The translations under genes and the position numbers were made by a program. The notes beneath the pieces are model-generated. The model saw nothing but the letters and a program-made list of their open reading frames with translations. It was not told where the DNA came from and did not search any database. From an uncultured Planctomycetota bacterium (GTDB lineage: Bacteria; Planctomycetota; Planctomycetia; Isosphaerales; Isosphaeraceae), in assembly GCA_963845755.1 (NCBI GenBank), contig CAWJTV010000005.1:352001-416000 (forward strand): DNA of 64,000 bases, read 5' to 3'. Every line of letters starts with the position of its first letter. Position 1 is the stretch's first letter. Shown here one piece after another: positions 1-64,000 of this stretch.

Positions 1-593
1 GCGTGAGGATGATCAGGAAGACGGGGAGCCAGAACAGGCCGATATCCGTGCGGTACCCGGTGCCGATGGCCAGGACGACCGCAGCTACTATCGGCTGCCA
101 CGGCCGCGGGCACTTCAATCCACGGATGGCGACACCCAGGAGAAACGACCCGACGAGCACGATCGCGGTATAGTTGCCCGCCATCGCTCCATAACCCCAG
201 AAGACCGGACCGACGCCGAGTAGAAGCGTTGTTCCAAGCGCGGTCGCCGGACGAACCAGGGCGCAGCCACCACCAGACGCTCACGAGTGCCAGCGTGCTG
301 CACAGCATGTCGAGTAAGATGAAACCCCGATAGAGATCTCCCGTCACTTCGCCCAGCAGGCGCGCTAAAGTCTGGAACAGCGTGTGGCTGATCGGAAACC
401 AGTGGGCCGAGACTTGCCGCAGATATCCGAATTCGTCGGGGTCCAACGGTGCGTCCCGCGCCACAGGCCACCGCGTGAGAAGTACGAATACCAGCGCGAT
501 CCCGATCGCCGCCACGATCGCCTGCGACTGGGGCTCGATCGGCTCCTGAAGGTCAGGAAGGGCTGGGTTTTGTTCCGGCATCCCGATTGCCAT
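1..593 (-). CDS. GT-C fold (ArnT/PMT-like) membrane glycosyltransferase; runs off the left edge; frameshift near 262
   Basis: Not in the ORF track. Manual translation from ATG 593 gives MAIGMPEQ...IVAAIGIALVFVLLTRWPVARDAPLDPDEFGY...LALVSVWWWLR, then after one indel ALVRPATALGTTLLLGVGPVFWGYG...LAIGTGYRTDIGLFWLPVFLIIL. A TM1 followed by a DE motif and several more TMs is typical of GT-C enzymes. Confidence 0.6.
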   Translation of the reverse strand, partial: MAIGMPEQNPALPDLQEPIEPQSQAIVAAIGIALVFVLLTRWPVARDAPLDPDEFGYLRQVSAHWFPISHTLFQTLARLLGEVTGDLYRGFILLDMLCSTLALVSVWWWLRPGSSGDRAWNNASTRRRSGLLGLWSDGGQLYRDRARRVVSPGCRHPWIEVPAAVAADSSCGRPGHRHRVPHGYRPVLAPRLPDHPH

Positions 594-611
594 GAGATCG
601 AAGACTCCTTC

Positions 612-1580
612 TCAGAGAATCACAGTCGCAAGCGGGTCGCGAACGTTGCCGAGGTCATCGCCTTGAGGCGCCGCGAAGTAGTTCGCGCTGAAGCCCATCG
701 CCGGGAAGCATCGGATTCGTTCGGCCACGCGACCTTGAGGGGTGATTCGGTACAGGACATAGTCGTGAGACTCGAGCTCTGACAGGATCTCCAGCGGATC
801 GACTCGGGCGTTGGCGATGGTCAGATCGCCGATCTCGACCAGGATTCGCGCAATTCGTTTGGTCCGGAGCAGCTCACGGGCCCCACGGAGCACGCCTAGC
901 TCAAACCCCTCGACGTCGATCTTGAGGAAGTCGATCCGATTCAGGCCCTCGGCTTCGGTGTGGGCATCGAGCGTCGTGATCGGCACCTCGACGATTTCGT
1001 CCGCGGCCAGCACCCTTCGGTTCCAGGTAACGTCGCGATCTGCGAGGGTGTTCAGTCCGCTCATCTCCCTGTGAACGCGAAGCCGTGCCGTACCGACCGT
1101 CTCACCCAGTGCAAATGGGAAGATTTTCACCGTCGTGAGATCGTTGGCGGCCACATTATTCGCAAGCAGCGCGCGCGTGGCGGGCGCGGGTTCGAACGCG
1201 TGGACGATGTCGTCGCGCCCGATCAGGTGGGCCGCCTCCATACTGAATAGCCCGTGATTCGCCCCTACATCCACCACAGTCATTCCGGGACCGAGGATGC
1301 GCTCGATGAGGGCGCTCTCATACGTCTCGGGATTTCCGTTGCGAAGATAGTGGTACTCAGATAGACTAATTGCTTGATAACACTGACCCCAGCGATTGTG
1401 CAACCACGGGGCTTCATGGCGCAGGGCCTGCGCCGCGCGCGACTCGATCATGTTGCGCATCTGCTCGCATCGTCGGGTCGCGCCTTGCAATGCCCGGGAG
1501 ATCACACCGTACGAATCCTGGCTCAAGGCAAGCTCCTCCTCTGAAGGGACAATTGACATTTCATCCATTCGCGATTCCAT
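612..1580 (-). CDS. FkbM-family SAM-dependent methyltransferase (start 1580, 1568 or 1559)
   Basis: Motifs VVDVGANHG, HAFEP and FLKIDVEGFELGVLRG. Confidence 0.9.
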   Translation of the reverse strand: MESRMDEMSIVPSEEELALSQDSYGVISRALQGATRRCEQMRNMIESRAAQALRHEAPWLHNRWGQCYQAISLSEYHYLRNGNPETYESALIERILGPGMTVVDVGANHGLFSMEAAHLIGRDDIVHAFEPAPATRALLANNVAANDLTTVKIFPFALGETVGTARLRVHREMSGLNTLADRDVTWNRRVLAADEIVEVPITTLDAHTEAEGLNRIDFLKIDVEGFELGVLRGARELLRTKRIARILVEIGDLTIANARVDPLEILSELESHDYVLYRITPQGRVAERIRCFPAMGFSANYFAAPQGDDLGNVRDPLATVIL

Positions 1581-2620
1581 TGGTTTGGACCAAACGGCGA
1601 TCACAACGAGGCGGATTGCACCCGACACTGCCGTTCACGGAAGAAGAGCGCGTCGGCGACACCGCCGGAGCAGGCAGTCCGATCGAGGAGACGGGATCAG
1701 GCGCCTCGGTCTTCGCGATCCGCTGCTCGTAACGGTTGGCCGATGCGAGGAAGTCATAGAAGGCCAGTAGCCCGCAGAAGATCAAACCGGGACGGCCATC
1801 GAGGAACCCACGCCGCAGGACGTAGGCGTACAGGAACCGGATGAGGGGGCGCATCGGGAGACGAGCGGCGAGCTTCCTGAGCCGCCGACGGAAACGCTGG
1901 GCGCCGACGATCGTCTTGGGGATAGGCTCGTTGACGATTCGGTCGTACAGTGCGGCCTCCCAGATCGCATACCGATTGTGCTTCTCGACCCAGGAGGCAA
2001 TCGTCGGATAGGCATGGTGGTCCAGCTCGTTTTCGAGTCGAAGGGCGCGTCCTTCCAGTTCCACCTGCTCGTGAGCTTCGTTATCTCCCGCGCGCCCGCC
2101 GGTGGAGTCGGCCATCCGTTCATAACGGCCCAATCGGTGCTTGAACAGGCGGAGGTTCCAACATTCGGAGTAGCCGCAGTGGCGGATGCGACGACCGAGG
2201 AAGTAATAGCGAGCGTTCAGGTAGTAGCCCTCCGCCTCGTCCCGCGCGATGCGCCGCGCGATTTCTTCCGCCAGTTCGGGTACGACGACCTCGTCGGCAT
2301 CGATGATTAGCACCCATTCGTTGCGGAACAACAGGCTCTCGAGTGCCCAGTTCTTTTTCTTGGGATACGTCCCGTTGAACTCGAATTGCACCACTGTTGC
2401 GCCGTATTCGGACGCTACATCAGGCGTTCCATCAGCGCCTCTGGCTATCGACCACAAAGACCTCGTCAGCCCACGCAAGTGCCGGTAGGCAGCGCCTCAG
2501 ATTCTCCTCCTCGTTCTTCACGGGTACGATCACGCTGACCGGAACACTTCGATCGATCGGGATACCGGAAGGGCGTGGCGAGCCCTGGAGGACAGATCGA
2601 AACGGAGCTTGGAGTGGCAT
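1561..2620 (-). CDS. GT2 glycosyltransferase; frameshift near 2438
   Basis: VSVIVPVKNEEENLRRCL..VVDSQ (ORF 2432-2641) continues as DGT..KKKNWAL..IIDADE..GFLDGRPG (ORF 1561-2478). Confidence 0.88.
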
Positions 2621-2743
2621 GTTGGTTCTCGATAGAATCAAAGTTTCGGGTTCAAGGTTTCGGAAGTTGATTTCCTATTAAATGATTGAATCTTGAGTCT
2701 TAAATCTGTGATCCGACTCCGTCGTCTCACGGCGATCAGACGA

Positions 2744-3953
2744 TCAGGAGATCACGATTTCCGGTGCGGGCCCTCCACCACTGAGCCATCGGTAGACGGC
2801 GGCCAGTCGGTCAGCCTGCCGGTCCCAGGTATAGCACTGTTCGACGAGTCGGCGTCCGTTGCAGCCGAGCTGCGCTGCGCTGGGCGAGGCTCCGTCCCAG
2901 CAGGTCCCGGAGTCCCTGTGTGATCGAGTCTGCGTCCGGATTCACCGCGATCGCTCCTTGGGCCGCGGCAAGCTCGGGGAAATGGCAGGCCGTGGTGATC
3001 AGGCAGGGGAGCCGGCAGGCCAGCGCCTCGAGCACGGCCATGCTGAAACCTTCGCTGTAACTGGGCAGGACGAAGGCGTCAGCCGCGGCCCAGACCTGTC
3101 GGGCACGCTCACCCGCCACATGGCCGACGTAGCTCATCCGCCCACCCAGGCCGAGTTGTTCCATCCGATCTCGGAACGGCGCCCAGGCACCGCCATCGTT
3201 GCCGGCGAGCAGGAGATGAAGGTCCGGATGGTCGGCTGCGATCCGTCCGAGGGCCTCGGCCAGCAGATCGAGTCCCTTCTTGACGTGCAGCCTCGCGAAG
3301 AAGAGCAGCACGAACTTGCCGCGCAATTCGGGATGTTCCAGTTCCAGTTTCGATCGGGGCGGCAGGTTCTCGGCGAACGCGAGATCGACTCCGTTGGGGA
3401 TGAAGCAAATTGGCGTCCAGGGAGCGATGGCCCGCAAGTGCTCGATCTCGGGGCGGGATAGGGCATGCAGACACGACGCCCGGCGGAGGTTCCTCGCCTC
3501 GATGAAGGCCAGGTAGATCCGCTTCTTCCAGAACTTGTGACGGAGTGCCCAGGGTTCGGCCATTCCATGCGCCGCGACCAGATACGGAACTCGGGCCGAC
3601 CGGGCTGCGGAGGCTCCCCGACGTGTCTGGGCTTGCCACAGACCGTGCAGGTGCACAACCTCGGCAGAACGGACGGCCTCCTCCAGGTTCGCTTCCGGGC
3701 CACGGAGCGTCACCTTTGAAGCGACGTGCTCTGGCGCGAGTCGGGACGGTGTGGGCGTTACGATGGTAACCGCGTCTCGTAGCCGGCTCAGCGCCGCCGT
3801 CATGCCCAGGATGCTTGGTACCATTCCACCGTCACGGCGCGGGTCCAGTCCGTTGCAGAGATGGACCCATCCTCGTTGATTCGCGGACCATGCGGCCTGA
3901 TGGCGACGTTGCGGCGGATCGGCCATCAGCGTTTCGCGTTGCGACTCGAACAT
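2744..3953 (-). CDS. GT4 glycosyltransferase; frameshift near 2876, true C-terminus ...YTWDRQADRLAAVYRWL...
   Basis: VHLHGLW, IPNGVD, RLHVKKGLDLL, FVLPSYSEGFSMAVLEALAC; end found by manual translation in the shifted frame. Confidence 0.9.
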
Positions 3954-3957
3954 AGGT

Positions 3958-5157
3958 TCACCTCGTTCCGAAGGCCGGCAGGGGCATGGAAACGTGAGGG
4001 CGACGACGGTGCTTGGCCAGCTCGATCGCTTCAACGACGCCTTGCGCGAACCGCCCAGGCCCCCACTGGGCGACCGTCTCCGCGGCGCAGCGGCCCATGG
4101 CATTCAACGTCTCAGCGGGCATCGTCGCGATCCAGGAGAGCTTGGCAGCAATCTCCTCGACGTCGAGCGGGTCGAACCGGGCTCCCGTGGTCGTCCCGGA
4201 TTCGGGCACCAAGGTGGCGGCACAACCGGCGCGACCCGAGACTAGGAGCGGCAAGCCACTGGCCGCCGCCTCGTTCACGACGAGTCCCCAGGGCTCGATC
4301 AGGCTTGGCAGGACGAACGCCCCGGCGTGGGCATACCAGCGCGGAAGTTCACCGACCTGGAGGAAGCCGGGCCGATGAATGGCGTGGGCGAATCCGCTGG
4401 AATTCACGGCCCGCTCGACCTCAGCCTTCCGCGGGCCGTCGCCGCAGAGTACCAGGTCCCAGGCCGACTGCGCTGCGGCACCGCGTCGATACCGCACAAA
4501 CGCCGAGATCAGTCGATCCAAGTTCTTCTCCGGCGCGAATCGGCAGACGGAGAGGAAATAAGGCGCTCGAGGCAATCCCTCACGACCACGGGGATCCGAG
4601 CGCCAACGGCGGGCGCCGACTGCGAAATAGTCGTTGTCGACCGCGTTGTACCCCACGGTGATACGGTCCGAAGGCATCCCTAGATTGACCAGGTAGTCGC
4701 GGTGCGATGGGCCGCCGACAACCGCCGCATCGAACCATTGAATCCGACGACGCTTAACCATCTCTTTCCACCAGGTGCGTGGTCGGTCGACCTGCTGGCT
4801 CTCGGACATCAGGATCGTCGGGGCGCGTCGTCGCCCGGCCCAACGCGCCGCGGCCATCGACTCGGGACGCACATAGCCGACCACGCCCACGATGTCGGGT
4901 CGGTCGTGGTCGAGTGCCTCGATCATCGCCCAACGGCAGGACTCCGTGTCGATCGATTCGAGCGCCCGGTCCGGGAACAGGGTAATCCTCTCGAACGGCT
5001 GATCATGCCGATCCCGCGTCCAGGGATAAGTTCGTTCGCTCCCCGCGACCTCGTAGGCGAGGAGCCGATCTCCGCGTTCGGCAAGCCGGTCCGCCAAGGC
5101 CCGCAACCGGGCCAGATGGTACGGTCCCAAATTCGTGAAAGTGACGGCGAGGATCAT
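3958..5157 (-). CDS. GT4 glycosyltransferase
   Basis: YNAVDN, RFAPEKNL, FVLPSLIEPWGLVVNEAAASGLP. Confidence 0.92.
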   Translation of the reverse strand: MILAVTFTNLGPYHLARLRALADRLAERGDRLLAYEVAGSERTYPWTRDRHDQPFERITLFPDRALESIDTESCRWAMIEALDHDRPDIVGVVGYVRPESMAAARWAGRRRAPTILMSESQQVDRPRTWWKEMVKRRRIQWFDAAVVGGPSHRDYLVNLGMPSDRITVGYNAVDNDYFAVGARRWRSDPRGREGLPRAPYFLSVCRFAPEKNLDRLISAFVRYRRGAAAQSAWDLVLCGDGPRKAEVERAVNSSGFAHAIHRPGFLQVGELPRWYAHAGAFVLPSLIEPWGLVVNEAAASGLPLLVSGRAGCAATLVPESGTTTGARFDPLDVEEIAAKLSWIATMPAETLNAMGRCAAETVAQWGPGRFAQGVVEAIELAKHRRRPHVSMPLPAFGTR

Positions 5158-5189
5158 GCGACCAACTCCCAGGCACACAGGTCAAGGGG

Positions 5190-6545
5190 CTAAGCGGGAG
5201 CCGTGGTGAGCTCCTCATGCGAAGACGAAGCAGACTTGTTCAGTTTGATGATCCACCACACGAGCACGACCAGGGGGAACGCCGAAACCCCCCAATTGTA
5301 GTAGAACCAGACGAAGGGATCGTCAGCCGCGACCATGAACCAGGCGTTGTAAAAAGTGATCGACCACCAGAACTGGACCCAGGGAACATCTTCATACAAG
5401 CGTAAGTAGTCATAGGCCGTGCGCATGAGGAGGGCGAGAGCGGCCATGACGATCAAGGTGCCGATCGCACCGCCGTTGAGCTGGGTCGCTCCCAGGATAC
5501 CGATGGCGGGGCCGGTAAAGTCTTCCTCTCGTTCCATCTCCGAGCCGGCGATCCAGGCACCGATCCAGGCGCTGCGGCCGAAGAGCGGCTTGTTCGGCCA
5601 GATGGATCGCGGAATAAAGGTCGAGAATAGGCGGAGGTAGTTTTCCCCATAGTCGTAAGGGGACTTGGCGGGAACCGTGTCCATCATGAGGAGGAACCCG
5701 CCGTATTCGAAGGTCTCGTAGGTGATGATCTCCTCATCGCCGTCGGTGACGTTGAGGCTTTCCAGGACCCGGGAGACCTGGAAGTCGCCGAGGAAGTTGG
5801 CGAACCCGGCGAAGGATCGCTCGTGTTCCCGGTCGTTCCTCCAACCGATGGCGATCGCGACGACCAGGGAGCCCGCGAAGGCCGTCGTGAACAGTACCGG
5901 CCACGAGGGGCGCTTCAGTCGCGTGATATAGAGCGCGCAGATCGTCGCGAGCACGCCGATGAGCGAATGTGAGCGTTTGCCGTTGAACATCCAGATCAGC
6001 ACATAGGCGGCGGAAACGGCGAGCCCCGTCATCAAGTAACCCGGTCGGGAAGGGACCTGGCTTCGGCCCGTCACGACCAGCAAGATCGCGGCCACCAGCA
6101 TCACGAACGGAAAACTGCTGAAGATCGATCCTTCGCTCGTCGCGGATTCGACGGCGTCCCCGCCTCCCCGGATCAACATCCCTGCGCAGAAGAGGCCCCA
6201 GAGGATCAGCGGTGGCGAGAGGATCGCCACCCACGACGGCGACCAGGTCTTCGGGGGCCTCGGGAGCAGGGTCGCGATCCGCCTCCCCAGCCCTGCGTGA
6301 TAGACGAACAATAGCCAGGCCACCGCCCACAACGCCCGCAAGTTGGCCGCCGAGACCAGGTCCTTGCCGCGTACCGACACTCCCCATTCGTGGTATCGGA
6401 CACCCTGGATCACATAGATCTGAAGATAGCCAACCAGGAAGAGCCAGATGGGCGCAAACGGATCGAACCGCCGCCTAACGACCTGCGCCAGGAAGTAGGC
6501 GACGATCAACGCGCCCGTCGCATAGATTGCAAACAAGTCTTCCAT
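5190..6545 (-). CDS. Wzy-like polysaccharide polymerase (polytopic membrane protein)
   Basis: About 10-11 hydrophobic segments, GKR after a TM, large loop with FIPRSIWPNKP, located inside a glycosyltransferase cluster. Confidence 0.65.
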   Translation of the reverse strand: MEDLFAIYATGALIVAYFLAQVVRRRFDPFAPIWLFLVGYLQIYVIQGVRYHEWGVSVRGKDLVSAANLRALWAVAWLLFVYHAGLGRRIATLLPRPPKTWSPSWVAILSPPLILWGLFCAGMLIRGGGDAVESATSEGSIFSSFPFVMLVAAILLVVTGRSQVPSRPGYLMTGLAVSAAYVLIWMFNGKRSHSLIGVLATICALYITRLKRPSWPVLFTTAFAGSLVVAIAIGWRNDREHERSFAGFANFLGDFQVSRVLESLNVTDGDEEIITYETFEYGGFLLMMDTVPAKSPYDYGENYLRLFSTFIPRSIWPNKPLFGRSAWIGAWIAGSEMEREEDFTGPAIGILGATQLNGGAIGTLIVMAALALLMRTAYDYLRLYEDVPWVQFWWSITFYNAWFMVAADDPFVWFYYNWGVSAFPLVVLVWWIIKLNKSASSSHEELTTAPA

Positions 6546-6550
6546 GACGT

Positions 6551-7662
6551 TCAAGTCGCCTCCGCCGCCCAGGTTTCGGCGGGCCCGGCACCCGGCACAA
6601 CCTCCGGCTTCCTCCCAGCCTGGTATCGGAATCGATCCTTGAGGGAGAGGATCGGCCGCTCCACGCAGTGCCAGGAGAGCGACGCGAGGGCCAGGGCGAT
6701 GCCGAGCTTCACGAGGTCGACGAGCATCGATCCGCTCCACCCGTAGTGCGATGACAGATCATCCCAAACTTTAAATAATATGTGGTGATATAGATAAATT
6801 CCGTAGCTGATCGTTCCCAGGTAGACCAGCCACCGGCTCCGAAGCCAGCCGAGCCGGGGATGGCCCCCGTGAAGGACCAGGCCGAGGACCAGGGCGAGGC
6901 AGAGCAGATTGGCGGCCAGCAACTTCAGGCTGTTGATCGACGCCGGAGCGAGCAGGCCAGGCCACCGGGCTCGCGACCCGACAGCCAAGGCGAAGATTCC
7001 CATGGCGAGAATCGCGATGGCGAGCGAGAAGGCGGTAAATCGCCGGCGGGCCGGTTGTGTCATTCCGTTCGACCGGCGCGGCCCCGTCGATGATGAAGGC
7101 GAGCCACCCGCCCAGTGCCAGCGCGTCGATGTTGGTGATCAGGATGAAATGAGAGACGCCGGACGACCGCGCCAGGACCGCCATTCCTACCAGGACTGCG
7201 GCGACAACCGGCAGCCCGCCGACCCACAAGCCCGATCAGCATCGGCCAGAACAGATAGAATTGCTCCTCGATCGCAAGGCTCCACGTGTGCTGGAACGCT
7301 AGCGGAAACGTCGGCTCACGGCCGGACCAGTAATGGCTAAGACCCTGGATATAGGTCAGGTAGGACGGCCATTCGGAGAGGTCTCCGGATAGGGGAAGGA
7401 GTTGAAAGAGGAGCACGAGTCCGGCGAGCGAGAGATAATAGATCGGCCAGATCCTGAGGCCACGGCGTGCATAAAATGATATCAAGAATCGAGGATTCAG
7501 CGTGTGGCCGAGGATGATCGTGGTGATCAGGTAACCCGAAAGTACGAAGAAGAGATTCACGCCGAGGCCGAGCACCACGACTTGCGGAAACCAGAGGTGG
7601 AAGAAGACGATCGCCAGCGCCGCCAGACCGCGAACGGAATCCAGTTCCTTAATGCGAGGCAT
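6551..7662 (-). CDS. Acyltransferase-3 (OafA-like) O-acyltransferase; two frameshifts near 7220 and 7080
   Basis: LDSVRGLAALAIVFFH, GVNLFFVLSGYLIT, RRGLRIWP, HTWSLAIEEQFY, LGTISYGIYLYH, SWHCVERP spread over three overlapping ORFs. Confidence 0.88.
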
Positions 7663-7698
7663 GCTGGCTTCTCCCTCGGAGTGATCGGATCGAGATTC

Positions 7699-9040
7699 TC
7701 AAGACTGGGGATACGCGCATGCGTATTCCTCCGGCGAAAGATCCAGGGCCGGCCCTGTCGTGCGACTCACCATCTCCCCGAGCAGCTCGATTAGTGCAGC
7801 GTGGTAGCGCGGCCAATCGTAGGCCAGGGCTCGGCTACGGGCAGCCGAACCCATCTGGTCCCGCTGAGCCGGATCGTTCCCGAGCTGTTCCATCCGGCAT
7901 GCCAGGGCATCGATATCGCCCGGGCCGACGAGGTACCCTTCGATGCCATCGCGGACCACGGAGCCGGCATTCGGCGTGACGATGCTGGGCAGCCCGCAGG
8001 CCAGGGCCTCGTAAGTGACGACAGCCGAGCCCTCGAAGAGTGAGGGGAACACGAAGACATCCGCCCGAGCCATTTGCCCCGGCATCTCGGCATGCGCGAC
8101 CTGGCCCAGGAGCTCCACCGACTCGAGGTAGGGGCGTAGCGGAGCGATGTTCTTCGGGAGCGATCCCAAGAGCTGAAGCCTCCAGCCCGGACGTCGGATC
8201 GTCGCGCCAGGCCTCCAGCAGATACTTGATCCCCTTGCGTTGATGGATACCGCCGGCAAACAGGAAGGTACACTCGGTCCCCTGGGTCTTTCCGGGGAGT
8301 GGCCGGAACCGTCGGCAGTCGGCCGCGTAGGGGATCACGCGGACCCGCTCGCGCGGCGTGCCGTGGCCCACGATCGACTCGGCGATATGCTCCGAGGGAA
8401 CCACAACGCGATCGGCGAGGGCGAGGTCGCGGAGCCTTCGCGCATGCAACCATTCCAGCTCCTCGAGGTCCAATCGCCCACTGCCTAGATAGATTGGGAG
8501 GAACTCGGGAGACGTCTCGGACTCGCGCCGGAGGATTTGCTGCTCTTCGCGCACGTCACCGTGGACCATGCTCAGGATCGTCGGAATGCCAAGCCTTCGA
8601 CAGGTGGGGAGGGTGAGAGCCGAGCCGACATCGCTGAAGACCAGGAGTTGCCCAGGCCGGTCACGGGCGACGACTCGCGCGAGCCGTGTATCGAACCGCT
8701 CGGTCCGCCAGCGCGCCAGCGCGCGCCTGAGCTGAGGGTGACCCACGGCCAACCGGGCCTCGAGCCGGACAGCCAGGTCGACATCAGGATTCGCGCGAAC
8801 GCGCTCCGCCGGGATCTCAGGATCGTGGCGACGGAGCAGGAATCGCTCGCATCGCGTCAATCGATCCGGGGCAAGATTCCGCGCCCAGGCAGCCAGCCGA
8901 CCATCGGGGTTGTAGTAGGTCGCCGTGACGAACCGATCCAGCAGTCCGGCTCGGCTGAGCCCGATCACCGCCTGGTAGGCCGGCGGTCGCGCGTCCGGGC
9001 AGGCGACGAGCACCGGCGGGAGCTGATAAGACGTCTCCAT
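7699..9040 (-). CDS. GT4 glycosyltransferase; frameshift near 8200
   Basis: VIPYAAD, FAGGIHQRKGIKYLLEAW (ORF 7835-9130), then VFVFPSLFEGSAVVTYEALACGLP (ORF 7699-8259). Confidence 0.88.
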
Positions 9041-9100
9041 CTCGACCTCGATCTTCCGTGATCCTCGCGCGGCGACACCGCGAATGAAGAGGCATCCTTT

Positions 9101-9193
9101 GGATTCCGGATTTCCGATTCCGGAATCCACCCCACCGTTCCCGGCCCTCGAACGTTCCTAATCTCGAATCGGGATTCGGGCAACGCGAATCAA
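9101..9193. repeat. Degenerate 7-bp tandem repeats in two oppositely oriented arms
   Basis: GGATTCC GGATTTC CGATTCC GGAATCC (9101-9128) and TAATCTC GAATCGG GATTCGG GCAACGC GAATCAA (9159-9193). Confidence 0.55.
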
Positions 9194-10218
9194 CGATGCG
9201 GATAAGTCTCCGCGAATCGCTCCCGACGCGCGAGCTCCAGGTCGCTTTCGATCATCATCTTGATCAGGCCGTGGAAATCAACCCGCGGTTTCCACCCGAG
9301 GACCTCGCGAGCCTTGGTCGCGTCGCCGAGGAGAACCTCGACTTCAGACGGCCGAGTGTATCTCGGGTCGAACTCGACGAAATCGCGATAATCGAGATCG
9401 AGCGTGGAGAAGGCCACTTCGAGAAGTTCGCGTACCGAATACGTCTCGCCGGTAGCGACGATATAGTCGTCGGCCGTCCCATGCTGGAGCATCATCCACA
9501 TCGCCTCGACATAATCGCCGGCAAAGCCCCAGTCCCTTTTGGCCTCGAGGTTGCCCATGACGAGCTTTTTCTGTAAACCCTCCTTGATGCGGGTAGCGCC
9601 CAGGGTCACTTTGCGGGTCACGAACGACTCGCCCCGACGTGGGCTCTCGTGGTTAAACAGGATACCCGAGCACGCGAACAGGCCATAGGCTTCCCGATAA
9701 TTGATCGTCTGCCAGTGAGCATAAACCTTGGCGCAGGCGTACGGGCTGCGCGGGTGGAATTGCGTCCCCGGCCCCTGCGGCGGTGGCGCCGACCCGAACA
9801 TCTCGGAACTGGACGCCTGGTAAAACTTCACCGGCTTTTGTTCGTTAAGATGCCGGACGGACTCCAGCAACCTCAGTGTACCGATGCCGACCACGTCGGC
9901 GGTATACTCGGGCTGGTCAAATGAGACGCGCACATGGCTCTGTGCACCGAGGTTGTAGACCTCGTCCGGACGAACTTTCTGGACGATCATTGCGAGACTC
10001 GATGCATCGGCGAGATCGGCGTAGTGGAGGTGGAACCGCTCGGCGATTTCGCGGTCGCGAGACAACAAGGGGTCGATTCGCTGGCGATTCAGGCTGCTCG
10101 AACGCCTCACCAGCCCGTGAACTTCATATTCGGGCTTGTTCAGGAGGAATTCGGCCAGGTAAGACCCGTCCTGGCCGGTGATTCCCGTGATCAGTGCACG
10201 TCTCATAGAGGTAGGCAT
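9190..10218 (-). CDS. gmd: GDP-mannose 4,6-dehydratase
   Basis: [78 protein letters not shown]. Confidence 0.97.
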
Positions 10219-10242
10219 CGATTCTCTCGCGGAGTCGTCTCG

Positions 10243-10924
10243 TCAGGGAATATGGTAAGTGGCGAGTTCGCGCGGCAGGATCGGCTCCAACGCGCCGCTC
10301 AATTCATGTGCAAACTCACGCAACGCCGCGGCCCTCGGGGTCCATGTCCCCGGGGTAGAATACTTCGACGGTCATCGACGAGCCCCGCGTCGTCCGGCCG
10401 TGGCTGCTCCGACTGGTGATCGGCAACCGCCGAATATAATTCTCGAGCCTCCCTTCTCCAAAGATATAGTACCAGAAGGCGACATGCTCGACCACTTCGG
10501 CTTCAGGCCGGCTGTACCCGAGCCGCGTGATCCGCAGCATGGCGTGCTCGCCAGTCGGGATCTCGAACTCCCGCGTCTCGGCCTCGTTCTTGGTCCAACC
10601 GCTCGAGGGCAGGCATATTTCCGGCGTATGTCGCAGGTTCGCCCCATAAAGCGAGTAGTTCATCCAGAGCTCGAGCTTCAAACCGGGATGTTCGGGGCTC
10701 TCATAGACCCGGCTGAGGTACTCGGTGGTCTGGGAGCGCTCGATCAGCTCGCGATGGACGGGCCGGTCGGAGCCGACCCAGTTGCCGAAGGCCATCGGGA
10801 TCGAGACAAGGGGTCGCCGCAACGCGGGCCGCTCGGTGTCATTGAACCCTTCCAGGGCGGCCTGGGCTCCCAGACCGGAAGTCAGCAACGCGAGGCAGAG
10901 AATCGTCCGTTTTCCCTGTGACAT
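10243..10924 (-). CDS. Exosortase-associated EpsI-family protein; frameshift near 10333
   Basis: N-terminal TM, IPMAFGNWVGSD, YLSRVY, HTPEICLPSSGW, directly downstream of the exosortase; the shifted frame gives ...AAALREFAHELSGALEPILPRELATYHIP*. Confidence 0.8.
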
Positions 10925-10998
10925 GCTTGCTCCTTGATGGATAGCCTCCATCGCGTTTCGTGATCTCACGGCCGCGTCGCCCGTTCCTCACGGCGTCC

Positions 10999-11967
10999 TC
11001 ACGAAACTCCCAGAGAAACGGCGCGGGGTGGCGCGGGTGGAGGCGGTCCTGGGACGATCCGGTCGAGGGACCAGCACACTCCTTGGAGCAACAGCAGGCC
11101 GAAACCCATCATGAGCAGGCCCTCGACCGTGTGGAACGCACCGGACGCGTACTCCGGATTGACAAAATGCATGATGTAACCCGTCAGGATCACGCGCGCG
11201 ATATTGGCGCTCAGCGCGATCGGCAGAGCGAATATGACGATCATCGCACGATACCAGCCGGGCCGGCCGATCAGCCACGCCACAGCCGTGCTCAGCGCCA
11301 AGAAGCCCGTCAATTGTCTCATGCCGCTGCACGCCTCGGCCACGAACATCTGGATCCCGCCGGGGAGCGTCATCCGATTCCCTTCGCACAGGACGGGGAC
11401 GCCGGTTGCATTCATGACCGTCGAGGCCACTCGGCTCGCCAGGAGCTGGAGCGGCGAGGCGATCTTCGAATAGAGAGCGATCGGCAATGGGATCATGAAC
11501 ACCAGAAAGAAGAATGCGAACCAATAACGCTTCAAGGCCGCGTCACCCAGGAGAAGCGTGACCAGCCCCGCCAGGCCGACCAGGAAAGCGAGGTCCCCGA
11601 GGAATGGGATCGGCAGTGGAATGGTGATTAGTCGAACGGCCATCGCGCCGACTAGCATCATCGCGCCAAGACGAGTTCCACCGCGGATCGAGAGCGGTCC
11701 CCGACGCGCCGCCTGGTTGGCGAAGTACAGGCTGATCAGCGGGACGAGGAATCCATGGCTGTAGTTCTCGTCCGTTGACCAGGCGTAGTAGAAATGGACC
11801 AGCGAGTCGGCGAAGAGCAGGCCGAACAATCCCAGGCAGAGCAGGCCGCCGAGCCATTGCGGGCGTCGCTCGGCGTCACGAGCCGGACGAGTGAGCAGGC
11901 CGAACAGGGCCCAGGTCTCCGCGTCATGTGAGGAAGAGGAATCAGGCGCCCGGGAGAGTGCCGCCAT
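10999..11967 (-). CDS. Exosortase
   Basis: WSTDENYSHGFLVP, FLVFMIPLP, catalytic-type VAEACSGMR, ANIARV, FHTVEG; about 8 TMs. Confidence 0.93.
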   Translation of the reverse strand: MAALSRAPDSSSSHDAETWALFGLLTRPARDAERRPQWLGGLLCLGLFGLLFADSLVHFYYAWSTDENYSHGFLVPLISLYFANQAARRGPLSIRGGTRLGAMMLVGAMAVRLITIPLPIPFLGDLAFLVGLAGLVTLLLGDAALKRYWFAFFFLVFMIPLPIALYSKIASPLQLLASRVASTVMNATGVPVLCEGNRMTLPGGIQMFVAEACSGMRQLTGFLALSTAVAWLIGRPGWYRAMIVIFALPIALSANIARVILTGYIMHFVNPEYASGAFHTVEGLLMMGFGLLLLQGVCWSLDRIVPGPPPPAPPRAVSLGVS

Positions 11968-12077
11968 GGTGGATCGTCCTTCAGTTCGACTGGGGGAATC
12001 GGTCGCTCGTCGAGAACTCCGGGTTACGGGATGACCGCCTGGACGAATTGGCCAGGCGGTCGGGTCGGCGATCAACG

Positions 12078-14839
12078 TTAGTTGGCCCTGGCCGATGGGA
12101 CGGACACCGGGGCCCGCGGGCCCGCCGCTCGCTGGATTGAGATCACACGGCGGGAAATGTCATCGCTCGTTGTGACGGCCATCGCGGCCCGGAGCGCGGT
12201 CTGTCGCTGGCTCTCGTCGTTCAGTCGGCGAGCAATCTCGGCCAGGTTGAACCACCACGAACGGCGGATCAGGTCGTTATCGACCAGGTCGATCGCTTGC
12301 CGGTATTCCTGTTCGGCGTCCTTCAATCGCGAGACCAGGGCGAGAGCCTCCGCACGTGCGGCGATCTCGCGGGGATCGGCCGATCCGCCATCTGACCGGG
12401 AGACCTCCCTCTTCAAGATCAAATCGAGGAATGTGTCGGCCTCATTGAGGCGCGACTCGCGGAGGAGACGGGCCGCCGCGATCCAGACCGTCGGATTCCG
12501 TGGAAGGGCCTTTGACCACTCGCGGAATGTCCACTCGGCCCGAGTGGACATCTCAGCGATGATGTCGCGCACCGCGTCTTCACCCGGAAGGAGATAGCGT
12601 TGCGCGGCCAACTCGCCATGGAAGCGCGGCGTGGCGGTCCGAGTAAACCCGCTCGACGCCGCGACCTTGAGAGCCTGCTCATAGAGTCGGAGCGCCGCGT
12701 CCTTCTTTCCTTCAACCAGGAGCCGGCGAGCACTCCACGCCAGACTCACGGAATCCCGGCTAAGGACCAGGGTGCGGGACGACGCCGGACCCCGGCCACC
12801 GGGAGGCTCGGCCTGCGCCAGAGCCAGACGTGCCGTCGGGTTCAGGGGCGAGATCTCCAGAGCACGCATCAAGATGGGCTTGACGTCCGCAGAGGGACGT
12901 TCCGCACCGCCTTCTCGCAGAAAGATCGCCCAGTGGGCGAGATGCTGAGCGGTCGTCGTCAACCATCGTCCGTCCGGCAGGACAACCGAAGGCGGCAAGG
13001 CTTTGCGCTGGCCGGACCCGTCGGGCGCCATCAGCCTCTGGGCTACGATGGCCGCCGAGGAGGCATCGGACGTCCAGAACGCGGAAAGCACGCACGCCCC
13101 AAGGCCGGCGAGCAGGACGGCGACCGCCAGCGGAGGCCAGGCCAGCCAGACGGGAAGCAGCCACTGACCCGGCTCTCGAGGCACGGTCGGAATCGGCTGT
13201 GCACCACGCCGGGCTCGCATCACGGCCGGCTTCGGACCTGAGCTGGCCCGGTGATTCGCCAGGATGTCCCTGACCGAGGGCCAGACGAGCTCATCGGACC
13301 TCGGACCTGTGCCGCGATAGTCCGTTTCGGAGCCCGTCAGCTCGCCCGACCCGTTTCCTCGACTTTCTTCGAGGAGACCCTGCGAGCCGATTCGAGTCCG
13401 TTCCGCGCGCCGATTCCGAGGATCACCCGTCGCTGTGTCGGCTCGAGTCGTCGAGTCCGGCATCCGAGACACCGAGTTCTCGCTGGCCATCGACGCGATC
13501 GCTCGGGTCCGACTCGCCGAGGCTTTCTTGTGGCACGCTGGAGATCGCTTCCTCAACTCGACCGATTTCCACCGGCTGGGGATCGGACTCGAGTTCTTCT
13601 CCCACGATCGCGGGACCGGGAACGTCGTTGTCACGATGGGATTCCACAGTCCCGATTTCCGATTCCCTAATCGGCTCTCGGATCTCGCCAATTTGGTATT
13701 CGTGCGAATCCCCGAGTTCGACCGCAACCTCGATCGGGTATCGGATATCGAGAATCAAGGGGTCGGGATGATCGATTACGGCTCCGTCCCTCTGAGACGA
13801 TTCCGAGGCCGTTTCGGGCCCGGACGCCGAGGTTGACTTTTCCCGCAGATCGGAGTCGGAACGGACCTCAATCGGCGCCTCGTGCTGAGCGAACCCGCGA
13901 CGCGCTTCCCTTTCCGTCGGTCGCTCGCGGGCCATCCAGTCGGCCCATGAGGGTGAAGGTGCAACTGGCAACGGCGGTGATGGTTCGACAGGTCTGTTCC
14001 AGGTTGACTCGAAACGGGCTGCAACCGACTTCGGCGCTGACCGGACAGCCCGATCGAGATCCGGTTGCGGGCGTCCCGCCGTGTCGAGCGCGACAGGGGG
14101 CTCTTGTGTCCGGAGTGGAGTCCGAGCTGGCTCGAACCTGGGAACGCTCGACGTGGGGACTTGCCGCGATTTCGTATCGATCAGCGGCGTGGATGCGGTT
14201 GACGGGCGAGGCGCGGCGGATGGCCGCTCTTGCATCGGAATGGCGTCGAACCTCGATGGCGAGGGCCCCACAGGCCCCTCCCCTCCGACCCGAGATCCCG
14301 ATGCACGTGACTTGAGATGAGATTCAGCCGCCTTCCACCTTGCTTCCCACCGGCTCCGGTCAGGATCCGATCGAGACGCACCGCCGAGGGCCCCGGAACG
14401 TGGCGGCACCGAGACGCTGGACCGGTCTCGATCCTCGATGGCGCTGACTGACGAGCTCGACTGGAAATTCAGGAATGGGAATGGCGAGAGCGTACGATGG
14501 GGACGACGGATAGATCTCCCAGACGGGTTCGGCGGCGACATCGTGCTTCACCGTCAAGCAGTACTGGCCGATCAGGAACGGGACATCAAACGGCAACGGA
14601 CAGGGACTCTTGACCGGCCGGCCCTCCAGAACCACGAGATTTCGCCCACCGGTCGGTACCAGGCTCCAGGTCCGTCCTCGTCGCGTGAGCCGGCAGGTCT
14701 CCTCGGGGAGATCCTCGCCGGAGAGCCGTACCTCGCAGTACGCGGCCCGGCCGATCCGGACCGAAATCCAGGGCAGCTCCACGACGCGAATCGGACCCGA
14801 TTCACGATCCTGGATGTGGAGACAGGCGGATTCCGGCAT
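12078..14839 (-). CDS. FHA-like N-domain, long Pro/Ser/Glu-rich linker, TM and TPR-like C-domain (~920 aa); frameshifts near 14450 and 13430
   Basis: VRIGRAAYCEVRL..CRLTRRGRTWSLV..PFLIGQYCLT (ORF 14360-15028); low-complexity ORF 13423-14541; TM and helical repeats (RALEISPLNPTARLALA, AEQEYRQAIDL) in ORF 12078-13727. Joining the three ORFs is an inference. Confidence 0.65.
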
Positions 14840-14882
14840 GATGGGATCGACTCCTCCTTGAGCCCAGGCAGCGGGGGATCCT

Positions 14883-16454
14883 TCACCCTCGCGCGACGAA
14901 CAGGTCCGTGCCTCCGGCCAGCCATCGGTTCCACGTCCCGCCGAGTGCGCTGGCCGAGATGGCCACGGCGGGCAGTTCGACCGTCCAGTGCAGGACGGAC
15001 CATAGACTAAACCCCAAGGCCGCTCCAATCAAGCCGTAAGCCAGCGCACGATCGGCGGACCCAACCCGTCTCAGCGAACCGAACACCCGGCAGATCGACC
15101 AGATTCCGGCTGCCGCGATGAGCGACAGACCAGCCCATCCCGCTTCGACCCCACATCGCAACACACTGCTCATGACGAGTCCGGAAGAGACGTCCTGCGT
15201 CTTGAAGTAGGCATGGATCGTGCGGAAGGTGCCGAATCCGGTGCCGAGTACGGGGAAGTCCCGGAGGATCGGCAAGCTCTCGGTCCAGAAGAGTCGGATC
15301 GCTTCCCAGGAGACCGACGCGACCGGGGGCTGTCCACCGAACGAGACGGACCAGGTCGCGGTCAACGTCGCCCCGAAGCCGATCGCACCCAGGAGAAACA
15401 TGGTGAGGCCGATCGCCGACCAACGGTTTCCCGGTACGGCCGCGGTCGGCAAGCCCACCACCGCTACGGCAAGCGCGAACGGCAGGCAGAGCCAGGGACC
15501 CGCGATCAGCCCCCCGAGGAACGCGCCAGCCGCCAGGAGAGTGACCAGCAACACGGCCAGCCCTCCCAGGCCCGAGTGCCGAAGTCGCTCGCCAAGACCC
15601 TCGCGACTCCCGCGCGGGGCCAGTAAGTGAAGCACGATCGCCATCGCCAGAGGAAGGGCCATCGATCCCATCGCCAGCATCGCGACCGGCCCGCCCATCA
15701 CGGTCCCGAAAAGGAACGGTCGATCGGGAATCAGAAGGACCTTCTCGAGTTCGCCTTTCTCCGCGCGTTCGGGCGACACCAGCCGGTGCAAGGCGGCCGG
15801 GACCGGGGACTCGAGTAAGTCGTCCACAGTGGGGCCCCACGCGTTCGCACGCTCTGGCAGGACGAAACCGAACAGCCCTTCGGTCTGACCGCTGATCTGA
15901 ACGACGCCAAGCGCCACGTTTAGCAGGAATCCCGCGGCCACGGTCCCCCAGACCCAGTAGAGCCGGCCCAATCGATCGACATAATGCGAAACCGTCCAGA
16001 AGATTGCCAGGCACATCGCGGCGCCCACGAGCCAGTGCAGGGTCGCGCCCCGATCGAGCGTGGCAGGTGATCGAACCTCGGCGGGCGTCGGAAGAACGGC
16101 CGTGGGATCATCCGCCAGAACCAGGCGCGACCAGGTCCCGGTCCCATAGACTTCATGTGCGACCGGCGAGACCCACCGCGCCAGCCGCGCCGGAAGCGAA
16201 ACCAACTGAACCATCCCCAGCGCCAGGACGAGGAGCCCGAGAAAGGTCAGGGGGCTCTTCAACATCGGCATTCGACCTTGCACGAGGAGTTGCACGAGTC
16301 GAGCCACGACCATCAGGAACGTCAACCCCGTCACCGCCGACGGAAACCACCATACCGCCCCACCGAAGCATAACACGCTGCCGAGCACCAGCGCCGTGAG
16401 GGCGACGGCGATCACGCCATCGGTCATCGCTACGATTCTTTGACGCACGTCCAT
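14883..16454 (-). CDS. O-antigen ligase-like (Wzy_C) membrane protein
   Basis: About 12 TMs; RLFWTESLPILRDFPVLGTGFGTF, EAGWAG and LWSVLHWTVELPA resemble the C-terminal signature of the WaaL/O-OTase family. Confidence 0.75.
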   Translation of the reverse strand: MDVRQRIVAMTDGVIAVALTALVLGSVLCFGGAVWWFPSAVTGLTFLMVVARLVQLLVQGRMPMLKSPLTFLGLLVLALGMVQLVSLPARLARWVSPVAHEVYGTGTWSRLVLADDPTAVLPTPAEVRSPATLDRGATLHWLVGAAMCLAIFWTVSHYVDRLGRLYWVWGTVAAGFLLNVALGVVQISGQTEGLFGFVLPERANAWGPTVDDLLESPVPAALHRLVSPERAEKGELEKVLLIPDRPFLFGTVMGGPVAMLAMGSMALPLAMAIVLHLLAPRGSREGLGERLRHSGLGGLAVLLVTLLAAGAFLGGLIAGPWLCLPFALAVAVVGLPTAAVPGNRWSAIGLTMFLLGAIGFGATLTATWSVSFGGQPPVASVSWEAIRLFWTESLPILRDFPVLGTGFGTFRTIHAYFKTQDVSSGLVMSSVLRCGVEAGWAGLSLIAAAGIWSICRVFGSLRRVGSADRALAYGLIGAALGFSLWSVLHWTVELPAVAISASALGGTWNRWLAGGTDLFVARG

Positions 16455-16599
16455 GTTGCATTTCTCCGGAGAGGCTTCGCGACGTCTCCTGGAATCGTCC
16501 TGTGCAGGGTGCCCGTTCCGTGCTCGTGCCTGGCAAGTTCGCGTTTGAAGGCTCTAAGCCCGAGTTTTCAATCCTCGACTAGCATGATTCACGTATGTT

Positions 16600-16655
16600 G
16601 AATTTTCAATCTGGAATTCAGAGTCTTGAATTCGGAATCCGGAATCTCGAATTCC
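16600..16655. repeat. Eight tandem degenerate heptamers (GAATYYN-like)
   Basis: GAATTTT CAATCTG GAATTCA GAGTCTT GAATTCG GAATCCG GAATCTC GAATTCC. Confidence 0.75.
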
Positions 16656-16667
16656 TCCTGGGCCGCC

Positions 16668-18890
16668 TCAACTCTGGCCGGCAAAGGCCAGGGCGTTCTC
16701 GACCCTCATCGGAACCTCGAACCGATCGGCCGGAGCCAGGGCATCACCGTAACCGTAGCTGGACCAGTTCTCCAGGTCCTCGGTCAGTCCATTGAAGACG
16801 ACTCCCGCGATGGCCACGTGCGACTGTTCGAGCATGGCCTTGGCCCGGTGCAATGTCATCAGGTGGTGCGAGCCGGACCGAACGACCAGCAGCGAGGAAT
16901 CGACGATGCGGCCGAGGAAACGGCAGTCGGCGAGCCCGAGCACCGCGGGACCGTCGAGGATCACCCGGTCGTAATGGTGCGAGAGGGCCAGCAGCAACTG
17001 TCGCAACTCGAGTGTGCCGAGGATCTCGATCGGTGTCTCGCGCGTGTCTCCGGTCGAGATGAAGTCGAGATTGGGGATTCGGGTATGGTGCAGCGTACGC
17101 TGCCAGGGCAGCTCGCCGCGAAGGACGTTGACCACCCCGGGGGCAGCCTTCGCATCCTCGTCCTCGATGAAGACCTCCGCCAGGGTGGGCCGCCGGAAAT
17201 CGATGTCCATGAGCAAGGTCCGCTCCCCGGCGAGTGCGCAGGTGGCCGCGAGGTTCAGGGCGGTCGTGCTCTTCCCCTCACCGGCCTTGGCGCTGGTCAC
17301 GAGGAGCGTCACGATCGGGCCTCGCCGATCGGAGATGCCCAGCAGGCTCGCCCGGACGTTCCGGTACGCATCGGACGCCAGCGAGTCGGACGCCCCGGGC
17401 GTCCAGAGATGCCGGCCCCGCTGGGTCAAGGCCGTCCGGCGGATCCGAGGAACCACTCCCAGCAACGGCAGCGTCAGACCGTGGCTGACGTGTTCGGGCA
17501 CCTTGACCGAGTGGTCGATGTGTTCGAGCAGGCACACCAGGCCGATCCCCATTCCCACACTCAGGACCAGGGCCACGACAATCAGGAGCGGGCGGTTGGG
17601 CTTGATCGGCTCCCTCGGTTCGTTCACGCTCGGCTGGAGCTTGACGAAGTCTTTTTCCGTCAGGGAATGCGAGAGGATGTCGAACTCCGCCAGCCGCAGC
17701 TCCATGGCGCCGACCTGTCGTTGTTTTTCCCGGCGATCTTCCATCATCGTCAGCACCCGCTGGTGGATCGGCAGCGTCTCCTGCATCTTCTTCAGCAGTT
17801 CCTGGTGCGTTTCCTTGTCCGACTCGAGTTCCTTGCGATACTGCTCCATGATCGTCTCGGTCGCATTCGCAGCGGGCCGATTCCCGATCTTGCGAATTTC
17901 CTCCATCTCGTCCATCACTTCGCTGAGGTAGTCCGACCAGGCGATCGCGGACGGATCGTTGTCGAATTTGCGCGTGACTCGCCGGATGCCCTTGAGCACG
18001 CGAATGCCCTTCCGCCGTTCCATCTCGAGCTGCGCCAACCGCGACGCGCGCGCCCCCGACTCTCCGCTCACGTCCAGCTTCGGAAACATCTCGGCGAGCA
18101 TCATCTGCTGGCTCAGCTCGCCGATCCGAATCTGCTTCTGATTCATGAGCGTACTCTGATTCACGTATTGTTCTTCGATGATGCTCTTGCCTCCGGCCCC
18201 GATCGTACTCTGGCTATCCTTGAGCGCGGTTTCGATGGCGAGGTCTAGCTGTTTGAGCTCCTTAACGAGCTGGGCCACGTTCTGCTGCGCGTAGACCTTC
18301 GTGGCCGCGATCCGGTCGGCATTCTCCTCCTTGGTCTCCTTCTGGAACTCGTTGAGTAGCGCCTCCAGGAGCTTCTTGGTCTGCGCGGCGTCCCCGCCTT
18401 CGAGGCTGACGATGAAGGTATTCCCATTCTTGTACACCGGAAGGATATTCAGGCTACGGAAGAGCTCGGCGGCAGGGTCATCGTACTGGCTAAGCTGCGG
18501 TGCCAGGGATCGCTCGCGGACGACCCGCTCGTGGAGCGCGGTACTCTTGAGCATGGCGGCCCGGGCGGGGATATAGCGGTCCTCGCTCCCGCCGTCGCGA
18601 CGACCAATATCGTGCGAGACCAGCGTCGAGAGCGTCGGATCGTAGTCGGGCGCATTGATCTCGATCTCGGTCTTGAGGAGGTAGACCCGAGGAAGGCGGA
18701 GGATGTAGATGCAAGCGAGGCTCGCGATCGGCACGGCAATCGCCAGGACCATCCACACGCGCCTCCTCAGGGCACGCAAGTAGTTCGAAGGTGTCTTGAC
18801 GACGGCCGGGTTGATGGTCAACGGCGCGGTCGAGGTTCGAGGTGGACTCGGGGTCGAGGGATAGGCTGGATAGCTCGGCATACCGTCCAT
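16668..18890 (-). CDS. wzc: Polysaccharide co-polymerase / tyrosine autokinase (Wzc-like)
   Basis: Two TMs around a coiled-coil periplasmic domain, PIKPNR, Walker A AKAGEGKST, DIDFRRP, ILDGPAV, C-terminal SSYGYG. Confidence 0.92.
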   Translation of the reverse strand: MDGMPSYPAYPSTPSPPRTSTAPLTINPAVVKTPSNYLRALRRRVWMVLAIAVPIASLACIYILRLPRVYLLKTEIEINAPDYDPTLSTLVSHDIGRRDGGSEDRYIPARAAMLKSTALHERVVRERSLAPQLSQYDDPAAELFRSLNILPVYKNGNTFIVSLEGGDAAQTKKLLEALLNEFQKETKEENADRIAATKVYAQQNVAQLVKELKQLDLAIETALKDSQSTIGAGGKSIIEEQYVNQSTLMNQKQIRIGELSQQMMLAEMFPKLDVSGESGARASRLAQLEMERRKGIRVLKGIRRVTRKFDNDPSAIAWSDYLSEVMDEMEEIRKIGNRPAANATETIMEQYRKELESDKETHQELLKKMQETLPIHQRVLTMMEDRREKQRQVGAMELRLAEFDILSHSLTEKDFVKLQPSVNEPREPIKPNRPLLIVVALVLSVGMGIGLVCLLEHIDHSVKVPEHVSHGLTLPLLGVVPRIRRTALTQRGRHLWTPGASDSLASDAYRNVRASLLGISDRRGPIVTLLVTSAKAGEGKSTTALNLAATCALAGERTLLMDIDFRRPTLAEVFIEDEDAKAAPGVVNVLRGELPWQRTLHHTRIPNLDFISTGDTRETPIEILGTLELRQLLLALSHHYDRVILDGPAVLGLADCRFLGRIVDSSLLVVRSGSHHLMTLHRAKAMLEQSHVAIAGVVFNGLTEDLENWSSYGYGDALAPADRFEVPMRVENALAFAGQS

Positions 18891-18917
18891 GATCGCCTCC
18901 GTGACGATTTCGTGGGC

Positions 18918-20636
18918 TCACCAGCGTGCGGGAGCATTCGAGCCGGTCAAAGGGTTGACGGCCGTCCGTGACCTCGACGTCGCCGGGAAAACCCGAGACC
19001 CGATCCGACCGAGGGCCCGGCCCAGGCGTCGTCGTATCGCGGGTACCGCCGTCTCCCCCCGGTCAGTCGGCCGATCGCCATTCGCGGTATCCGCCGCCGA
19101 GTTCGGCTCGTGCCGATCCTCGGCCGGGGCCGCTTCTTCGATCCGCTCCAGCCGGTCGGACAGTGCCTGTCCCAGCCGCTGCATATAGCGGAAAACGATG
19201 TCGGCAGCGAGCGGCGCCTCCGCTCCCAGCCCGAGGCTCACTGTGATCCAGGGGCTGCGACTTCCGGAGAGTCGAAAGACCGCTGAGGGCCGCGACAACG
19301 GCTCATCTTCGACCGCGGGCCCTTCCCACTCGGATGGCCCCGGTGGCCCCGTGGGTAGTCTTTCAATCCGGACTTGCTCACACCCCAGTCCATAGCCGGC
19401 CTGCTCCATGATCTCGCAGGCCGAGGTCGCCGTCGGGCATAGCTCGATCCGCTGGATCGCTTCCCACGTCAGTTTGGCGGCTTCCCGCTGCTGGCGGCGA
19501 CGCGATAATCGGTCCTGGAAGTCGTCGCACAGGTTTGCCAGCTCATCCCGGCGGCTGGTCACGATCAGGAGGAATGCGAGACAACCAAAGACCCCCAGGA
19601 CCAGCGTCAGGTATTCATTGCGCCGCGCCACGCCGAGCATGACCACCCCACAGAGGAACGCCGAGAAGCAATAGAGCATCAGTGCGGCCTGGCGGGGATT
19701 CAGTCCCAACCCGATGAGGATATGATGGACATGCCGGCGGTCCGCGGCGCTGAGTGGCAGATTTCGGACCCACCGCCGGAAGATCGCCATTGCGGTGTCC
19801 GAGATCGGCAGTCCCATCGCGACGATTGGAAAGAGGATGGACATGGCCGAAGGGCCTTCCATCGAACCTTGCACCCCGATCACACCGATGAGCAGCCCGA
19901 TCAGCAGGCTGCCGCTGTCCCCGAGGAAGATGCAGGCGGGGTGCCAGTTGTACAGCAGGAACCCGGCCAGGCTCCCGGCCAGCGCGACCGCGAGCACGGC
20001 CGCGTCGACGTTCCCGCTGTGGATCGCCACCAGGGTCAATGTCCCGCTGACGAGAAGGCCCACGCCGGCCGCCAGCCCGTCCATGCCGTCGATGAGGTTC
20101 CAGATGTTCATACACCCCAGGAACCAGAACAGGGTGACGAGCAGACTCGGGAGGGCCAGGTTGACCGGGAAACCCAGGAGGCTGAAGCGGATCGCGGGAA
20201 AACCCAGGTCGAGGTTGAGATTGAGAAACTCGACCGAGTGGATGCGAATCCCCCCGAGGTAGAGGGTGAGCACGGCCAGCGCCTGGCCCAGCAGCTTCAT
20301 CCGCGGCCCGAGCGAACGCGTGTCGTCGATGAACCCGAGGATCAGGATCACCATCGCCGCGATCAAGAGCGAACCATGATACGGGATCTCGAAGCCGCCG
20401 GCCGCGCGGAAGCCCATCGATTCGTCGAGGTGCGTCAGCACCGTCGCCGCCCCCACGCCAAAGGCCAGCGCCAGACCGCCCAATCGGGGAATGGCACCCT
20501 GGTGGATCCGCCGGAAGTGATCCGGCCGGTCGACCGCACCCACGCGGTTGGCCACCCACGTGACCAGCGGCGTGGCGAGCACGCACCCCAGCATGGCGAA
20601 GGCGAAGATCGTCAGGTAGATGTTGGAGATCATCAT
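18918..20636 (-). CDS. MraY/WecA-family undecaprenyl-phosphate sugar-1-P transferase with ~200-aa C-terminal extension
   Basis: PRLGGLA, GFIDD, NIWNLIDGMDGLA, YNWHPACIFLGDSGS, ADRRHVHH. Confidence 0.92.
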   Translation of the reverse strand: MMISNIYLTIFAFAMLGCVLATPLVTWVANRVGAVDRPDHFRRIHQGAIPRLGGLALAFGVGAATVLTHLDESMGFRAAGGFEIPYHGSLLIAAMVILILGFIDDTRSLGPRMKLLGQALAVLTLYLGGIRIHSVEFLNLNLDLGFPAIRFSLLGFPVNLALPSLLVTLFWFLGCMNIWNLIDGMDGLAAGVGLLVSGTLTLVAIHSGNVDAAVLAVALAGSLAGFLLYNWHPACIFLGDSGSLLIGLLIGVIGVQGSMEGPSAMSILFPIVAMGLPISDTAMAIFRRWVRNLPLSAADRRHVHHILIGLGLNPRQAALMLYCFSAFLCGVVMLGVARRNEYLTLVLGVFGCLAFLLIVTSRRDELANLCDDFQDRLSRRRQQREAAKLTWEAIQRIELCPTATSACEIMEQAGYGLGCEQVRIERLPTGPPGPSEWEGPAVEDEPLSRPSAVFRLSGSRSPWITVSLGLGAEAPLAADIVFRYMQRLGQALSDRLERIEEAAPAEDRHEPNSAADTANGDRPTDRGETAVPAIRRRLGRALGRIGSRVFPATSRSRTAVNPLTGSNAPARW

Positions 20637-21868
20637 GGACCCGATCATCTCCACGAGAATCGATCGATTGCAAGATACCACGGGCGAGACACCGGATCCG
20701 CGCAGCGGGCTCGGTCGCGGTCGATCCGGTCGGGCTGGTCCCCATCACGGTGCGACCTGTTCCGCCCGGTCGGACGTGCCCTCCACGGGGCGGCTTTGTC
20801 GCACTGGCAAGACCACCGGCTATCGGGAAGCCTCGTGCCTCGGTCGGCTCGTCGACGGGGCGCCCGGGTCAACCGGCAGCGGCACGCTGGTCGGAAGCGG
20901 CGTGTGGTGCAATCCGATGCATAGGGGATGAAGCAGACCACGATTAGGCTCGTCTTCCGTGACTCGTGCGGGTGCGGCCCATTCCTGAGCATCCGTCTCA
21001 GGCGGCGGGCATCTGGGTGGTCGCAGTATCCCCGCTGGCTCCCTGCCGGTCAAGGTGGATTCCCCATGCAGTCGTAAGTCATTACCCTCCCTTGATTCGC
21101 AACGTGTCCAGCCTCCGAATTCCCGACAATGTGAGCGGAAATGGGGATACCAGGTGGTCCTGAGATGTCTCGTCCGACCCTTGCTTGGTGAGAGCAACCC
21201 ACGAGCCAGTGATCGGTCGATCAACCGGGTCGGAAACGAGAATGTCGTCCTCCGGACGGTCTCCGTCAGCATGCTCGCGTTCGTCAAGTCCTGACGCGGG
21301 AATCCTCCGTTGAGAGGGGAAGCAAGAAGCAAGTGGGTTGATCCCAGACGGGCGGGCCGATGGGTGGCAGGCTCGGCCGCTTCAGGGGTGGGAGAGGACT
21401 GGTCCGGACCTGAGTCCATGCATCGAAATACTCCTGGTTGTTGATCGTGCTGCCCGCACCACCGGGTAAGTCCCAGCATTGCCGTAACGGCGATCGTAGG
21501 CGGACCGAGCTGAAGCGGAACAGCCGCTCGATTGAGGTGCATCCCATCGGTGCTTCGGGGATCGCAGTATACCTCGCGAATCCGACTACTCAACTCGACG
21601 TGCCTTTCTGTAATCATCCCGAGGGATTCGGAACATGTAATCGGTCACATGAATCCTGCGATCAACACGTTTTCGGTTCTGCTTCACAAAGCCCGCCGTG
21701 TCGCGTCTAGTCTTGAGATTGGAAGAGTGTGAGCGAGAGCCTCGGCGCTCGATGGGATTGCCATGGAGCGTTCCTGGATTGATTCGCTGATATTCAACCG
21801 GCCCAATGCGCGTTGGGCAAGCTTGATCAATGAAGCACACACATTTCCACAACGAGAGACCCACATCT

Positions 21869-22585
21869 ATGGCTCACAAGCTTCTCCGTACCTCTGTGGC
21901 GACCGGCGTGCTATCGCTCCTCTTCCTGGGTATGAGTCCCGCCGCACGAGCGGGCATCATCATCAGTGCCTCGGTAGGCGGTGCCCCGACGGGAGTCAAC
22001 TATGCAAATTTCGATAACCTGCCGCTAAACAATACGGGTGGCGTCAGTAACGGAGTCACTGTGTCTTTCGGCGGGGATGCCCAGGCGGTGCAGGGCTCAT
22101 CATCGGGAGTGTTTGCCGCTCCCTATCTCTCCAGCGGCAACGGTACACTGTTCGGTGATCCCAATAACGGGCCCGACACGACGACCTACCTCACGACCGG
22201 CATCGGCTCGGTTACTCTCAATCTACCGGGCGAGGAGATGTATATCGGCCTTCTTTGGGGTTCCGTGGACGCCTACAACACGCTGAGTCTCTACGATGGT
22301 GCCAACCTGGTCGGGACGATCACGGGGACCGACGTGACGTCCAATGCCAACGGCGATCAAGGCGAATTTGGGACGTACTATGTGAATATCAATTCCACGA
22401 CGGATTCCTTTGACAGAGTCGTGGCCACGAGTTCGTCATACGCCTTCGAGTTCGACAACGTCGCATTCAACCCGACAGCGGTTCCAGAGCCCTCCTCGTT
22501 CATCCTGATGTTCGTCGGGGCGATGGGTTTGGTCACCTATAAGCAACTACGTCGGAAGGCTTTGGCGACCGCGGGCAATGTCTGA
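21869..22585 (+). CDS. PEP-CTERM exosortase-sorted surface protein (Npun_F0296-like)
   Basis: Signal peptide (..PAARAG), YIGLLWGSVDAYNTL, AFEFDNVA, C-terminal VPEPSS followed by a TM and RRK. Confidence 0.92.
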   Translation: MAHKLLRTSVATGVLSLLFLGMSPAARAGIIISASVGGAPTGVNYANFDNLPLNNTGGVSNGVTVSFGGDAQAVQGSSSGVFAAPYLSSGNGTLFGDPNNGPDTTTYLTTGIGSVTLNLPGEEMYIGLLWGSVDAYNTLSLYDGANLVGTITGTDVTSNANGDQGEFGTYYVNINSTTDSFDRVVATSSSYAFEFDNVAFNPTAVPEPSSFILMFVGAMGLVTYKQLRRKALATAGNV

Positions 22586-22631
22586 TGCCGCCAGACCTTC
22601 CAGGACCGGGGATGCAGTGATTCATGGCAGT

Positions 22632-22687
22632 GCAGAGGGCGTCGGGAGTCGAGGTCAAATCCCTCGGTTCTCACGCCTTCTCTCTGC
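22632..22687 (+). terminator. Long imperfect stem-loop downstream of the PEP-CTERM gene
   Basis: GCAGAG/CTCTGC, GGCGT/ACGCC and GGGAGTCGAGG/CCTCGGTTCTC nest into one hairpin; no clear U-tract. Confidence 0.4.
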
Positions 22688-23492
22688 TCATTCGATATCT
22701 TCGACGGCGGATATTCGATGAAGCCCTAAGGTTCGAAGTGTCAGGCGACACGGAATTCACCCCTTCGACGTGCACTGGACCTCGGGCCGATCCTGATCGA
22801 TGCTGCTCTGGACTCCACCAACCATCGTGGCCGGGAGAAAAGTCTCACGATCCTCCCACCTTTTCCAGCAACTTGGCATTGCGATCGATCGGAAGAATCC
22901 GGTCCAACCTGCGCCCCTCACGCAATTGCCACTTATCTCGCACGATCATCTGCGTCCGGATGTGATGGAACAGGCAATCACGGATCGCCGTGGCTCGCCG
23001 TCGGCGACGGCCTGCTCTCATCGGAGTCGGGGCGTGATGTGTAGGATCTCGGGCATCGAGCTTATTCCTTGTCCTTGGTGATCCTGACGACCCTGGCGTC
23101 CACGACCCGAATGGAACCGTGATCGCCTTTCGTGATGGCAAGGAGGTTGACCGTCTCGTCGGACTTCGACCTGAAGGGGCCTACCGGAAGCTCCTCGTGG
23201 AAGCCGGCGTCTCCTGAGGCAGCAGAAGAGGCCGGTCCGGGCGAGCGGGGGGCGACAGACCCCTGTCTTGGAGGTCCGTCGCTCACCGGACAGGGGGCTG
23301 ACGCCCCGCGCTCGCCCTTCTGGGACAGACTCGAAGAATCCGAGACGTCGAGCGATAACTCACGTAGAGTTCCCTGTGTAAAGCCTGGTTTAGAGATCGG
23401 AGTTTACACTCAAGCTGCGTCGTTTCAGTGTTGTCGACTATGGGCGCACTGGTGATCATCTTGGGCGTTCGAGTAACCGACGAGGCTTCGCG

Positions 23493-23945
23493 ATGAACTC
23501 CAAGTTGGTGAGCAAGTTGGCACCCTGGTGCGTCGTCATATTCGTGATCGGCGGCTGTGGGAGTATTCTCTACCCGCACATTCAAGGAAGCTTGGAGTAC
23601 CGCCGAGAGGTGGCTCCGTTCCACGCCGTAGGCGGATACGTGACCGCCACCGGGGGAGGCGATATGGGCCTCACGGCAGGGAGGGCGGGCATCGCATCAA
23701 TTCGCTTGCCTGAGAGTGTGGGCGATGGGGAACTTGCGGGCTTTGCCGAGCGAATGCAACGTTTCCCCAATCTTCGTGCGCTCTCCCTGTCGGGGCCAAT
23801 GGTGACTGATGCAGGTCTTGCACATCTCGTGGGGCTGGGGCAACTCCAGGAGCTCGTCCTGGATGGAACTCGCGTTACACAGAAGGGGAGGATAAATCTG
23901 GAGCGAGCGCTGCCCAAGCTGAAAATCGATGTGTACGGTCAATAG
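23493..23945 (+). CDS. Small membrane-anchored leucine-rich-repeat protein (planctomycete type)
   Basis: N-terminal TM; LRALSLSGPMVTDAGLAHLVGLGQLQELVLDGTRVTQKG..LERALPKLKI. Confidence 0.8.
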   Translation: MNSKLVSKLAPWCVVIFVIGGCGSILYPHIQGSLEYRREVAPFHAVGGYVTATGGGDMGLTAGRAGIASIRLPESVGDGELAGFAERMQRFPNLRALSLSGPMVTDAGLAHLVGLGQLQELVLDGTRVTQKGRINLERALPKLKIDVYGQ

Positions 23946-24153
23946 ACCGTTAAACCATAAATCTAGATTTACATTCGCTCGCCTACGCCGCATCGCCAAT
24001 TTATCAAGCCGCCGCTGCATCCGGTAGATGATAGGTGCATCCAGAGAGATTACGCGGAAGAGCTGCGACACGTTGTACTCCAGATCAGCGGCCATCACTC
24101 GTCTTGATGCAGGTTTTTGTGATCCTCGAGCGCTTTACGGTTGGCTCGCCCAC

Positions 24154-24235
24154 GAAGAATGGGTCAGGCACGCGGCGGGCGAATGCGATGGCCGACTTCA
24201 TGGGCCGGGCGGGCCAGGAGCCAGTCCCCTTTCTC
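24154..24235. repeat. Degenerate palindromic intergenic repeat
   Basis: GAAGAATGGGTCAGGCAC ... GAGCCAGTCCCCTTTCTC are imperfect inverted ends. Confidence 0.4.
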
Positions 24236-24307
24236 CTCTGGGGGAATGCCGGCACTCCGTACGCGATCCCGTCCGGGAGGTGTGATGCCCCGATCGGTGG
24301 GAGGGAT

Positions 24308-24446
24308 CTCGTTCCCACGGTCTCCGTGGGAATGCCGTCTGGGACGCTTTGCGTCCCTCGCGCCTGAGTCCATCTCGCCTCCGCCGGTCGGGTCGGACGA
24401 CGCGGAGCGTCGAGGACGGCATTCCCACGGGGACCGTGGGAACGAG
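24308..24446. repeat. REP/REPIN-like 139-bp element with 32-bp terminal inverted repeats
   Basis: CTCGTTCCCACGGTCTCCGTGGGAATGCCGTC (24308-24339) matches the reverse complement of 24415-24446 with one mismatch; each arm is itself palindromic; inner GGGACGCTTTGCGTCCC and GACGCGGAGCGTC hairpins. Confidence 0.85.
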
Positions 24447-25032
24447 GGACTCCGGACCCGGGGGTGGTCTCGCACGCAACGTCCCGAAAATCCAGTGGAT
24501 TTCACAGGGTCCTATCGTGAAGTTGACGACTATGCCCTTTCTCCTCCGCCCCTCCTCATGCGAATGCAAAGCGCTCTATTGAGCCGCCATTGAGCCGCTG
24601 ACGCCATTGAGTCGCTGTCATGTCAGTGGAGAGCGGGCGGTACGTAGCCAGGCGGTCCGCCTCGCCAGCATTCCTGGCGTCACCAAATTTGACGAATACC
24701 TCGTTCACCTGGTGCTACCTGCTTGTGACCGTGTTGAGTGCCTGCCCGATGCCGGATCCGGGTCCGGACGTTCGATCTCCGCCGCGTCGTTGCCCGTGTG
24801 GTTCGGCGGCGTTATGATGAGGATACGGACTGGGTACAGGAGAGAGCACTGCGGCCGCCTCTGCACAAGGGTAGTGGGCATTGGAACACAGGAGGGCGAG
24901 CCTCGGTCCGAGCCGCAGTGTGGCGAACGCTAGCCGCAACGCGTCCACTTCCGAGCGAAATCTGGCCTTCTCTCCTCGGCAGAATACTCAGTTCGCCGCC
25001 TGGCGGGGACTTGGGAGTCCCCGGGAGACTCG

Positions 25033-28000
25033 ATGATGAGCCGTGATGACGCCGGACCGGACCGCGACGCGACTCAACCCACCGTCCCGCAGGGTCCGAG
25101 CACCAGTTGCCTCATGGGGGACGCCCCAGCCCACGCGAAGGCCGACGGCCTTGTGGCCGGCGCCGTGCCAACCGCATTCGTCGAGCCAGCGCCCGCATCG
25201 GTCACGAAGGTAACCGGGGGACGAGACTCGCTGGCCGAGACACTCGGCGTCCGTGCGCCGGTCCTGCTGCAAGAGACCGAGGGCGCCGATGAGGCCGATC
25301 CGCCACCTCGGCTGACCTCGAGTGCGGTGCCCGATCTGGCCCAGCGCTCGTCCCGACTGCAACTCTTCGACGAGATCGCCCGCGGCGGTATGGGGGCCGT
25401 CCTCAGGGGCCGTGACATGGATCTGGGGCGGGACCTGGCCGTCAAGGTCCTGCTGGAGAAGCACAGCGGAAGCCCCGACCTGGTACGTCGATTCCTCGAC
25501 GAGGCGCAGATCGCCGGCCAGCTCCAGCACCCGGGCGTCGTGCCGGTTTATGAGATGGGCGTCTTAGCCGACCGGCGGCCTTACTTCGCCATGAAACTGA
25601 TCAAGGGCGCACTCTGGCCGATCTCCTGGCCGCTCGTCGGTCACCGGGCGACGATCGGGCGCGCCTCCTCGGGATCTTCCAGCAGGTGGCCCAGACGGTC
25701 GCCTATGCGCACAGCCGTGGGGTGATCCACAGGGACCTGAAGCCTTCCAACATCATGGTCGGCGGTTTCGGTGAGGTCCAGGTCATGGACTGGGGCCTGG
25801 CCAAGGTCCTGGCGCACGGCGTCATCACCGACGAGCGCCGCGACGGCGCGCGCGATGCGGCCTCGGACACCGTGATCACCACGGCTCGGACAGGCTCGGA
25901 GGCCGATGCCTCGCTCGCCGGCTCGATCCTGGGCACGCCGGCCTACATGGCGCCCGAGCAGGCCCGTGGCGAGGTTGACCGGCTGGACGAGCGATGCGAC
26001 GTGTTCGCGTTGGGTTCGATACTCTGCGAGGTGCTGACCGGCCAGCCGGCCTACACTGGCCGCCATCTCGCCGAAGTCCAGCGCCGAGCGGCCCTCGGCG
26101 ACACGGCCGAGGCATTGGCCCTCCTGGCCGCCAGCGGGACTGACGACGGCCTGATCGGCCTGGCCCGCGACTGCCTGGCTCCCGAGGCCGAGGACCGGCC
26201 GAGGGACGCGGCGGCGGTCGCCGACCGACTGGCGGCCCACCTGTCCGGCGTGCAGGATCGGCTGCGGGCGGCCGAGCTGGACCGGGTCGCAGCGCTGGGC
26301 CGGGCCCGCCTGACCGTCACCCTGGCCGCCTCGGTGCTCACCATCGCCCTGATCGGCGGGGGCGGCTGGGAATGGTTGCGCCGGCAGCGGGCCGCCGGCC
26401 AGGAGCGGACGGCGCGCGAGGTCAATGCCGCACTGGCTGAAGCCTTGGTGCTCCGGGGCCGCGCTCACATCGGGGCGGACGGAGACCCGGCAGGGCTGGA
26501 CCTGGCCCTGGCCGAGGCGCAGTCGGGGCGCGTCGCTGTTGGCCCAAGGGGGTGGTGACGCTGAGCTGCGCGGCCGCGTTCAGTCCCTGGTGGACGGCCT
26601 CGTGCGAGAGCGCGACGAGGCCAAGGCACGGGCCGCCGCGGCGGAGCGGGACCGCCGCATGGCCGACCGACTCGTCGAGATCGAGGCCGACTTCAGTAAC
26701 CATACGGACCGGGCGCGGTTGCACTCGGAACTCGAATCGGCCTTTCGCGAATATGGGCTCGACTTCGTCGCCCTCACCGTCGCCGAGGCCAGGGCAAGGA
26801 TCGCCGGCAGTTCGATCGAAGACTCCCTGATCGATGGCCTTGACCGATGGATTTTCAATGCGAGGGCCACCGGGGATAAGGCCCGAGTGGATCAACTGGT
26901 TGCCGTCGCCGACGTCGCGGATCGCGATCCCTGGCGGAAGTGGCTGCGCACCGCGCTCGGCCGCGGACAGCTCGAGGAACTGCGTCGGCTCGCCGCGACG
27001 GCGGATCTCGAGCGACTGCCCAAGGTGAGCGCCAGTCGCCTCGCATTCGCCTTGAGGTTCAACGACGATGCCGCGTCTGCTGTCGCCCTGTTGCGGAAGG
27101 TCCAGCGACGCAACCGGGGGGACTTCTGGGCAAATTTTGACATGGCCGAGAGCCTGCTCATGATGAGACCGCCATCGATCGAGGAGGCCATCCAGTATTT
27201 CCGGGCCGCGGTCGCCCTCCGACCCCGAGGTGCCATCGGCCTGGAGTTCCTCGGAAGGGCACTGGCAGAGAGTGGGAAGACGGACGAGGGGATCGAGACC
27301 TGCCGTGAGGCAATCCGACTCCAGCCGACCTACTACCTTGCCCGCATGACCCTCGCCAACGTCCTCCGCGGCGCCGGGCAGTTGGAGGATGCGATCGCGG
27401 AATACAAGGAAGTGGTCCGCATGCGGCCCGACGATGCTTGGGTCCACAGGAATCTGGCAGATTTGCTGTACTCGATGCGTCGATACGACGAGGGGATTGA
27501 CGCCTATCGCGAAGTGATCCGCCTCGATCCCCGCTTGTCGGTCCTGGATCGCCGGCTGACAGCGGTCTTCCGCGGCGACGATCGGCCCACTGGAGACGCC
27601 GAACGACTCGAGTTCGCCCATCTCTGCATGATGAAGGGCCTGCACGCGGCGTCCGCCCGTCTCCGCGAGTCCGCCTTCGTGTCCTCGCCGGGACTCGCCA
27701 ACGACTTGAAGACCTATGCCCGCTATAACGGGGCCTGCTCGGCATCCCTGGCCGCCACCGGCCAGGGTCGGGACGACCCGCCGCCCGACAAGGCGGAGCG
27801 GGCCCGGCTGAGGCACCTCGCCCTCGACTGGCTCCGCGCCGACTTATCCGAATGGCAGAGACGGCTTGAGACAAACCCGAAGACCGCCCCGGCGGTTGCG
27901 GGCAATCTTCGGCACTGGCGCTCCGACCCCGACCTAGACGGCGTCCGAGACGCCCAGGCCCTGACCGGCCTGGCCGAGTCCGAGCGCCGTGACTGGCGGG

Positions 28001-28053
28001 CCCTCTGGACCGACGTTAACCGCACGCTGTTGCGAACAGCGAAGAGCCCATAA
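25033..28053 (+). CDS. Ser/Thr protein kinase with TM and TPR C-terminus; frameshifts near 25608 and 26521
   Basis: [46 protein letters not shown] repeats and [19 protein letters not shown] tail. Confidence 0.9.
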
Positions 28054-28094
28054 GCGACGTCCCATTTCGGGCTCCCCTCTTCTTCTCATCAGGA

Positions 28095-28961
28095 TTACTC
28101 GCGCGGCGGTTTTCCGGTCCCGGCCTTTCTGATGTGCCGCCAACCCATCGCGACCGCGGTGACGAGATGGCCCGACTTGGGGTGCTCCGGCTCAATGTCG
28201 ACCGGCAAGCCGTGCGCGCGGAGGGTGGCCGAAGTCGTCGGCCCGATCGAGCCAATAACGACATGCTCCGCCATCGCGGCGCGAACGCCGTCCTCGATCC
28301 CCTCGGCCGCCGAGACCTGGAGCACGTGCTCGACCTGCTGGGCCGACGTGAACAGGGCGGCGCCGATGCGGCGTTCGGCGATCTCCGTCAAGGCGGCACG
28401 GAGGGGGCCAGTGTCCTCGGGTAACGCCCATCGGTAGACCGGGACGCGGGTCACCACGGCGCCGCGACGTTCCAGACCCTCGGTCAGCTCGGGGACCGGC
28501 TGACCGTATTCCTGAACGGCGACCCGCAAGCCCGCCACCGGCAGCCGGGCGTCGAGCAAGGCGAGCGTCTCGTGCCAGGTGTTGGGCTCGGGAACCTGGA
28601 AGTCGAGCGAGGCGCCGAGCTCGCGGAGCGCCGCCGCCGGCTTGGGCCCGCGGGCGATCACCTTCGTCTGGCTCAGGGCCTTGGCCCATTCCGCTCTGGG
28701 AAGTCGAGGGCCCAGCGCCTCGGCGAGATACCGCACGCCCACGCCGGTCTCGAAGATCACGACATCGAAGCGACCGGCCAGAAGGCCGTCGGCGAACGAT
28801 CGGGCCTCCACATTATCCCCGAGGGGGACCTCCCGGAGCGCGGGGGCCGCGACGGGGATTCCGCCTTGCCGGGCCACCAGGTCGGCCAGGGCTCCCGCCA
28901 TCCGGGCCTCGAAGATCGCCACGCGCAGACCATCGAACGGGGTCAACGAAGCGGTGCTCAT
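28095..28961 (-). CDS. hemD: Uroporphyrinogen-III synthase (HemD-like)
   Basis: GLRVAIFEAR, APALREVP, VIFETGVG, ARGPKP, VPVYRW, FTSAQQV, SIGPTTS. Confidence 0.85.
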   Translation of the reverse strand: MSTASLTPFDGLRVAIFEARMAGALADLVARQGGIPVAAPALREVPLGDNVEARSFADGLLAGRFDVVIFETGVGVRYLAEALGPRLPRAEWAKALSQTKVIARGPKPAAALRELGASLDFQVPEPNTWHETLALLDARLPVAGLRVAVQEYGQPVPELTEGLERRGAVVTRVPVYRWALPEDTGPLRAALTEIAERRIGAALFTSAQQVEHVLQVSAAEGIEDGVRAAMAEHVVIGSIGPTTSATLRAHGLPVDIEPEHPKSGHLVTAVAMGWRHIRKAGTGKPPRE

Positions 28962-29290
28962 GATCGGCAAGCTCACCTCGGTGCATGAGTCGCTCAGCAA
29001 GGAAGGCTCTTGCGACGGCATCGGCATCGCCCAGAGCGGAGCGCGGGACGCGAACGACTGCCACAGCTCGCCCGCCCTCTGACACAAAGATACCCTGCCA
29101 CCCTCGGCTTACGAAAGCCAGCGTTCGGCCCTTATGGGGTGCGCATCGACAATGCGTTGTCGATATCACGGTCGAGTCTAGGAGGGGGCTCTGTCCCCCG
29201 ACCGCAGATCGCCGGACGGAGCCGGCTCCTCGGGGACTGCCCCGCAAAGGTCACTTTTTCGGACGCAGTCGGTCCCGACCACCCACATTG

Positions 29291-31738
29291 CTATTTCGCC
29301 GCCAGTTTGCTCAGGCGGACCAGGCGATTCTTGACGAGATTGCGCGCCACGGCGTTTTCGGGATCACGGGTCGCGGCTTCGCCCGCGGCCTCGAGCGACT
29401 TTCGCTCCCACCCGATCACGGGTTCACCGTCCACGCGATAGGCATATTTCGCTCTTTGAAGATATCCTTCGCTCAGAAGCATGTACGGAGCGGCTTGACC
29501 GGGGTAGGATCGCCTGAGCCGTTCCGCCAGCGCGACCAGACGATCGGCAATCCGGAGGGTCTCGCTGAGTTTGTCGACCTGCCTTTGCCTCGCGAGCGTG
29601 TCCACGTAAGGGATCCACATCTGCCAGACGATTGCGGGAATCTGGGTGTGATCGAGATGAAACGTCGCCGCATCGGTCTTGATCAAGACGATGACACGAT
29701 CCACCCAGGCCTCGTTGGACCGGTCCTCGGGTATGAGCCAATGTGGCCTGACAATCGACGGCAGCCAGCCAATCCGCCTCGCCGCCAATTCAGCGAGGTT
29801 CCATTCCAGATCGGGGATCGGGCCGTTCGCCTGCTGCTGGTAGGCCCCGGATACAGGGCGCTTGAACTCGCCATGCCATTGACCGAGCGCCGCAAGTGTC
29901 AACGCTTCGCTCAGGACGAATCCGGGAAACGCGGTTTCCGCATCCGGTGCGGACCTGAGGAAATCGAGGTCTTTTTCGAACTCCTTCCGCGCGCGCTCAG
30001 AGTCCCCCGCCAACATAAGGCGATTCGCGTACCGACGTTGCCAGCGGCTGACTTCAAACATCCCCCAAACATGGACGTCAGGGGGTGATTTCAATCGGCC
30101 CAGCGTCGCGATCGCTCGGGCGTGCCATTGTTGATAAAGCTGGTCGTTCTTGGAGTCGCTATGATAGGCCATCGCCATCCAGTTGACGTCCGAGAACAAT
30201 CGACTTTGGATCTGCACGTCGTCGGGATTGCGGGCGAGGTATGCCTCGCAATAGCTGATAGATTCCTCCATGAGCGACTTGCCCTCGTCCGGCTTCCCAT
30301 CGCCGAAATAGACTGCAGCGAGATAACCATCGATCGTGGCGAGTCGCTTCAGGTCGCTGGCGTCGGGAGTGGATCGTTTCGAGAGCTCGATTCCCTGCGA
30401 GCGGGCGAGTTCCAGGGTTTTCTCGAGTTCCTGGCCCGAATGGATCGACGAAACATAAATTCGTGAATCGGACATGATCCTGACGATCTCATCCAGCGAT
30501 CGCGCGGCCACTTGGTAATTCGCCTCGGATCGCAACCGCATCGCCTCGGATCGCAACCGCATCGCCTCGGATCGCCGCCACAGCGCGAACAACCCCAGCA
30601 GCCCTCCGAGCACCGTCAACAACAGAGTCGCCGTCAGTGCGGCAACCACGGGTTGACGCCGGCACCAGCGCCAGGCGTGCTCGACCGGGGAAACGGGCCT
30701 CGCCTCGAGCGGTCGGCCTTCGAGGAAGCGGTCCAGGTCGTCCGCCATGGCTTCGGCTGCGGCGTAGCGGCGCGAGGGGTGCTTCTCCAGGCACTTGAGG
30801 GCGATGGTTTCCAGGTCGCGGGGAATCTTCGGATTGAGTCGCCGTGGGGACACGGGATTCTGGCCCCGGACTTGATCCAGCGTTTCCAGCGTTGACGTCC
30901 CCTGGAACGGTGGGCGGCCGGTCAGCAGCTCGTAGAGGATGGCTCCCAGGGCATGAATATCGGCCGCCGCGCCGATGCCGGCTCGGGATGCGGTGGTCTG
31001 CTCGGGCGCCATGTACGAGGGCGTCCCCCGGAGGCCCGCCAGGCTGATCTCCGATGCGTCGAAGTCGCCATGAGAGCGAGCGAGGCTGAAATCCGAGATC
31101 CGGGGAGTCACCCGCTCCCATGGGTCATCGTCCTTGCAGTCCAGGAGGATGTTGGAGGGCTTGAGGTCGAGATGGAGCAGGCCGCAGCCGTGGAGGTGAC
31201 CGACTGCGCGCGCGATGGTCTCCATCAGTCCGGCCGCCACGCGGGGCGGCAGGGGATCGGCGAGTCTTTGCTTGAGTGTGCCGCCGGGGATGTATTCGAG
31301 CACGAGGAAGAAACACCCGTCCGCCTCGCCGTAGTCATAGAGGGGCACGACGTCGGGGTGCCGGATCCTCGATACCGCACGCGCCTCGCGCAGCCAGCGG
31401 CGGCGCGGGCCCGCACTCGCGTCCGGGCCCAGGGCGCCCGGCAGGATCTTGAGGGCGACCAGCCGATCGAGGCCGGTTTCCATCGCCAGGTAGACCACAC
31501 CCATCGCACCGCGGCCCAGCCTGGACTGGATCTCGAAGCCCGGAATGTGCGGCCATCCCTCCGGACCGGGCGCGGCGAGTGTGGCATTGGGGCGCCGATG
31601 GGCGAGCCGTTCCAGGACCGCCTTGCATTCCGGACAGCCCTCGACGTGTGATTCGATCGCGGCGTACGTGGCATCACCGAGGGCATCGGTACCGAGGAAT
31701 CGCAAGGTTGCCTCGCCGGGGCAGGACGTCATGGTCAT
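29291..31738 (-). CDS. Ser/Thr protein kinase with N-terminal HxxxCxxC zinc-finger (ZAS-like), TM and helical C-domain
   Basis: ESHVEGCPEC; LGRGAMG, VALK, HLDLKPSN, DFSLA, GTPSYMAPE; WCRRQP followed by a TM. Confidence 0.93.
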   Translation of the reverse strand: MTMTSCPGEATLRFLGTDALGDATYAAIESHVEGCPECKAVLERLAHRRPNATLAAPGPEGWPHIPGFEIQSRLGRGAMGVVYLAMETGLDRLVALKILPGALGPDASAGPRRRWLREARAVSRIRHPDVVPLYDYGEADGCFFLVLEYIPGGTLKQRLADPLPPRVAAGLMETIARAVGHLHGCGLLHLDLKPSNILLDCKDDDPWERVTPRISDFSLARSHGDFDASEISLAGLRGTPSYMAPEQTTASRAGIGAAADIHALGAILYELLTGRPPFQGTSTLETLDQVRGQNPVSPRRLNPKIPRDLETIALKCLEKHPSRRYAAAEAMADDLDRFLEGRPLEARPVSPVEHAWRWCRRQPVVAALTATLLLTVLGGLLGLFALWRRSEAMRLRSEAMRLRSEANYQVAARSLDEIVRIMSDSRIYVSSIHSGQELEKTLELARSQGIELSKRSTPDASDLKRLATIDGYLAAVYFGDGKPDEGKSLMEESISYCEAYLARNPDDVQIQSRLFSDVNWMAMAYHSDSKNDQLYQQWHARAIATLGRLKSPPDVHVWGMFEVSRWQRRYANRLMLAGDSERARKEFEKDLDFLRSAPDAETAFPGFVLSEALTLAALGQWHGEFKRPVSGAYQQQANGPIPDLEWNLAELAARRIGWLPSIVRPHWLIPEDRSNEAWVDRVIVLIKTDAATFHLDHTQIPAIVWQMWIPYVDTLARQRQVDKLSETLRIADRLVALAERLRRSYPGQAAPYMLLSEGYLQRAKYAYRVDGEPVIGWERKSLEAAGEAATRDPENAVARNLVKNRLVRLSKLAAK
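30520..30575. repeat. 21-bp tandem repeat (about 2.7 copies) encoding RSEAMRL heptads
   Basis: TCGCCTCGGATCGCAACCGCA twice, plus TCGCCTCGGATCGC. Confidence 0.9.
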
Positions 31739-31762
31739 CAGCCCTCCTCGATCGAATGGCCA

Positions 31763-32401
31763 TCACGAACCGGCCGGCCAGCACTCCGACGCGAGCCGGC
31801 CTTCGTCTCGGAGCATCCGGGCCACCCGCTCCCGGGCGGCGTACACCGCGGCGTGGGTCATCCTCAGGGCCTGGGCAGTCTCTTCCACCGTCCAGTCGCA
31901 GACGGCGACCAGGCGGAACGCGTCCCACGTCCAGGGCTTGACCTTCGCTCTCACCGCCGCCTGGACCTTCTCGGCCTCGTCGAGCAGGAAGCGCCGAAAC
32001 CGGTCAGTGGCCCCGTCCTCCTGATCCCTCTCGGCGGAATCGATGTCCGCCTCACGCACGATTGACCCGGCTTCGTCATCGCGATCGTCGAGGGTGAAGT
32101 GACCGCCGGCGTGCCGTTGACGTAAGAAGTCGACGACCCGCGATTCGCACATTCGCCTGAGCCAGCCGCGGAACGTGCGGCGCGGGTCGTATTCGAATGT
32201 CCTCATCCGGTCCGCCAGCTCGATCCAGACGCGCTGGCAGACCTCGTCGATGGAATTCTCGTCCAGGCCATAGCCGCGGCACCAGGTCCGCAGGTAGGGA
32301 TCGTAACGGTCCCGGAACTTGATCCAGGCCGGATGATCTCGCCAGTCCGAGACCTCGCGAAGCAGCATCGGGCTTGTGGAGGCGTCTGCGACCAGACTCA
32401 T
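31763..32401 (-). CDS. ECF sigma-70 factor, kinase-associated planctomycete type
   Basis: TSPMLL..AWIKFRDRY, FEYDPRRTFRGWL, region 4 ETAQALRMTHAAVYAARERV; directly upstream of the kinase. Confidence 0.9.
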   Translation of the reverse strand: MSLVADASTSPMLLREVSDWRDHPAWIKFRDRYDPYLRTWCRGYGLDENSIDEVCQRVWIELADRMRTFEYDPRRTFRGWLRRMCESRVVDFLRQRHAGGHFTLDDRDDEAGSIVREADIDSAERDQEDGATDRFRRFLLDEAEKVQAAVRAKVKPWTWDAFRLVAVCDWTVEETAQALRMTHAAVYAARERVARMLRDEGRLASECWPAGS

Positions 32402-32729
32402 CGCTGTGTGCTCCCTGCACGGAAAGAGCCACGATTAAACGAGTTGGGGACGCTGAGGTCGTTCTTTTCGAGATCCGTGTCGAAACGATTCGTAAACCAG
32501 ATAGAGGAAGATCCTTCGAGCGCAGTCTCCCTGAATTGCATTCATGTGAAATCCTAATGCCTGGCCGGGAGCAACGCAACGGGAAGGACTTCGATTCCGC
32601 GCTGTCCGACGATCGACCAGACCAAGAGTTGCCGCCTGTTGGCGTCTGGAAGCGAGTAGAACTTTCGTTCGATTGTGGTTTGTGCGTTCTGGAGCAGAGT
32701 CGCTAATCCTTCCATGGGCGAGGTACGCC

Positions 32730-35700
32730 GTGAGTCGCAACACAGTGGGTTTCCGGTGGCGGAGCCGTTCCGGCGCGGGCTGGATCGTGGGATGGCGATC
32801 CCGGCGGGGGGATCGGCACCGGCTCCGGCCGGGATTGCTGGAGCTGGAGGAGCGCCGGCTGCTCGCGACGTTCCCCGTCACCAGCACGGCCGACGACAAC
32901 AGCCCCGGCACCTTGCGGTATGAGATCAACGAAGCCAACGCGGCCACGGGTCCCACCACGATTGAATTCAGTGCCACGGTCTTCAGCACGCTGAAGACGA
33001 TCGCGCTGATCGGGAGCCAGCTCGAACTGAGCAACACCGATGGGCTGATCACGATTACTGGCCCGGCGGCGGGCGTGAACATCAGCGCCGGCGGCCTCAG
33101 CCGCGTCTTCCAGGTCAACAAGGGGGTGACGGCGTCGATCTCGGGCCTGACCATGACCGGGGGCAAGGTGAGTGGTAACGGAGGAGCCCTGGACAACCTC
33201 GGCACGGTCACCCTGACCAAATGCACGATCAGCGGCAGCACCGCCACGAGCAGCAGCGGCGGCGGCCTGTTCAGTACGGGAACCGCCTACCTGATCAACT
33301 GCACCGTGAGCGGCAACTCCGCCACATATGGCGGCGGCCTGTTCAATGACAAAGGCACGATGACCCTGACCGATGATTGCACGGTCAGCGTGAACAAGGC
33401 CGGGTACGATGGCGGCGGCCTGGGCAATTCCGGCACAGTCAACCTGACCAACTGCAACCTCAGCAGCAACAAGGTCTACCCTGGCGGTGGCGGCGGCCTG
33501 GACAATCAGGGCACGGCCTACTTGACCGACTGCACCCTCGAGTCCAACTCTGGCAAGGGTTACGGCGGCCTGTACAATTCCGGCACAGCCAAACTGACAG
33601 ACTGCACGGTCAGCAGCAACTTGGCCAATTTCGGCGGCGGCGTGGGGAATTTCGGCACAGCCAACCTGACCAACTGCATCCTCAGCGAAAACATGGCGGG
33701 CATCGCCGGCGGCGGCCTGGACGAGGGGAAGGGCCAGGCCACCCTGACCGACTGCACCATCAGCGGTAACGTGGCTCAACTCGGAGGAGGGGTGAGGATT
33801 GGCGGTGCGGGTAAGGCAACCCTGACCGACTGCACCCTTAGCGGCAACTCGGCGACGGCAGGCAGCGGTGGCGGCCTGCGCAGTAGTAGCTATGAAGCGA
33901 ACGCAGCAATCCTGACCGACTGCACCATCAGCGGCAACTCCGCGTCAAATCAGGGCGGCGGCCTGTATAAGGAGAGTAATGGCACGATGGATCTGACCGC
34001 ATGCACGGTCAGCGGCAACTCGGCCAGTAACGGCGGCGGGCTGTATAACACCAGCTACTTCAGCTCCAACTCCCAGGCGACGCTCACCGACACGATCGTC
34101 GCCGGCAATACTCTTCCGAACGGATCTACTCCCAACGACATCCAGGGTCCGGTCAGTGTCTCTGGCAGCGATAACTTGATCGGCCCCGGTGGTGCGGGTG
34201 GGCTTCAGAATGGGAGCGCCGGCAACATCGTGTTGGGCGACCTGAGCACCCTGGGCCTGGCCCCACTAGGATTCTACGGCGGCCCGACCCAGACCATGGC
34301 GCTCCTCCCCGGCAGCGCGGCCATCCACAACGGCACGATGGTCAGCGGCGTAACAACCGACCAGCGTGGCGAGTCGCTCGACTCACCCCCCGACATCGGG
34401 GCCTTCCAGGTTCAGACCGGGCTGGTCGTCAACACCATCAGCGACGGCTCGGTCTCGGTCTCCGGCGACCTGAACCTGCGCCAGGCCGTCAACCTGGCCA
34501 GTGCGCTCGACGCCTCCGAGACGATCACCTTCGACGCATCGGTCTTCGCTACTGCACAAACAATCACGTTGATGCAGGGACCGCTCGCGCTGAGCGACAC
34601 CGGTGGGACGGAGACGATCACAGGCACTTCAGCGGGGTTGACCATCAGCGGCGGGGGCGACAGCCGCGTGTTCGACGTCGCCGCCGGCGTGACCGCCGTC
34701 ATCTCGGAACTCACCATCACCGGCGGCTCGGCCAGTACTAACGGCGGCGGCCTGTATAACCAGGGCACGACGACGATCGCCGACTGCACCATCACCGGAA
34801 ACTTGGCGAAAGACAACGGTGGCGGGCTGGCAAGTGTTGGCACACTGGTCGTCACCAACTGCACGATCCGCGGCAACTCGGCCAGCGGCGGCGGCGGCCT
34901 AGCGATCAGCGGCACGGCGAGCCTGACCGACTGTACGATCAGCGGCAACTCCGCCGGCGGAACCGGCGGCGGCCTGTATAACCAGGGTGCGGCGACGTTG
35001 GAGGACACAATCGTCGCCGGGAATACCGGGAGCGGCGGCACCGCGAGCGACATCCACGGCAGCGTCGCGGGCTCCAGCTCGTTTAACCTGGTTGGCACCG
35101 GGGGCTCGGGTGGACTGAGCGTTTCCGACCACAACCTGCTCAACGTCGCCGATCCCGATCTGGCTCCACTCGGCGAGTACGGTGGACCGACGGAAACCCT
35201 GGCACTCTTGCCCGGGAGCGCGGCTATCGGCGCGGGCACGGCCGTGAGTGGTATCACCACCGACCAGCGAGGAGCATCCCGACCGAGTTCCGGCGGTGTC
35301 AACATCGGGGCCTTCCAGGATCAGGGTTACACCCTGGCCGTCTCCTCGGGAAGCTCTCAGAGCACGTTCGTCAGCCAGGCCTTCGCGTCTCCGCTGGTGG
35401 CCGAGTTGACCGAGAACGATACAAGCGCACCGCTCCCGGGCGTGACGATCGGCTTCAGTGCGCCGTCATCGGGGGCCAGCGCCACACTCGGTGCCAGCTC
35501 GGCGGTCACCGACTCGAGCGGGCGCGCGAGCATCACGGCCACGGCCAATGCGACCGCCGGCACCTACGTCGTGACAGCCTCCGTATCCGAGCTGACTTCC
35601 TCAGCTTCATTCACCCTGACCAACCAGGTTCAGCCGACCTTTTCGGGGCTGAGCAGCCAGACGATCAGTTATGGCAGTACGGTGACGTTCTCGGGCACGC

Positions 35701-38597
35701 TCGCAGCCGGTTCGCAGGTCCCGGTTGGCGAGGACGTTGCCGTCACGGTCGATAGCGTCACGCAAGACGCCACGATCGCCTCCGACGGTTCGTTCTCGAT
35801 CCAATTCACTCGTTCGAACGTGGTGCTGAACGCGAGCTTGACGGCCTACAGCGTCACCTACGTCTACGCCGGCGATCGTGTTTTCCTCGCGGTCGACGGA
35901 TCGAGCCAACTGACGGTCAACCCGGCGGCGCTGACGATCGCCGCCAAGAATGCCGGCAAGACCTACGGCCAGACGTTGACCTTCGCCGGGACCGAGTTCA
36001 CCACCTCCGGACTCGTCAACGGCGACACGGTCACCTCCGTCACACTGAGTAGCCCCGGCACGGCGGCGACGGCCACAGTCGCCGCCTCCCCCTACGCGAT
36101 CACCGCCACCGCGGCCGTCGGCACGGGCCTGGGCAACTACACCATCACCTACGCCCCGGGTCAGCTCACCGTCAACCCGTCGGCGCTGACGATCACCGCC
36201 AAGAATGCCGGCAAGACCTACGGCCAGACGTTGACCTTCGCCGGGACCGAGTTCACCACCTCCGGTCTCGTCAACGGCGACGGGGTCGGCAGCGTGACGC
36301 TGAACAGTCCGGGGGCGGCGGCGACGGCCACGGTCGCCGGCTCGCCTTATGCCATCAAAGCCTCCAACGCCGTCGGCACCGGCCTGGGCAACTACACGAT
36401 CACCTATGTCAATGGCCAGCTCACGGTGAACCCGGCGCCGCTGACAATCGCGGCGAAGGACCTCAGCAAGACCTATGGGCAGACGTTGACTCTCGCCGGG
36501 ACTGAGTTCACCGCCTCCGGCCTCGTCAACGGCGACGCGGTCAGCTCCGTCACGTTGTCAAGCCCCGGCGCGGCGGCGACGGCCACAGTCGCCGGCTCTC
36601 CCTACGCGATCACCGCCTCCGCGGCCATCGGCACCGGCCTGGGCAATTACACCATTAGCTATGTCCCGGGTCAGCTCACCGTCAACCCGGCGGCGCTCAC
36701 GATCGCGGCGGTGGCCGACACCAAGACATACGACGGCACGACGAACGCGACGGTGGTCCCGAAGATCACCTCGGGAAGTTTGGCCAATGGTGACATGCCC
36801 GAGTTCACCGAGACCTACAGCGCCCGGAATGTCGGCACGGGGCTGACGCTGACGCCGAGCGGGACGGTCAACGACGGCAACGGCGGCCACAACTACACAT
36901 ACACATTCGTGGCGGTGTCGACGGGCACGATCACTCCGGCCCTGCTGACCGTCACCGCCAAGAATGACGGCAAGGCCTACGGCCAGACGTTGACCTTCGC
37001 CGGGACCGAGTTCACCACCTCCGGACTCGTCAACGGCGACACGGTCAGCAGCGTGACGCTGAACAGCCCGGGAGCGGCGGCGACTGTCACGGTCGCCGGC
37101 TCGCCCTATTCCATCACCGTCTCCTCCGCCGCCGGCACGGGCCTGGGCAATTACACCATCACCTATATCAATGGTCAGCTCACGGTGAACCCGGCGGCGC
37201 TGACGATCACCGCCAAGAATGCCGGCAAGACCTACGGCCAGACGTTGACCCTCGCCGGGACCGAGTTCACCACCTCCGGACTCGTCAACGGCGACACGGT
37301 CAGCACCGTCACGCTGACTAGCCCCGGCGCCGCCGCGACCGCCGGCGCCGCCGGCTCGCCTTACGCGATCGCGGTCTCCAACGCTGGCGGCACGGGCCTG
37401 GGCAATTACACCATCACCTACGCGCCGGGAACGTTGACGGTTACCCCGGCCACGCTGACCATCACGGCGGGCGACGCGACGAAGGTCTACGGTGCGGCGC
37501 TGCCGGCCTTAACGGCGAGCTACAGCGGCTTCGTCAACGGCGACACGGCGGCCAGCCTTGCCACCCCGCCGTCGCTGTCAACGACCGCGACCGCGACGAG
37601 CCCGGTCGTGTCCGGCGGTTATCCGATCACGGCCTCAGGTGCCGTGGATCCCAACTATGCGATCACCTACGTGGCCGGGACGCTCACGGTCACCCTGGCA
37701 CCAGCGGCGATCTCGGTTTCCGCGCCCGGCGGCACGTTCAATGCCAGCCCCTTCTCGGCGTCCGTCACACTGAGCGGGACGGGCAACCCGCCCGCCGCCA
37801 CCCTGGAAAACGTCAGTCCCCGATTGACCTACTACGCCGGGTCGGGGACCTCGGGCACCAAACTCGGGTCGACGCCGCCGGCCCCCACGGGGACCTACAC
37901 CGTCGTTGCCGCGTTCCCCGGCAGCACCGACTTCGCCGCGACCCAGTCCTCGCCGATCTCCTTCACGATCGCCCAGGCTCCCTCGACGGTCGTGCTCACA
38001 TCCTCCGGCAACTTGGCCGTTTTCGGCCAACCGATCATTCTCATGGCGACCGTCACGGGCCCCGGGACCCCGGCCGGGTCCGTCCTGTTCACCGACGGCG
38101 GCACGACGCTTGCCACCGTTCCTCTTGACGCCTCGGGTCGAGCTTCGATCACCACCTCGGCCCTCGGCATGGGCTCGAACCCCATCGTCGCCACCTACAG
38201 CGGCAATAACAACCTTCTCGCCGCGACGTCCAGCTCTACCTTGGTATCAGTTACTAAGGCCGATACCCGGGTGATCCTGGTGCCGCGGGCCGTCAACAAG
38301 AGGAAGAAAGTCGCGTCACTGAGCCTCGATGCGGAGGTCCAGCCTTTACCGCCCGGGGCTGGTGTGCCCTCCGGCACCGTCACCTTCGAGGTCAGGCAGA
38401 AGAAGAAACTCAAGGTCATCAGCATCGTCCCGCTCAACAGCGGGTCGGCGACCGTGTCCGTCAAGCCCAGCACGGTGCGGAAGAAGTCGGTCACGATCGT
38501 GTACGGGGGCGACAGCGCATTCCAGTCGAGCAGTTCGTCCGCCACAGTGTCGGTCAGGCCGGCGACGGCCCTCGCGCGAGTCACGATCCGATCGTGA
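32730..38597 (+). CDS. Giant secreted adhesin-like protein: LEPRxLL-type leader, beta-helix GGGL repeats, choice-of-anchor-Q-like segments, Ig-like/MBG/YDG repeats, basic C-terminal Ig domain
   Basis: RLRPGLLELEERRLLA; repeated LTDCTISGNSA..GGGL; LAPLG.YGGPT.T.ALLPGSAAI..TDQRG..IGAFQ twice; KTYGQ repeats; GTG 32730 preceded by GAGG. Confidence 0.9.
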   Translation: MSRNTVGFRWRSRSGAGWIVGWRSRRGDRHRLRPGLLELEERRLLATFPVTSTADDNSPGTLRYEINEANAATGPTTIEFSATVFSTLKTIALIGSQLELSNTDGLITITGPAAGVNISAGGLSRVFQVNKGVTASISGLTMTGGKVSGNGGALDNLGTVTLTKCTISGSTATSSSGGGLFSTGTAYLINCTVSGNSATYGGGLFNDKGTMTLTDDCTVSVNKAGYDGGGLGNSGTVNLTNCNLSSNKVYPGGGGGLDNQGTAYLTDCTLESNSGKGYGGLYNSGTAKLTDCTVSSNLANFGGGVGNFGTANLTNCILSENMAGIAGGGLDEGKGQATLTDCTISGNVAQLGGGVRIGGAGKATLTDCTLSGNSATAGSGGGLRSSSYEANAAILTDCTISGNSASNQGGGLYKESNGTMDLTACTVSGNSASNGGGLYNTSYFSSNSQATLTDTIVAGNTLPNGSTPNDIQGPVSVSGSDNLIGPGGAGGLQNGSAGNIVLGDLSTLGLAPLGFYGGPTQTMALLPGSAAIHNGTMVSGVTTDQRGESLDSPPDIGAFQVQTGLVVNTISDGSVSVSGDLNLRQAVNLASALDASETITFDASVFATAQTITLMQGPLALSDTGGTETITGTSAGLTISGGGDSRVFDVAAGVTAVISELTITGGSASTNGGGLYNQGTTTIADCTITGNLAKDNGGGLASVGTLVVTNCTIRGNSASGGGGLAISGTASLTDCTISGNSAGGTGGGLYNQGAATLEDTIVAGNTGSGGTASDIHGSVAGSSSFNLVGTGGSGGLSVSDHNLLNVADPDLAPLGEYGGPTETLALLPGSAAIGAGTAVSGITTDQRGASRPSSGGVNIGAFQDQGYTLAVSSGSSQSTFVSQAFASPLVAELTENDTSAPLPGVTIGFSAPSSGASATLGASSAVTDSSGRASITATANATAGTYVVTASVSELTSSASFTLTNQVQPTFSGLSSQTISYGSTVTFSGTLAAGSQVPVGEDVAVTVDSVTQDATIASDGSFSIQFTRSNVVLNASLTAYSVTYVYAGDRVFLAVDGSSQLTVNPAALTIAAKNAGKTYGQTLTFAGTEFTTSGLVNGDTVTSVTLSSPGTAATATVAASPYAITATAAVGTGLGNYTITYAPGQLTVNPSALTITAKNAGKTYGQTLTFAGTEFTTSGLVNGDGVGSVTLNSPGAAATATVAGSPYAIKASNAVGTGLGNYTITYVNGQLTVNPAPLTIAAKDLSKTYGQTLTLAGTEFTASGLVNGDAVSSVTLSSPGAAATATVAGSPYAITASAAIGTGLGNYTISYVPGQLTVNPAALTIAAVADTKTYDGTTNATVVPKITSGSLANGDMPEFTETYSARNVGTGLTLTPSGTVNDGNGGHNYTYTFVAVSTGTITPALLTVTAKNDGKAYGQTLTFAGTEFTTSGLVNGDTVSSVTLNSPGAAATVTVAGSPYSITVSSAAGTGLGNYTITYINGQLTVNPAALTITAKNAGKTYGQTLTLAGTEFTTSGLVNGDTVSTVTLTSPGAAATAGAAGSPYAIAVSNAGGTGLGNYTITYAPGTLTVTPATLTITAGDATKVYGAALPALTASYSGFVNGDTAASLATPPSLSTTATATSPVVSGGYPITASGAVDPNYAITYVAGTLTVTLAPAAISVSAPGGTFNASPFSASVTLSGTGNPPAATLENVSPRLTYYAGSGTSGTKLGSTPPAPTGTYTVVAAFPGSTDFAATQSSPISFTIAQAPSTVVLTSSGNLAVFGQPIILMATVTGPGTPAGSVLFTDGGTTLATVPLDASGRASITTSALGMGSNPIVATYSGNNNLLAATSSSTLVSVTKADTRVILVPRAVNKRKKVASLSLDAEVQPLPPGAGVPSGTVTFEVRQKKKLKVISIVPLNSGSATVSVKPSTVRKKSVTIVYGGDSAFQSSSSSATVSVRPATALARVTIRS
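35910..37700 (+). repeat. Tandem ~255-bp Ig-like (MBG) domain repeats: five closely similar copies, one YDG-type unit, one diverged copy
   Basis: Recurring GCCAAGAATGCCGGCAAGACCTACGGCCAGACGTTGACCTTCGCCGGGACCGAGTTCACCACCTCCGG. Confidence 0.88.
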
Positions 38598-38649
38598 AGC
38601 GATCTCGCGTAGACGTGTCGCTCGGTCGTGCCGGTGCGGCGAACGAGGC

Positions 38650-39906
38650 TCAGGCGACGACCTCGGCCTTGGTCAGGGCGGAGTGCGGGACCCGAGCGCC
38701 TTCCACAGCCCGTCCGCCCTCTCCCAAGAAGAGACCCTGCCAGCCCCGGCTCACGGAAGCCAGTGTCAACGCCCCGCCGAGCCCGCCGGCCAGCGCGAAC
38801 GCGAGAAAGCCCCCGCCGAAGCTGCCCAACGTCTGTTTCAATACGCCCAGGACGATCGGCAGCACGAAGCCGCCGAGCCCGCCGGCCGCCCCGACGATCC
38901 CGGTCACCACGCCGATCTCCCTGGGAAACCGCTGCGAGACGATCTGGAACACGCACCCGTTGCCCATACCCAGCGCCGTCATGACCGCGAACAACAGGAC
39001 CGTCCCGGCGAACAGCGACGGCAGGGCCGACATGCCCAGCATCGTGGCGCCGACGACCAGATAAAGTGCAGTCAGCACCCGGACGCCCCCGAACCGATCG
39101 GCGAGATAACCACCCAGGGGCCGCAGCAGAGAGCCGGCGATCACGCAGAGCGTGGCGAAGCCGCCCGCCTCGACCTTCGAGAGTCCGTACTGGCTGAGGA
39201 AGAAGACGTTCAGGAAACTCGCCAGCCCGACGAACCCACCGAAAGTGATCGCGTAAAAGAAGCAAAACCACCAGGTGTCGGCGAGCTTGAGCACGGCGGC
39301 ATAGTCGGTAAAGGGCCGAGGCGGCGGCTGATCGGGACTGTCCTTGGCGATGATCAGGAGCACAGTGAGCGTCGCCAGGAGTGGGATCAGCGCCAGGCCG
39401 AACACGGCGTGCCAGCCCCAGGTCGCGGCGAGCCGCGGACCGAAGAACGTGGCCAGGGCTGTACCGCAGTTGCCGGCGCCGGCGATCCCCATCACCAGCC
39501 CCTGAAAACGCGGCGGATACCAGCGGCCTGCCAGCGGCAACGCCGCGGCGAAGCTCGCCCCCGCCACGCCCAGCAGCAGGCCGACCAGCAGCAGCGTGGC
39601 GAAGCTGTCCGCCCAGAGCCAGCCGAGCAGCAAGGGCAGCGTCGACAGCGACATCCCCAGAATGGTCGTCCGCCGTGCGCCGATCCGGTCGGTCAAGAGT
39701 CCCATCACCAGTCGCAGCACGGCCCCGCCGAGAAGCGGCACCGCCACCATCAAGCCCTTCTGCATGTCCGATAGGCCATACTCCGACGCGATCGAGTTCG
39801 CCAGCGCCGCGGGGATAAGCCAAACCATGCAGCTCACACCGAAATACAGGAAGGCACTCAGCAAGGTTGGCACATGGCCGGCACGGCGGAATTCGCTCAA
39901 GTTCAT
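38650..39906 (-). CDS. narK: Nitrate/nitrite MFS transporter (NarK/NasA family)
   Basis: GHVPTLLSAFLYF, LRLVMGLLTDRIGAR, nitrate signature GIAGAGNCG, FGGFVG, RPLGGYLADRFG, GMGNG, GAAGGLGGF. Confidence 0.93.
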   Translation of the reverse strand: MNLSEFRRAGHVPTLLSAFLYFGVSCMVWLIPAALANSIASEYGLSDMQKGLMVAVPLLGGAVLRLVMGLLTDRIGARRTTILGMSLSTLPLLLGWLWADSFATLLLVGLLLGVAGASFAAALPLAGRWYPPRFQGLVMGIAGAGNCGTALATFFGPRLAATWGWHAVFGLALIPLLATLTVLLIIAKDSPDQPPPRPFTDYAAVLKLADTWWFCFFYAITFGGFVGLASFLNVFFLSQYGLSKVEAGGFATLCVIAGSLLRPLGGYLADRFGGVRVLTALYLVVGATMLGMSALPSLFAGTVLLFAVMTALGMGNGCVFQIVSQRFPREIGVVTGIVGAAGGLGGFVLPIVLGVLKQTLGSFGGGFLAFALAGGLGGALTLASVSRGWQGLFLGEGGRAVEGARVPHSALTKAEVVA

Positions 39907-40053
39907 TGCTTCGAGGCTCCGGGTTTCGGGATATCGGAGTCGGATCGTTGCGAGCAGCTCGCGATGAGGTTGCATAAATTAAATCTATATATATAAATAT
40001 TAAAATAATTTATTTATTTTATTGACGCCGATGAATATAGTGTACGGGTGCTT

Positions 40054-40081
40054 CACCTGTTATTCCACCTGTTCTCAGGTA
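40054..40081. promoter_or_regulatory. Candidate 7-2-7 inverted heptamer site plus an extra half-site upstream of narK
   Basis: CACCTGT (40054-60), then CACCTGT-TC-TCAGGTA (40066-81); geometry resembles NarL TACYYMT 7-2-7 sites. Confidence 0.4.
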
Positions 40082-40159
40082 GACAGCTTTCAGGCGGTTG
40101 ACGCTCGGATCATGCGCGCGACACGCGCCGTGGGGTGCGCCACTCATTCGTACGGCGGC

Positions 40160-43123
40160 CTAGACGCAGGCCACCGCGCATGGCTTGGAGGCTCGGGCAC
40201 GGCGTTGCATCTCCTTCACGGGCGGCAGCTCGACGTACACGTCTTCCCCTTCGATCCGCATTGGGAAGACTTCAACCCGGTACGACTCGCCGGTCAGGCA
40301 CTCCCCCGTCTCGAGCGAGAACGTCTTCTTGTGCATCGGGCAGGCGACTTTGGGAACGCCTTGATGATCACCGAGGATGCCGCGAGAGAGGACGGCTTCG
40401 AGCTTGTGAGGGCAGGTATTCTGGCTGGCGTACCACTCGCCCCGGGAATCGAATCGGTAGACGGCGATCTCGGCATCGCCGTGCTTGATCGCGCGGCCGC
40501 CGTCGCGGGGGAAGTCGCTGACCGACCCGACGCGGACCCAGCGGGGAGTGTGCCCGAACTCGTGCGATCCGTCCTTCCGTTCGAGCGGCTGCCGGATCCC
40601 GAGCTGCTCGATGGGGACGAAGTCGCTAGGCCAATCGGCGGGGTGCTTCTGGCCTCGCTCCGACACGAACTCCACGCCCGAGGTCGCCTCGTCGGTGTTG
40701 GCGAACTGCTTGAAGAACCGCCGCTTTTCCGGGTCGTTGACAACGGCCTTCCATTCGCACTGGTAAGAATCCACGAGCCCTTGCATCTGCTCTTCGAGCT
40801 CATCCGCGATGCCGAGACGATCGTTGACGATCACGTCGCGGAGGTACTCGATCCCGCCCTCCAGGTTCTCGAGCCAGACCGACGTCCGGGTCAGCCGGTC
40901 CGCGGTCCGGATGTAGTACATCAGGAACCGGTCGAGATACTGAAGCGCCGTCTCTTCGTCGAGGTCGGCAGCGAGTAGGTCGGCATGCCGCGGCCGCACG
41001 CCGCCGTTACCGCAGACGTAGAGGTTGTAACCCTTTTCTGTGGCGATCAGTCCGAAGTCCTTGCCCTGGGCCTCGGCGCACTCCCGGACGCAGCCTGAAA
41101 CAGCCCCCTTGAGCTTGTGCGGGGCGCGGAGCCCCCGGTAGCGCATCTCGACCCGGATGGCGAACCCGACCGAGTCCTGGACGCCGTACCGGCACCAGGT
41201 CGAGCCGACGCAGCTCTTAACAGTTCGGACCGCCTTGCCATACGCATGGCCGCTCTCGAAGCCGGCCGCGACCAGCTCGGCCCAGATCTCCGGAAGGCGG
41301 TTGACCGGCGCCCCGAAGAGGTCGATGCGCTGACCTCCCGTGATCTTGGTGTAGAGGCCGTATTTCCGCGCAACCGTGCCCAAGACGATGAGCTTCTCCG
41401 GCGTGATCTCGCCGCCGGGAACTGCGCGGGACCACCGAGTACAGACCGCCACGCTGGATGTTGGCCAGGAAGCGGTCGTTGGTGTCTTGCAGCGTCGCGT
41501 GGGCCGCGTCGAGGACGTTCTCGTTCCAGATCGTCGCCATGATTGAAGCGACTGCCGGCTTGCAGATCTCGCAGCCCTGCCCGCGGCCGTGCGACGCGAT
41601 CAGGTCGTCGAACGTCCGGATCTGCTTGATCATCGCGATCTGATAGAGTTCCTGCCGGCTGTACGCGAAGTGATCGCAGAGCCGGTTGTCGACCCGTGCG
41701 CCCGCTGCCTTAAGCTCCGCCTTGAGGAGTTCAGTAACCCGCGGCAGGCAGCCGCCGCAGCCGGTGCCGGCTTGCGTGCACTCCTTGACCTGCACGACGG
41801 TCGTGATCTTCCCGTCCCGGATCACGTCGCGGATCTGACCTTCGCTGACGTTGTTGCACGAGCAGACCTGGGCGTCGCTGTCGTTACTGCAAGCGGCGCC
41901 CTTGCCCGCGGAGAGCATGTCGCCCGGTGAGATCGGGAGCGGCTTCTCGCTCTTGAACAGGCCGAGCAACGCGCCGAAGTCCGAGGCGTCGCCAACCAGG
42001 ATGCCGCCCAGCAGACGGGTGCCCTCGCGATTGAAGACCAGCTTCTTGTAAACGCCTCCGAACGGATCGTGGTACGTCAGCGCCCGCGCCCCCTCGGTCT
42101 CGTTAAACGGGTTGCCGAAGCTGGCGACGTCTACACCCATGAGCTTCAATTTGGTTGACATATCGAATCCGGAAAAGGCCCTAGGCGCCCCCGTAAGGTT
42201 CGCCGCGGCGACTTCGGCCATCGCGTACCCGGGCGCGACCAGGCCGTAGACCATATCCCGGTGTGCGGCGACCTCGCCGATGGCGAAGATGTCGGGATCT
42301 GAGGTCCGCATATTGTCATCCACGACGACCCCGCCGCGCCGGCCAGTTGCGAGTCCGCAGTCGTGGGCCAGCTCGTCGCGGGGCCGGATGCCGGCCGAGA
42401 TGACCACCATGTTGACCTCGAGCCGCCCGCCGTCTGCAAACGCCAGACCCTCAACCTTGCCGTTGCCCAGGAACTCCTGCGTGGCCTTCCCCAGATGGAC
42501 TCGGACATTCATCCCCTCGATTTTCTCGAGCAGCGTCCGCGCGCGGCGTCGTCGACCTGGCGGGGCATCAACCGCGGGGCGAACTCGACGACGTGGGTCT
42601 CCAGCCCGAGCTCGCGGACCGCCTTCGCGGCCTCGAGTCCGAGCAGGCCGCCGCCAATCACCGCCGCGGACGCCGCCTCCCCGGCGTAGGCGAGGATTCC
42701 TTCGAGGTCTTCAATAGTTCGATAAACGAACACTCCCCTCTTATCAACACCGGGGACTTTCGGCACGAACGGCGAAGAGCCGGTCGCCAGGACGACGGTG
42801 TCGTATTTGATCTCGCGGCCCGTTGACGAGATGACGATCCGACGCTCGCGGTCGATAGCCGTGGCGCGCTCGCCGACGTGGAGTGTGATCTCCTTCTTGG
42901 CGTACCACGTCGTGCAGGCCAGCTTCAGATGCTCGGCCTCGCGCCGCTCGAAGTATTTCGACAGGTTGACGCGATCATAAGCAGGCCGAGGCTCCTCGCA
43001 GAATGTCACGATCTGGTAGTTCTGGTCGACGTCGTACTCCACCAGCCGCTCACAAAACCGGTGACCGACCATCCCATTACCGATCACCACCACGGTTTTC
43101 TGCGGGCGATTCCGGGCGATCAT
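40160..43123 (-). CDS. nirB: NAD(P)H nitrite reductase, NirB fused to a C-terminal NirD Rieske domain; frameshifts near 42542 and 41423
   Basis: [39 protein letters not shown], siroheme/4Fe-4S CVGSTWC and SGCVREC, then in frame CPHK..CPMH (Rieske). Confidence 0.93.
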
Positions 43124-45416
43124 TGGAGTAGGCTCCCCATGGTGGTTGTTTGTGGGAACACTGTGCCGAGCGGCGTCCCCGGTACGAGCTCATCGGGCCG
43201 GATCGCCCGGACCCGCGCCGCGCAGGCCTTGTAGGCGGGCTGCCGGGACTCGGGATCGAAGACGGCGTCGGTCAGTCGGTTGGTGGATCCGTCGTGCATG
43301 GGCAAGAAGAGATGTCGAATCGGGACGGTCGGAGTCAGGAACGCTCGGACGCGAGCCTGCCCCCGGCGTGACTCGACGATCACCCACTGGCCGGGCCGCA
43401 AGCCGAGACCCTCGGCGTCGGCAGGGTTGATCTCGACGTAGGGGTCCTGGGGATACAACTTCCGCAGGATATCGGACTTGCCCGTACGTGTCTGGGTATG
43501 CCACTGTGCGGCACTACCTCGGCCGGTCAGGAGCTGGAGAGGAAACTCGCCGCCCGGTGGCTCGGGCGTCGGGCGCGGCTCCTCGAAGACGAACCGGGCG
43601 CGGCCGTCCTTGTGGTAGAAACGGCCGTCGACGAAGAGACGCCGTTGCGGAGCGAGATCCGCGCCCTCGGTCGGGAACGGCCACTGGATACCGCCGGTCT
43701 CGTCGAGCATGTGGTAGTCCGTGATGCCGGAGATGTCGCAGGGCATCTCCGTCGTGAGCGTCTTTAGGGACCGGAAGACCGCCTCGGGCGATTCCCACAG
43801 GGCGAACATCGAGCCGCAACCGTAGTAATGAGCGACGAGCTTGAAGATGTGGAAGTCGGACAGGGCCTGGCCCGGGGCGCGGCGCACTTTCTTGATCAGC
43901 CCGATCCGCCGCTCGGAGTTAATGAATGTACCCTCCTTCTCACCCCAGGCGGCCGCCGGCAACACTAGGTCGGCAAGTCGGGCCGTCTCGGTCGAGTGGT
44001 ACATGTCCTGCACCACCAAGAAGTCCAGCCGGTCGAGGATGGCGCGGAGACGGTCCTGGTCGATCCAGGAGTGGGCCGGGTTAGTGCCGATCACCCACAG
44101 GCCACGGATCTTGCCATCTCGAATGCCATCGAGGATCTGATCGTAGGCCCAGCTCGCGCTCCTGGGGATCCGTTCCTCAGGGATCCCGAGCAGTCCGGCG
44201 ACCTTGGCGCGGTGCAAGGGGTTGGCGAAGTCGTGTCCCCCAAGAAGATTGGTGGTGTTCGAGAACAGTCGGGAGCCCATCGCGTTGCACTGGCCGGTGA
44301 TCGAGTTGGCCCCGGTCCCCGGCCGTCCGATCTGACCCGTCATGAGCGCCAGGTTGATGATCGCCTGCGCCGTGCGCACACCCTGATGGCTCTGGTTGAC
44401 GCCCATCGTCCACCAGAAGGAGACGCGTGAGCGCTCGTGGATTCGCCGTGCTGCATCGTGGATCGTTTCGGCGCTCAGACCAGTCTCGCCGGCCACCCGC
44501 TCATCATCGAAGGGGCGGACGAAGGCGGCGAATTCGTCGAATCCGGTCGTATGGGCCTCGATGAACGGCCGGTCGATCCAACGGTTACGGATCAGCACGT
44601 TTGCCAGGCTATAGAGAAGCACGAGGTCGGTCTTGGCCCGCACCGGAAGGTGGAGCGAGGCGGCCATCGCCGTCTCGGTCCTCCGGGGATCGACGACGAT
44701 GATCTCTGGCGAGTTGCGGTTACGCATCACCCGCTCCCAGAGGATCGGGTGGGCGATGCAGACATTTGCGCCGATCAGGACGATGCAATCCGACTCCTCA
44801 AGATCCTCGTAGGAGTAAGGCGGGGCATCGAACCCGAACGCCTGCTTGTAGGCCACGACGGCCGTCGCCATGCATTGGCGCGTGTTGCCGTCGCCGTGAA
44901 CCACACCCATGCCGAACTTGGTCAAGGCCCCGAGCATCGCCATTTCTTCGGTGGCGATCTGACCCGTGCTCAGGAAGGCGATGGACTCGTCGCCGTGGGC
45001 CGCCTGGATCGCTCGGAACCGGTCTGTCATCGCCGTCAGCGCAGTGTGCCAGTCGACCGGCGACTGCTGGCCATCCGCGCCCTCAGGAGTGGCACCGTGG
45101 CGCGGTCGGGGGCATCCAGGACGCTCAGCGCTTCCCAGCCCTTGGGACAGGCCAGGCCGCGATTCACGGGGTAGTTGGTCGTCGGGGTGAGATTAACCGC
45201 CTCGCCATTGCGGATGTGGATGGTGAGGCCGCAGCCCGTGGAACAGAAGCCACAGACCATCCCCGTCGTCGCGTCGGGTGTCTTGCCGGCGGGGACTTGC
45301 CCCAGCCCAAACCCGCCCTGAGCCCTGAGCAGTTCGCGAGTCAATCGGCCGTCGCGGGCACGGACGAAGTTGAGTGCGCGGTCGAGCAGTGTCGGGCTCC
45401 CGCTGGCGATCGTCAC
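43120..45416 (-). CDS. nasA: Assimilatory-type nitrate reductase catalytic subunit (Mo-bisPGD); frameshift near 45075
   Basis: [77 protein letters not shown] start overlaps the upstream TGA (GTGA). Confidence 0.9.
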
Positions 45417-47132
45417 GGCAGCAGCCCTCCCGGCATCTTCGGCCTGACAACCGCGGCGAAGAACAGGTACCGCTCGGCAGTCTCCGCTCCGATCGATGTC
45501 GCCAGCGCGAGGATCGCAATTGCCGCCGTCGTTCCGGGACGCGCCCCAGGCCGCTGCCGAGATGGCCAGCGCCGGCAAGACGACGCCGCCCGCCAGGCCA
45601 AGCGATTGTCGTAGCCTGGACTGTCGATTCAGCGCCCCGCGAAGCAGGAGTGCCGTTCTTTGCAATGTTCTCACATCGGACCGGGAGAAGTCGCGAACGA
45701 GCTTCGCCTCGAACCCGAGTTTGGCGAACGAAGAGGCGATCAAGCCCATTGCCACGAGCCACAAAGGAAACGACGAGATCGCGTCAAGTGCGTCGGCGCC
45801 GCCGACCTGAGCGATGCCCAGCGCCGCCAGTGCAGTGGCCAGGCCGAGTACAACCGCGGTTCCCGCGAACTTGATCCCGACGTAACACGCGCGCCAGAAC
45901 TCCCGTCGAACGGCGTGGTAGACCATCACCGAGCTAGCAAGGCCCGCCACTCCCGACGCGACAACGGCCCCGAGCAGAGCCAATCGCAACCCCGCCGAAA
46001 CGGGCACCCAGACCGGTCGAAAGAGATCCAGCGCCACGGAGACAGTCGCGAGTGCCGCGAAGAACCCGAAGGCGAGCACCTCGCGACTGAGCCACGAATG
46101 CCTCAGGCCGATGATCGCTCGGTAAGCATAGAGTGGCCGGCCCAGATGGAGGACGCTCGCTATCAGCCCCGCCCATCCCATGCCGAGGCAGAGGGCGGTG
46201 TGGAGGACCGTGCCGACGCCGTGGGTCGCCCCGCCTGCGACGGCGGCCAGTTCTACCACGAAGCCGCCGACCGCCAGTTGAGTCAGCACGAGCATGACGA
46301 CCAGTGGCCAGTGAGCGTGCTCGGGCTCGAGGCGGTGGTCATCCGCCGGCAACACGTCCCCGGGTCCCCGCAGGTGGCTCGACCGGTAAAAGGTTGTTGG
46401 TAGAGTGGATCCCGGATCCGGCACACCGGGCAGGAACACACCAGCCTCGGCCCGCGCGATGACCTCTTTGCGATCTACGATCCGAATAACGATCGCCTCG
46501 TGCGGGCAGGCCTGGATGCAAGCCGGGGCCTCACCGGCCGCGAGTCGATCGCTGCACATGTCGCATTTGCGGACGATTCCCTTGCCCGCGTGAAACCTGG
46601 GCGCATCGTACGGGCAGGCCAAGGTACAGTACTGGCAACCGAAGCACTGGTCGTCGAGATGCCGGACGATCCCCGTGACTGGGTCCTTCTCGTAGGCGTC
46701 GACCGGGCAGGCGGTCAGGCAGGCCGGTTCCAGACAATGATGGCACGCGGTTGTTATATGCTGAAGGATCGGCAGCCCCGGCTGTCCACCAAGGACCAGG
46801 CCCACCTCGCGCCAGGACTCGCCTTCGTCTAACCCGTTGAGGTTGTGGCAAGCTGCCACGCATGCCTTGCAGCCGGAACATCGGTCAAGGTCAACCTCGA
46901 ACGCATACTGCTGCCCAGGACCCGGGGGTTGGGCCGGCATCAGGGCCGAGTAGTACCGGCCCTGGAGCGGCGCATCCGCGTCTTCGTGGATCTGTGCGAA
47001 CCGCTCCACGGCGCTGAGGTCCCACTGCTCCTCCAGGAAGGAACCGATCAGGCCGGCGTTCGGCAGGATCGCCCCGAACGCTGGCTCTCGGTCCAGCACC
47101 GGCATCGTAACCTGCGATCCAGCGAAGTTCAT
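45413..47132 (-). CDS. Fused DmsB-like 4x[4Fe-4S] domain and DmsC/NrfD-like membrane anchor; frameshift near 45535
   Basis: CSGCKAC..C, CHHC..PAC..CP, CFGCQYC..CP, KCDMC..PAC..CP; then HWPLVVMLVLTQ, SVLHLGRP..SWLSRE, about 8 TMs, and ERYLFF end in ORF 45413-45601. Confidence 0.88.
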
Positions 47133-47273
47133 AAAAACAAAGCTCCGGTCGAATGTCCGGCGTCAGGACGAGGAATCGCCGCTCGGGCTTCACTCGAATG
47201 GCTGTGCAGGTGTGGCCGCCAAGCACTGCCGGTGAGGAGAGGAACCAGATGGCGATCAGCGGATGAGGCAAGA

Positions 47274-47289
47274 AGCAGAGCTCGTGCCG
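47274..47289 (-). promoter_or_regulatory. Sigma54 (-24/-12) promoter for the dmsBC-nasA-nirBD operon
   Basis: Minus strand reads CGGCACGAGCTCTGCT, i.e. GG-N10-GC with GGCACG and TGC, about 140 bp upstream of ATG 47132. Confidence 0.7.
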
Positions 47290-47456
47290 AGCTATGGGCC
47301 AGCCGTCACATCTAAGGTGAATCGCTTCGGAACGACGAAAGCCAGTTTCGGATGGCTTCGGTTTCCCTTCAAGGGCTTGCGCAAAACCGAAGGGTCAACC
47401 GCATGGACCCGAGATCGAGGCCCGCCCAGGCTTTGGGCGCGATTGCTAAAGATCAA

Positions 47457-47473
47457 GGCACGCTCGCGGTGCC
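47457..47473. promoter_or_regulatory. NtrC-like enhancer site
   Basis: GGCAC-GCTCGCG-GTGCC matches GCAC-N7-GTGC, about 170 bp upstream of the sigma54 element. Confidence 0.5.
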
Positions 47474-47586
47474 AGAGCTGGCCAGACTCGCTCGTGCGCA
47501 AGGACCAGTCGGGTTGTCTGGGAGCACTAATCCTCGTCGCTCTCCCGCCCCAGCGCGCTCAATGGAACTGGTCCCGGGACGACGTC

Positions 47587-48220
47587 TCAACTCGGGTCGC
47601 GGACGCCTTCTAACCCGACCTCGTGGACGACGGTCAGCCGCAGGAGTTCGATCAGTGAGCGGACCCCGAGCTTGCGCATAAGGCTCGATCGCCTCAGCTC
47701 GACGGCTCGGGGCGTGATCTGGAGCGAGCTCGCGATTTCCTTATTCGGCCGCCCCTCCTTGATCAATTCGAGGACCTCGCGCTCCTTGTCGGTCAGCCGG
47801 TCGAATCTCAGTGCCAGCTTCTCGCGATTGGCGATCCGGCCGCGGCGCTCGGTGTCGTTCTTGATCGCGCGCTGGACCTTGTCCAGGAGAGTCTGGCGAT
47901 TGAACGGCTTCTCGACGAATTCGACGGCACCGGACTTCATGGCCCGAACCGCCATCGTGACATCGGCATATGCCGTGATGAAGATGACGGGCATGCCTTC
48001 GCCACGCGCGACCAATTCTTCGAAGAGGTCGAGACCGCTTGTTCCCGGCATCCGCACGTCGAGGATCACGCAACCAGGCCCGTCCGGGGTGAAATCGCGG
48101 AGGAATTCGGCGGCTGAGGCGAATGTCTGCGGGGCGGAGCCCGACGGTCTTCATCAGCCAGCGCAGCGAGTCCCGCATGTCGGGGTCGTCATCCACGATG
48201 TAAACTGCTGACTGATCCAT
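47587..48220 (-). CDS. FixJ/TtrR-family response regulator (REC plus LuxR HTH); frameshift in the C-run near 48132
   Basis: VYIVDDDPDMRDSLRWL, ILDVRMPGTSGLDL, AMKSGAVEFVEKPF, LTDKEREV..NKEIA..VELRRSSLMRKL. Confidence 0.9.
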
Positions 48221-49670
48221 CGTCGATACTGCCGGACGGAAGCCTGAAGTGGAAGCTTGTTCTGGCGCCGGGACAGGATGTGACGCTGATCCGCCCCTGG
48301 TGGGCCTCGATGAGGGTTCGGCAGATCGCCAGGCCCATGCCCAGCCCACCGGCACGCGTGCTGAAGTACGCATCAAAAACCCGGTCCAGTGACTCGGGAT
48401 CGATCCCCTCTCCATTGTCGATGACGGCGAATTCGACACCCCCGGACTCGGCTCGCTGTGTCTGCATAACTAACATGGGCTGAAGCGGTTGCGCCGCGAG
48501 AGCCTCGAAAGCATTTCGAACCAGATTCACGAGGACCTGCTGAATCTGAATGGGATCGCCCCACAGATAAGGCAAATCGGGTGCCAGCTCTACCCGGACG
48601 GCAATCCCCCGCTGTTCGGCCTCTCCGCGGAGGATCTCCTGGACCTCCTCGACGACTCGGTTCGGCTCGAATCTCTCGCGCCTCAGTTCATGGCGGGTTA
48701 CAAACTTGCGGATCCGGTCGATGATCTGGCCGGCGCGGAGCGTCGTGGCCAGCAGTCGCTCCACCGCAGTACGGACTTCATCCAGGGCCGGCTGTGGCGC
48801 CGCGAGTTCGACCAGACAGCCCTCGGCGTAGTTGGCGATGGCACCCAACGGCTGGTTGAGCTCGTGGGCCAAGCCGCAGGCCATTTCGCCGATCGTCGTC
48901 GTGCGTGCGACGTGACTGAATTGCTCGACGAGCGCACGGTGCCGCTCGCCGGCGAACTCCAACTCGCGGGTCCGCAAGAGGACTCCGGCCTCCAGATCGT
49001 CACGCGCCTGCTTCAACTCGGAGATCCGGCGCCGGATCAGTGCAGCCGCCGGTCGGAGGATGAACAGGCCGATCGCCGCGAGGGTCACCAGGATCAAGCC
49101 CGTGACGATCCATCCGATACGACGAAGGTCGGCGACCCGACCTCGTGCTTCTCTCTCGTAAAGTCCGACGACTTGATCCATTCGTCGGAGGTATTCGGCC
49201 TCGTTGTCGAGGATGATTCCCACTTCCTCCCGTACCCTGGCGATGCCGTGCCGGAATTCGTTGTCGTCTTGCGTCATCTGCCGCGCCGCGTCGCGCATCT
49301 TCACATAGTAGGGATAGAGGCCCTGCAGCCTGTCCCGCACGATCTCACTACTCCGGCCGACTCGTGATGGAGCCTCTTCGTCGCGAAGGAGTTGTTCCTG
49401 GGAGACGGACCAGATTCCGAGCACCTGTCTCATCTCTTCGAGATAAGCCTGCGCCCCTCCGCCCCGCCCGCCTTCGATGGCCAGGGCAGCCTTGACCAGG
49501 CGCTGACTGAGCATACGCTGCCGACCGGCAACATTGATCAAGGGGGCATCGGTCATCAGTTGGATCAAATACGGCTGGACCAACACCTGATTGCCCAGGA
49601 CCAGGATCGCTACAACGGCTAGAGCGATCCAGTACCTCTGGCCGAAGATTTCCACAATCTGCTCATTCAT
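48189..49670 (-). CDS. Sensor histidine kinase: PilJ/NarX-type periplasmic domain on a FixL-like HisKA/HATPase core
   Basis: TM, INVAGRQRMLSQRL, TM; GEMACGLAHELNQPL, QQVLVNLVRNAFEA, DNGEGI, FSTRAGGLGMGLAIC. Confidence 0.9.
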   Translation of the reverse strand: MNEQIVEIFGQRYWIALAVVAILVLGNQVLVQPYLIQLMTDAPLINVAGRQRMLSQRLVKAALAIEGGRGGGAQAYLEEMRQVLGIWSVSQEQLLRDEEAPSRVGRSSEIVRDRLQGLYPYYVKMRDAARQMTQDDNEFRHGIARVREEVGIILDNEAEYLRRMDQVVGLYEREARGRVADLRRIGWIVTGLILVTLAAIGLFILRPAAALIRRRISELKQARDDLEAGVLLRTRELEFAGERHRALVEQFSHVARTTTIGEMACGLAHELNQPLGAIANYAEGCLVELAAPQPALDEVRTAVERLLATTLRAGQIIDRIRKFVTRHELRRERFEPNRVVEEVQEILRGEAEQRGIAVRVELAPDLPYLWGDPIQIQQVLVNLVRNAFEALAAQPLQPMLVMQTQRAESGGVEFAVIDNGEGIDPESLDRVFDAYFSTRAGGLGMGLAICRTLIEAHQGRISVTSCPGARTSFHFRLPSGSIDDGSVSSLHRG

Positions 49671-50089
49671 AATTGTGTCTCGATGACATGGCTGCCTCAG
49701 CGCTTTGTGGCGATACGCTTGTCGATCGCCACCATGGCCCTGCAGACTCTGGGCATCAGGGCGGTCATCCGGGTCGTGCCCCTCCACGATCCGTTCGAGA
49801 TCCGTGTCCCGACACTCCTCGTTCCGATCACTCGGGGCTCGCTGTGTTCATTCTGCCGGTTCTGCCGGCAAGCTTGAAGAGGATGACCGGCAGGTTTTCC
49901 GGAGCTGGTCTGATCTTCGCACCATCGGCTTCGACCTGTAACGTCATCCTGGTCGGTATCAGCCATGGCTCGAAGAGCCCGGCGCGCCCTCATCATACGG
50001 AATCGGCCTCCCAGGACTTGCGGGCCTTCAGTATGATTGGCAGGTTCCGATACGGAGCGGGCAGGTCATCGCATCGAAAGGAGTCATCG

Positions 50090-52861
50090 ATGGTCACGAT
50101 TCCTGCATCTGTCCCGGTGCTCTTCCTGGTTCTTGCGATTTCAACTTGTGCGGCCGGGACGCCAGGGTCCGCACTAGCCGGCACGGGAACGAAACCCCGT
50201 ATCCTGAATCTCCGCGTTGTCGAGCGCGACGGGGAAAAGCCCATTGGGGGCGTGGCGATCCAATCCTTGCCGGGTCGCGAGGACAAACCGGAATTCCAGG
50301 GCACCTCGGATGCACAGGGTCGCTGCGCCATCCCGATCCCGTCCAACGCCGGGAAATCGCATCACTTCGCCGTCCTCGCGTGGAAAGATGGTTTTGTTCC
50401 CGTCCGTGTCATGTGGGGTCATAACCGGGAGTTCGAGTTCGAGGGAATCCCCGCGACCTACAATGTGATCCTCGATCGAGGCACCCCGATCGGCGGAGTC
50501 CTGCGCGACGATCGGGGCCGGCCCGTTGCCGGTGCCCGGGTCTTCCCGATGCTCAGCGATCGACGGAGTGAGATCGAATACCTGGATCTCCCAAGGGACA
50601 CGAGCTTCACCACCGATTCCGAGGGCCGATGGCGATCCACGATCCTCCCGGCCTCGCGGGAAACCGGCGAGATGCGCTTTCGTGTCGAGCACCCTCGCTT
50701 CCTCAGCAGCCGTCGAGACTTCGATCGGCGCCTGCCGATCAAAGAACTCCGCGCCCTGACCGCGACGATGGTGATGGAAACCGGCTTCACCCTGCACGGC
50801 ACGGTCACCGATCGGAAAGGCAAGCCGATCGAAGCGGCCGCGGTCGTCTGTTGGGGCGCCACTCAGGAGGACGACCAGGTCCGTGTGAAATCCGGGGCCG
50901 ATGGCCGGTTTCAATTCGCGAACCGCCCGCCTGGGATCTCCCTGATCACGGCCGAAGTGCCGGGTCTGGCGAGGGACGTGAAACAGGTCTGGCTCGGTCC
51001 GCCCGACTCGAATCCAGGTCCGCCTTTGATGGCGGTGGTCCCGTTCGCCCCCAACGACGCAAAGACACCCGCCCGCGACCTGTCGATCGAACCGGAGCCC
51101 TTTGCCTCCATGCCCGCAAACTTCTTCGCCAGCGACGCAACGCAGATCGCCCGGGACGGGCCTTGCAAGCCGCCGCTGATATTTTGCCTGGGGCCGGGAC
51201 GGACGATCCGGGGGCGTGTCCTCGACGCCAAGGGACGGCCCATTGCCGGGACGAGGGTCACGCCCGAGTTCAAGGGGCATCTGGACCTGCTCGGCTGGCG
51301 AGCCGATACCGACACCGATGGACGCTTCCGGTGGACGAACGCGCCGCAACCGACTTGGTTAGCCATCCGCCCTGTGAGACAGATGCCTGATGGCCAATTC
51401 CAGGCGACGAGCGCGCCCCTCGAGGTCATGGTCCTGAACGTGGAAAACCCGGCAGATGGCCAGAGGTTCCGCCGGTTCGGTCCGGGCGCGCAGGACGGCG
51501 AGTTCGTCGTCACGATGCCGCCCCCATTCCGCTTGCGTGGAAAGGTTGTTGACGCCGAGACGGGCCGGCCGATCGACCAATTCCGACTGATCGAGGGTGT
51601 CGTCTGGACCCACGATTTCGCTCCCGAGGATGACGAGGACCCGCCGGACTGGTCTCTCGGTCGAGGCGCCACGATCGTCGGCGGCCACTACGAAGTCCGC
51701 TTTCCCAGATTGAGCCCTCCGGACGAGATGCCGGATTTCTATTACACAATGCTGGTTATCCGCGTCGAGGCCGAGGGATATGCTCCGGCGATCTCGTGGA
51801 GATACGATGTCAAGGAGGGCGAACAGACCTGCGACTTCGCCTTGCACAAGCATCCCTGGATCAAAGGAGTGGTGCGCGCGCCTGATAATTCGCCGGTCGT
51901 CGGAGCCGAGGTCGCAGTCGCCGTCCCGGGCCGGCCTGCGCCGATCATCTACAACGGACGGCTGGCGCGAGGCTGGCCAGGAGATGTCGTCCGGACGGGG
52001 CCCGACGGGAGGTTCTCTATTGCGATCCCCGACCAGGGCGGCCGGATCGTCGTGGTGAGCGATCGGGGTCTCGCCCAGCGTACGCTCGAGGAGCTGATCG
52101 CTGAACCGATAGTGACCCTCGAGCCCTGGGGCGGAATCCGCGGACAACTCCGAGTCGGGACGAACGTCGGGGTGGGCCGGCTCGTCGGCGCGGTGGTCTC
52201 GCAGTCCGACCATCGCGGGGAGCCTGCGGTATCCTTGACCTCGCGGGCTCTGACCGACGCCGATGGTCGGTTCTTGATGGATCGGGTCGCGCCGGGCCAC
52301 GCGATGATCTTCCGGCCGCACTGGTTTGCCGACGGCACGTCGTATCACTCGCATCGCCGAGGGGTGGACATCGCATCGGGTCAGCAGGTCGAACTCACGC
52401 TAGGGGGCGCGGGTCGGCCGGTCATCGGCCGCATCACTCGGGCCGCAGGGCTGCCATCGTTCGACCTCGACTCCGTCACGGGCCGGCTCCGGTTCGTGCA
52501 GCCAACACCGCGGTTCCCCGAAGGCTTCCAGGAATGGGTCACTGAGAAGCAGCAGAGGTGGTGGCGTGCGTACTTCCAGACCGAGGAAGGACGGAGGTAC
52601 TACGAGCGGGCCAACGCCTACGTTGTGAAGGTCGAGCCGGACGGCTCATTCCGCCTCGACGACGTTCCGGGGGGCCGCTACCGGCTGAACTTCGAGTTCG
52701 AGACCGTTGCCCTCGACTCGTCTAAGGACCCGAACAACGTTCCGACCAGGATCGCCGTGCTGGAGATATACTTCGTCACGCCCTCCGGCCCCGACCACAA
52801 ACCGATGGATCTCGGCACGTTGACCCTGACGCCGCCCGCGCCGGATGTGGTCGACCAATAA
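50090..52861 (+). CDS. Secreted protein with multiple carboxypeptidase-regulatory-like beta-sandwich domains
   Basis: AAAGGAG RBS, signal peptide, repeated GxVxDxxGxPIxGA..TDxDGRF units. Confidence 0.85.
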   Translation: MVTIPASVPVLFLVLAISTCAAGTPGSALAGTGTKPRILNLRVVERDGEKPIGGVAIQSLPGREDKPEFQGTSDAQGRCAIPIPSNAGKSHHFAVLAWKDGFVPVRVMWGHNREFEFEGIPATYNVILDRGTPIGGVLRDDRGRPVAGARVFPMLSDRRSEIEYLDLPRDTSFTTDSEGRWRSTILPASRETGEMRFRVEHPRFLSSRRDFDRRLPIKELRALTATMVMETGFTLHGTVTDRKGKPIEAAAVVCWGATQEDDQVRVKSGADGRFQFANRPPGISLITAEVPGLARDVKQVWLGPPDSNPGPPLMAVVPFAPNDAKTPARDLSIEPEPFASMPANFFASDATQIARDGPCKPPLIFCLGPGRTIRGRVLDAKGRPIAGTRVTPEFKGHLDLLGWRADTDTDGRFRWTNAPQPTWLAIRPVRQMPDGQFQATSAPLEVMVLNVENPADGQRFRRFGPGAQDGEFVVTMPPPFRLRGKVVDAETGRPIDQFRLIEGVVWTHDFAPEDDEDPPDWSLGRGATIVGGHYEVRFPRLSPPDEMPDFYYTMLVIRVEAEGYAPAISWRYDVKEGEQTCDFALHKHPWIKGVVRAPDNSPVVGAEVAVAVPGRPAPIIYNGRLARGWPGDVVRTGPDGRFSIAIPDQGGRIVVVSDRGLAQRTLEELIAEPIVTLEPWGGIRGQLRVGTNVGVGRLVGAVVSQSDHRGEPAVSLTSRALTDADGRFLMDRVAPGHAMIFRPHWFADGTSYHSHRRGVDIASGQQVELTLGGAGRPVIGRITRAAGLPSFDLDSVTGRLRFVQPTPRFPEGFQEWVTEKQQRWWRAYFQTEEGRRYYERANAYVVKVEPDGSFRLDDVPGGRYRLNFEFETVALDSSKDPNNVPTRIAVLEIYFVTPSGPDHKPMDLGTLTLTPPAPDVVDQ

Positions 52862-52944
52862 CGAGGCGGCCGTGAGTCGTATCGCCTACCCGAACCATGG
52901 GCGGGAAGGCCATGAGGACGCGAGAGAAGGAGATCCCGTATCCC

Positions 52945-53876
52945 TCAGGTCCCGCGATGGCGTGGCTCGTTGCCTCGAGAGGAAGGCTTCGAGGTGGACA
53001 CCTTCTTGGCCTGGGGCCTTTCGGGATCCGCGGGAATCAATGAAGTGGGCAGGACCTCGTCCTCGCTCGTCAGGTCGGGAAAGCCCGGTGCAAAAGTTGG
53101 CGGGACGACCGTCATGAGTTGCTTGGCCGACCAGATACCATGCCGTTCATTCCCGGGGAAGTAGACCGGGGTGTCGAACGTCAAGGGCTTGTCCATCGTG
53201 TATTGTGAGGCAAACCGCAGACCGAACATGCAAACGGGGAACTCGGGGGCGCGCTCCATGTCGCCCACCCTGATGGCTTTGGACAGCTCGATCCCGGCGG
53301 CCATGAAAGCTTTCTGGGTCATCTCGACGCAAGAAAGCGCCTTGTCGTCGAGGGAGAGCTCGTAGTCGAACGGCACTTGCTCCTGATACACCCTGTGACA
53401 GTAGGCCATGACCTCGGGGATGGCCCGGCGATACTCCGGACGCAACCGCTTGACGCCGATCCAGCCGACGTTGTCGAGGATCCAGACGCAGAACGGCTGC
53501 CGGGCCACGCCCGTGGCGGCGTGGTATCGTAAACCACCGGCCCCTCTTCCTCCATAGACACGACACCAGTATGCGAGAACGGGCTATTGCTGCAATTGGC
53601 CAGGAATCGGCTCATCGGGAAATAGCCGTGCAGGAGGCGGGCATCACCCCGGCGGAAAACGATGTCGCCATCGCGCAGCACCTGACGGCCCCATCGGTCC
53701 CAGCGCGCCATATGAGGGGTCATGACGATCGGAGGCATCCTCCCCTCGCGCCGGGCTTCCGTGGCCGTTGGACCATAAAAATTGCCCACGTAGCCCGAAG
53801 CCAACTGCTCGCTCATCTCACGCTCTTCGGGATGGAATAACACGATGGAGAGGAACCAAGCGAGGATTCCGGTCAT
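52945..53876 (-). CDS. Permuted NlpC/P60 (YiiX/YebB-like) cysteine hydrolase; frameshift near 53515
   Basis: GDIVFRRG..FSHTGVV (His first), later VPFDY..LSCVEM (Cys). Confidence 0.82.
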
Positions 53877-54325
53877 GACAAGTATGCCTCAATCCTTGTG
53901 TGCGCAGTCCTTGCATTGGGGAAGGCCCGTTCCCGCGGGCCAGCTAGTCAAGCAAGCCACGATATTGATCGGCCGAGAATTGTCGGAAAATCACCAGCCG
54001 GCGGGGGTATTCTTGCCGGCGGCATGTTGGGGTCCTGACAATCGGCCAAACCCCGGCTCTAGACTCTTCGAAGGATTTCGCCGGTAAAGTGTAACCAGCA
54101 ACTGCCGCGTTTTCGAGCAAATTCAATGGTGCCCAGATGATTCCAATGTGAGCCATCGGAGAAATCGATAGCTTCGATTCCTCAGGCACAACAAGACCAG
54201 GACATCCAGGCCAGGCTCGCCCCCGAGTTCTGCTCCCCTCGATCGCCACGTCCAGTTGACGTGCCCCGATCGTGCGCAATCCACCGTGGGCGGTACGAGG
54301 AGCATCGGGTTGGGCGGATCCCTCG

Positions 54326-54775
54326 TCAGGGTTTAGACGTTCTCGGAATCTCGTCGGCTTCCGACACGGGAATGGTCAGTTCATCGATGACCTTCGTGAC
54401 GCCCACAGTCTCAGCGGCCAGTGTCACGGCCTTGGTCTTCGCGGCCTTGCTCGGCACCGCACCCCGCAGCGTCACGACCCCGTCTTCGACCTTCAATGTC
54501 AGGGTGCTGGAGTGGAGCGCCTTGTCCCAGTGGAGTCGCCCGTACACACGCGAAATGACTCCCATGCTGTGGACCGAATCGCGTGTCTTGTGAAATCCCT
54601 CGCGAACGGCGTCCTCGGCCTTCTCTAGACCCCTCCTGATCTTTCGGCCGACCTCGTCGAGTTTCTCCCCGGCACGTGCGGCAGCTCCGTCCTGCTGGGC
54701 ACCGGCCATCCCGACCCAGGTTGCCAGCCCGAGTGCAAGCGACGCCACAACAGCGATCCCATAAACTCTTCGCAT
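54326..54775 (-). CDS. Secreted BON-domain protein
   Basis: Signal peptide; RVYGRLHWDKAL..VEDGVVTLRGAV..AAETVGVTKVIDEL. Confidence 0.9.
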   Translation of the reverse strand: MRRVYGIAVVASLALGLATWVGMAGAQQDGAAARAGEKLDEVGRKIRRGLEKAEDAVREGFHKTRDSVHSMGVISRVYGRLHWDKALHSSTLTLKVEDGVVTLRGAVPSKAAKTKAVTLAAETVGVTKVIDELTIPVSEADEIPRTSKP

Positions 54776-55302
54776 GGCACCAAATCCTCCGTTCTTGGTC
54801 CCGGATGCCAATCTCCCCATCCAGATCTTCTCCCAGTCTACCCACTGCAGAAGCCGAATCCGAGCCCCAAACGCGCGATGCTACTGTACTTGTGAATTCA
54901 CTCAGGCAATGATTCTCGCTGACTGTCTTTATAACGACACTCACTGCAAATTCGGGTCCAAGTAGATCCTGACCACCTATCTCCCCGACCAAGCCTATCA
55001 GACAGAATGTCTGAGAGCCTCACGATGACACAGTCTTGTTGGGATGTTCCGTGCGATTCATGCCTCCGCGTTCGATTTGCGATCGTGGACCTGGGAGCAT
55101 CAGCACGATTCTGAACAGACGTTTAGAATGTGATGCATTCGAGATTTGTTGCTTGGATGCACTAGGCGCTGCTGCCCAGGATCTGTTATTTTTTAATGCA
55201 GTGATCCAAGGACGTGTAGAGGGAACCCACGGGGTTCGAACGTCTGATGTCGCCGGCTGCGGCGTCTACACGACCATCGCATCAGCCATCCAGGAGAACT
55301 CC

Positions 55303-55614
55303 ATGTTACCATCCGTCAGTCCGACGCCCGATGGCCGGCCAACCGAGACCTCTGAAGTGAGGCCGGCGCGGACTTCCCATCAGAAGGGCGGCTACACCGA
55401 TCACGCAACTCGCCGAATCACCGTACATCTTCGGCCCGATGACGAACGGAACCTGGAAAACATCCGCCATGCGCTCTCGCCGCTGATGCCAGTCGCCGTA
55501 TCGGACGCCGACGCAGTCCGGTACGCGATTCAACAGACGGCCGATCGTCTGACGGGCCGGTTACACATTGCCCGCACCGACCGAGACAAAGAGCCACTCG
55601 ACATCCAGGGATGA
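55303..55614 (+). CDS. Small putative ribbon-helix-helix DNA-binding protein
   Basis: CAGGAG RBS; RRITVHLRPDDERNLENIR..SDADAVRYAIQQ fits a strand-helix-helix pattern. Confidence 0.55.
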   Translation: MLPSVSPTPDGRPTETSEVRPARTSHQKGGYTDHATRRITVHLRPDDERNLENIRHALSPLMPVAVSDADAVRYAIQQTADRLTGRLHIARTDRDKEPLDIQG

Positions 55615-55858
55615 CGGACTACCACGGAGCCACCCGGCCGTTGACACGCAGCCTCTGGGCCAACCGGCCTGTCCCTAATGATGATCCGCCTACGGGCCGC
55701 CTTGGAATCGTACCTCCGGTCGCTCGAGGCGAGCGTGGCGGATGGACGCCCGTACGCTCGTCGGCGGGAACGGGAGCGACTCCCTGGCACGGGGCCGCGT
55801 CATGAGAGAGAATATCCCGGTCGTCTCGATCAGGATTGAACCGACCGGGAGTCCCAGC

Positions 55859-57307
55859 ATGATGAAGCGGTTGCCTCTCTTGATTCTCGTCGCCGAATGC
55901 CTTCTTGTCCCGATGGCGATGGCGGCAGACAACACTGCGCCCCAGGGTTTTGTCTCCCTCTTCAACGGCAGAGACCTGGCCGGATGGAAGGCGCCCGATG
56001 GCGATCATGGTCACTGGAAGGTCGTCGAGGGCGCGATTGACTACGACGCCCAGAGCGAGGCGACGGGCGAGAAGTCATTGTGGAGCGATCACGAGTATCG
56101 CGACTTCGTCTTGCAAGTCGATTGGCGAATCAAGGAAGCGCCATATATCAATAGAAATGTTGCCTACATCCTGCCGGATGGCACACACGCCAAGGACATC
56201 CGGGGCAAGGAAATGCGGTTGGCGTTGCCGGACGCGGATTCCGGCGTCTTCCTCCGAGGAGATGGGTGGTTTCAGGCCAACATCTGGTGCTGGCCCATCG
56301 GGTCGGGGGAGATGTACAGCGTTCGAATGGACCCCAAGACGCCTCCCGACGTTCGAGCCGCCGTCACCCCGCGAACTCGGGCCGACAAGCCGGTCGGTGA
56401 GTGGAACCATTTCGAGATCACGGTCAAGGGCAAGACCGTCAAGATAACGCTGAACGGAATCACCGTCATCCCCGGTGCCACGATTCCTGATCTTCCTCCC
56501 CATGGGCGCCTCGCTCTGCAACACCACGGAGGAAAGAGCAAAGCCGGCGACTGGACCGGACCGCCCAGCCTTGTCCAGTTCAAGAACATTTATATCAAAG
56601 AACTTCCCACTGCCGACGCGTCCGTTGGGCCGATCGACCGCGACCGTTCCGGGCCCGGGTCCGACGGGGTTCGCGGCCTGTTGATCACCGGCGGTCACGA
56701 ACACGAGACCTCGTTCTACTCGCTCTTTGACGGGTACCACGATCTGGCCCGTTTGCCCGTGATGGGCAGCGACTCGGCGTTTCAGAACGATTTGCGAAGC
56801 AAGTACGACGTTCTGATCCTCTACGACTTCTCCCGCGATTTGAATGAGACCGGCAAGAAGAACCTGCGCGATTTCGTTGCGAGTGGAAAAGGGATCGTCG
56901 TCCTGCATCACGCGCTGCTCGACTACCCGGATTGGTCCTGGTGGTCGGACGACGTGGTCGGCGGTCGTTATCGCCTGAAGCGGGAGGGAAAGATCCCCTC
57001 TTCCACCGTCAAGAACGACCAGCCGATCGATGTCACACCCGGCGCAGAACACCCGATCACAGCCGGGATCGGTTCCTTTCACGTGGTCAACGAGACGTAC
57101 AAGGGGATGTATCTCTCGCCCCGAATCCGGCCCCTCCTGACCACTGACAATCCCAGTAGCGACCGTTTCGTGGCATGGATCGGTCCCTGTGCGACCTCGC
57201 GTGTGGTCGCCATTCAGTTGGGCCACGGACCTTCGATCTTCGCCCATCCCTCTTACCGGGCACTGGTACACAAGGCCATCCTGTGGTCAGCGGGCCGAAT
57301 CCCTTGA
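55859..57307 (+). CDS. Secreted DUF1080 (3-keto-glycoside hydrolase-like) fused to a ThuA-like domain
   Basis: FVSLFNGRDLAGW, DSGVFLRG, GEWNHFEI, LQHHG, FKNIYIKEL; then LITGGHEH, GKGIVVLHH, QLGH. Confidence 0.88.
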   Translation: MMKRLPLLILVAECLLVPMAMAADNTAPQGFVSLFNGRDLAGWKAPDGDHGHWKVVEGAIDYDAQSEATGEKSLWSDHEYRDFVLQVDWRIKEAPYINRNVAYILPDGTHAKDIRGKEMRLALPDADSGVFLRGDGWFQANIWCWPIGSGEMYSVRMDPKTPPDVRAAVTPRTRADKPVGEWNHFEITVKGKTVKITLNGITVIPGATIPDLPPHGRLALQHHGGKSKAGDWTGPPSLVQFKNIYIKELPTADASVGPIDRDRSGPGSDGVRGLLITGGHEHETSFYSLFDGYHDLARLPVMGSDSAFQNDLRSKYDVLILYDFSRDLNETGKKNLRDFVASGKGIVVLHHALLDYPDWSWWSDDVVGGRYRLKREGKIPSSTVKNDQPIDVTPGAEHPITAGIGSFHVVNETYKGMYLSPRIRPLLTTDNPSSDRFVAWIGPCATSRVVAIQLGHGPSIFAHPSYRALVHKAILWSAGRIP

Positions 57308-57340
57308 CTCCATGAGTTCAACCCGAGCTGGGAGGCGATC

Positions 57341-58210
57341 GTGAGAGTATTCAAGTACATCCTGGTCGTGTCCGTGAGCCTAGTCATGGCGAACACGACC
57401 TTCGCGCAGGAAAAGCCGCGGCGCCTGCTGATCGTCGGCCAGAGCAAGGGCTATCAGCACGAGTCGATTTCCACGGCGATGGCCACTCTTTACCACCTGG
57501 GGCGGGCCACAGGCCGTTGGGATACCGTGTTCCGGACCGACTGCACCGCAATCACCAAGAAGCCCCTGAAGTGGGGGGCCAAGAATCTGGATGCCTTCGA
57601 CGCGGTTGTCTTCTTCACCGACGGCAACCTGGATATGGACGACTCACAGAAGGCCGACCTGGTGTCGTTCATCCGCGATGATGGCAAGGGGTTCATCGGC
57701 ATCCATAGCGCGGCCATCACGTTCCTCGCCTGGCCGGAATATGGCCGGATGCTCGGTGGCTACTTCGATGGCCACCCCTGGGGCGAGTTCGATGCACCGC
57801 TGATCGTGGAGGATCCTCGGTTCCCCGGCATGGCACACTTGCCCGGGACATTTACTCTCAAGGACGAGATTTATCAGATCAAGGATTTCTCGCGAGATCA
57901 CGTCCGTGTACTGATGCGCCTCGATGCCAGCAAGATCGACCTGTCCCGACGAGGAGTGCATCGCAAGGATGAGGACTTCGCGGTGATCTGGGCGCGAAAC
58001 TACGGCAAGGGCCGAGTCCTCTACAACGGACTGGGACATAGCCGCGAGGTTTGGGAACGATCCGATATCCAGAAGATGTGGGTCGAGATGGTGGAGTGGT
58101 CCATGGGCATCATCGCGGGAGACGCCACGCCGAGACCTGCACCAGCGAGGTCGCAGTCGCAGGCTTCCACACCGGCCCAGGTGGAACGGATCAATAAAGC
58201 TCGTCCCTGA
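57341..58210 (+). CDS. Secreted ThuA-domain protein
   Basis: SKGYQHESI, GKGFIGIHSA, GGYFDGHPW, DEIY, YGKGRVLYNGLGH. Confidence 0.88.
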   Translation: MRVFKYILVVSVSLVMANTTFAQEKPRRLLIVGQSKGYQHESISTAMATLYHLGRATGRWDTVFRTDCTAITKKPLKWGAKNLDAFDAVVFFTDGNLDMDDSQKADLVSFIRDDGKGFIGIHSAAITFLAWPEYGRMLGGYFDGHPWGEFDAPLIVEDPRFPGMAHLPGTFTLKDEIYQIKDFSRDHVRVLMRLDASKIDLSRRGVHRKDEDFAVIWARNYGKGRVLYNGLGHSREVWERSDIQKMWVEMVEWSMGIIAGDATPRPAPARSQSQASTPAQVERINKARP

Positions 58211-58502
58211 GCAGGAAGGCCAGTGGACGAACTCGGACATGACTCGTCGGGAACTCGAGGCGGTCGAACGTAGCACGATCCTCTGCGATTCTGCCGAAAC
58301 CGGGATTATGTCGAATGGCTCGGATTGGCGGCTGAACCGCGGTGCTCCGGCCATGCGGTGTTCGCCATAAGCCTGATGGATTATGGCATCAGCCTGGACA
58401 TCCGACAGTAGTTCAGGTTGAGTTCCCGCTCCCGACCTCATTGCGGACCACCCCGCGTCATGTTTCGTAAAGCAGGTCTTTGTCCAGGGGAAGATACTTC
58501 GG

Positions 58503-59304
58503 ATGGTTCAGTTCGGAATCGATCGCAGTTTTGGCCGCAGAGCATTCGGATCCGATCCCGCGAGCTACCATTCTGTTCGACCGCAGTATCCGGACTGGGT
58601 TTATACGACATTGGTCGAACGATGCGGTCTAGCCGACGGAAAGACTCTGTTCGAAATTGGGCCAGGGACCGGAACCGCCACCGGCCGACTGCTTGACCTT
58701 GGTGCGAGACCTTTAATCGCCATCGAACCAGACCCGAGCCTGTCTGCATACCTTCGCAAGAATAACTGGGACGCAGGCGCTCCAGGTGATGGTTTCGACC
58801 TTCGAGGAAGCGGCGCTGGACGAATCGGCCTTCGACCTCGGTTTCTGCGCCACGGCCTTTCATTGGCTTGAGGAAGATTCTGCCCTCGCGAAAGATGCAC
58901 GCCTTCTTCGGTCCGGGGGCTGGTGGGCGATGGTCTGGAACGTGTTCGGCGACAGCAGACGTCCAGATCCGTTTCACGAGGCGACAAAGCTGCTCCTTGC
59001 TGGGCCACGCGGGCCTTCAGCCGGGATTCATGGCATCCCATTCGCATTGGACTGCACGGCGCGTGTCGAGGCGCTCAGGCGAACCGGCGCCTTTGATCTC
59101 ATCGAGCATCGAAGCCACGCCTGGATGCTGGAGCTCGATGCCGACCAGACGGTGGCCCTGTACGCGACGTTCTCAGAGATCAACGCTCGCCAAGATCGGC
59201 AGACGGTTCTCACCGAATTGAGGCGCATTGCCCACGATGAATTCCAGGATCGCGTCACTCGAAATATGACGACTAGCCTTTATATCGCGCGGCGTTGTGC
59301 ATAA
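58503..59304 (+). CDS. Class I SAM-dependent methyltransferase; frameshift near 58775
   Basis: YHSVRPQYP, FEIGPGTGTAT, AIEPD, then STFEE..FDLGFCATAFHW..LRSGG. Confidence 0.85.
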
Positions 59305-59394
59305 TTACAAATCTGGATGCTAAAATTCCATCCATTGAGGAAACTCAAGTCGAGACGTTTCCCATACCGCGCGGCAGCCTTGGCTTCCCAACGA

Positions 59395-59628
59395 CCCGGT
59401 TCTTCCGCCTGGCTCGCGGGTTGCGGCGTCAAAGGAGTGCAGGCATATGGAGCGACTGACGACTTCGGTTATGAGGCCGTCGAGAACCCGGTGCACGTCG
59501 ATGATTTGCACGCCGCCATCCTGCACCTGATGGGATTCGATCATACCCTCTTGACGTTCTTCCACGGCGGTCGGAAGATGCGACTCACCGAACTTCACGG
59601 CCGAGTTGTACGGGACCTCCTGGCCTGA
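59395..59628 (+). pseudogene. C-terminal remnant of a DUF1501 gene
   Basis: WLAGCGVKG..YGATDDFGY..VHVDDLHAAILHLMGFDHTLLTF..GRKMRLT..GRVVRDLLA; only ~90 bp separate it from the upstream gene. Confidence 0.75.
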
Positions 59629-59660
59629 TCCGGCGGATCAACAAAATAAGGTTTGAAATT

Positions 59661-60704
59661 GTGATCATCTCCCACAATCGGCTCGAACAAATCGTCAACG
59701 ATGTCTTTGCCGCGGCGGGATCCGGACCGGCGGAGCACCGGCGAATCGCGCACTACCTCGTCGAATCCAACCTCGTCGGGCACGACTCGCACGGCGTGAT
59801 TCGGGTTCCAACCTACATTGAGTGGCTACGCACGGGGAAGGTCCTGGCGAACCAGTCGCTCGAGACCGTGTTCGAGAACGAGACAATCCTTGTGGCGGAC
59901 GGCCGGTTCGGCTTCGGCCAGGTGATGGGTGAGGAGGCGATGCGACTGGGCATCAACAAAGTCGGGCGTCAAGGCGTGGCCGTGGTGGCACTACGGAACT
60001 CGGGCCACCTGGGCCGGATCGGCGACTGGGCTGAGATGGCAGCTAGGGCCGACAAGGTCTCGCTACACTTCGTCAATACGAGCGGCGGAGGGATTCTCGT
60101 CGCCCCGTTCGGGGGAACGCAGCGCCGGCTGTCGGCCAATCCGATCGCGGCGGGTATCCCCGTTCCGAATGGGGCTCCGATCATCGTAGACATCTCGACG
60201 TGCACAATCGCGGAGGGGAAGATCAAGGTGGCCTTCAATAAAGGAGCGACCGTCCCCGAAGGCTGCATCCTCGACGGCCAGGGGCAGCCAACCAACGATC
60301 CCAAGTCATTTTATGCGTCTCCCCCGGGCGCGATTCTTCCCTTCGGCGGTCACAAGGGCTTTGGCCTGAGCATCCTCGCCGAGGTGTTCGCCGGAGCTCT
60401 CACCGGCGGTGCGTGCAGCCACTTCGGCGTCGACCGTGTCTCCAACAACATGTTGAGCATCCTCCTCGACCCCGCCGTCTTCCCGACGTTCGATGGCTAT
60501 TCGAAGGAGCTTCTGGACTTCATCCATCATGTCAAGAATTCGAGAACCGTGACGCCCGACGGCGAGGTCCTCATGCCTGGTGAGCCCGAGACGCGCAGCC
60601 GTGCCCAGAGGCTACGCGACGGAATCGACCTCGACGACACCACCTGGGGACAGATCACGGCCACGGCTCGGTCGCTTGGTGTCGCGGTTGAGCCTACTTC
60701 ATAA
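59661..60704 (+). CDS. Ldh_2-family malate/lactate/hydroxyacid dehydrogenase (YbiC/HcxB-like)
   Basis: NLVGHDSHGV, DGRFGFGQ, HLGRIG, ANPIA, PFGGHKGFGL, MPGEPE. Confidence 0.92.
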   Translation: MIISHNRLEQIVNDVFAAAGSGPAEHRRIAHYLVESNLVGHDSHGVIRVPTYIEWLRTGKVLANQSLETVFENETILVADGRFGFGQVMGEEAMRLGINKVGRQGVAVVALRNSGHLGRIGDWAEMAARADKVSLHFVNTSGGGILVAPFGGTQRRLSANPIAAGIPVPNGAPIIVDISTCTIAEGKIKVAFNKGATVPEGCILDGQGQPTNDPKSFYASPPGAILPFGGHKGFGLSILAEVFAGALTGGACSHFGVDRVSNNMLSILLDPAVFPTFDGYSKELLDFIHHVKNSRTVTPDGEVLMPGEPETRSRAQRLRDGIDLDDTTWGQITATARSLGVAVEPTS

Positions 60705-60757
60705 TGGTTATCATATTTGTATACATAAATCTGTAAATCTATTTTATCGAGGGATTC

Positions 60758-61513
60758 ATGTCAGACGCTTTTGAAGATCGCGTGGCCCTGGTCACCGGCG
60801 GATCTCGCGGCATCGGCCGATCGACGGCGATACGACTGGCCCGCGAGGGTGCGGACGTGGCCATCAGCTTCGCTTCTCGATCACGCGAGGCTGAGCAAGT
60901 AGTCAACGAGATCATCTCCCTGGGTCGCAAGGCGATCTGCGTCCCCTGCAAGGTGGCGAAGCCCGACGAGGTGGCTCGCCTAGTCTCGCAAGTCCGAGAG
61001 CATCTGGGACCGATCGACCTGCTCGCCCATTGCGGAGCGATCAGCAACCTCTGCGACCATACTACACTGACCTACGATCTCTGGCTCGAGACGATCGACG
61101 TGAATCTCAACGGAGCGTTTCTGATCGTCTTCGCGGTCAAAGACGAGATGATCGCGCGCCAATTCGGTCGAATCGTGATGGTCTCGTCCGTTGCGGCGCT
61201 GAGGCCAAGAAAGATGCAGATCCATTATGCCTCGTCCAAGGCGGGTGTCATTGCCCTGACGCGCTGCTGTGGTGAGGCATTTGCGTTGCATAACGTCCGA
61301 ATCAACTGCGTGGCTCCCGGCCTGATCGAGACCGAGATGGCCCGAGTAGTCCCCGACGAGGCGATGCAGCGCATCGTGGCCGATACACCCATGCGCCGGA
61401 TCGGTCAGCCGGAGGAAATCGCATCCGTCATCCGCTTCCTTCTGAGCGAAGAATCCAGCTTCATGACCGGTGAAACCATCGCCGCTAGCGGAGGACGGGT
61501 GACGCTGCCTTGA
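60758..61513 (+). CDS. SDR-family oxidoreductase
   Basis: TGGSRGIG, YASSK, NCVAPGLIET, RIGQPEEIA. Confidence 0.93.
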   Translation: MSDAFEDRVALVTGGSRGIGRSTAIRLAREGADVAISFASRSREAEQVVNEIISLGRKAICVPCKVAKPDEVARLVSQVREHLGPIDLLAHCGAISNLCDHTTLTYDLWLETIDVNLNGAFLIVFAVKDEMIARQFGRIVMVSSVAALRPRKMQIHYASSKAGVIALTRCCGEAFALHNVRINCVAPGLIETEMARVVPDEAMQRIVADTPMRRIGQPEEIASVIRFLLSEESSFMTGETIAASGGRVTLP

Positions 61514-61878
61514 TTGTGGAAGTCGATCGAGCGTCCGGCGGCTCAGGACTCGGGTACGGCCAGTCCTTCTGGATCGAGTTCGTTCCGACGGATCCGAAGT
61601 CTCTTGCGGTCCTTACACGATGGAACATCAGACAGGGGTCCTTGTGTGGTCTACACCCCATTTCTGCTGGAGTTCATTCCAGGCACTAGCCGGTTGTGAA
61701 ACGTGAGGATGAGATCGACAGTGCATCCCGCCTGGGCGGCAAGGTCCGCGTCGATGCCGCAGATGGCAAGAACGAAGGAATCGAAGGTCAGCCCGCTGGA
61801 CGCTGCCGGACATTTGCTGGGTTTGCTCAGGAGCGGGACCGAGGATCCAGCACGGGCCACGATCGACGCGATCAGTCG

Positions 61879-62784
61879 TCATTTGGGAGTATCATCCTTC
61901 TTCGTTCGTTTGGAGATAAAGACGAGGAATCGACCATCCGACGATGGACAGGGTGAGGAAGCGTCTTCGAACTGGGAGAACAACTGGGCCGGAGGCTCAT
62001 CCGGCCTCGCCGCCGAGAGCTTTACCATGACGTCGTCTGCGATGAAGCCGTTTGCGACCACGGCCTTCCCGTCGGGCATCCAGTTCGCACGATACCATCC
62101 GATTCCCAGCCTCTTCGTTTCGTCCGTTTGCAGGTCCAACACGCGGATTTCGGGAGGATTGTCCCCTTCGCGGAAGCAACAGGCGATCTTCTTCCCATCG
62201 GGCGACCAGCTCGGACAATCCCCTTGAGCAATGCCCTTGTCGCCCTTCCCATCCGCATTGCAAATGAAGACGACAGCCCCCACCTTCGCACCCCCGCCGG
62301 CTAATCCGCCACGGGAAAAGGCAATTTGCTTGCCATCCGGGGACCACTCCGGCCAGCGTCCAGGCCGAAGCTTCTGCTCGCCGGTCCCGTCCGACTTGAT
62401 GACGTAGATGTCGGCCTCCTGGTTCGGCTCGTTCTCGCTGCCCCGGATAAAGAGGAGCCGTTTCCCATCCGGCGACCAGCGAGGCGTCGCCCCATTCGTC
62501 AGCTTCTTCAACCCCGTCCCGTCACGGCGGGTGATCCAGACCTCAGGGCGGCTATTATTATATCCCTCCTTGTAGGCATCGAAGGCGACCCAGAGGCCGT
62601 CGCGAGAGAAGCAGGGCGACCCGAGCTCGCTGTAGCCCGGCATCACGATCCAGTACCCCTTCTCGTCCGGATCCATCGGCTGGACCCGGATGGTGTGCGG
62701 TGTGATCGCCAGTTCCTGAGCACAAGTCATCCCGGTGGACAGCATGCTAATCAGGATGATGGGGAGACATCGAATTCGCGTCAT
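61879..62784 (-). CDS. Secreted TolB-like (PD40) beta-propeller protein
   Basis: Signal peptide; repeated PxWSPDGK units. Confidence 0.88.
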   Translation of the reverse strand: MTRIRCLPIILISMLSTGMTCAQELAITPHTIRVQPMDPDEKGYWIVMPGYSELGSPCFSRDGLWVAFDAYKEGYNNSRPEVWITRRDGTGLKKLTNGATPRWSPDGKRLLFIRGSENEPNQEADIYVIKSDGTGEQKLRPGRWPEWSPDGKQIAFSRGGLAGGGAKVGAVVFICNADGKGDKGIAQGDCPSWSPDGKKIACCFREGDNPPEIRVLDLQTDETKRLGIGWYRANWMPDGKAVVANGFIADDVMVKLSAARPDEPPAQLFSQFEDASSPCPSSDGRFLVFISKRTKKDDTPK

Positions 62785-63094
62785 GGAATAGGCTCCGAGT
62801 TCAAGAGAGAACCGTCGTCGTTTAGCCAGTCTCAAACATGCGAGATCCGGGGGCAGCGCGGGCAGGGACGTCCGGTGGCGCCGCCCTTTGCCTCGATTCT
62901 CGGTCGATCAGTGACCGCTTCGCATGCTCGACGATTTTCGCGATGGCTTCGGACTTCCGACTCTCCTGCCACCGTGCGTCGAGTTGCGTCCGGGGGTTCG
63001 TCAGGTTGAACGAGCCATTTTCATGGACGTATACTCCTGACCTGATCTATAGTGCGTGCAACGATCGTAACTAGCGAGTCGCCTGCGAAGTGCC

Positions 63095-64000
63095 CTACCG
63101 CTTCGATTGGTCCTGGGATTCGACGAGTTCTTGCACTGTTCGCCGTAGCAACACCTCGCCGCCGAAGGTCATGCCCAATGCCCGGATCTTACCCGTCTCG
63201 ATCTGATTCTTCGGCCCGCGGTTGAGGTCGGCGACCTCGCTCCGGCTCCCAGTCAACTCCTTCGCAATCCTCGCCACCTCCTGCTCGGCAACATAGCAGT
63301 CGTAGCAGTTGAATGCCTGGCCGGCGATCTTCTTCGCGTCGGCATTCAACAGCAATTCGATGGCTTGGGCGACGTCGGCGGCGTGGACCTCCTTGCCGCC
63401 CTTCTGCGAGGTCACCGGCTCGCCACGTACGACCTGGCCTACGAGGTCATACCAGCGGCTGGCCTGGGCCGGATGAGCCAGGCCGTAGATGCCGGTCGGC
63501 CGTAGGGCACAAATGGGCCAGCCCTGTCCAAGGCCATAGCTGTGGACGAATGCCTCCAGCGCAGCCTTGTGCGCCCCGTAGTGGCTGGTCGGCCAGAGCG
63601 GATGAGTCTCGTCCAGCGGCCGATTGTCCATAATCACCTCATGGACGGCGCAGGTGGAGAGGAACACGAATCGTGGCACTCTGGCCTCGAAGGCAGTCTG
63701 GAAAAGTTGCAGTGAGCCGGTCAGATTGACGCCTAAGAACACGCCGGGTGCACCGTGACTGCCGCGGACCCGAGTGCGCCGGCCTTCCCACTCGACGGCC
63801 GCGTGGACGATAGAGTCTACACCCTGGACCAGCTCGCTGACCGACGACTCATCGCCGAGCGAGCCCGGCAGCCACTCGATGGCTTCAGCCTGCGACTCGA
63901 AACCGCTGCGATCGCTGCCCGGCCGATACCAGCAGCGAAGGTGATGGCCTCCGCCCGCCAGGCGACGCACCAGGTAGCGACCAAGGAGGCCCGTTGCACC
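63095..64000 (-). CDS. NAD-dependent epimerase/dehydratase; 5' end beyond the window
   Basis: GATGLLGRYLV at the edge, VHAA, FVFLST, YGAHK, LRPTGIYG. Confidence 0.88.
   Translation of the reverse strand, partial: GATGLLGRYLVRRLAGGGHHLRCWYRPGSDRSGFESQAEAIEWLPGSLGDESSVSELVQGVDSIVHAAVEWEGRRTRVRGSHGAPGVFLGVNLTGSLQLFQTAFEARVPRFVFLSTCAVHEVIMDNRPLDETHPLWPTSHYGAHKAALEAFVHSYGLGQGWPICALRPTGIYGLAHPAQASRWYDLVGQVVRGEPVTSQKGGKEVHAADVAQAIELLLNADAKKIAGQAFNCYDCYVAEQEVARIAKELTGSRSEVADLNRGPKNQIETGKIRALGMTFGGEVLLRRTVQELVESQDQSKR

Follow-up and report, generated by a model that had tools for sequence, protein, structure and literature searches.

The minus strand of the analysed DNA, a 64,000-nucleotide stretch (the window), carries an operon that we think probably, if not certainly, encodes a three-module membrane quinol:nitrate reductase that faces the cytoplasm and serves assimilation. 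We infer its electron donor, the direction of electron flow, its substrate and its role. The reductase is predicted to face inward, and its Fe-S wire is fused to a quinol-type anchor; hence the electrons for nitrate reduction probably come from the respiratory chain and not from NADH or ferredoxin. This reading had been put forward in an earlier note on the same DNA, and it is supported in all the parts that sequence can test, each of which came out as predicted.

Results

Operon organization

In minus-strand order, the operon comprises a NarX-like kinase, a response regulator, a DmsB-DmsC fusion, a Nas-type molybdoenzyme, NirB-NirD and NarK. The NarX-like sensor histidine kinase (48189..49787) has a PilJ-type sensor domain, HisKA and HATPase_c by Pfam, and the ATG at 49670 is its likely start. 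Kinases with a PilJ sensor and HATPase_c also adjoin the module in L056, L071, L074, L009, L011 and L014, with HisKA in addition in the first three. The FixJ/NarL-type response regulator (47587..48220) was found with the intact L005 regulator as tblastn query, as two pieces in two frames; against the NCBIfam FixJ model the L005 copy scores 206.9 bits, below the cut-off of 255.

The fusion gene (45413..47132; 572 residues in relatives) starts with the ATG at 47132. As described earlier, its stop codon and the GTG start of the Nas-type Mo-bisPGD catalytic subunit (43120..45416; 765 residues in the relative G015) overlap in the sequence GTGA, at 45416-45413. An ATGA overlap at 43123-43120 joins the molybdoenzyme stop to the start of NirB-NirD, a fused NAD(P)H siroheme nitrite reductase identified by Pfam (40160..43123; 989 residues in L005). 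The intact L005 protein scores 1015.5 bits against NCBIfam NirB and 110.7 bits against NirD, and in the window copy the C-terminal Rieske domain keeps its CPH (40414-40406) and CPMH (40342-40331) motifs. The described order of NirBD and then NarK downstream of the catalytic subunit holds, both genes being present. NarK, a nitrate/nitrite MFS transporter (38650..39975), is intact: it carries Pfam MFS_1, aligns to L005 NarK as a single tblastn piece, and scores 276.4 bits against TIGR00886 (cut-off 311.7). It lies beyond the interval 40160..47132 that the earlier note had covered.

Integrity of the operon

The suspicion that indels interrupt these genes was borne out in the assembly, where the operon has four and the regulator one. 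One extra base near 45540 shifts the last 41 codons of the fusion into another frame, and further frameshifts fall near 45082 (NasA), 42543 and 41423 (NirBD) and 48138 (response regulator). A 698-residue open reading frame at 45036-47132 was rejected as a single protein; it runs from the fusion through a stretch in the wrong frame into the N-terminal part of NasA. The operon genes are uninterrupted in three relatives, G015/L096, L005 and L006. In the same assembly one frameshift breaks rpoB and two break rpoC, and an independent short-read contig (X1 record 5, 99% identity), which covers one of the five frameshift sites, lacks the extra base at 45540. The frameshifts are therefore very probably assembly errors, and the source organism most probably has a working operon.

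It is very unlikely that the operon is instead a decaying pseudogene cluster whose four frameshifts are genuine mutations. Four breaks within 7 kb, next to an intact 5.9-kb open reading frame (32673-38597) and an intact NarK, would fit decay, as would the broken copies in the same-genus genome G001. Yet the G001 breaks sit at different positions, the essential rpoB and rpoC are broken at a similar rate, and it is exactly the 45540 base that the short-read contig is without. Moreover, aside from the shifts, the pieces share 78-88% identity with the protein of G015 or L005 and no aligned piece contains a stop codon, and several genomes of the family that consist of few contigs are 60-80% complete, which fits long-read indel errors.

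The DmsB-DmsC fusion

The first of the operon's enzyme genes had been described as a DmsB-type ferredoxin fused to a DmsC-type anchor, and it does contain a full DmsB and a full eight-helix DmsC, along with a conserved N-terminal helix. All 16 Cys ligands for four [4Fe-4S] clusters are present in the window copy, in four groups (46880-46848, 46745-46704, 46646-46611 and 46565-46503), and each is conserved in no fewer than 149 of 151 representatives. Pfam detects Fer4_11 in the Fe-S half and the DmsC domain PF04976 at 50.8 bits against a gathering score of 22.3. By hhalign, the fusion-family profile matches E. coli DmsB with 99.9% probability and E. coli DmsC with 96.1% (E 3.5e-9; residues 274-566 against 5-277 of 287). 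Against the DmsB equivalog model TIGR02951, the window and G015 copies score 130.9 and 133.2 bits, both below the cut-off of 214.1; judged by sequence, the ferredoxin half is a relative of DmsB and no equivalog.

An AlphaFold model of the fusion (pLDDT 72.9, pTM 0.72), whose confidence is moderate in the Fe-S half, contains eight long helices across residues 275-559. Foldseek likens its Fe-S part to FdnH and PsrB and its membrane part to ActC and PsrC. A hydropathy scan found eight segments in three of six fusions and six, seven and nine in the others, the ninth being a weak N-terminal segment. Residues His329 and Glu351, each kept in 149 of the 151 representatives, align with E. coli DmsC His65, which we take to be a menaquinol-site residue, and Glu87, which Geijer and Weiner (2004) reportedly tied to the menaquinol site. 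In the window copy, their equivalents lie within the motifs HLGRP (46148-46134) and SWLSRE (46097-46080).

Predicted orientation and export

The orientation proposed earlier, with the fused Fe-S domain in the cytoplasm, agrees with the charge of the fusion's loops. In a crude, home-made topology scan that used no trained predictor, the loops of fusion P0121 held 4, 3, 6 and 3 Lys+Arg on the inside versus 1, 1, 1 and 0 on the outside, which fits a predicted N-in/C-in arrangement. A similarly home-made and crude Tat scan, in which the control E. coli DmsA scored positive, found no Tat-like leader on the reductase, matching the earlier description of a NasA without a twin-arginine signal. Only four of the 26 reductases scanned had an RR pair, at no conserved position, and the hydrophobic stretch was always weaker than in the control; nor did any of 26 fusions scanned combine RR with a hydrophobic stretch of control strength.

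The catalytic subunit

By Pfam, the catalytic subunit contains only Fe4S4 (PF04879), Molybdopterin (PF00384) and Molydop_binding (PF01568). Neither Pfam nor an alignment with the Ruegeria, Leisingera and Ralstonia enzymes shows in it the C-terminal BFD-like 2Fe-2S domain that it was said to lack. The sole BFD domain found in genome G000 sits within the operon's NirB. An N-terminal arm of about 54 residues is present, and the FS0 Cys motif lies at 45254-45231 plus 45152-45138. In the Mo-ligand motif RQCMA (44880-44866), Cys182-Met183 align with residues 140-141 of D. desulfuricans NapA. Cys-Met is common to three of the four annotated Nas (of Ruegeria, Leisingera, Ralstonia and Streptomyces, our Nas references) and to both NapA references, and the three FdhF references have C-H or C-Q.

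The intact G015 reductase scored below every curated NCBIfam cut-off: 465 bits for Fdh-alpha (cut-off 666), its top score and just above the 460.3 bits for haloarchaeal NasA (NF041323; cut-off 1000); 428.9 bits for NasC (NF047855; 1100); and 311.9 and 321.5 bits for the NapA models (930.55 and 904). The NarG model gave 16.8 bits and the DmsA model TIGR02166 only 101.6. NapA is the best solved relative (E 3e-106), and among plasmid homologues identity is higher to Nas (34-37%) than to FdhF (28-33%) or NapA (27-31%). In a 22-row tree, 11 fusion-linked reductases form one clade (support 93/98) with an uncharacterised Cetobacterium oxidoreductase as its sister (100/100). No support attaches to the forks linking this clade to Nas, FdhF and NapA, nor do the four Nas references group together. 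In its domains and its Cys-Met motif the catalytic subunit agrees with Nas enzymes.

Co-folding of the fusion with the reductase

Co-folding of the two proteins gave a score of 0.92 versus 0.01 for the best of three controls, and the same mark was attained by 116 of 157 complexes of solved structure and by 2 of 215 mismatched pairs. Because structures of comparable complexes exist (FdnGH, PsrAB and ArrAB), the high score may reflect memorised examples. Contact agreement between runs was at least 89%, and partner pLDDT at least 86. The closest contacts set reductase residues 88-95, the region of the fourth FS0 Cys, against fusion residues 88-97 in Cys group I. The N-terminal arm of the reductase (15-52) clasps the N-terminal helices of the fusion.

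Pairing across genomes

The expectation that the fusion is conserved beside nasA stood up in the synteny survey: of 80 loci, 78 have the reductase immediately downstream of the fusion, and the other two lie at contig ends. An overlap of start and stop, by 4 or 1 nucleotides, occurs in 42 of the 69 pairs measured. Of 31 relatives, 11 have the fusion, and exactly these 11 also encode a reductase at least 62% identical; of 151 planctomycete genomes, 14 have it, and again exactly these encode a reductase at least 41% identical. In both sets the genes are adjacent. In none of the 11 genomes of the 151 whose best reductase match is 36-40% identical was the fusion found. The module loci examined come from soil and water Planctomycetota, Vicinamibacterales and Myxococcota, and Paludisphaera soli, Singulisphaera sp., Adhaeretor mobilis and Sorangium cellulosum are among the cultured carriers.

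The module adjoins three kinds of siroheme nitrite reductase, MFS transporters and, once, glutamate dehydrogenase. NirB is present in 57 of the 80 loci, and other nitrite reductases in most of the remaining loci examined. Seven of 14 NirBD-less loci examined have a NirA-Rieske fusion just upstream of the module; in six of these (L041, L051, L052, L056, L071 and L074) it is about 950 residues long with a C-terminal FNR-type module, which the seventh, L037, lacks. L009 and L014 have a plain NirA without a Rieske domain beside the module.

Discussion

In the mechanism that we propose, the DmsC-type half of the fusion would bind menaquinol and oxidise it near the cytoplasmic surface, and the four [4Fe-4S] clusters of the DmsB-type half would conduct the electrons to FS0 of the reductase and on to the molybdenum centre. 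Nitrate imported by NarK would be reduced to nitrite at that centre, and NirB-NirD would take nitrite to ammonium with NAD(P)H. The NarX-like two-component pair would turn the operon on in response to nitrate. DmsC-type anchors are not known to carry haem. With a haem-less anchor, quinol protons and nitrate reduction share one side, so the step is expected to be electroneutral.

Comparison with known systems

E. coli DmsABC shares with the module a Mo-bisPGD subunit with FS0, a four-cluster DmsB and an eight-helix, haem-less DmsC. The module differs in having B and C as one polypeptide and in a catalytic subunit that is Nas/Nap-like, not DmsA-like, and without a Tat leader. The termini and partner subunits of E. 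coli DmsC are periplasmic, whereas the charge pattern predicts the inverse for the module, a cytoplasmic face. That orientation has a precedent in the sulfite:quinone oxidoreductase SoeABC of Allochromatium vinosum and Aquifex, a cytoplasm-facing enzyme with no Tat signal that has an Fe-S subunit and a quinone-reactive anchor. By analogy, SoeABC shows that an enzyme of this kind works facing inward. The likeness, drawn from descriptions, is one of design only: a cytoplasm-facing, Tat-less Mo-bisPGD enzyme with a quinone-reactive anchor. SoeB and SoeC are separate proteins, unlike their fused counterparts here, and electrons run from substrate to quinone in SoeABC, the reverse of what is proposed for the module. 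SoeC is regarded as belonging to a separate family from DmsC (PMC6303296).

The classical Nas references, like the module, have a cytoplasmic Tat-less catalytic subunit, an N-terminal 4Fe-4S motif (not in the Streptomyces sequence) and, in three of four, the Cys-Met motif; they also adjoin nirBD (Ruegeria, Leisingera) or nirD (Ralstonia). However, the three proteobacterial enzymes are extended at the C-terminus by some 150 residues, which include a Cys-rich BFD-like motif and are missing from the module clade. At the N-terminus they are short, the first Cys falling at residues 12-18, where the module clade has its 54-residue arm. No fusion gene was found beside the classical Nas in the Ruegeria, Leisingera, Ralstonia and Streptomyces loci. 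Classical enzymes, among them Klebsiella NasA with NasC, Paracoccus NasC with NasG/NasB and cyanobacterial NarB, draw on NADH diaphorases, ferredoxin or flavodoxin. NarGHI resembles the proposed module in oxidising a membrane quinol and reducing nitrate on the cytoplasmic side, but its catalytic family is a different one, as the NarG model score indicates. NarI, an anchor with two haems, carries electrons across the membrane in an energy-conserving step; with a DmsC-type anchor, which has no haem, no such redox loop is expected.

Alternative explanations

The same quinol:nitrate reductase might be mainly dissimilatory, working at low oxygen as an electron sink or redox valve while NirBD removes the toxic nitrite. 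One point for this role is the regulation, since the combination of a NarX-like kinase with a FixJ/NarL-type regulator is typical of respiratory nitrate systems. Another is the search for NarG, which found none above cut-off in G000; this leaves the module as the only quinol-capable nitrate reductase found there, in a genome that is 87.9% complete, so that genes not found may still exist. We nevertheless regard a mainly dissimilatory role as rather unlikely: with a haem-less anchor and with quinol site and active site on the same side, no energy would be conserved, and every neighbour is either a siroheme nitrite reductase that works in the cytoplasm and forms ammonium or an uptake transporter, with one glutamate dehydrogenase besides. 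The assimilatory and dissimilatory roles can coexist.

Electrons might also arrive from NAD(P)H by way of the nitrite reductase's flavin and Rieske domains, with the fusion acting as a tether or secondary route. An NADH-to-Rieske-to-reductase route has reportedly been proposed for Paracoccus NasB-NasG-NasC, and it becomes conceivable here because NirD keeps both Rieske ligand motifs and Rieske domains recur in other nitrite reductases that adjoin the module, namely the NirA-Rieske fusions. Still, we hold it to be unlikely. The NirA at the module in L009 and L014 is Rieske-less, a mere tether would need neither the 16 Cys nor the quinol-site His and Glu to be so widely conserved, and the co-fold sets FS0 against the first cluster of the fusion. 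The strict partner of the reductase, moreover, is the fusion rather than any single nitrite reductase. Most improbable of all is that the molybdoenzyme acts on formate, chlorate or another oxyanion and stands beside nitrite reductases by coincidence. The top NCBIfam score for Fdh-alpha, and a clade that lies apart from annotated Nas with an uncharacterised outgroup nearest to it, would be compatible with another substrate. Against it stand the Cys-Met motif, shared with NapA and most Nas and unlike the Cys-His or Cys-Gln of FdhF, the NapA match among solved structures, the higher identity to Nas among plasmid homologues, and the recurrence of NirB and other nitrite reductases beside the module.

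Implications

A literature search found no account of the fusion-reductase module. The case is about evenly balanced that the quinol-driven reductase proposed here defines a third class of assimilatory nitrate reductase, membrane-bound and facing inward, in which an inverted DmsB-DmsC fusion delivers electrons from respiratory quinol and neither NAD(P)H nor ferredoxin is used. The module may also serve as a docking site for the Rieske-bearing nitrite reductases, with nitrite passed on within the complex. If the proposal is true, nitrate assimilation in the carriers of this module would be tied to the redox state of the respiratory chain.

Results

The operon lies on the minus strand of the window, where GC content is 0.60–0.69 (1-kb windows). 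Its three central genes, spanning the interval 40160..47132 of the earlier note, encode a DmsB-DmsC fusion (hereafter the fusion; ATG 47132 to stop 45413), a Nas-type molybdoenzyme (the reductase; GTG 45416 to stop 43120) and a NirB-NirD fusion (ATG 43123 to stop 40160). As described earlier, fusion stop and reductase start share a GTGA (45416–45413), and NirBD and NarK (39975–38650) follow; an ATGA (43123–43120) is common to the reductase stop and the NirB start. Pfam and ORF calls place a sensor kinase whose sensory part is of PilJ/NarX type at 49787–48189 and a FixJ/NarL-type response regulator, split by a frameshift, at 48220–47587. Between regulator and fusion, a gap of ~450 nt with no evident gene (47133–47586) likely holds the operon's promoter and operator.

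Two plus-strand genes flank these. One, divergent from the kinase, encodes 1062 aa including a CarboxypepD_reg domain (49673–52861); the other, a 1974-aa ORF (32673–38597) free of frameshifts despite its length, carries six MBG (YGX-type) domains, YDG and Big_3_5 and probably encodes a large surface protein. Farther away, on the minus strand, 612–21617 is probably an exopolysaccharide/exosortase locus, with glycosyltransferases (GT2, GT4 twice, Glycos_transf_4), an FkbM methyltransferase, the exosortase EpsH and a chain-length-regulator-like P-loop protein.

The earlier note had pointed to indels in the operon. With intact proteins of relatives as tblastn queries, we mapped frame breaks in the fusion (45543/45538), the reductase (45084/45081), NirBD (42545/42542 and 41424/41422) and the response regulator (48141/48134), and short G/C runs or GC-rich repeats occur at all five. 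The 698-aa ORF that mechanical calling reports at 45036–47132 is a composite and not one gene product: it follows the fusion to ~45541, reads through out of frame, and then enters reductase residues 1–111, by chance in the same frame. DNA alignment reveals one surplus base in the window beside a GGGG run at ~45540.

Essential genes of the source genome (G000; 14.27 Mb, 49 contigs, completeness 87.9%) are broken in the same way. rpoB is divided over two frames (G000:C34:79366-83015), and rpoC drops out of frame and later regains it, indicating two shifts (G000:C34:567489-571586); the resulting three shifts in ~7.8 kb resemble the operon's four in 7 kb. In the same-genus genome G001 the operon genes are also broken, at other positions. 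A 319-nt contig from X1, a public short-read run independent of the assembly, covers 45384–45703 with one mismatch and one letter fewer exactly at 45540, the one site of five with near-identical independent cover. Because rpoB and rpoC are similarly broken, G001 is broken elsewhere and X1 lacks the base at 45540, we read that surplus base and the other indels as assembly errors, by inference at 45082, 42543, 41423 and 48138, where such cover is missing. The broken rpoB and rpoC and the X1 contig likewise led us to reject a pseudogene reading.

The G000 assembly carries about one indel per 2–2.5 kb of coding sequence, and any apparent pseudogene in it therefore needs checking. Completeness is 60–80% in several few-contig genomes of the family. 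Unbroken operon copies exist in the relative G015, whose contig ends inside NirB, and at loci L005 and L006; these copies are the basis for the folds and profiles below.

Homologues of the fusion are ~570 aa long and carry source names such as formate dehydrogenase iron-sulfur subunit, DMSO reductase anchor subunit and DmsC/YnfH family anchor; no curated NCBIfam model names the fusion above its cut-off. At least 7,989 homologues matched, out of 8,000 scored candidates. The family is large, comprising 828 clusters at 50% identity and E ≤1e-30 (10,555 matches among all 50%-identity representatives). In hhalign comparisons its profile aligns with E. coli DmsB (99.9% probability) and, over nearly the full length, with E. 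coli DmsC (96.1%, E 3.5e-9), which upholds the proposed joining of a DmsB-type ferredoxin to a DmsC-type anchor. The ferredoxin keeps the ligands for the four clusters ascribed to it: each of 16 cluster cysteines is kept in at least 149 of 151 representatives. DmsC His65, which we take to be a menaquinol-site residue, aligns with His329 of the fusion (HLGRP). DmsC Glu87, to which the title of a 2004 paper by Geijer and Weiner gives a role in menaquinol binding, aligns with Glu351 (SWLSRE). His329 and Glu351 are each kept in 149/151 representatives, and the window copy contains both, together with all 16 cysteines.

A hydropathy scan found eight membrane segments in three of six fusions and 6, 7 and 9 in the others. 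Lys+Arg loop counts alternate as expected for an N-in/C-in protein, a pattern that fits the cytoplasmic Fe-S domain anticipated earlier, as judged by crude hydropathy and charge scans. The AlphaFold model of the G015 fusion (26-row alignment; pLDDT 72.9, pTM 0.72) has eight long helices, with high confidence in the membrane part and moderate confidence in the Fe-S part. In Foldseek searches the Fe-S part resembled FdnH and PsrB, and the membrane part PsrC and ActC of alternative complex III.

The intact G015 reductase is 765 aa long. Among solved structures, the monomeric NapA of Desulfovibrio desulfuricans matches it best (E 3e-106), and formate dehydrogenases come next. Reductase Cys182-Met183 aligns with residues 140–141 of that NapA, the molybdenum ligand position; Cys-Met is present in 3/4 annotated Nas and 2/2 NapA references, and Cys-His or Cys-Gln in 3/3 FdhF references. 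The reductase reaches no equivalog cut-off among the curated NCBIfam models. Ranked against plasmid records, annotated nitrate reductases beside nirBD or nirD come first (34–37% identity), followed by FdhF (28–33%) and NapA (27–31%).

The Mo-bisPGD phylogeny proposed in the earlier note gave a divided answer. In a 22-row maximum-likelihood tree, with E. coli DmsA as a long-branch outgroup and three rows of unusual composition, the 11 reductases linked to a fusion group together as one clade (93/98), joined at 100/100 by a Cetobacterium oxidoreductase as sister, but the forks leading to proteobacterial Nas, Streptomyces Nas, FdhF and NapA lack support. Taken together, the Cys-Met motif, the neighbouring genes and a clade of its own with unsupported forks suggest that the reductase is nitrate-reductase-like by active site and context, yet a separate lineage. 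The sister, a molybdopterin oxidoreductase on a Cetobacterium somerae plasmid (L098:3980-8697), is the nearest outgroup of the clade; a small 4Fe-4S dicluster protein, an FAD-dependent oxidoreductase and a TDT transporter follow it, in what looks like a soluble system.

The proteobacterial Nas examples compared here end in a Cys-rich extension of ~150 residues. The reductase lacks it, in agreement with the reported absence of a C-terminal BFD domain, and has instead a conserved N-terminal arm of ~54 residues. We searched 26 reductases and 26 fusions for an RR pair with a hydrophobic stretch after it. None scored positive in this simple scan, whereas E. coli DmsA did; crude as it is, the scan leaves Tat export of either protein without support and accords with the leaderless reductase first described.

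Among the best 80 of at least 535 confirmed fusion loci, 78 have the reductase as the next gene downstream, in the same orientation; the two exceptions, L013 and L022, have the fusion at the end of a contig. Where the start could be placed (69 pairs), 42 show a start-stop overlap of 4 or 1 nt. Taxonomically, the loci fall in Planctomycetota, Vicinamibacterales, Sorangium and other Myxococcota, one Poribacteria genome and further lineages. Across 31 relatives, the fusion occurs in exactly the 11 that have a reductase at least 62% identical, adjacent in 11/11. Phylum-wide, 14 of 151 genomes have it, exactly those whose reductase reaches 41% identity or more, and in all 14 the two genes are neighbours; 11 further genomes of the 151, with best reductase matches of 36–40%, have no fusion at E ≤1e-60. 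The two samples have three genomes in common, and related genomes are not independent. The synteny expected in the earlier note is found in the loci and in both samples. In G039, G104, G121 and G137, Nas-like matches without a fusion sit in open frames of 1195–1278 aa, which suggests that these reductases carry an additional fused domain, perhaps a flavoprotein donor.

Co-folding of the G015 reductase with fusion residues 30–260, a pairing the earlier note had singled out, scored 0.92 (runs 0.92, 0.92 and 0.93); the best of three controls scored 0.01. This mark is reached by 116/157 solved complexes and 2/215 mismatched pairs. At least 89% of contacts agree between runs, and the partner has a pLDDT of 86 or more. 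Contacts are tightest between reductase residues 88–95, around the fourth cysteine of its 4Fe-4S cluster (FS0), and fusion residues 88–97, the first Cys group; the N-terminal arm (15–52) rests on the N-terminal helices of the fusion (30–60). Since comparable alpha-beta complexes have been solved (FdnGH, PsrAB and ArrAB), the modeled pass shows that the pair resembles such complexes but does not prove that it binds.

Of the 80 best loci, 57 contain NirB. Among 14 NirB-less loci, seven have a NirA-Rieske fusion just upstream, two have plain NirA, and five (L011, L035, L054, L062 and L073) have no nitrite reductase among the scanned ORFs. Six of the seven NirA-Rieske fusions also bear an FNR-type FAD/NAD module (L037 lacks it), giving polypeptides of ~950 aa that combine siroheme nitrite reductase (NIR_SIR), Rieske and FNR-type parts directly upstream of the fusion-reductase pair (L041:4032-6887, L051:4089-6926, L052:4017-6884, L056:4089-6932, L071:4002-6917 and L074:4125-6980). 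Found in Vicinamibacterales, Pirellulales and other planctomycete loci, they appear from their domains to unite a whole NAD(P)H nitrite reductase in one chain, which is unusual. Near the module there are also MFS transporters, alginate-export-type porins, NarX-like kinases and, in one case, glutamate dehydrogenase. The outer-membrane beta-barrels (PF13372; L041:410-2128, L052:10910-12628, L054:320-1807, L073:638-2116 and L014:4104-5780) recur beside nitrate operons and may be nitrate or nitrite porins.

Discussion

The reading we favor, and hold to be somewhat probable, is menaquinol-fed, cytoplasm-facing nitrate reduction through the fusion. Menaquinol would be oxidized at the DmsC-type site near the cytoplasmic face, and electrons would pass through the four clusters of the fusion to FS0, molybdenum and nitrate. 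Because the anchor has no haem, the quinol-to-nitrate step should be electroneutral.

Two other readings bear on donor and role. Electrons could come from NADH by way of the nitrite reductase, whose Rieske domain retains CPH and CPMH; we consider this route quite improbable. In G000, 87.9% complete, no BFD domain was found outside the operon's NirB. The system could also be mainly dissimilatory, with a redox-valve role, which we judge unlikely. The neighbouring nitrite reductases are all cytoplasmic and ammonium-forming, which fits assimilation. No NarG scored above cut-off in the same genome, at that completeness.

Textbook donors for bacterial assimilatory nitrate reductases are NADH diaphorases or ferredoxin/flavodoxin. 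If menaquinol feeds the reductase, a quinol-fed, membrane-bound form would be a third electron source. In the literature searched we found no account of a Nas enzyme with a DmsB-DmsC or NrfD-type anchor, and passages of PMC6303296, PMC4013037 and bioRxiv 10.1101/2020.10.19.345819 describe none. The module is CISM wiring, fused and by prediction inverted, in the service of a Nas-type enzyme. The window offers an example from a soil planctomycete, with seeming damage that we attribute to assembly error. Cultured carriers of the module, among them Paludisphaera soli JC670, Singulisphaera sp. GP187, Adhaeretor mobilis HG15A2 and Sorangium cellulosum So0157-2, make the quinol-fed idea directly testable. 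Since current annotation calls the fusion a formate dehydrogenase iron-sulfur subunit or a DMSO reductase anchor, surveys of the nitrogen cycle are probably mistaken about it. Were menaquinol the donor, the cost of nitrate assimilation would be tied to the respiratory chain, which would matter where quinone is reduced directly but NADH is costly.
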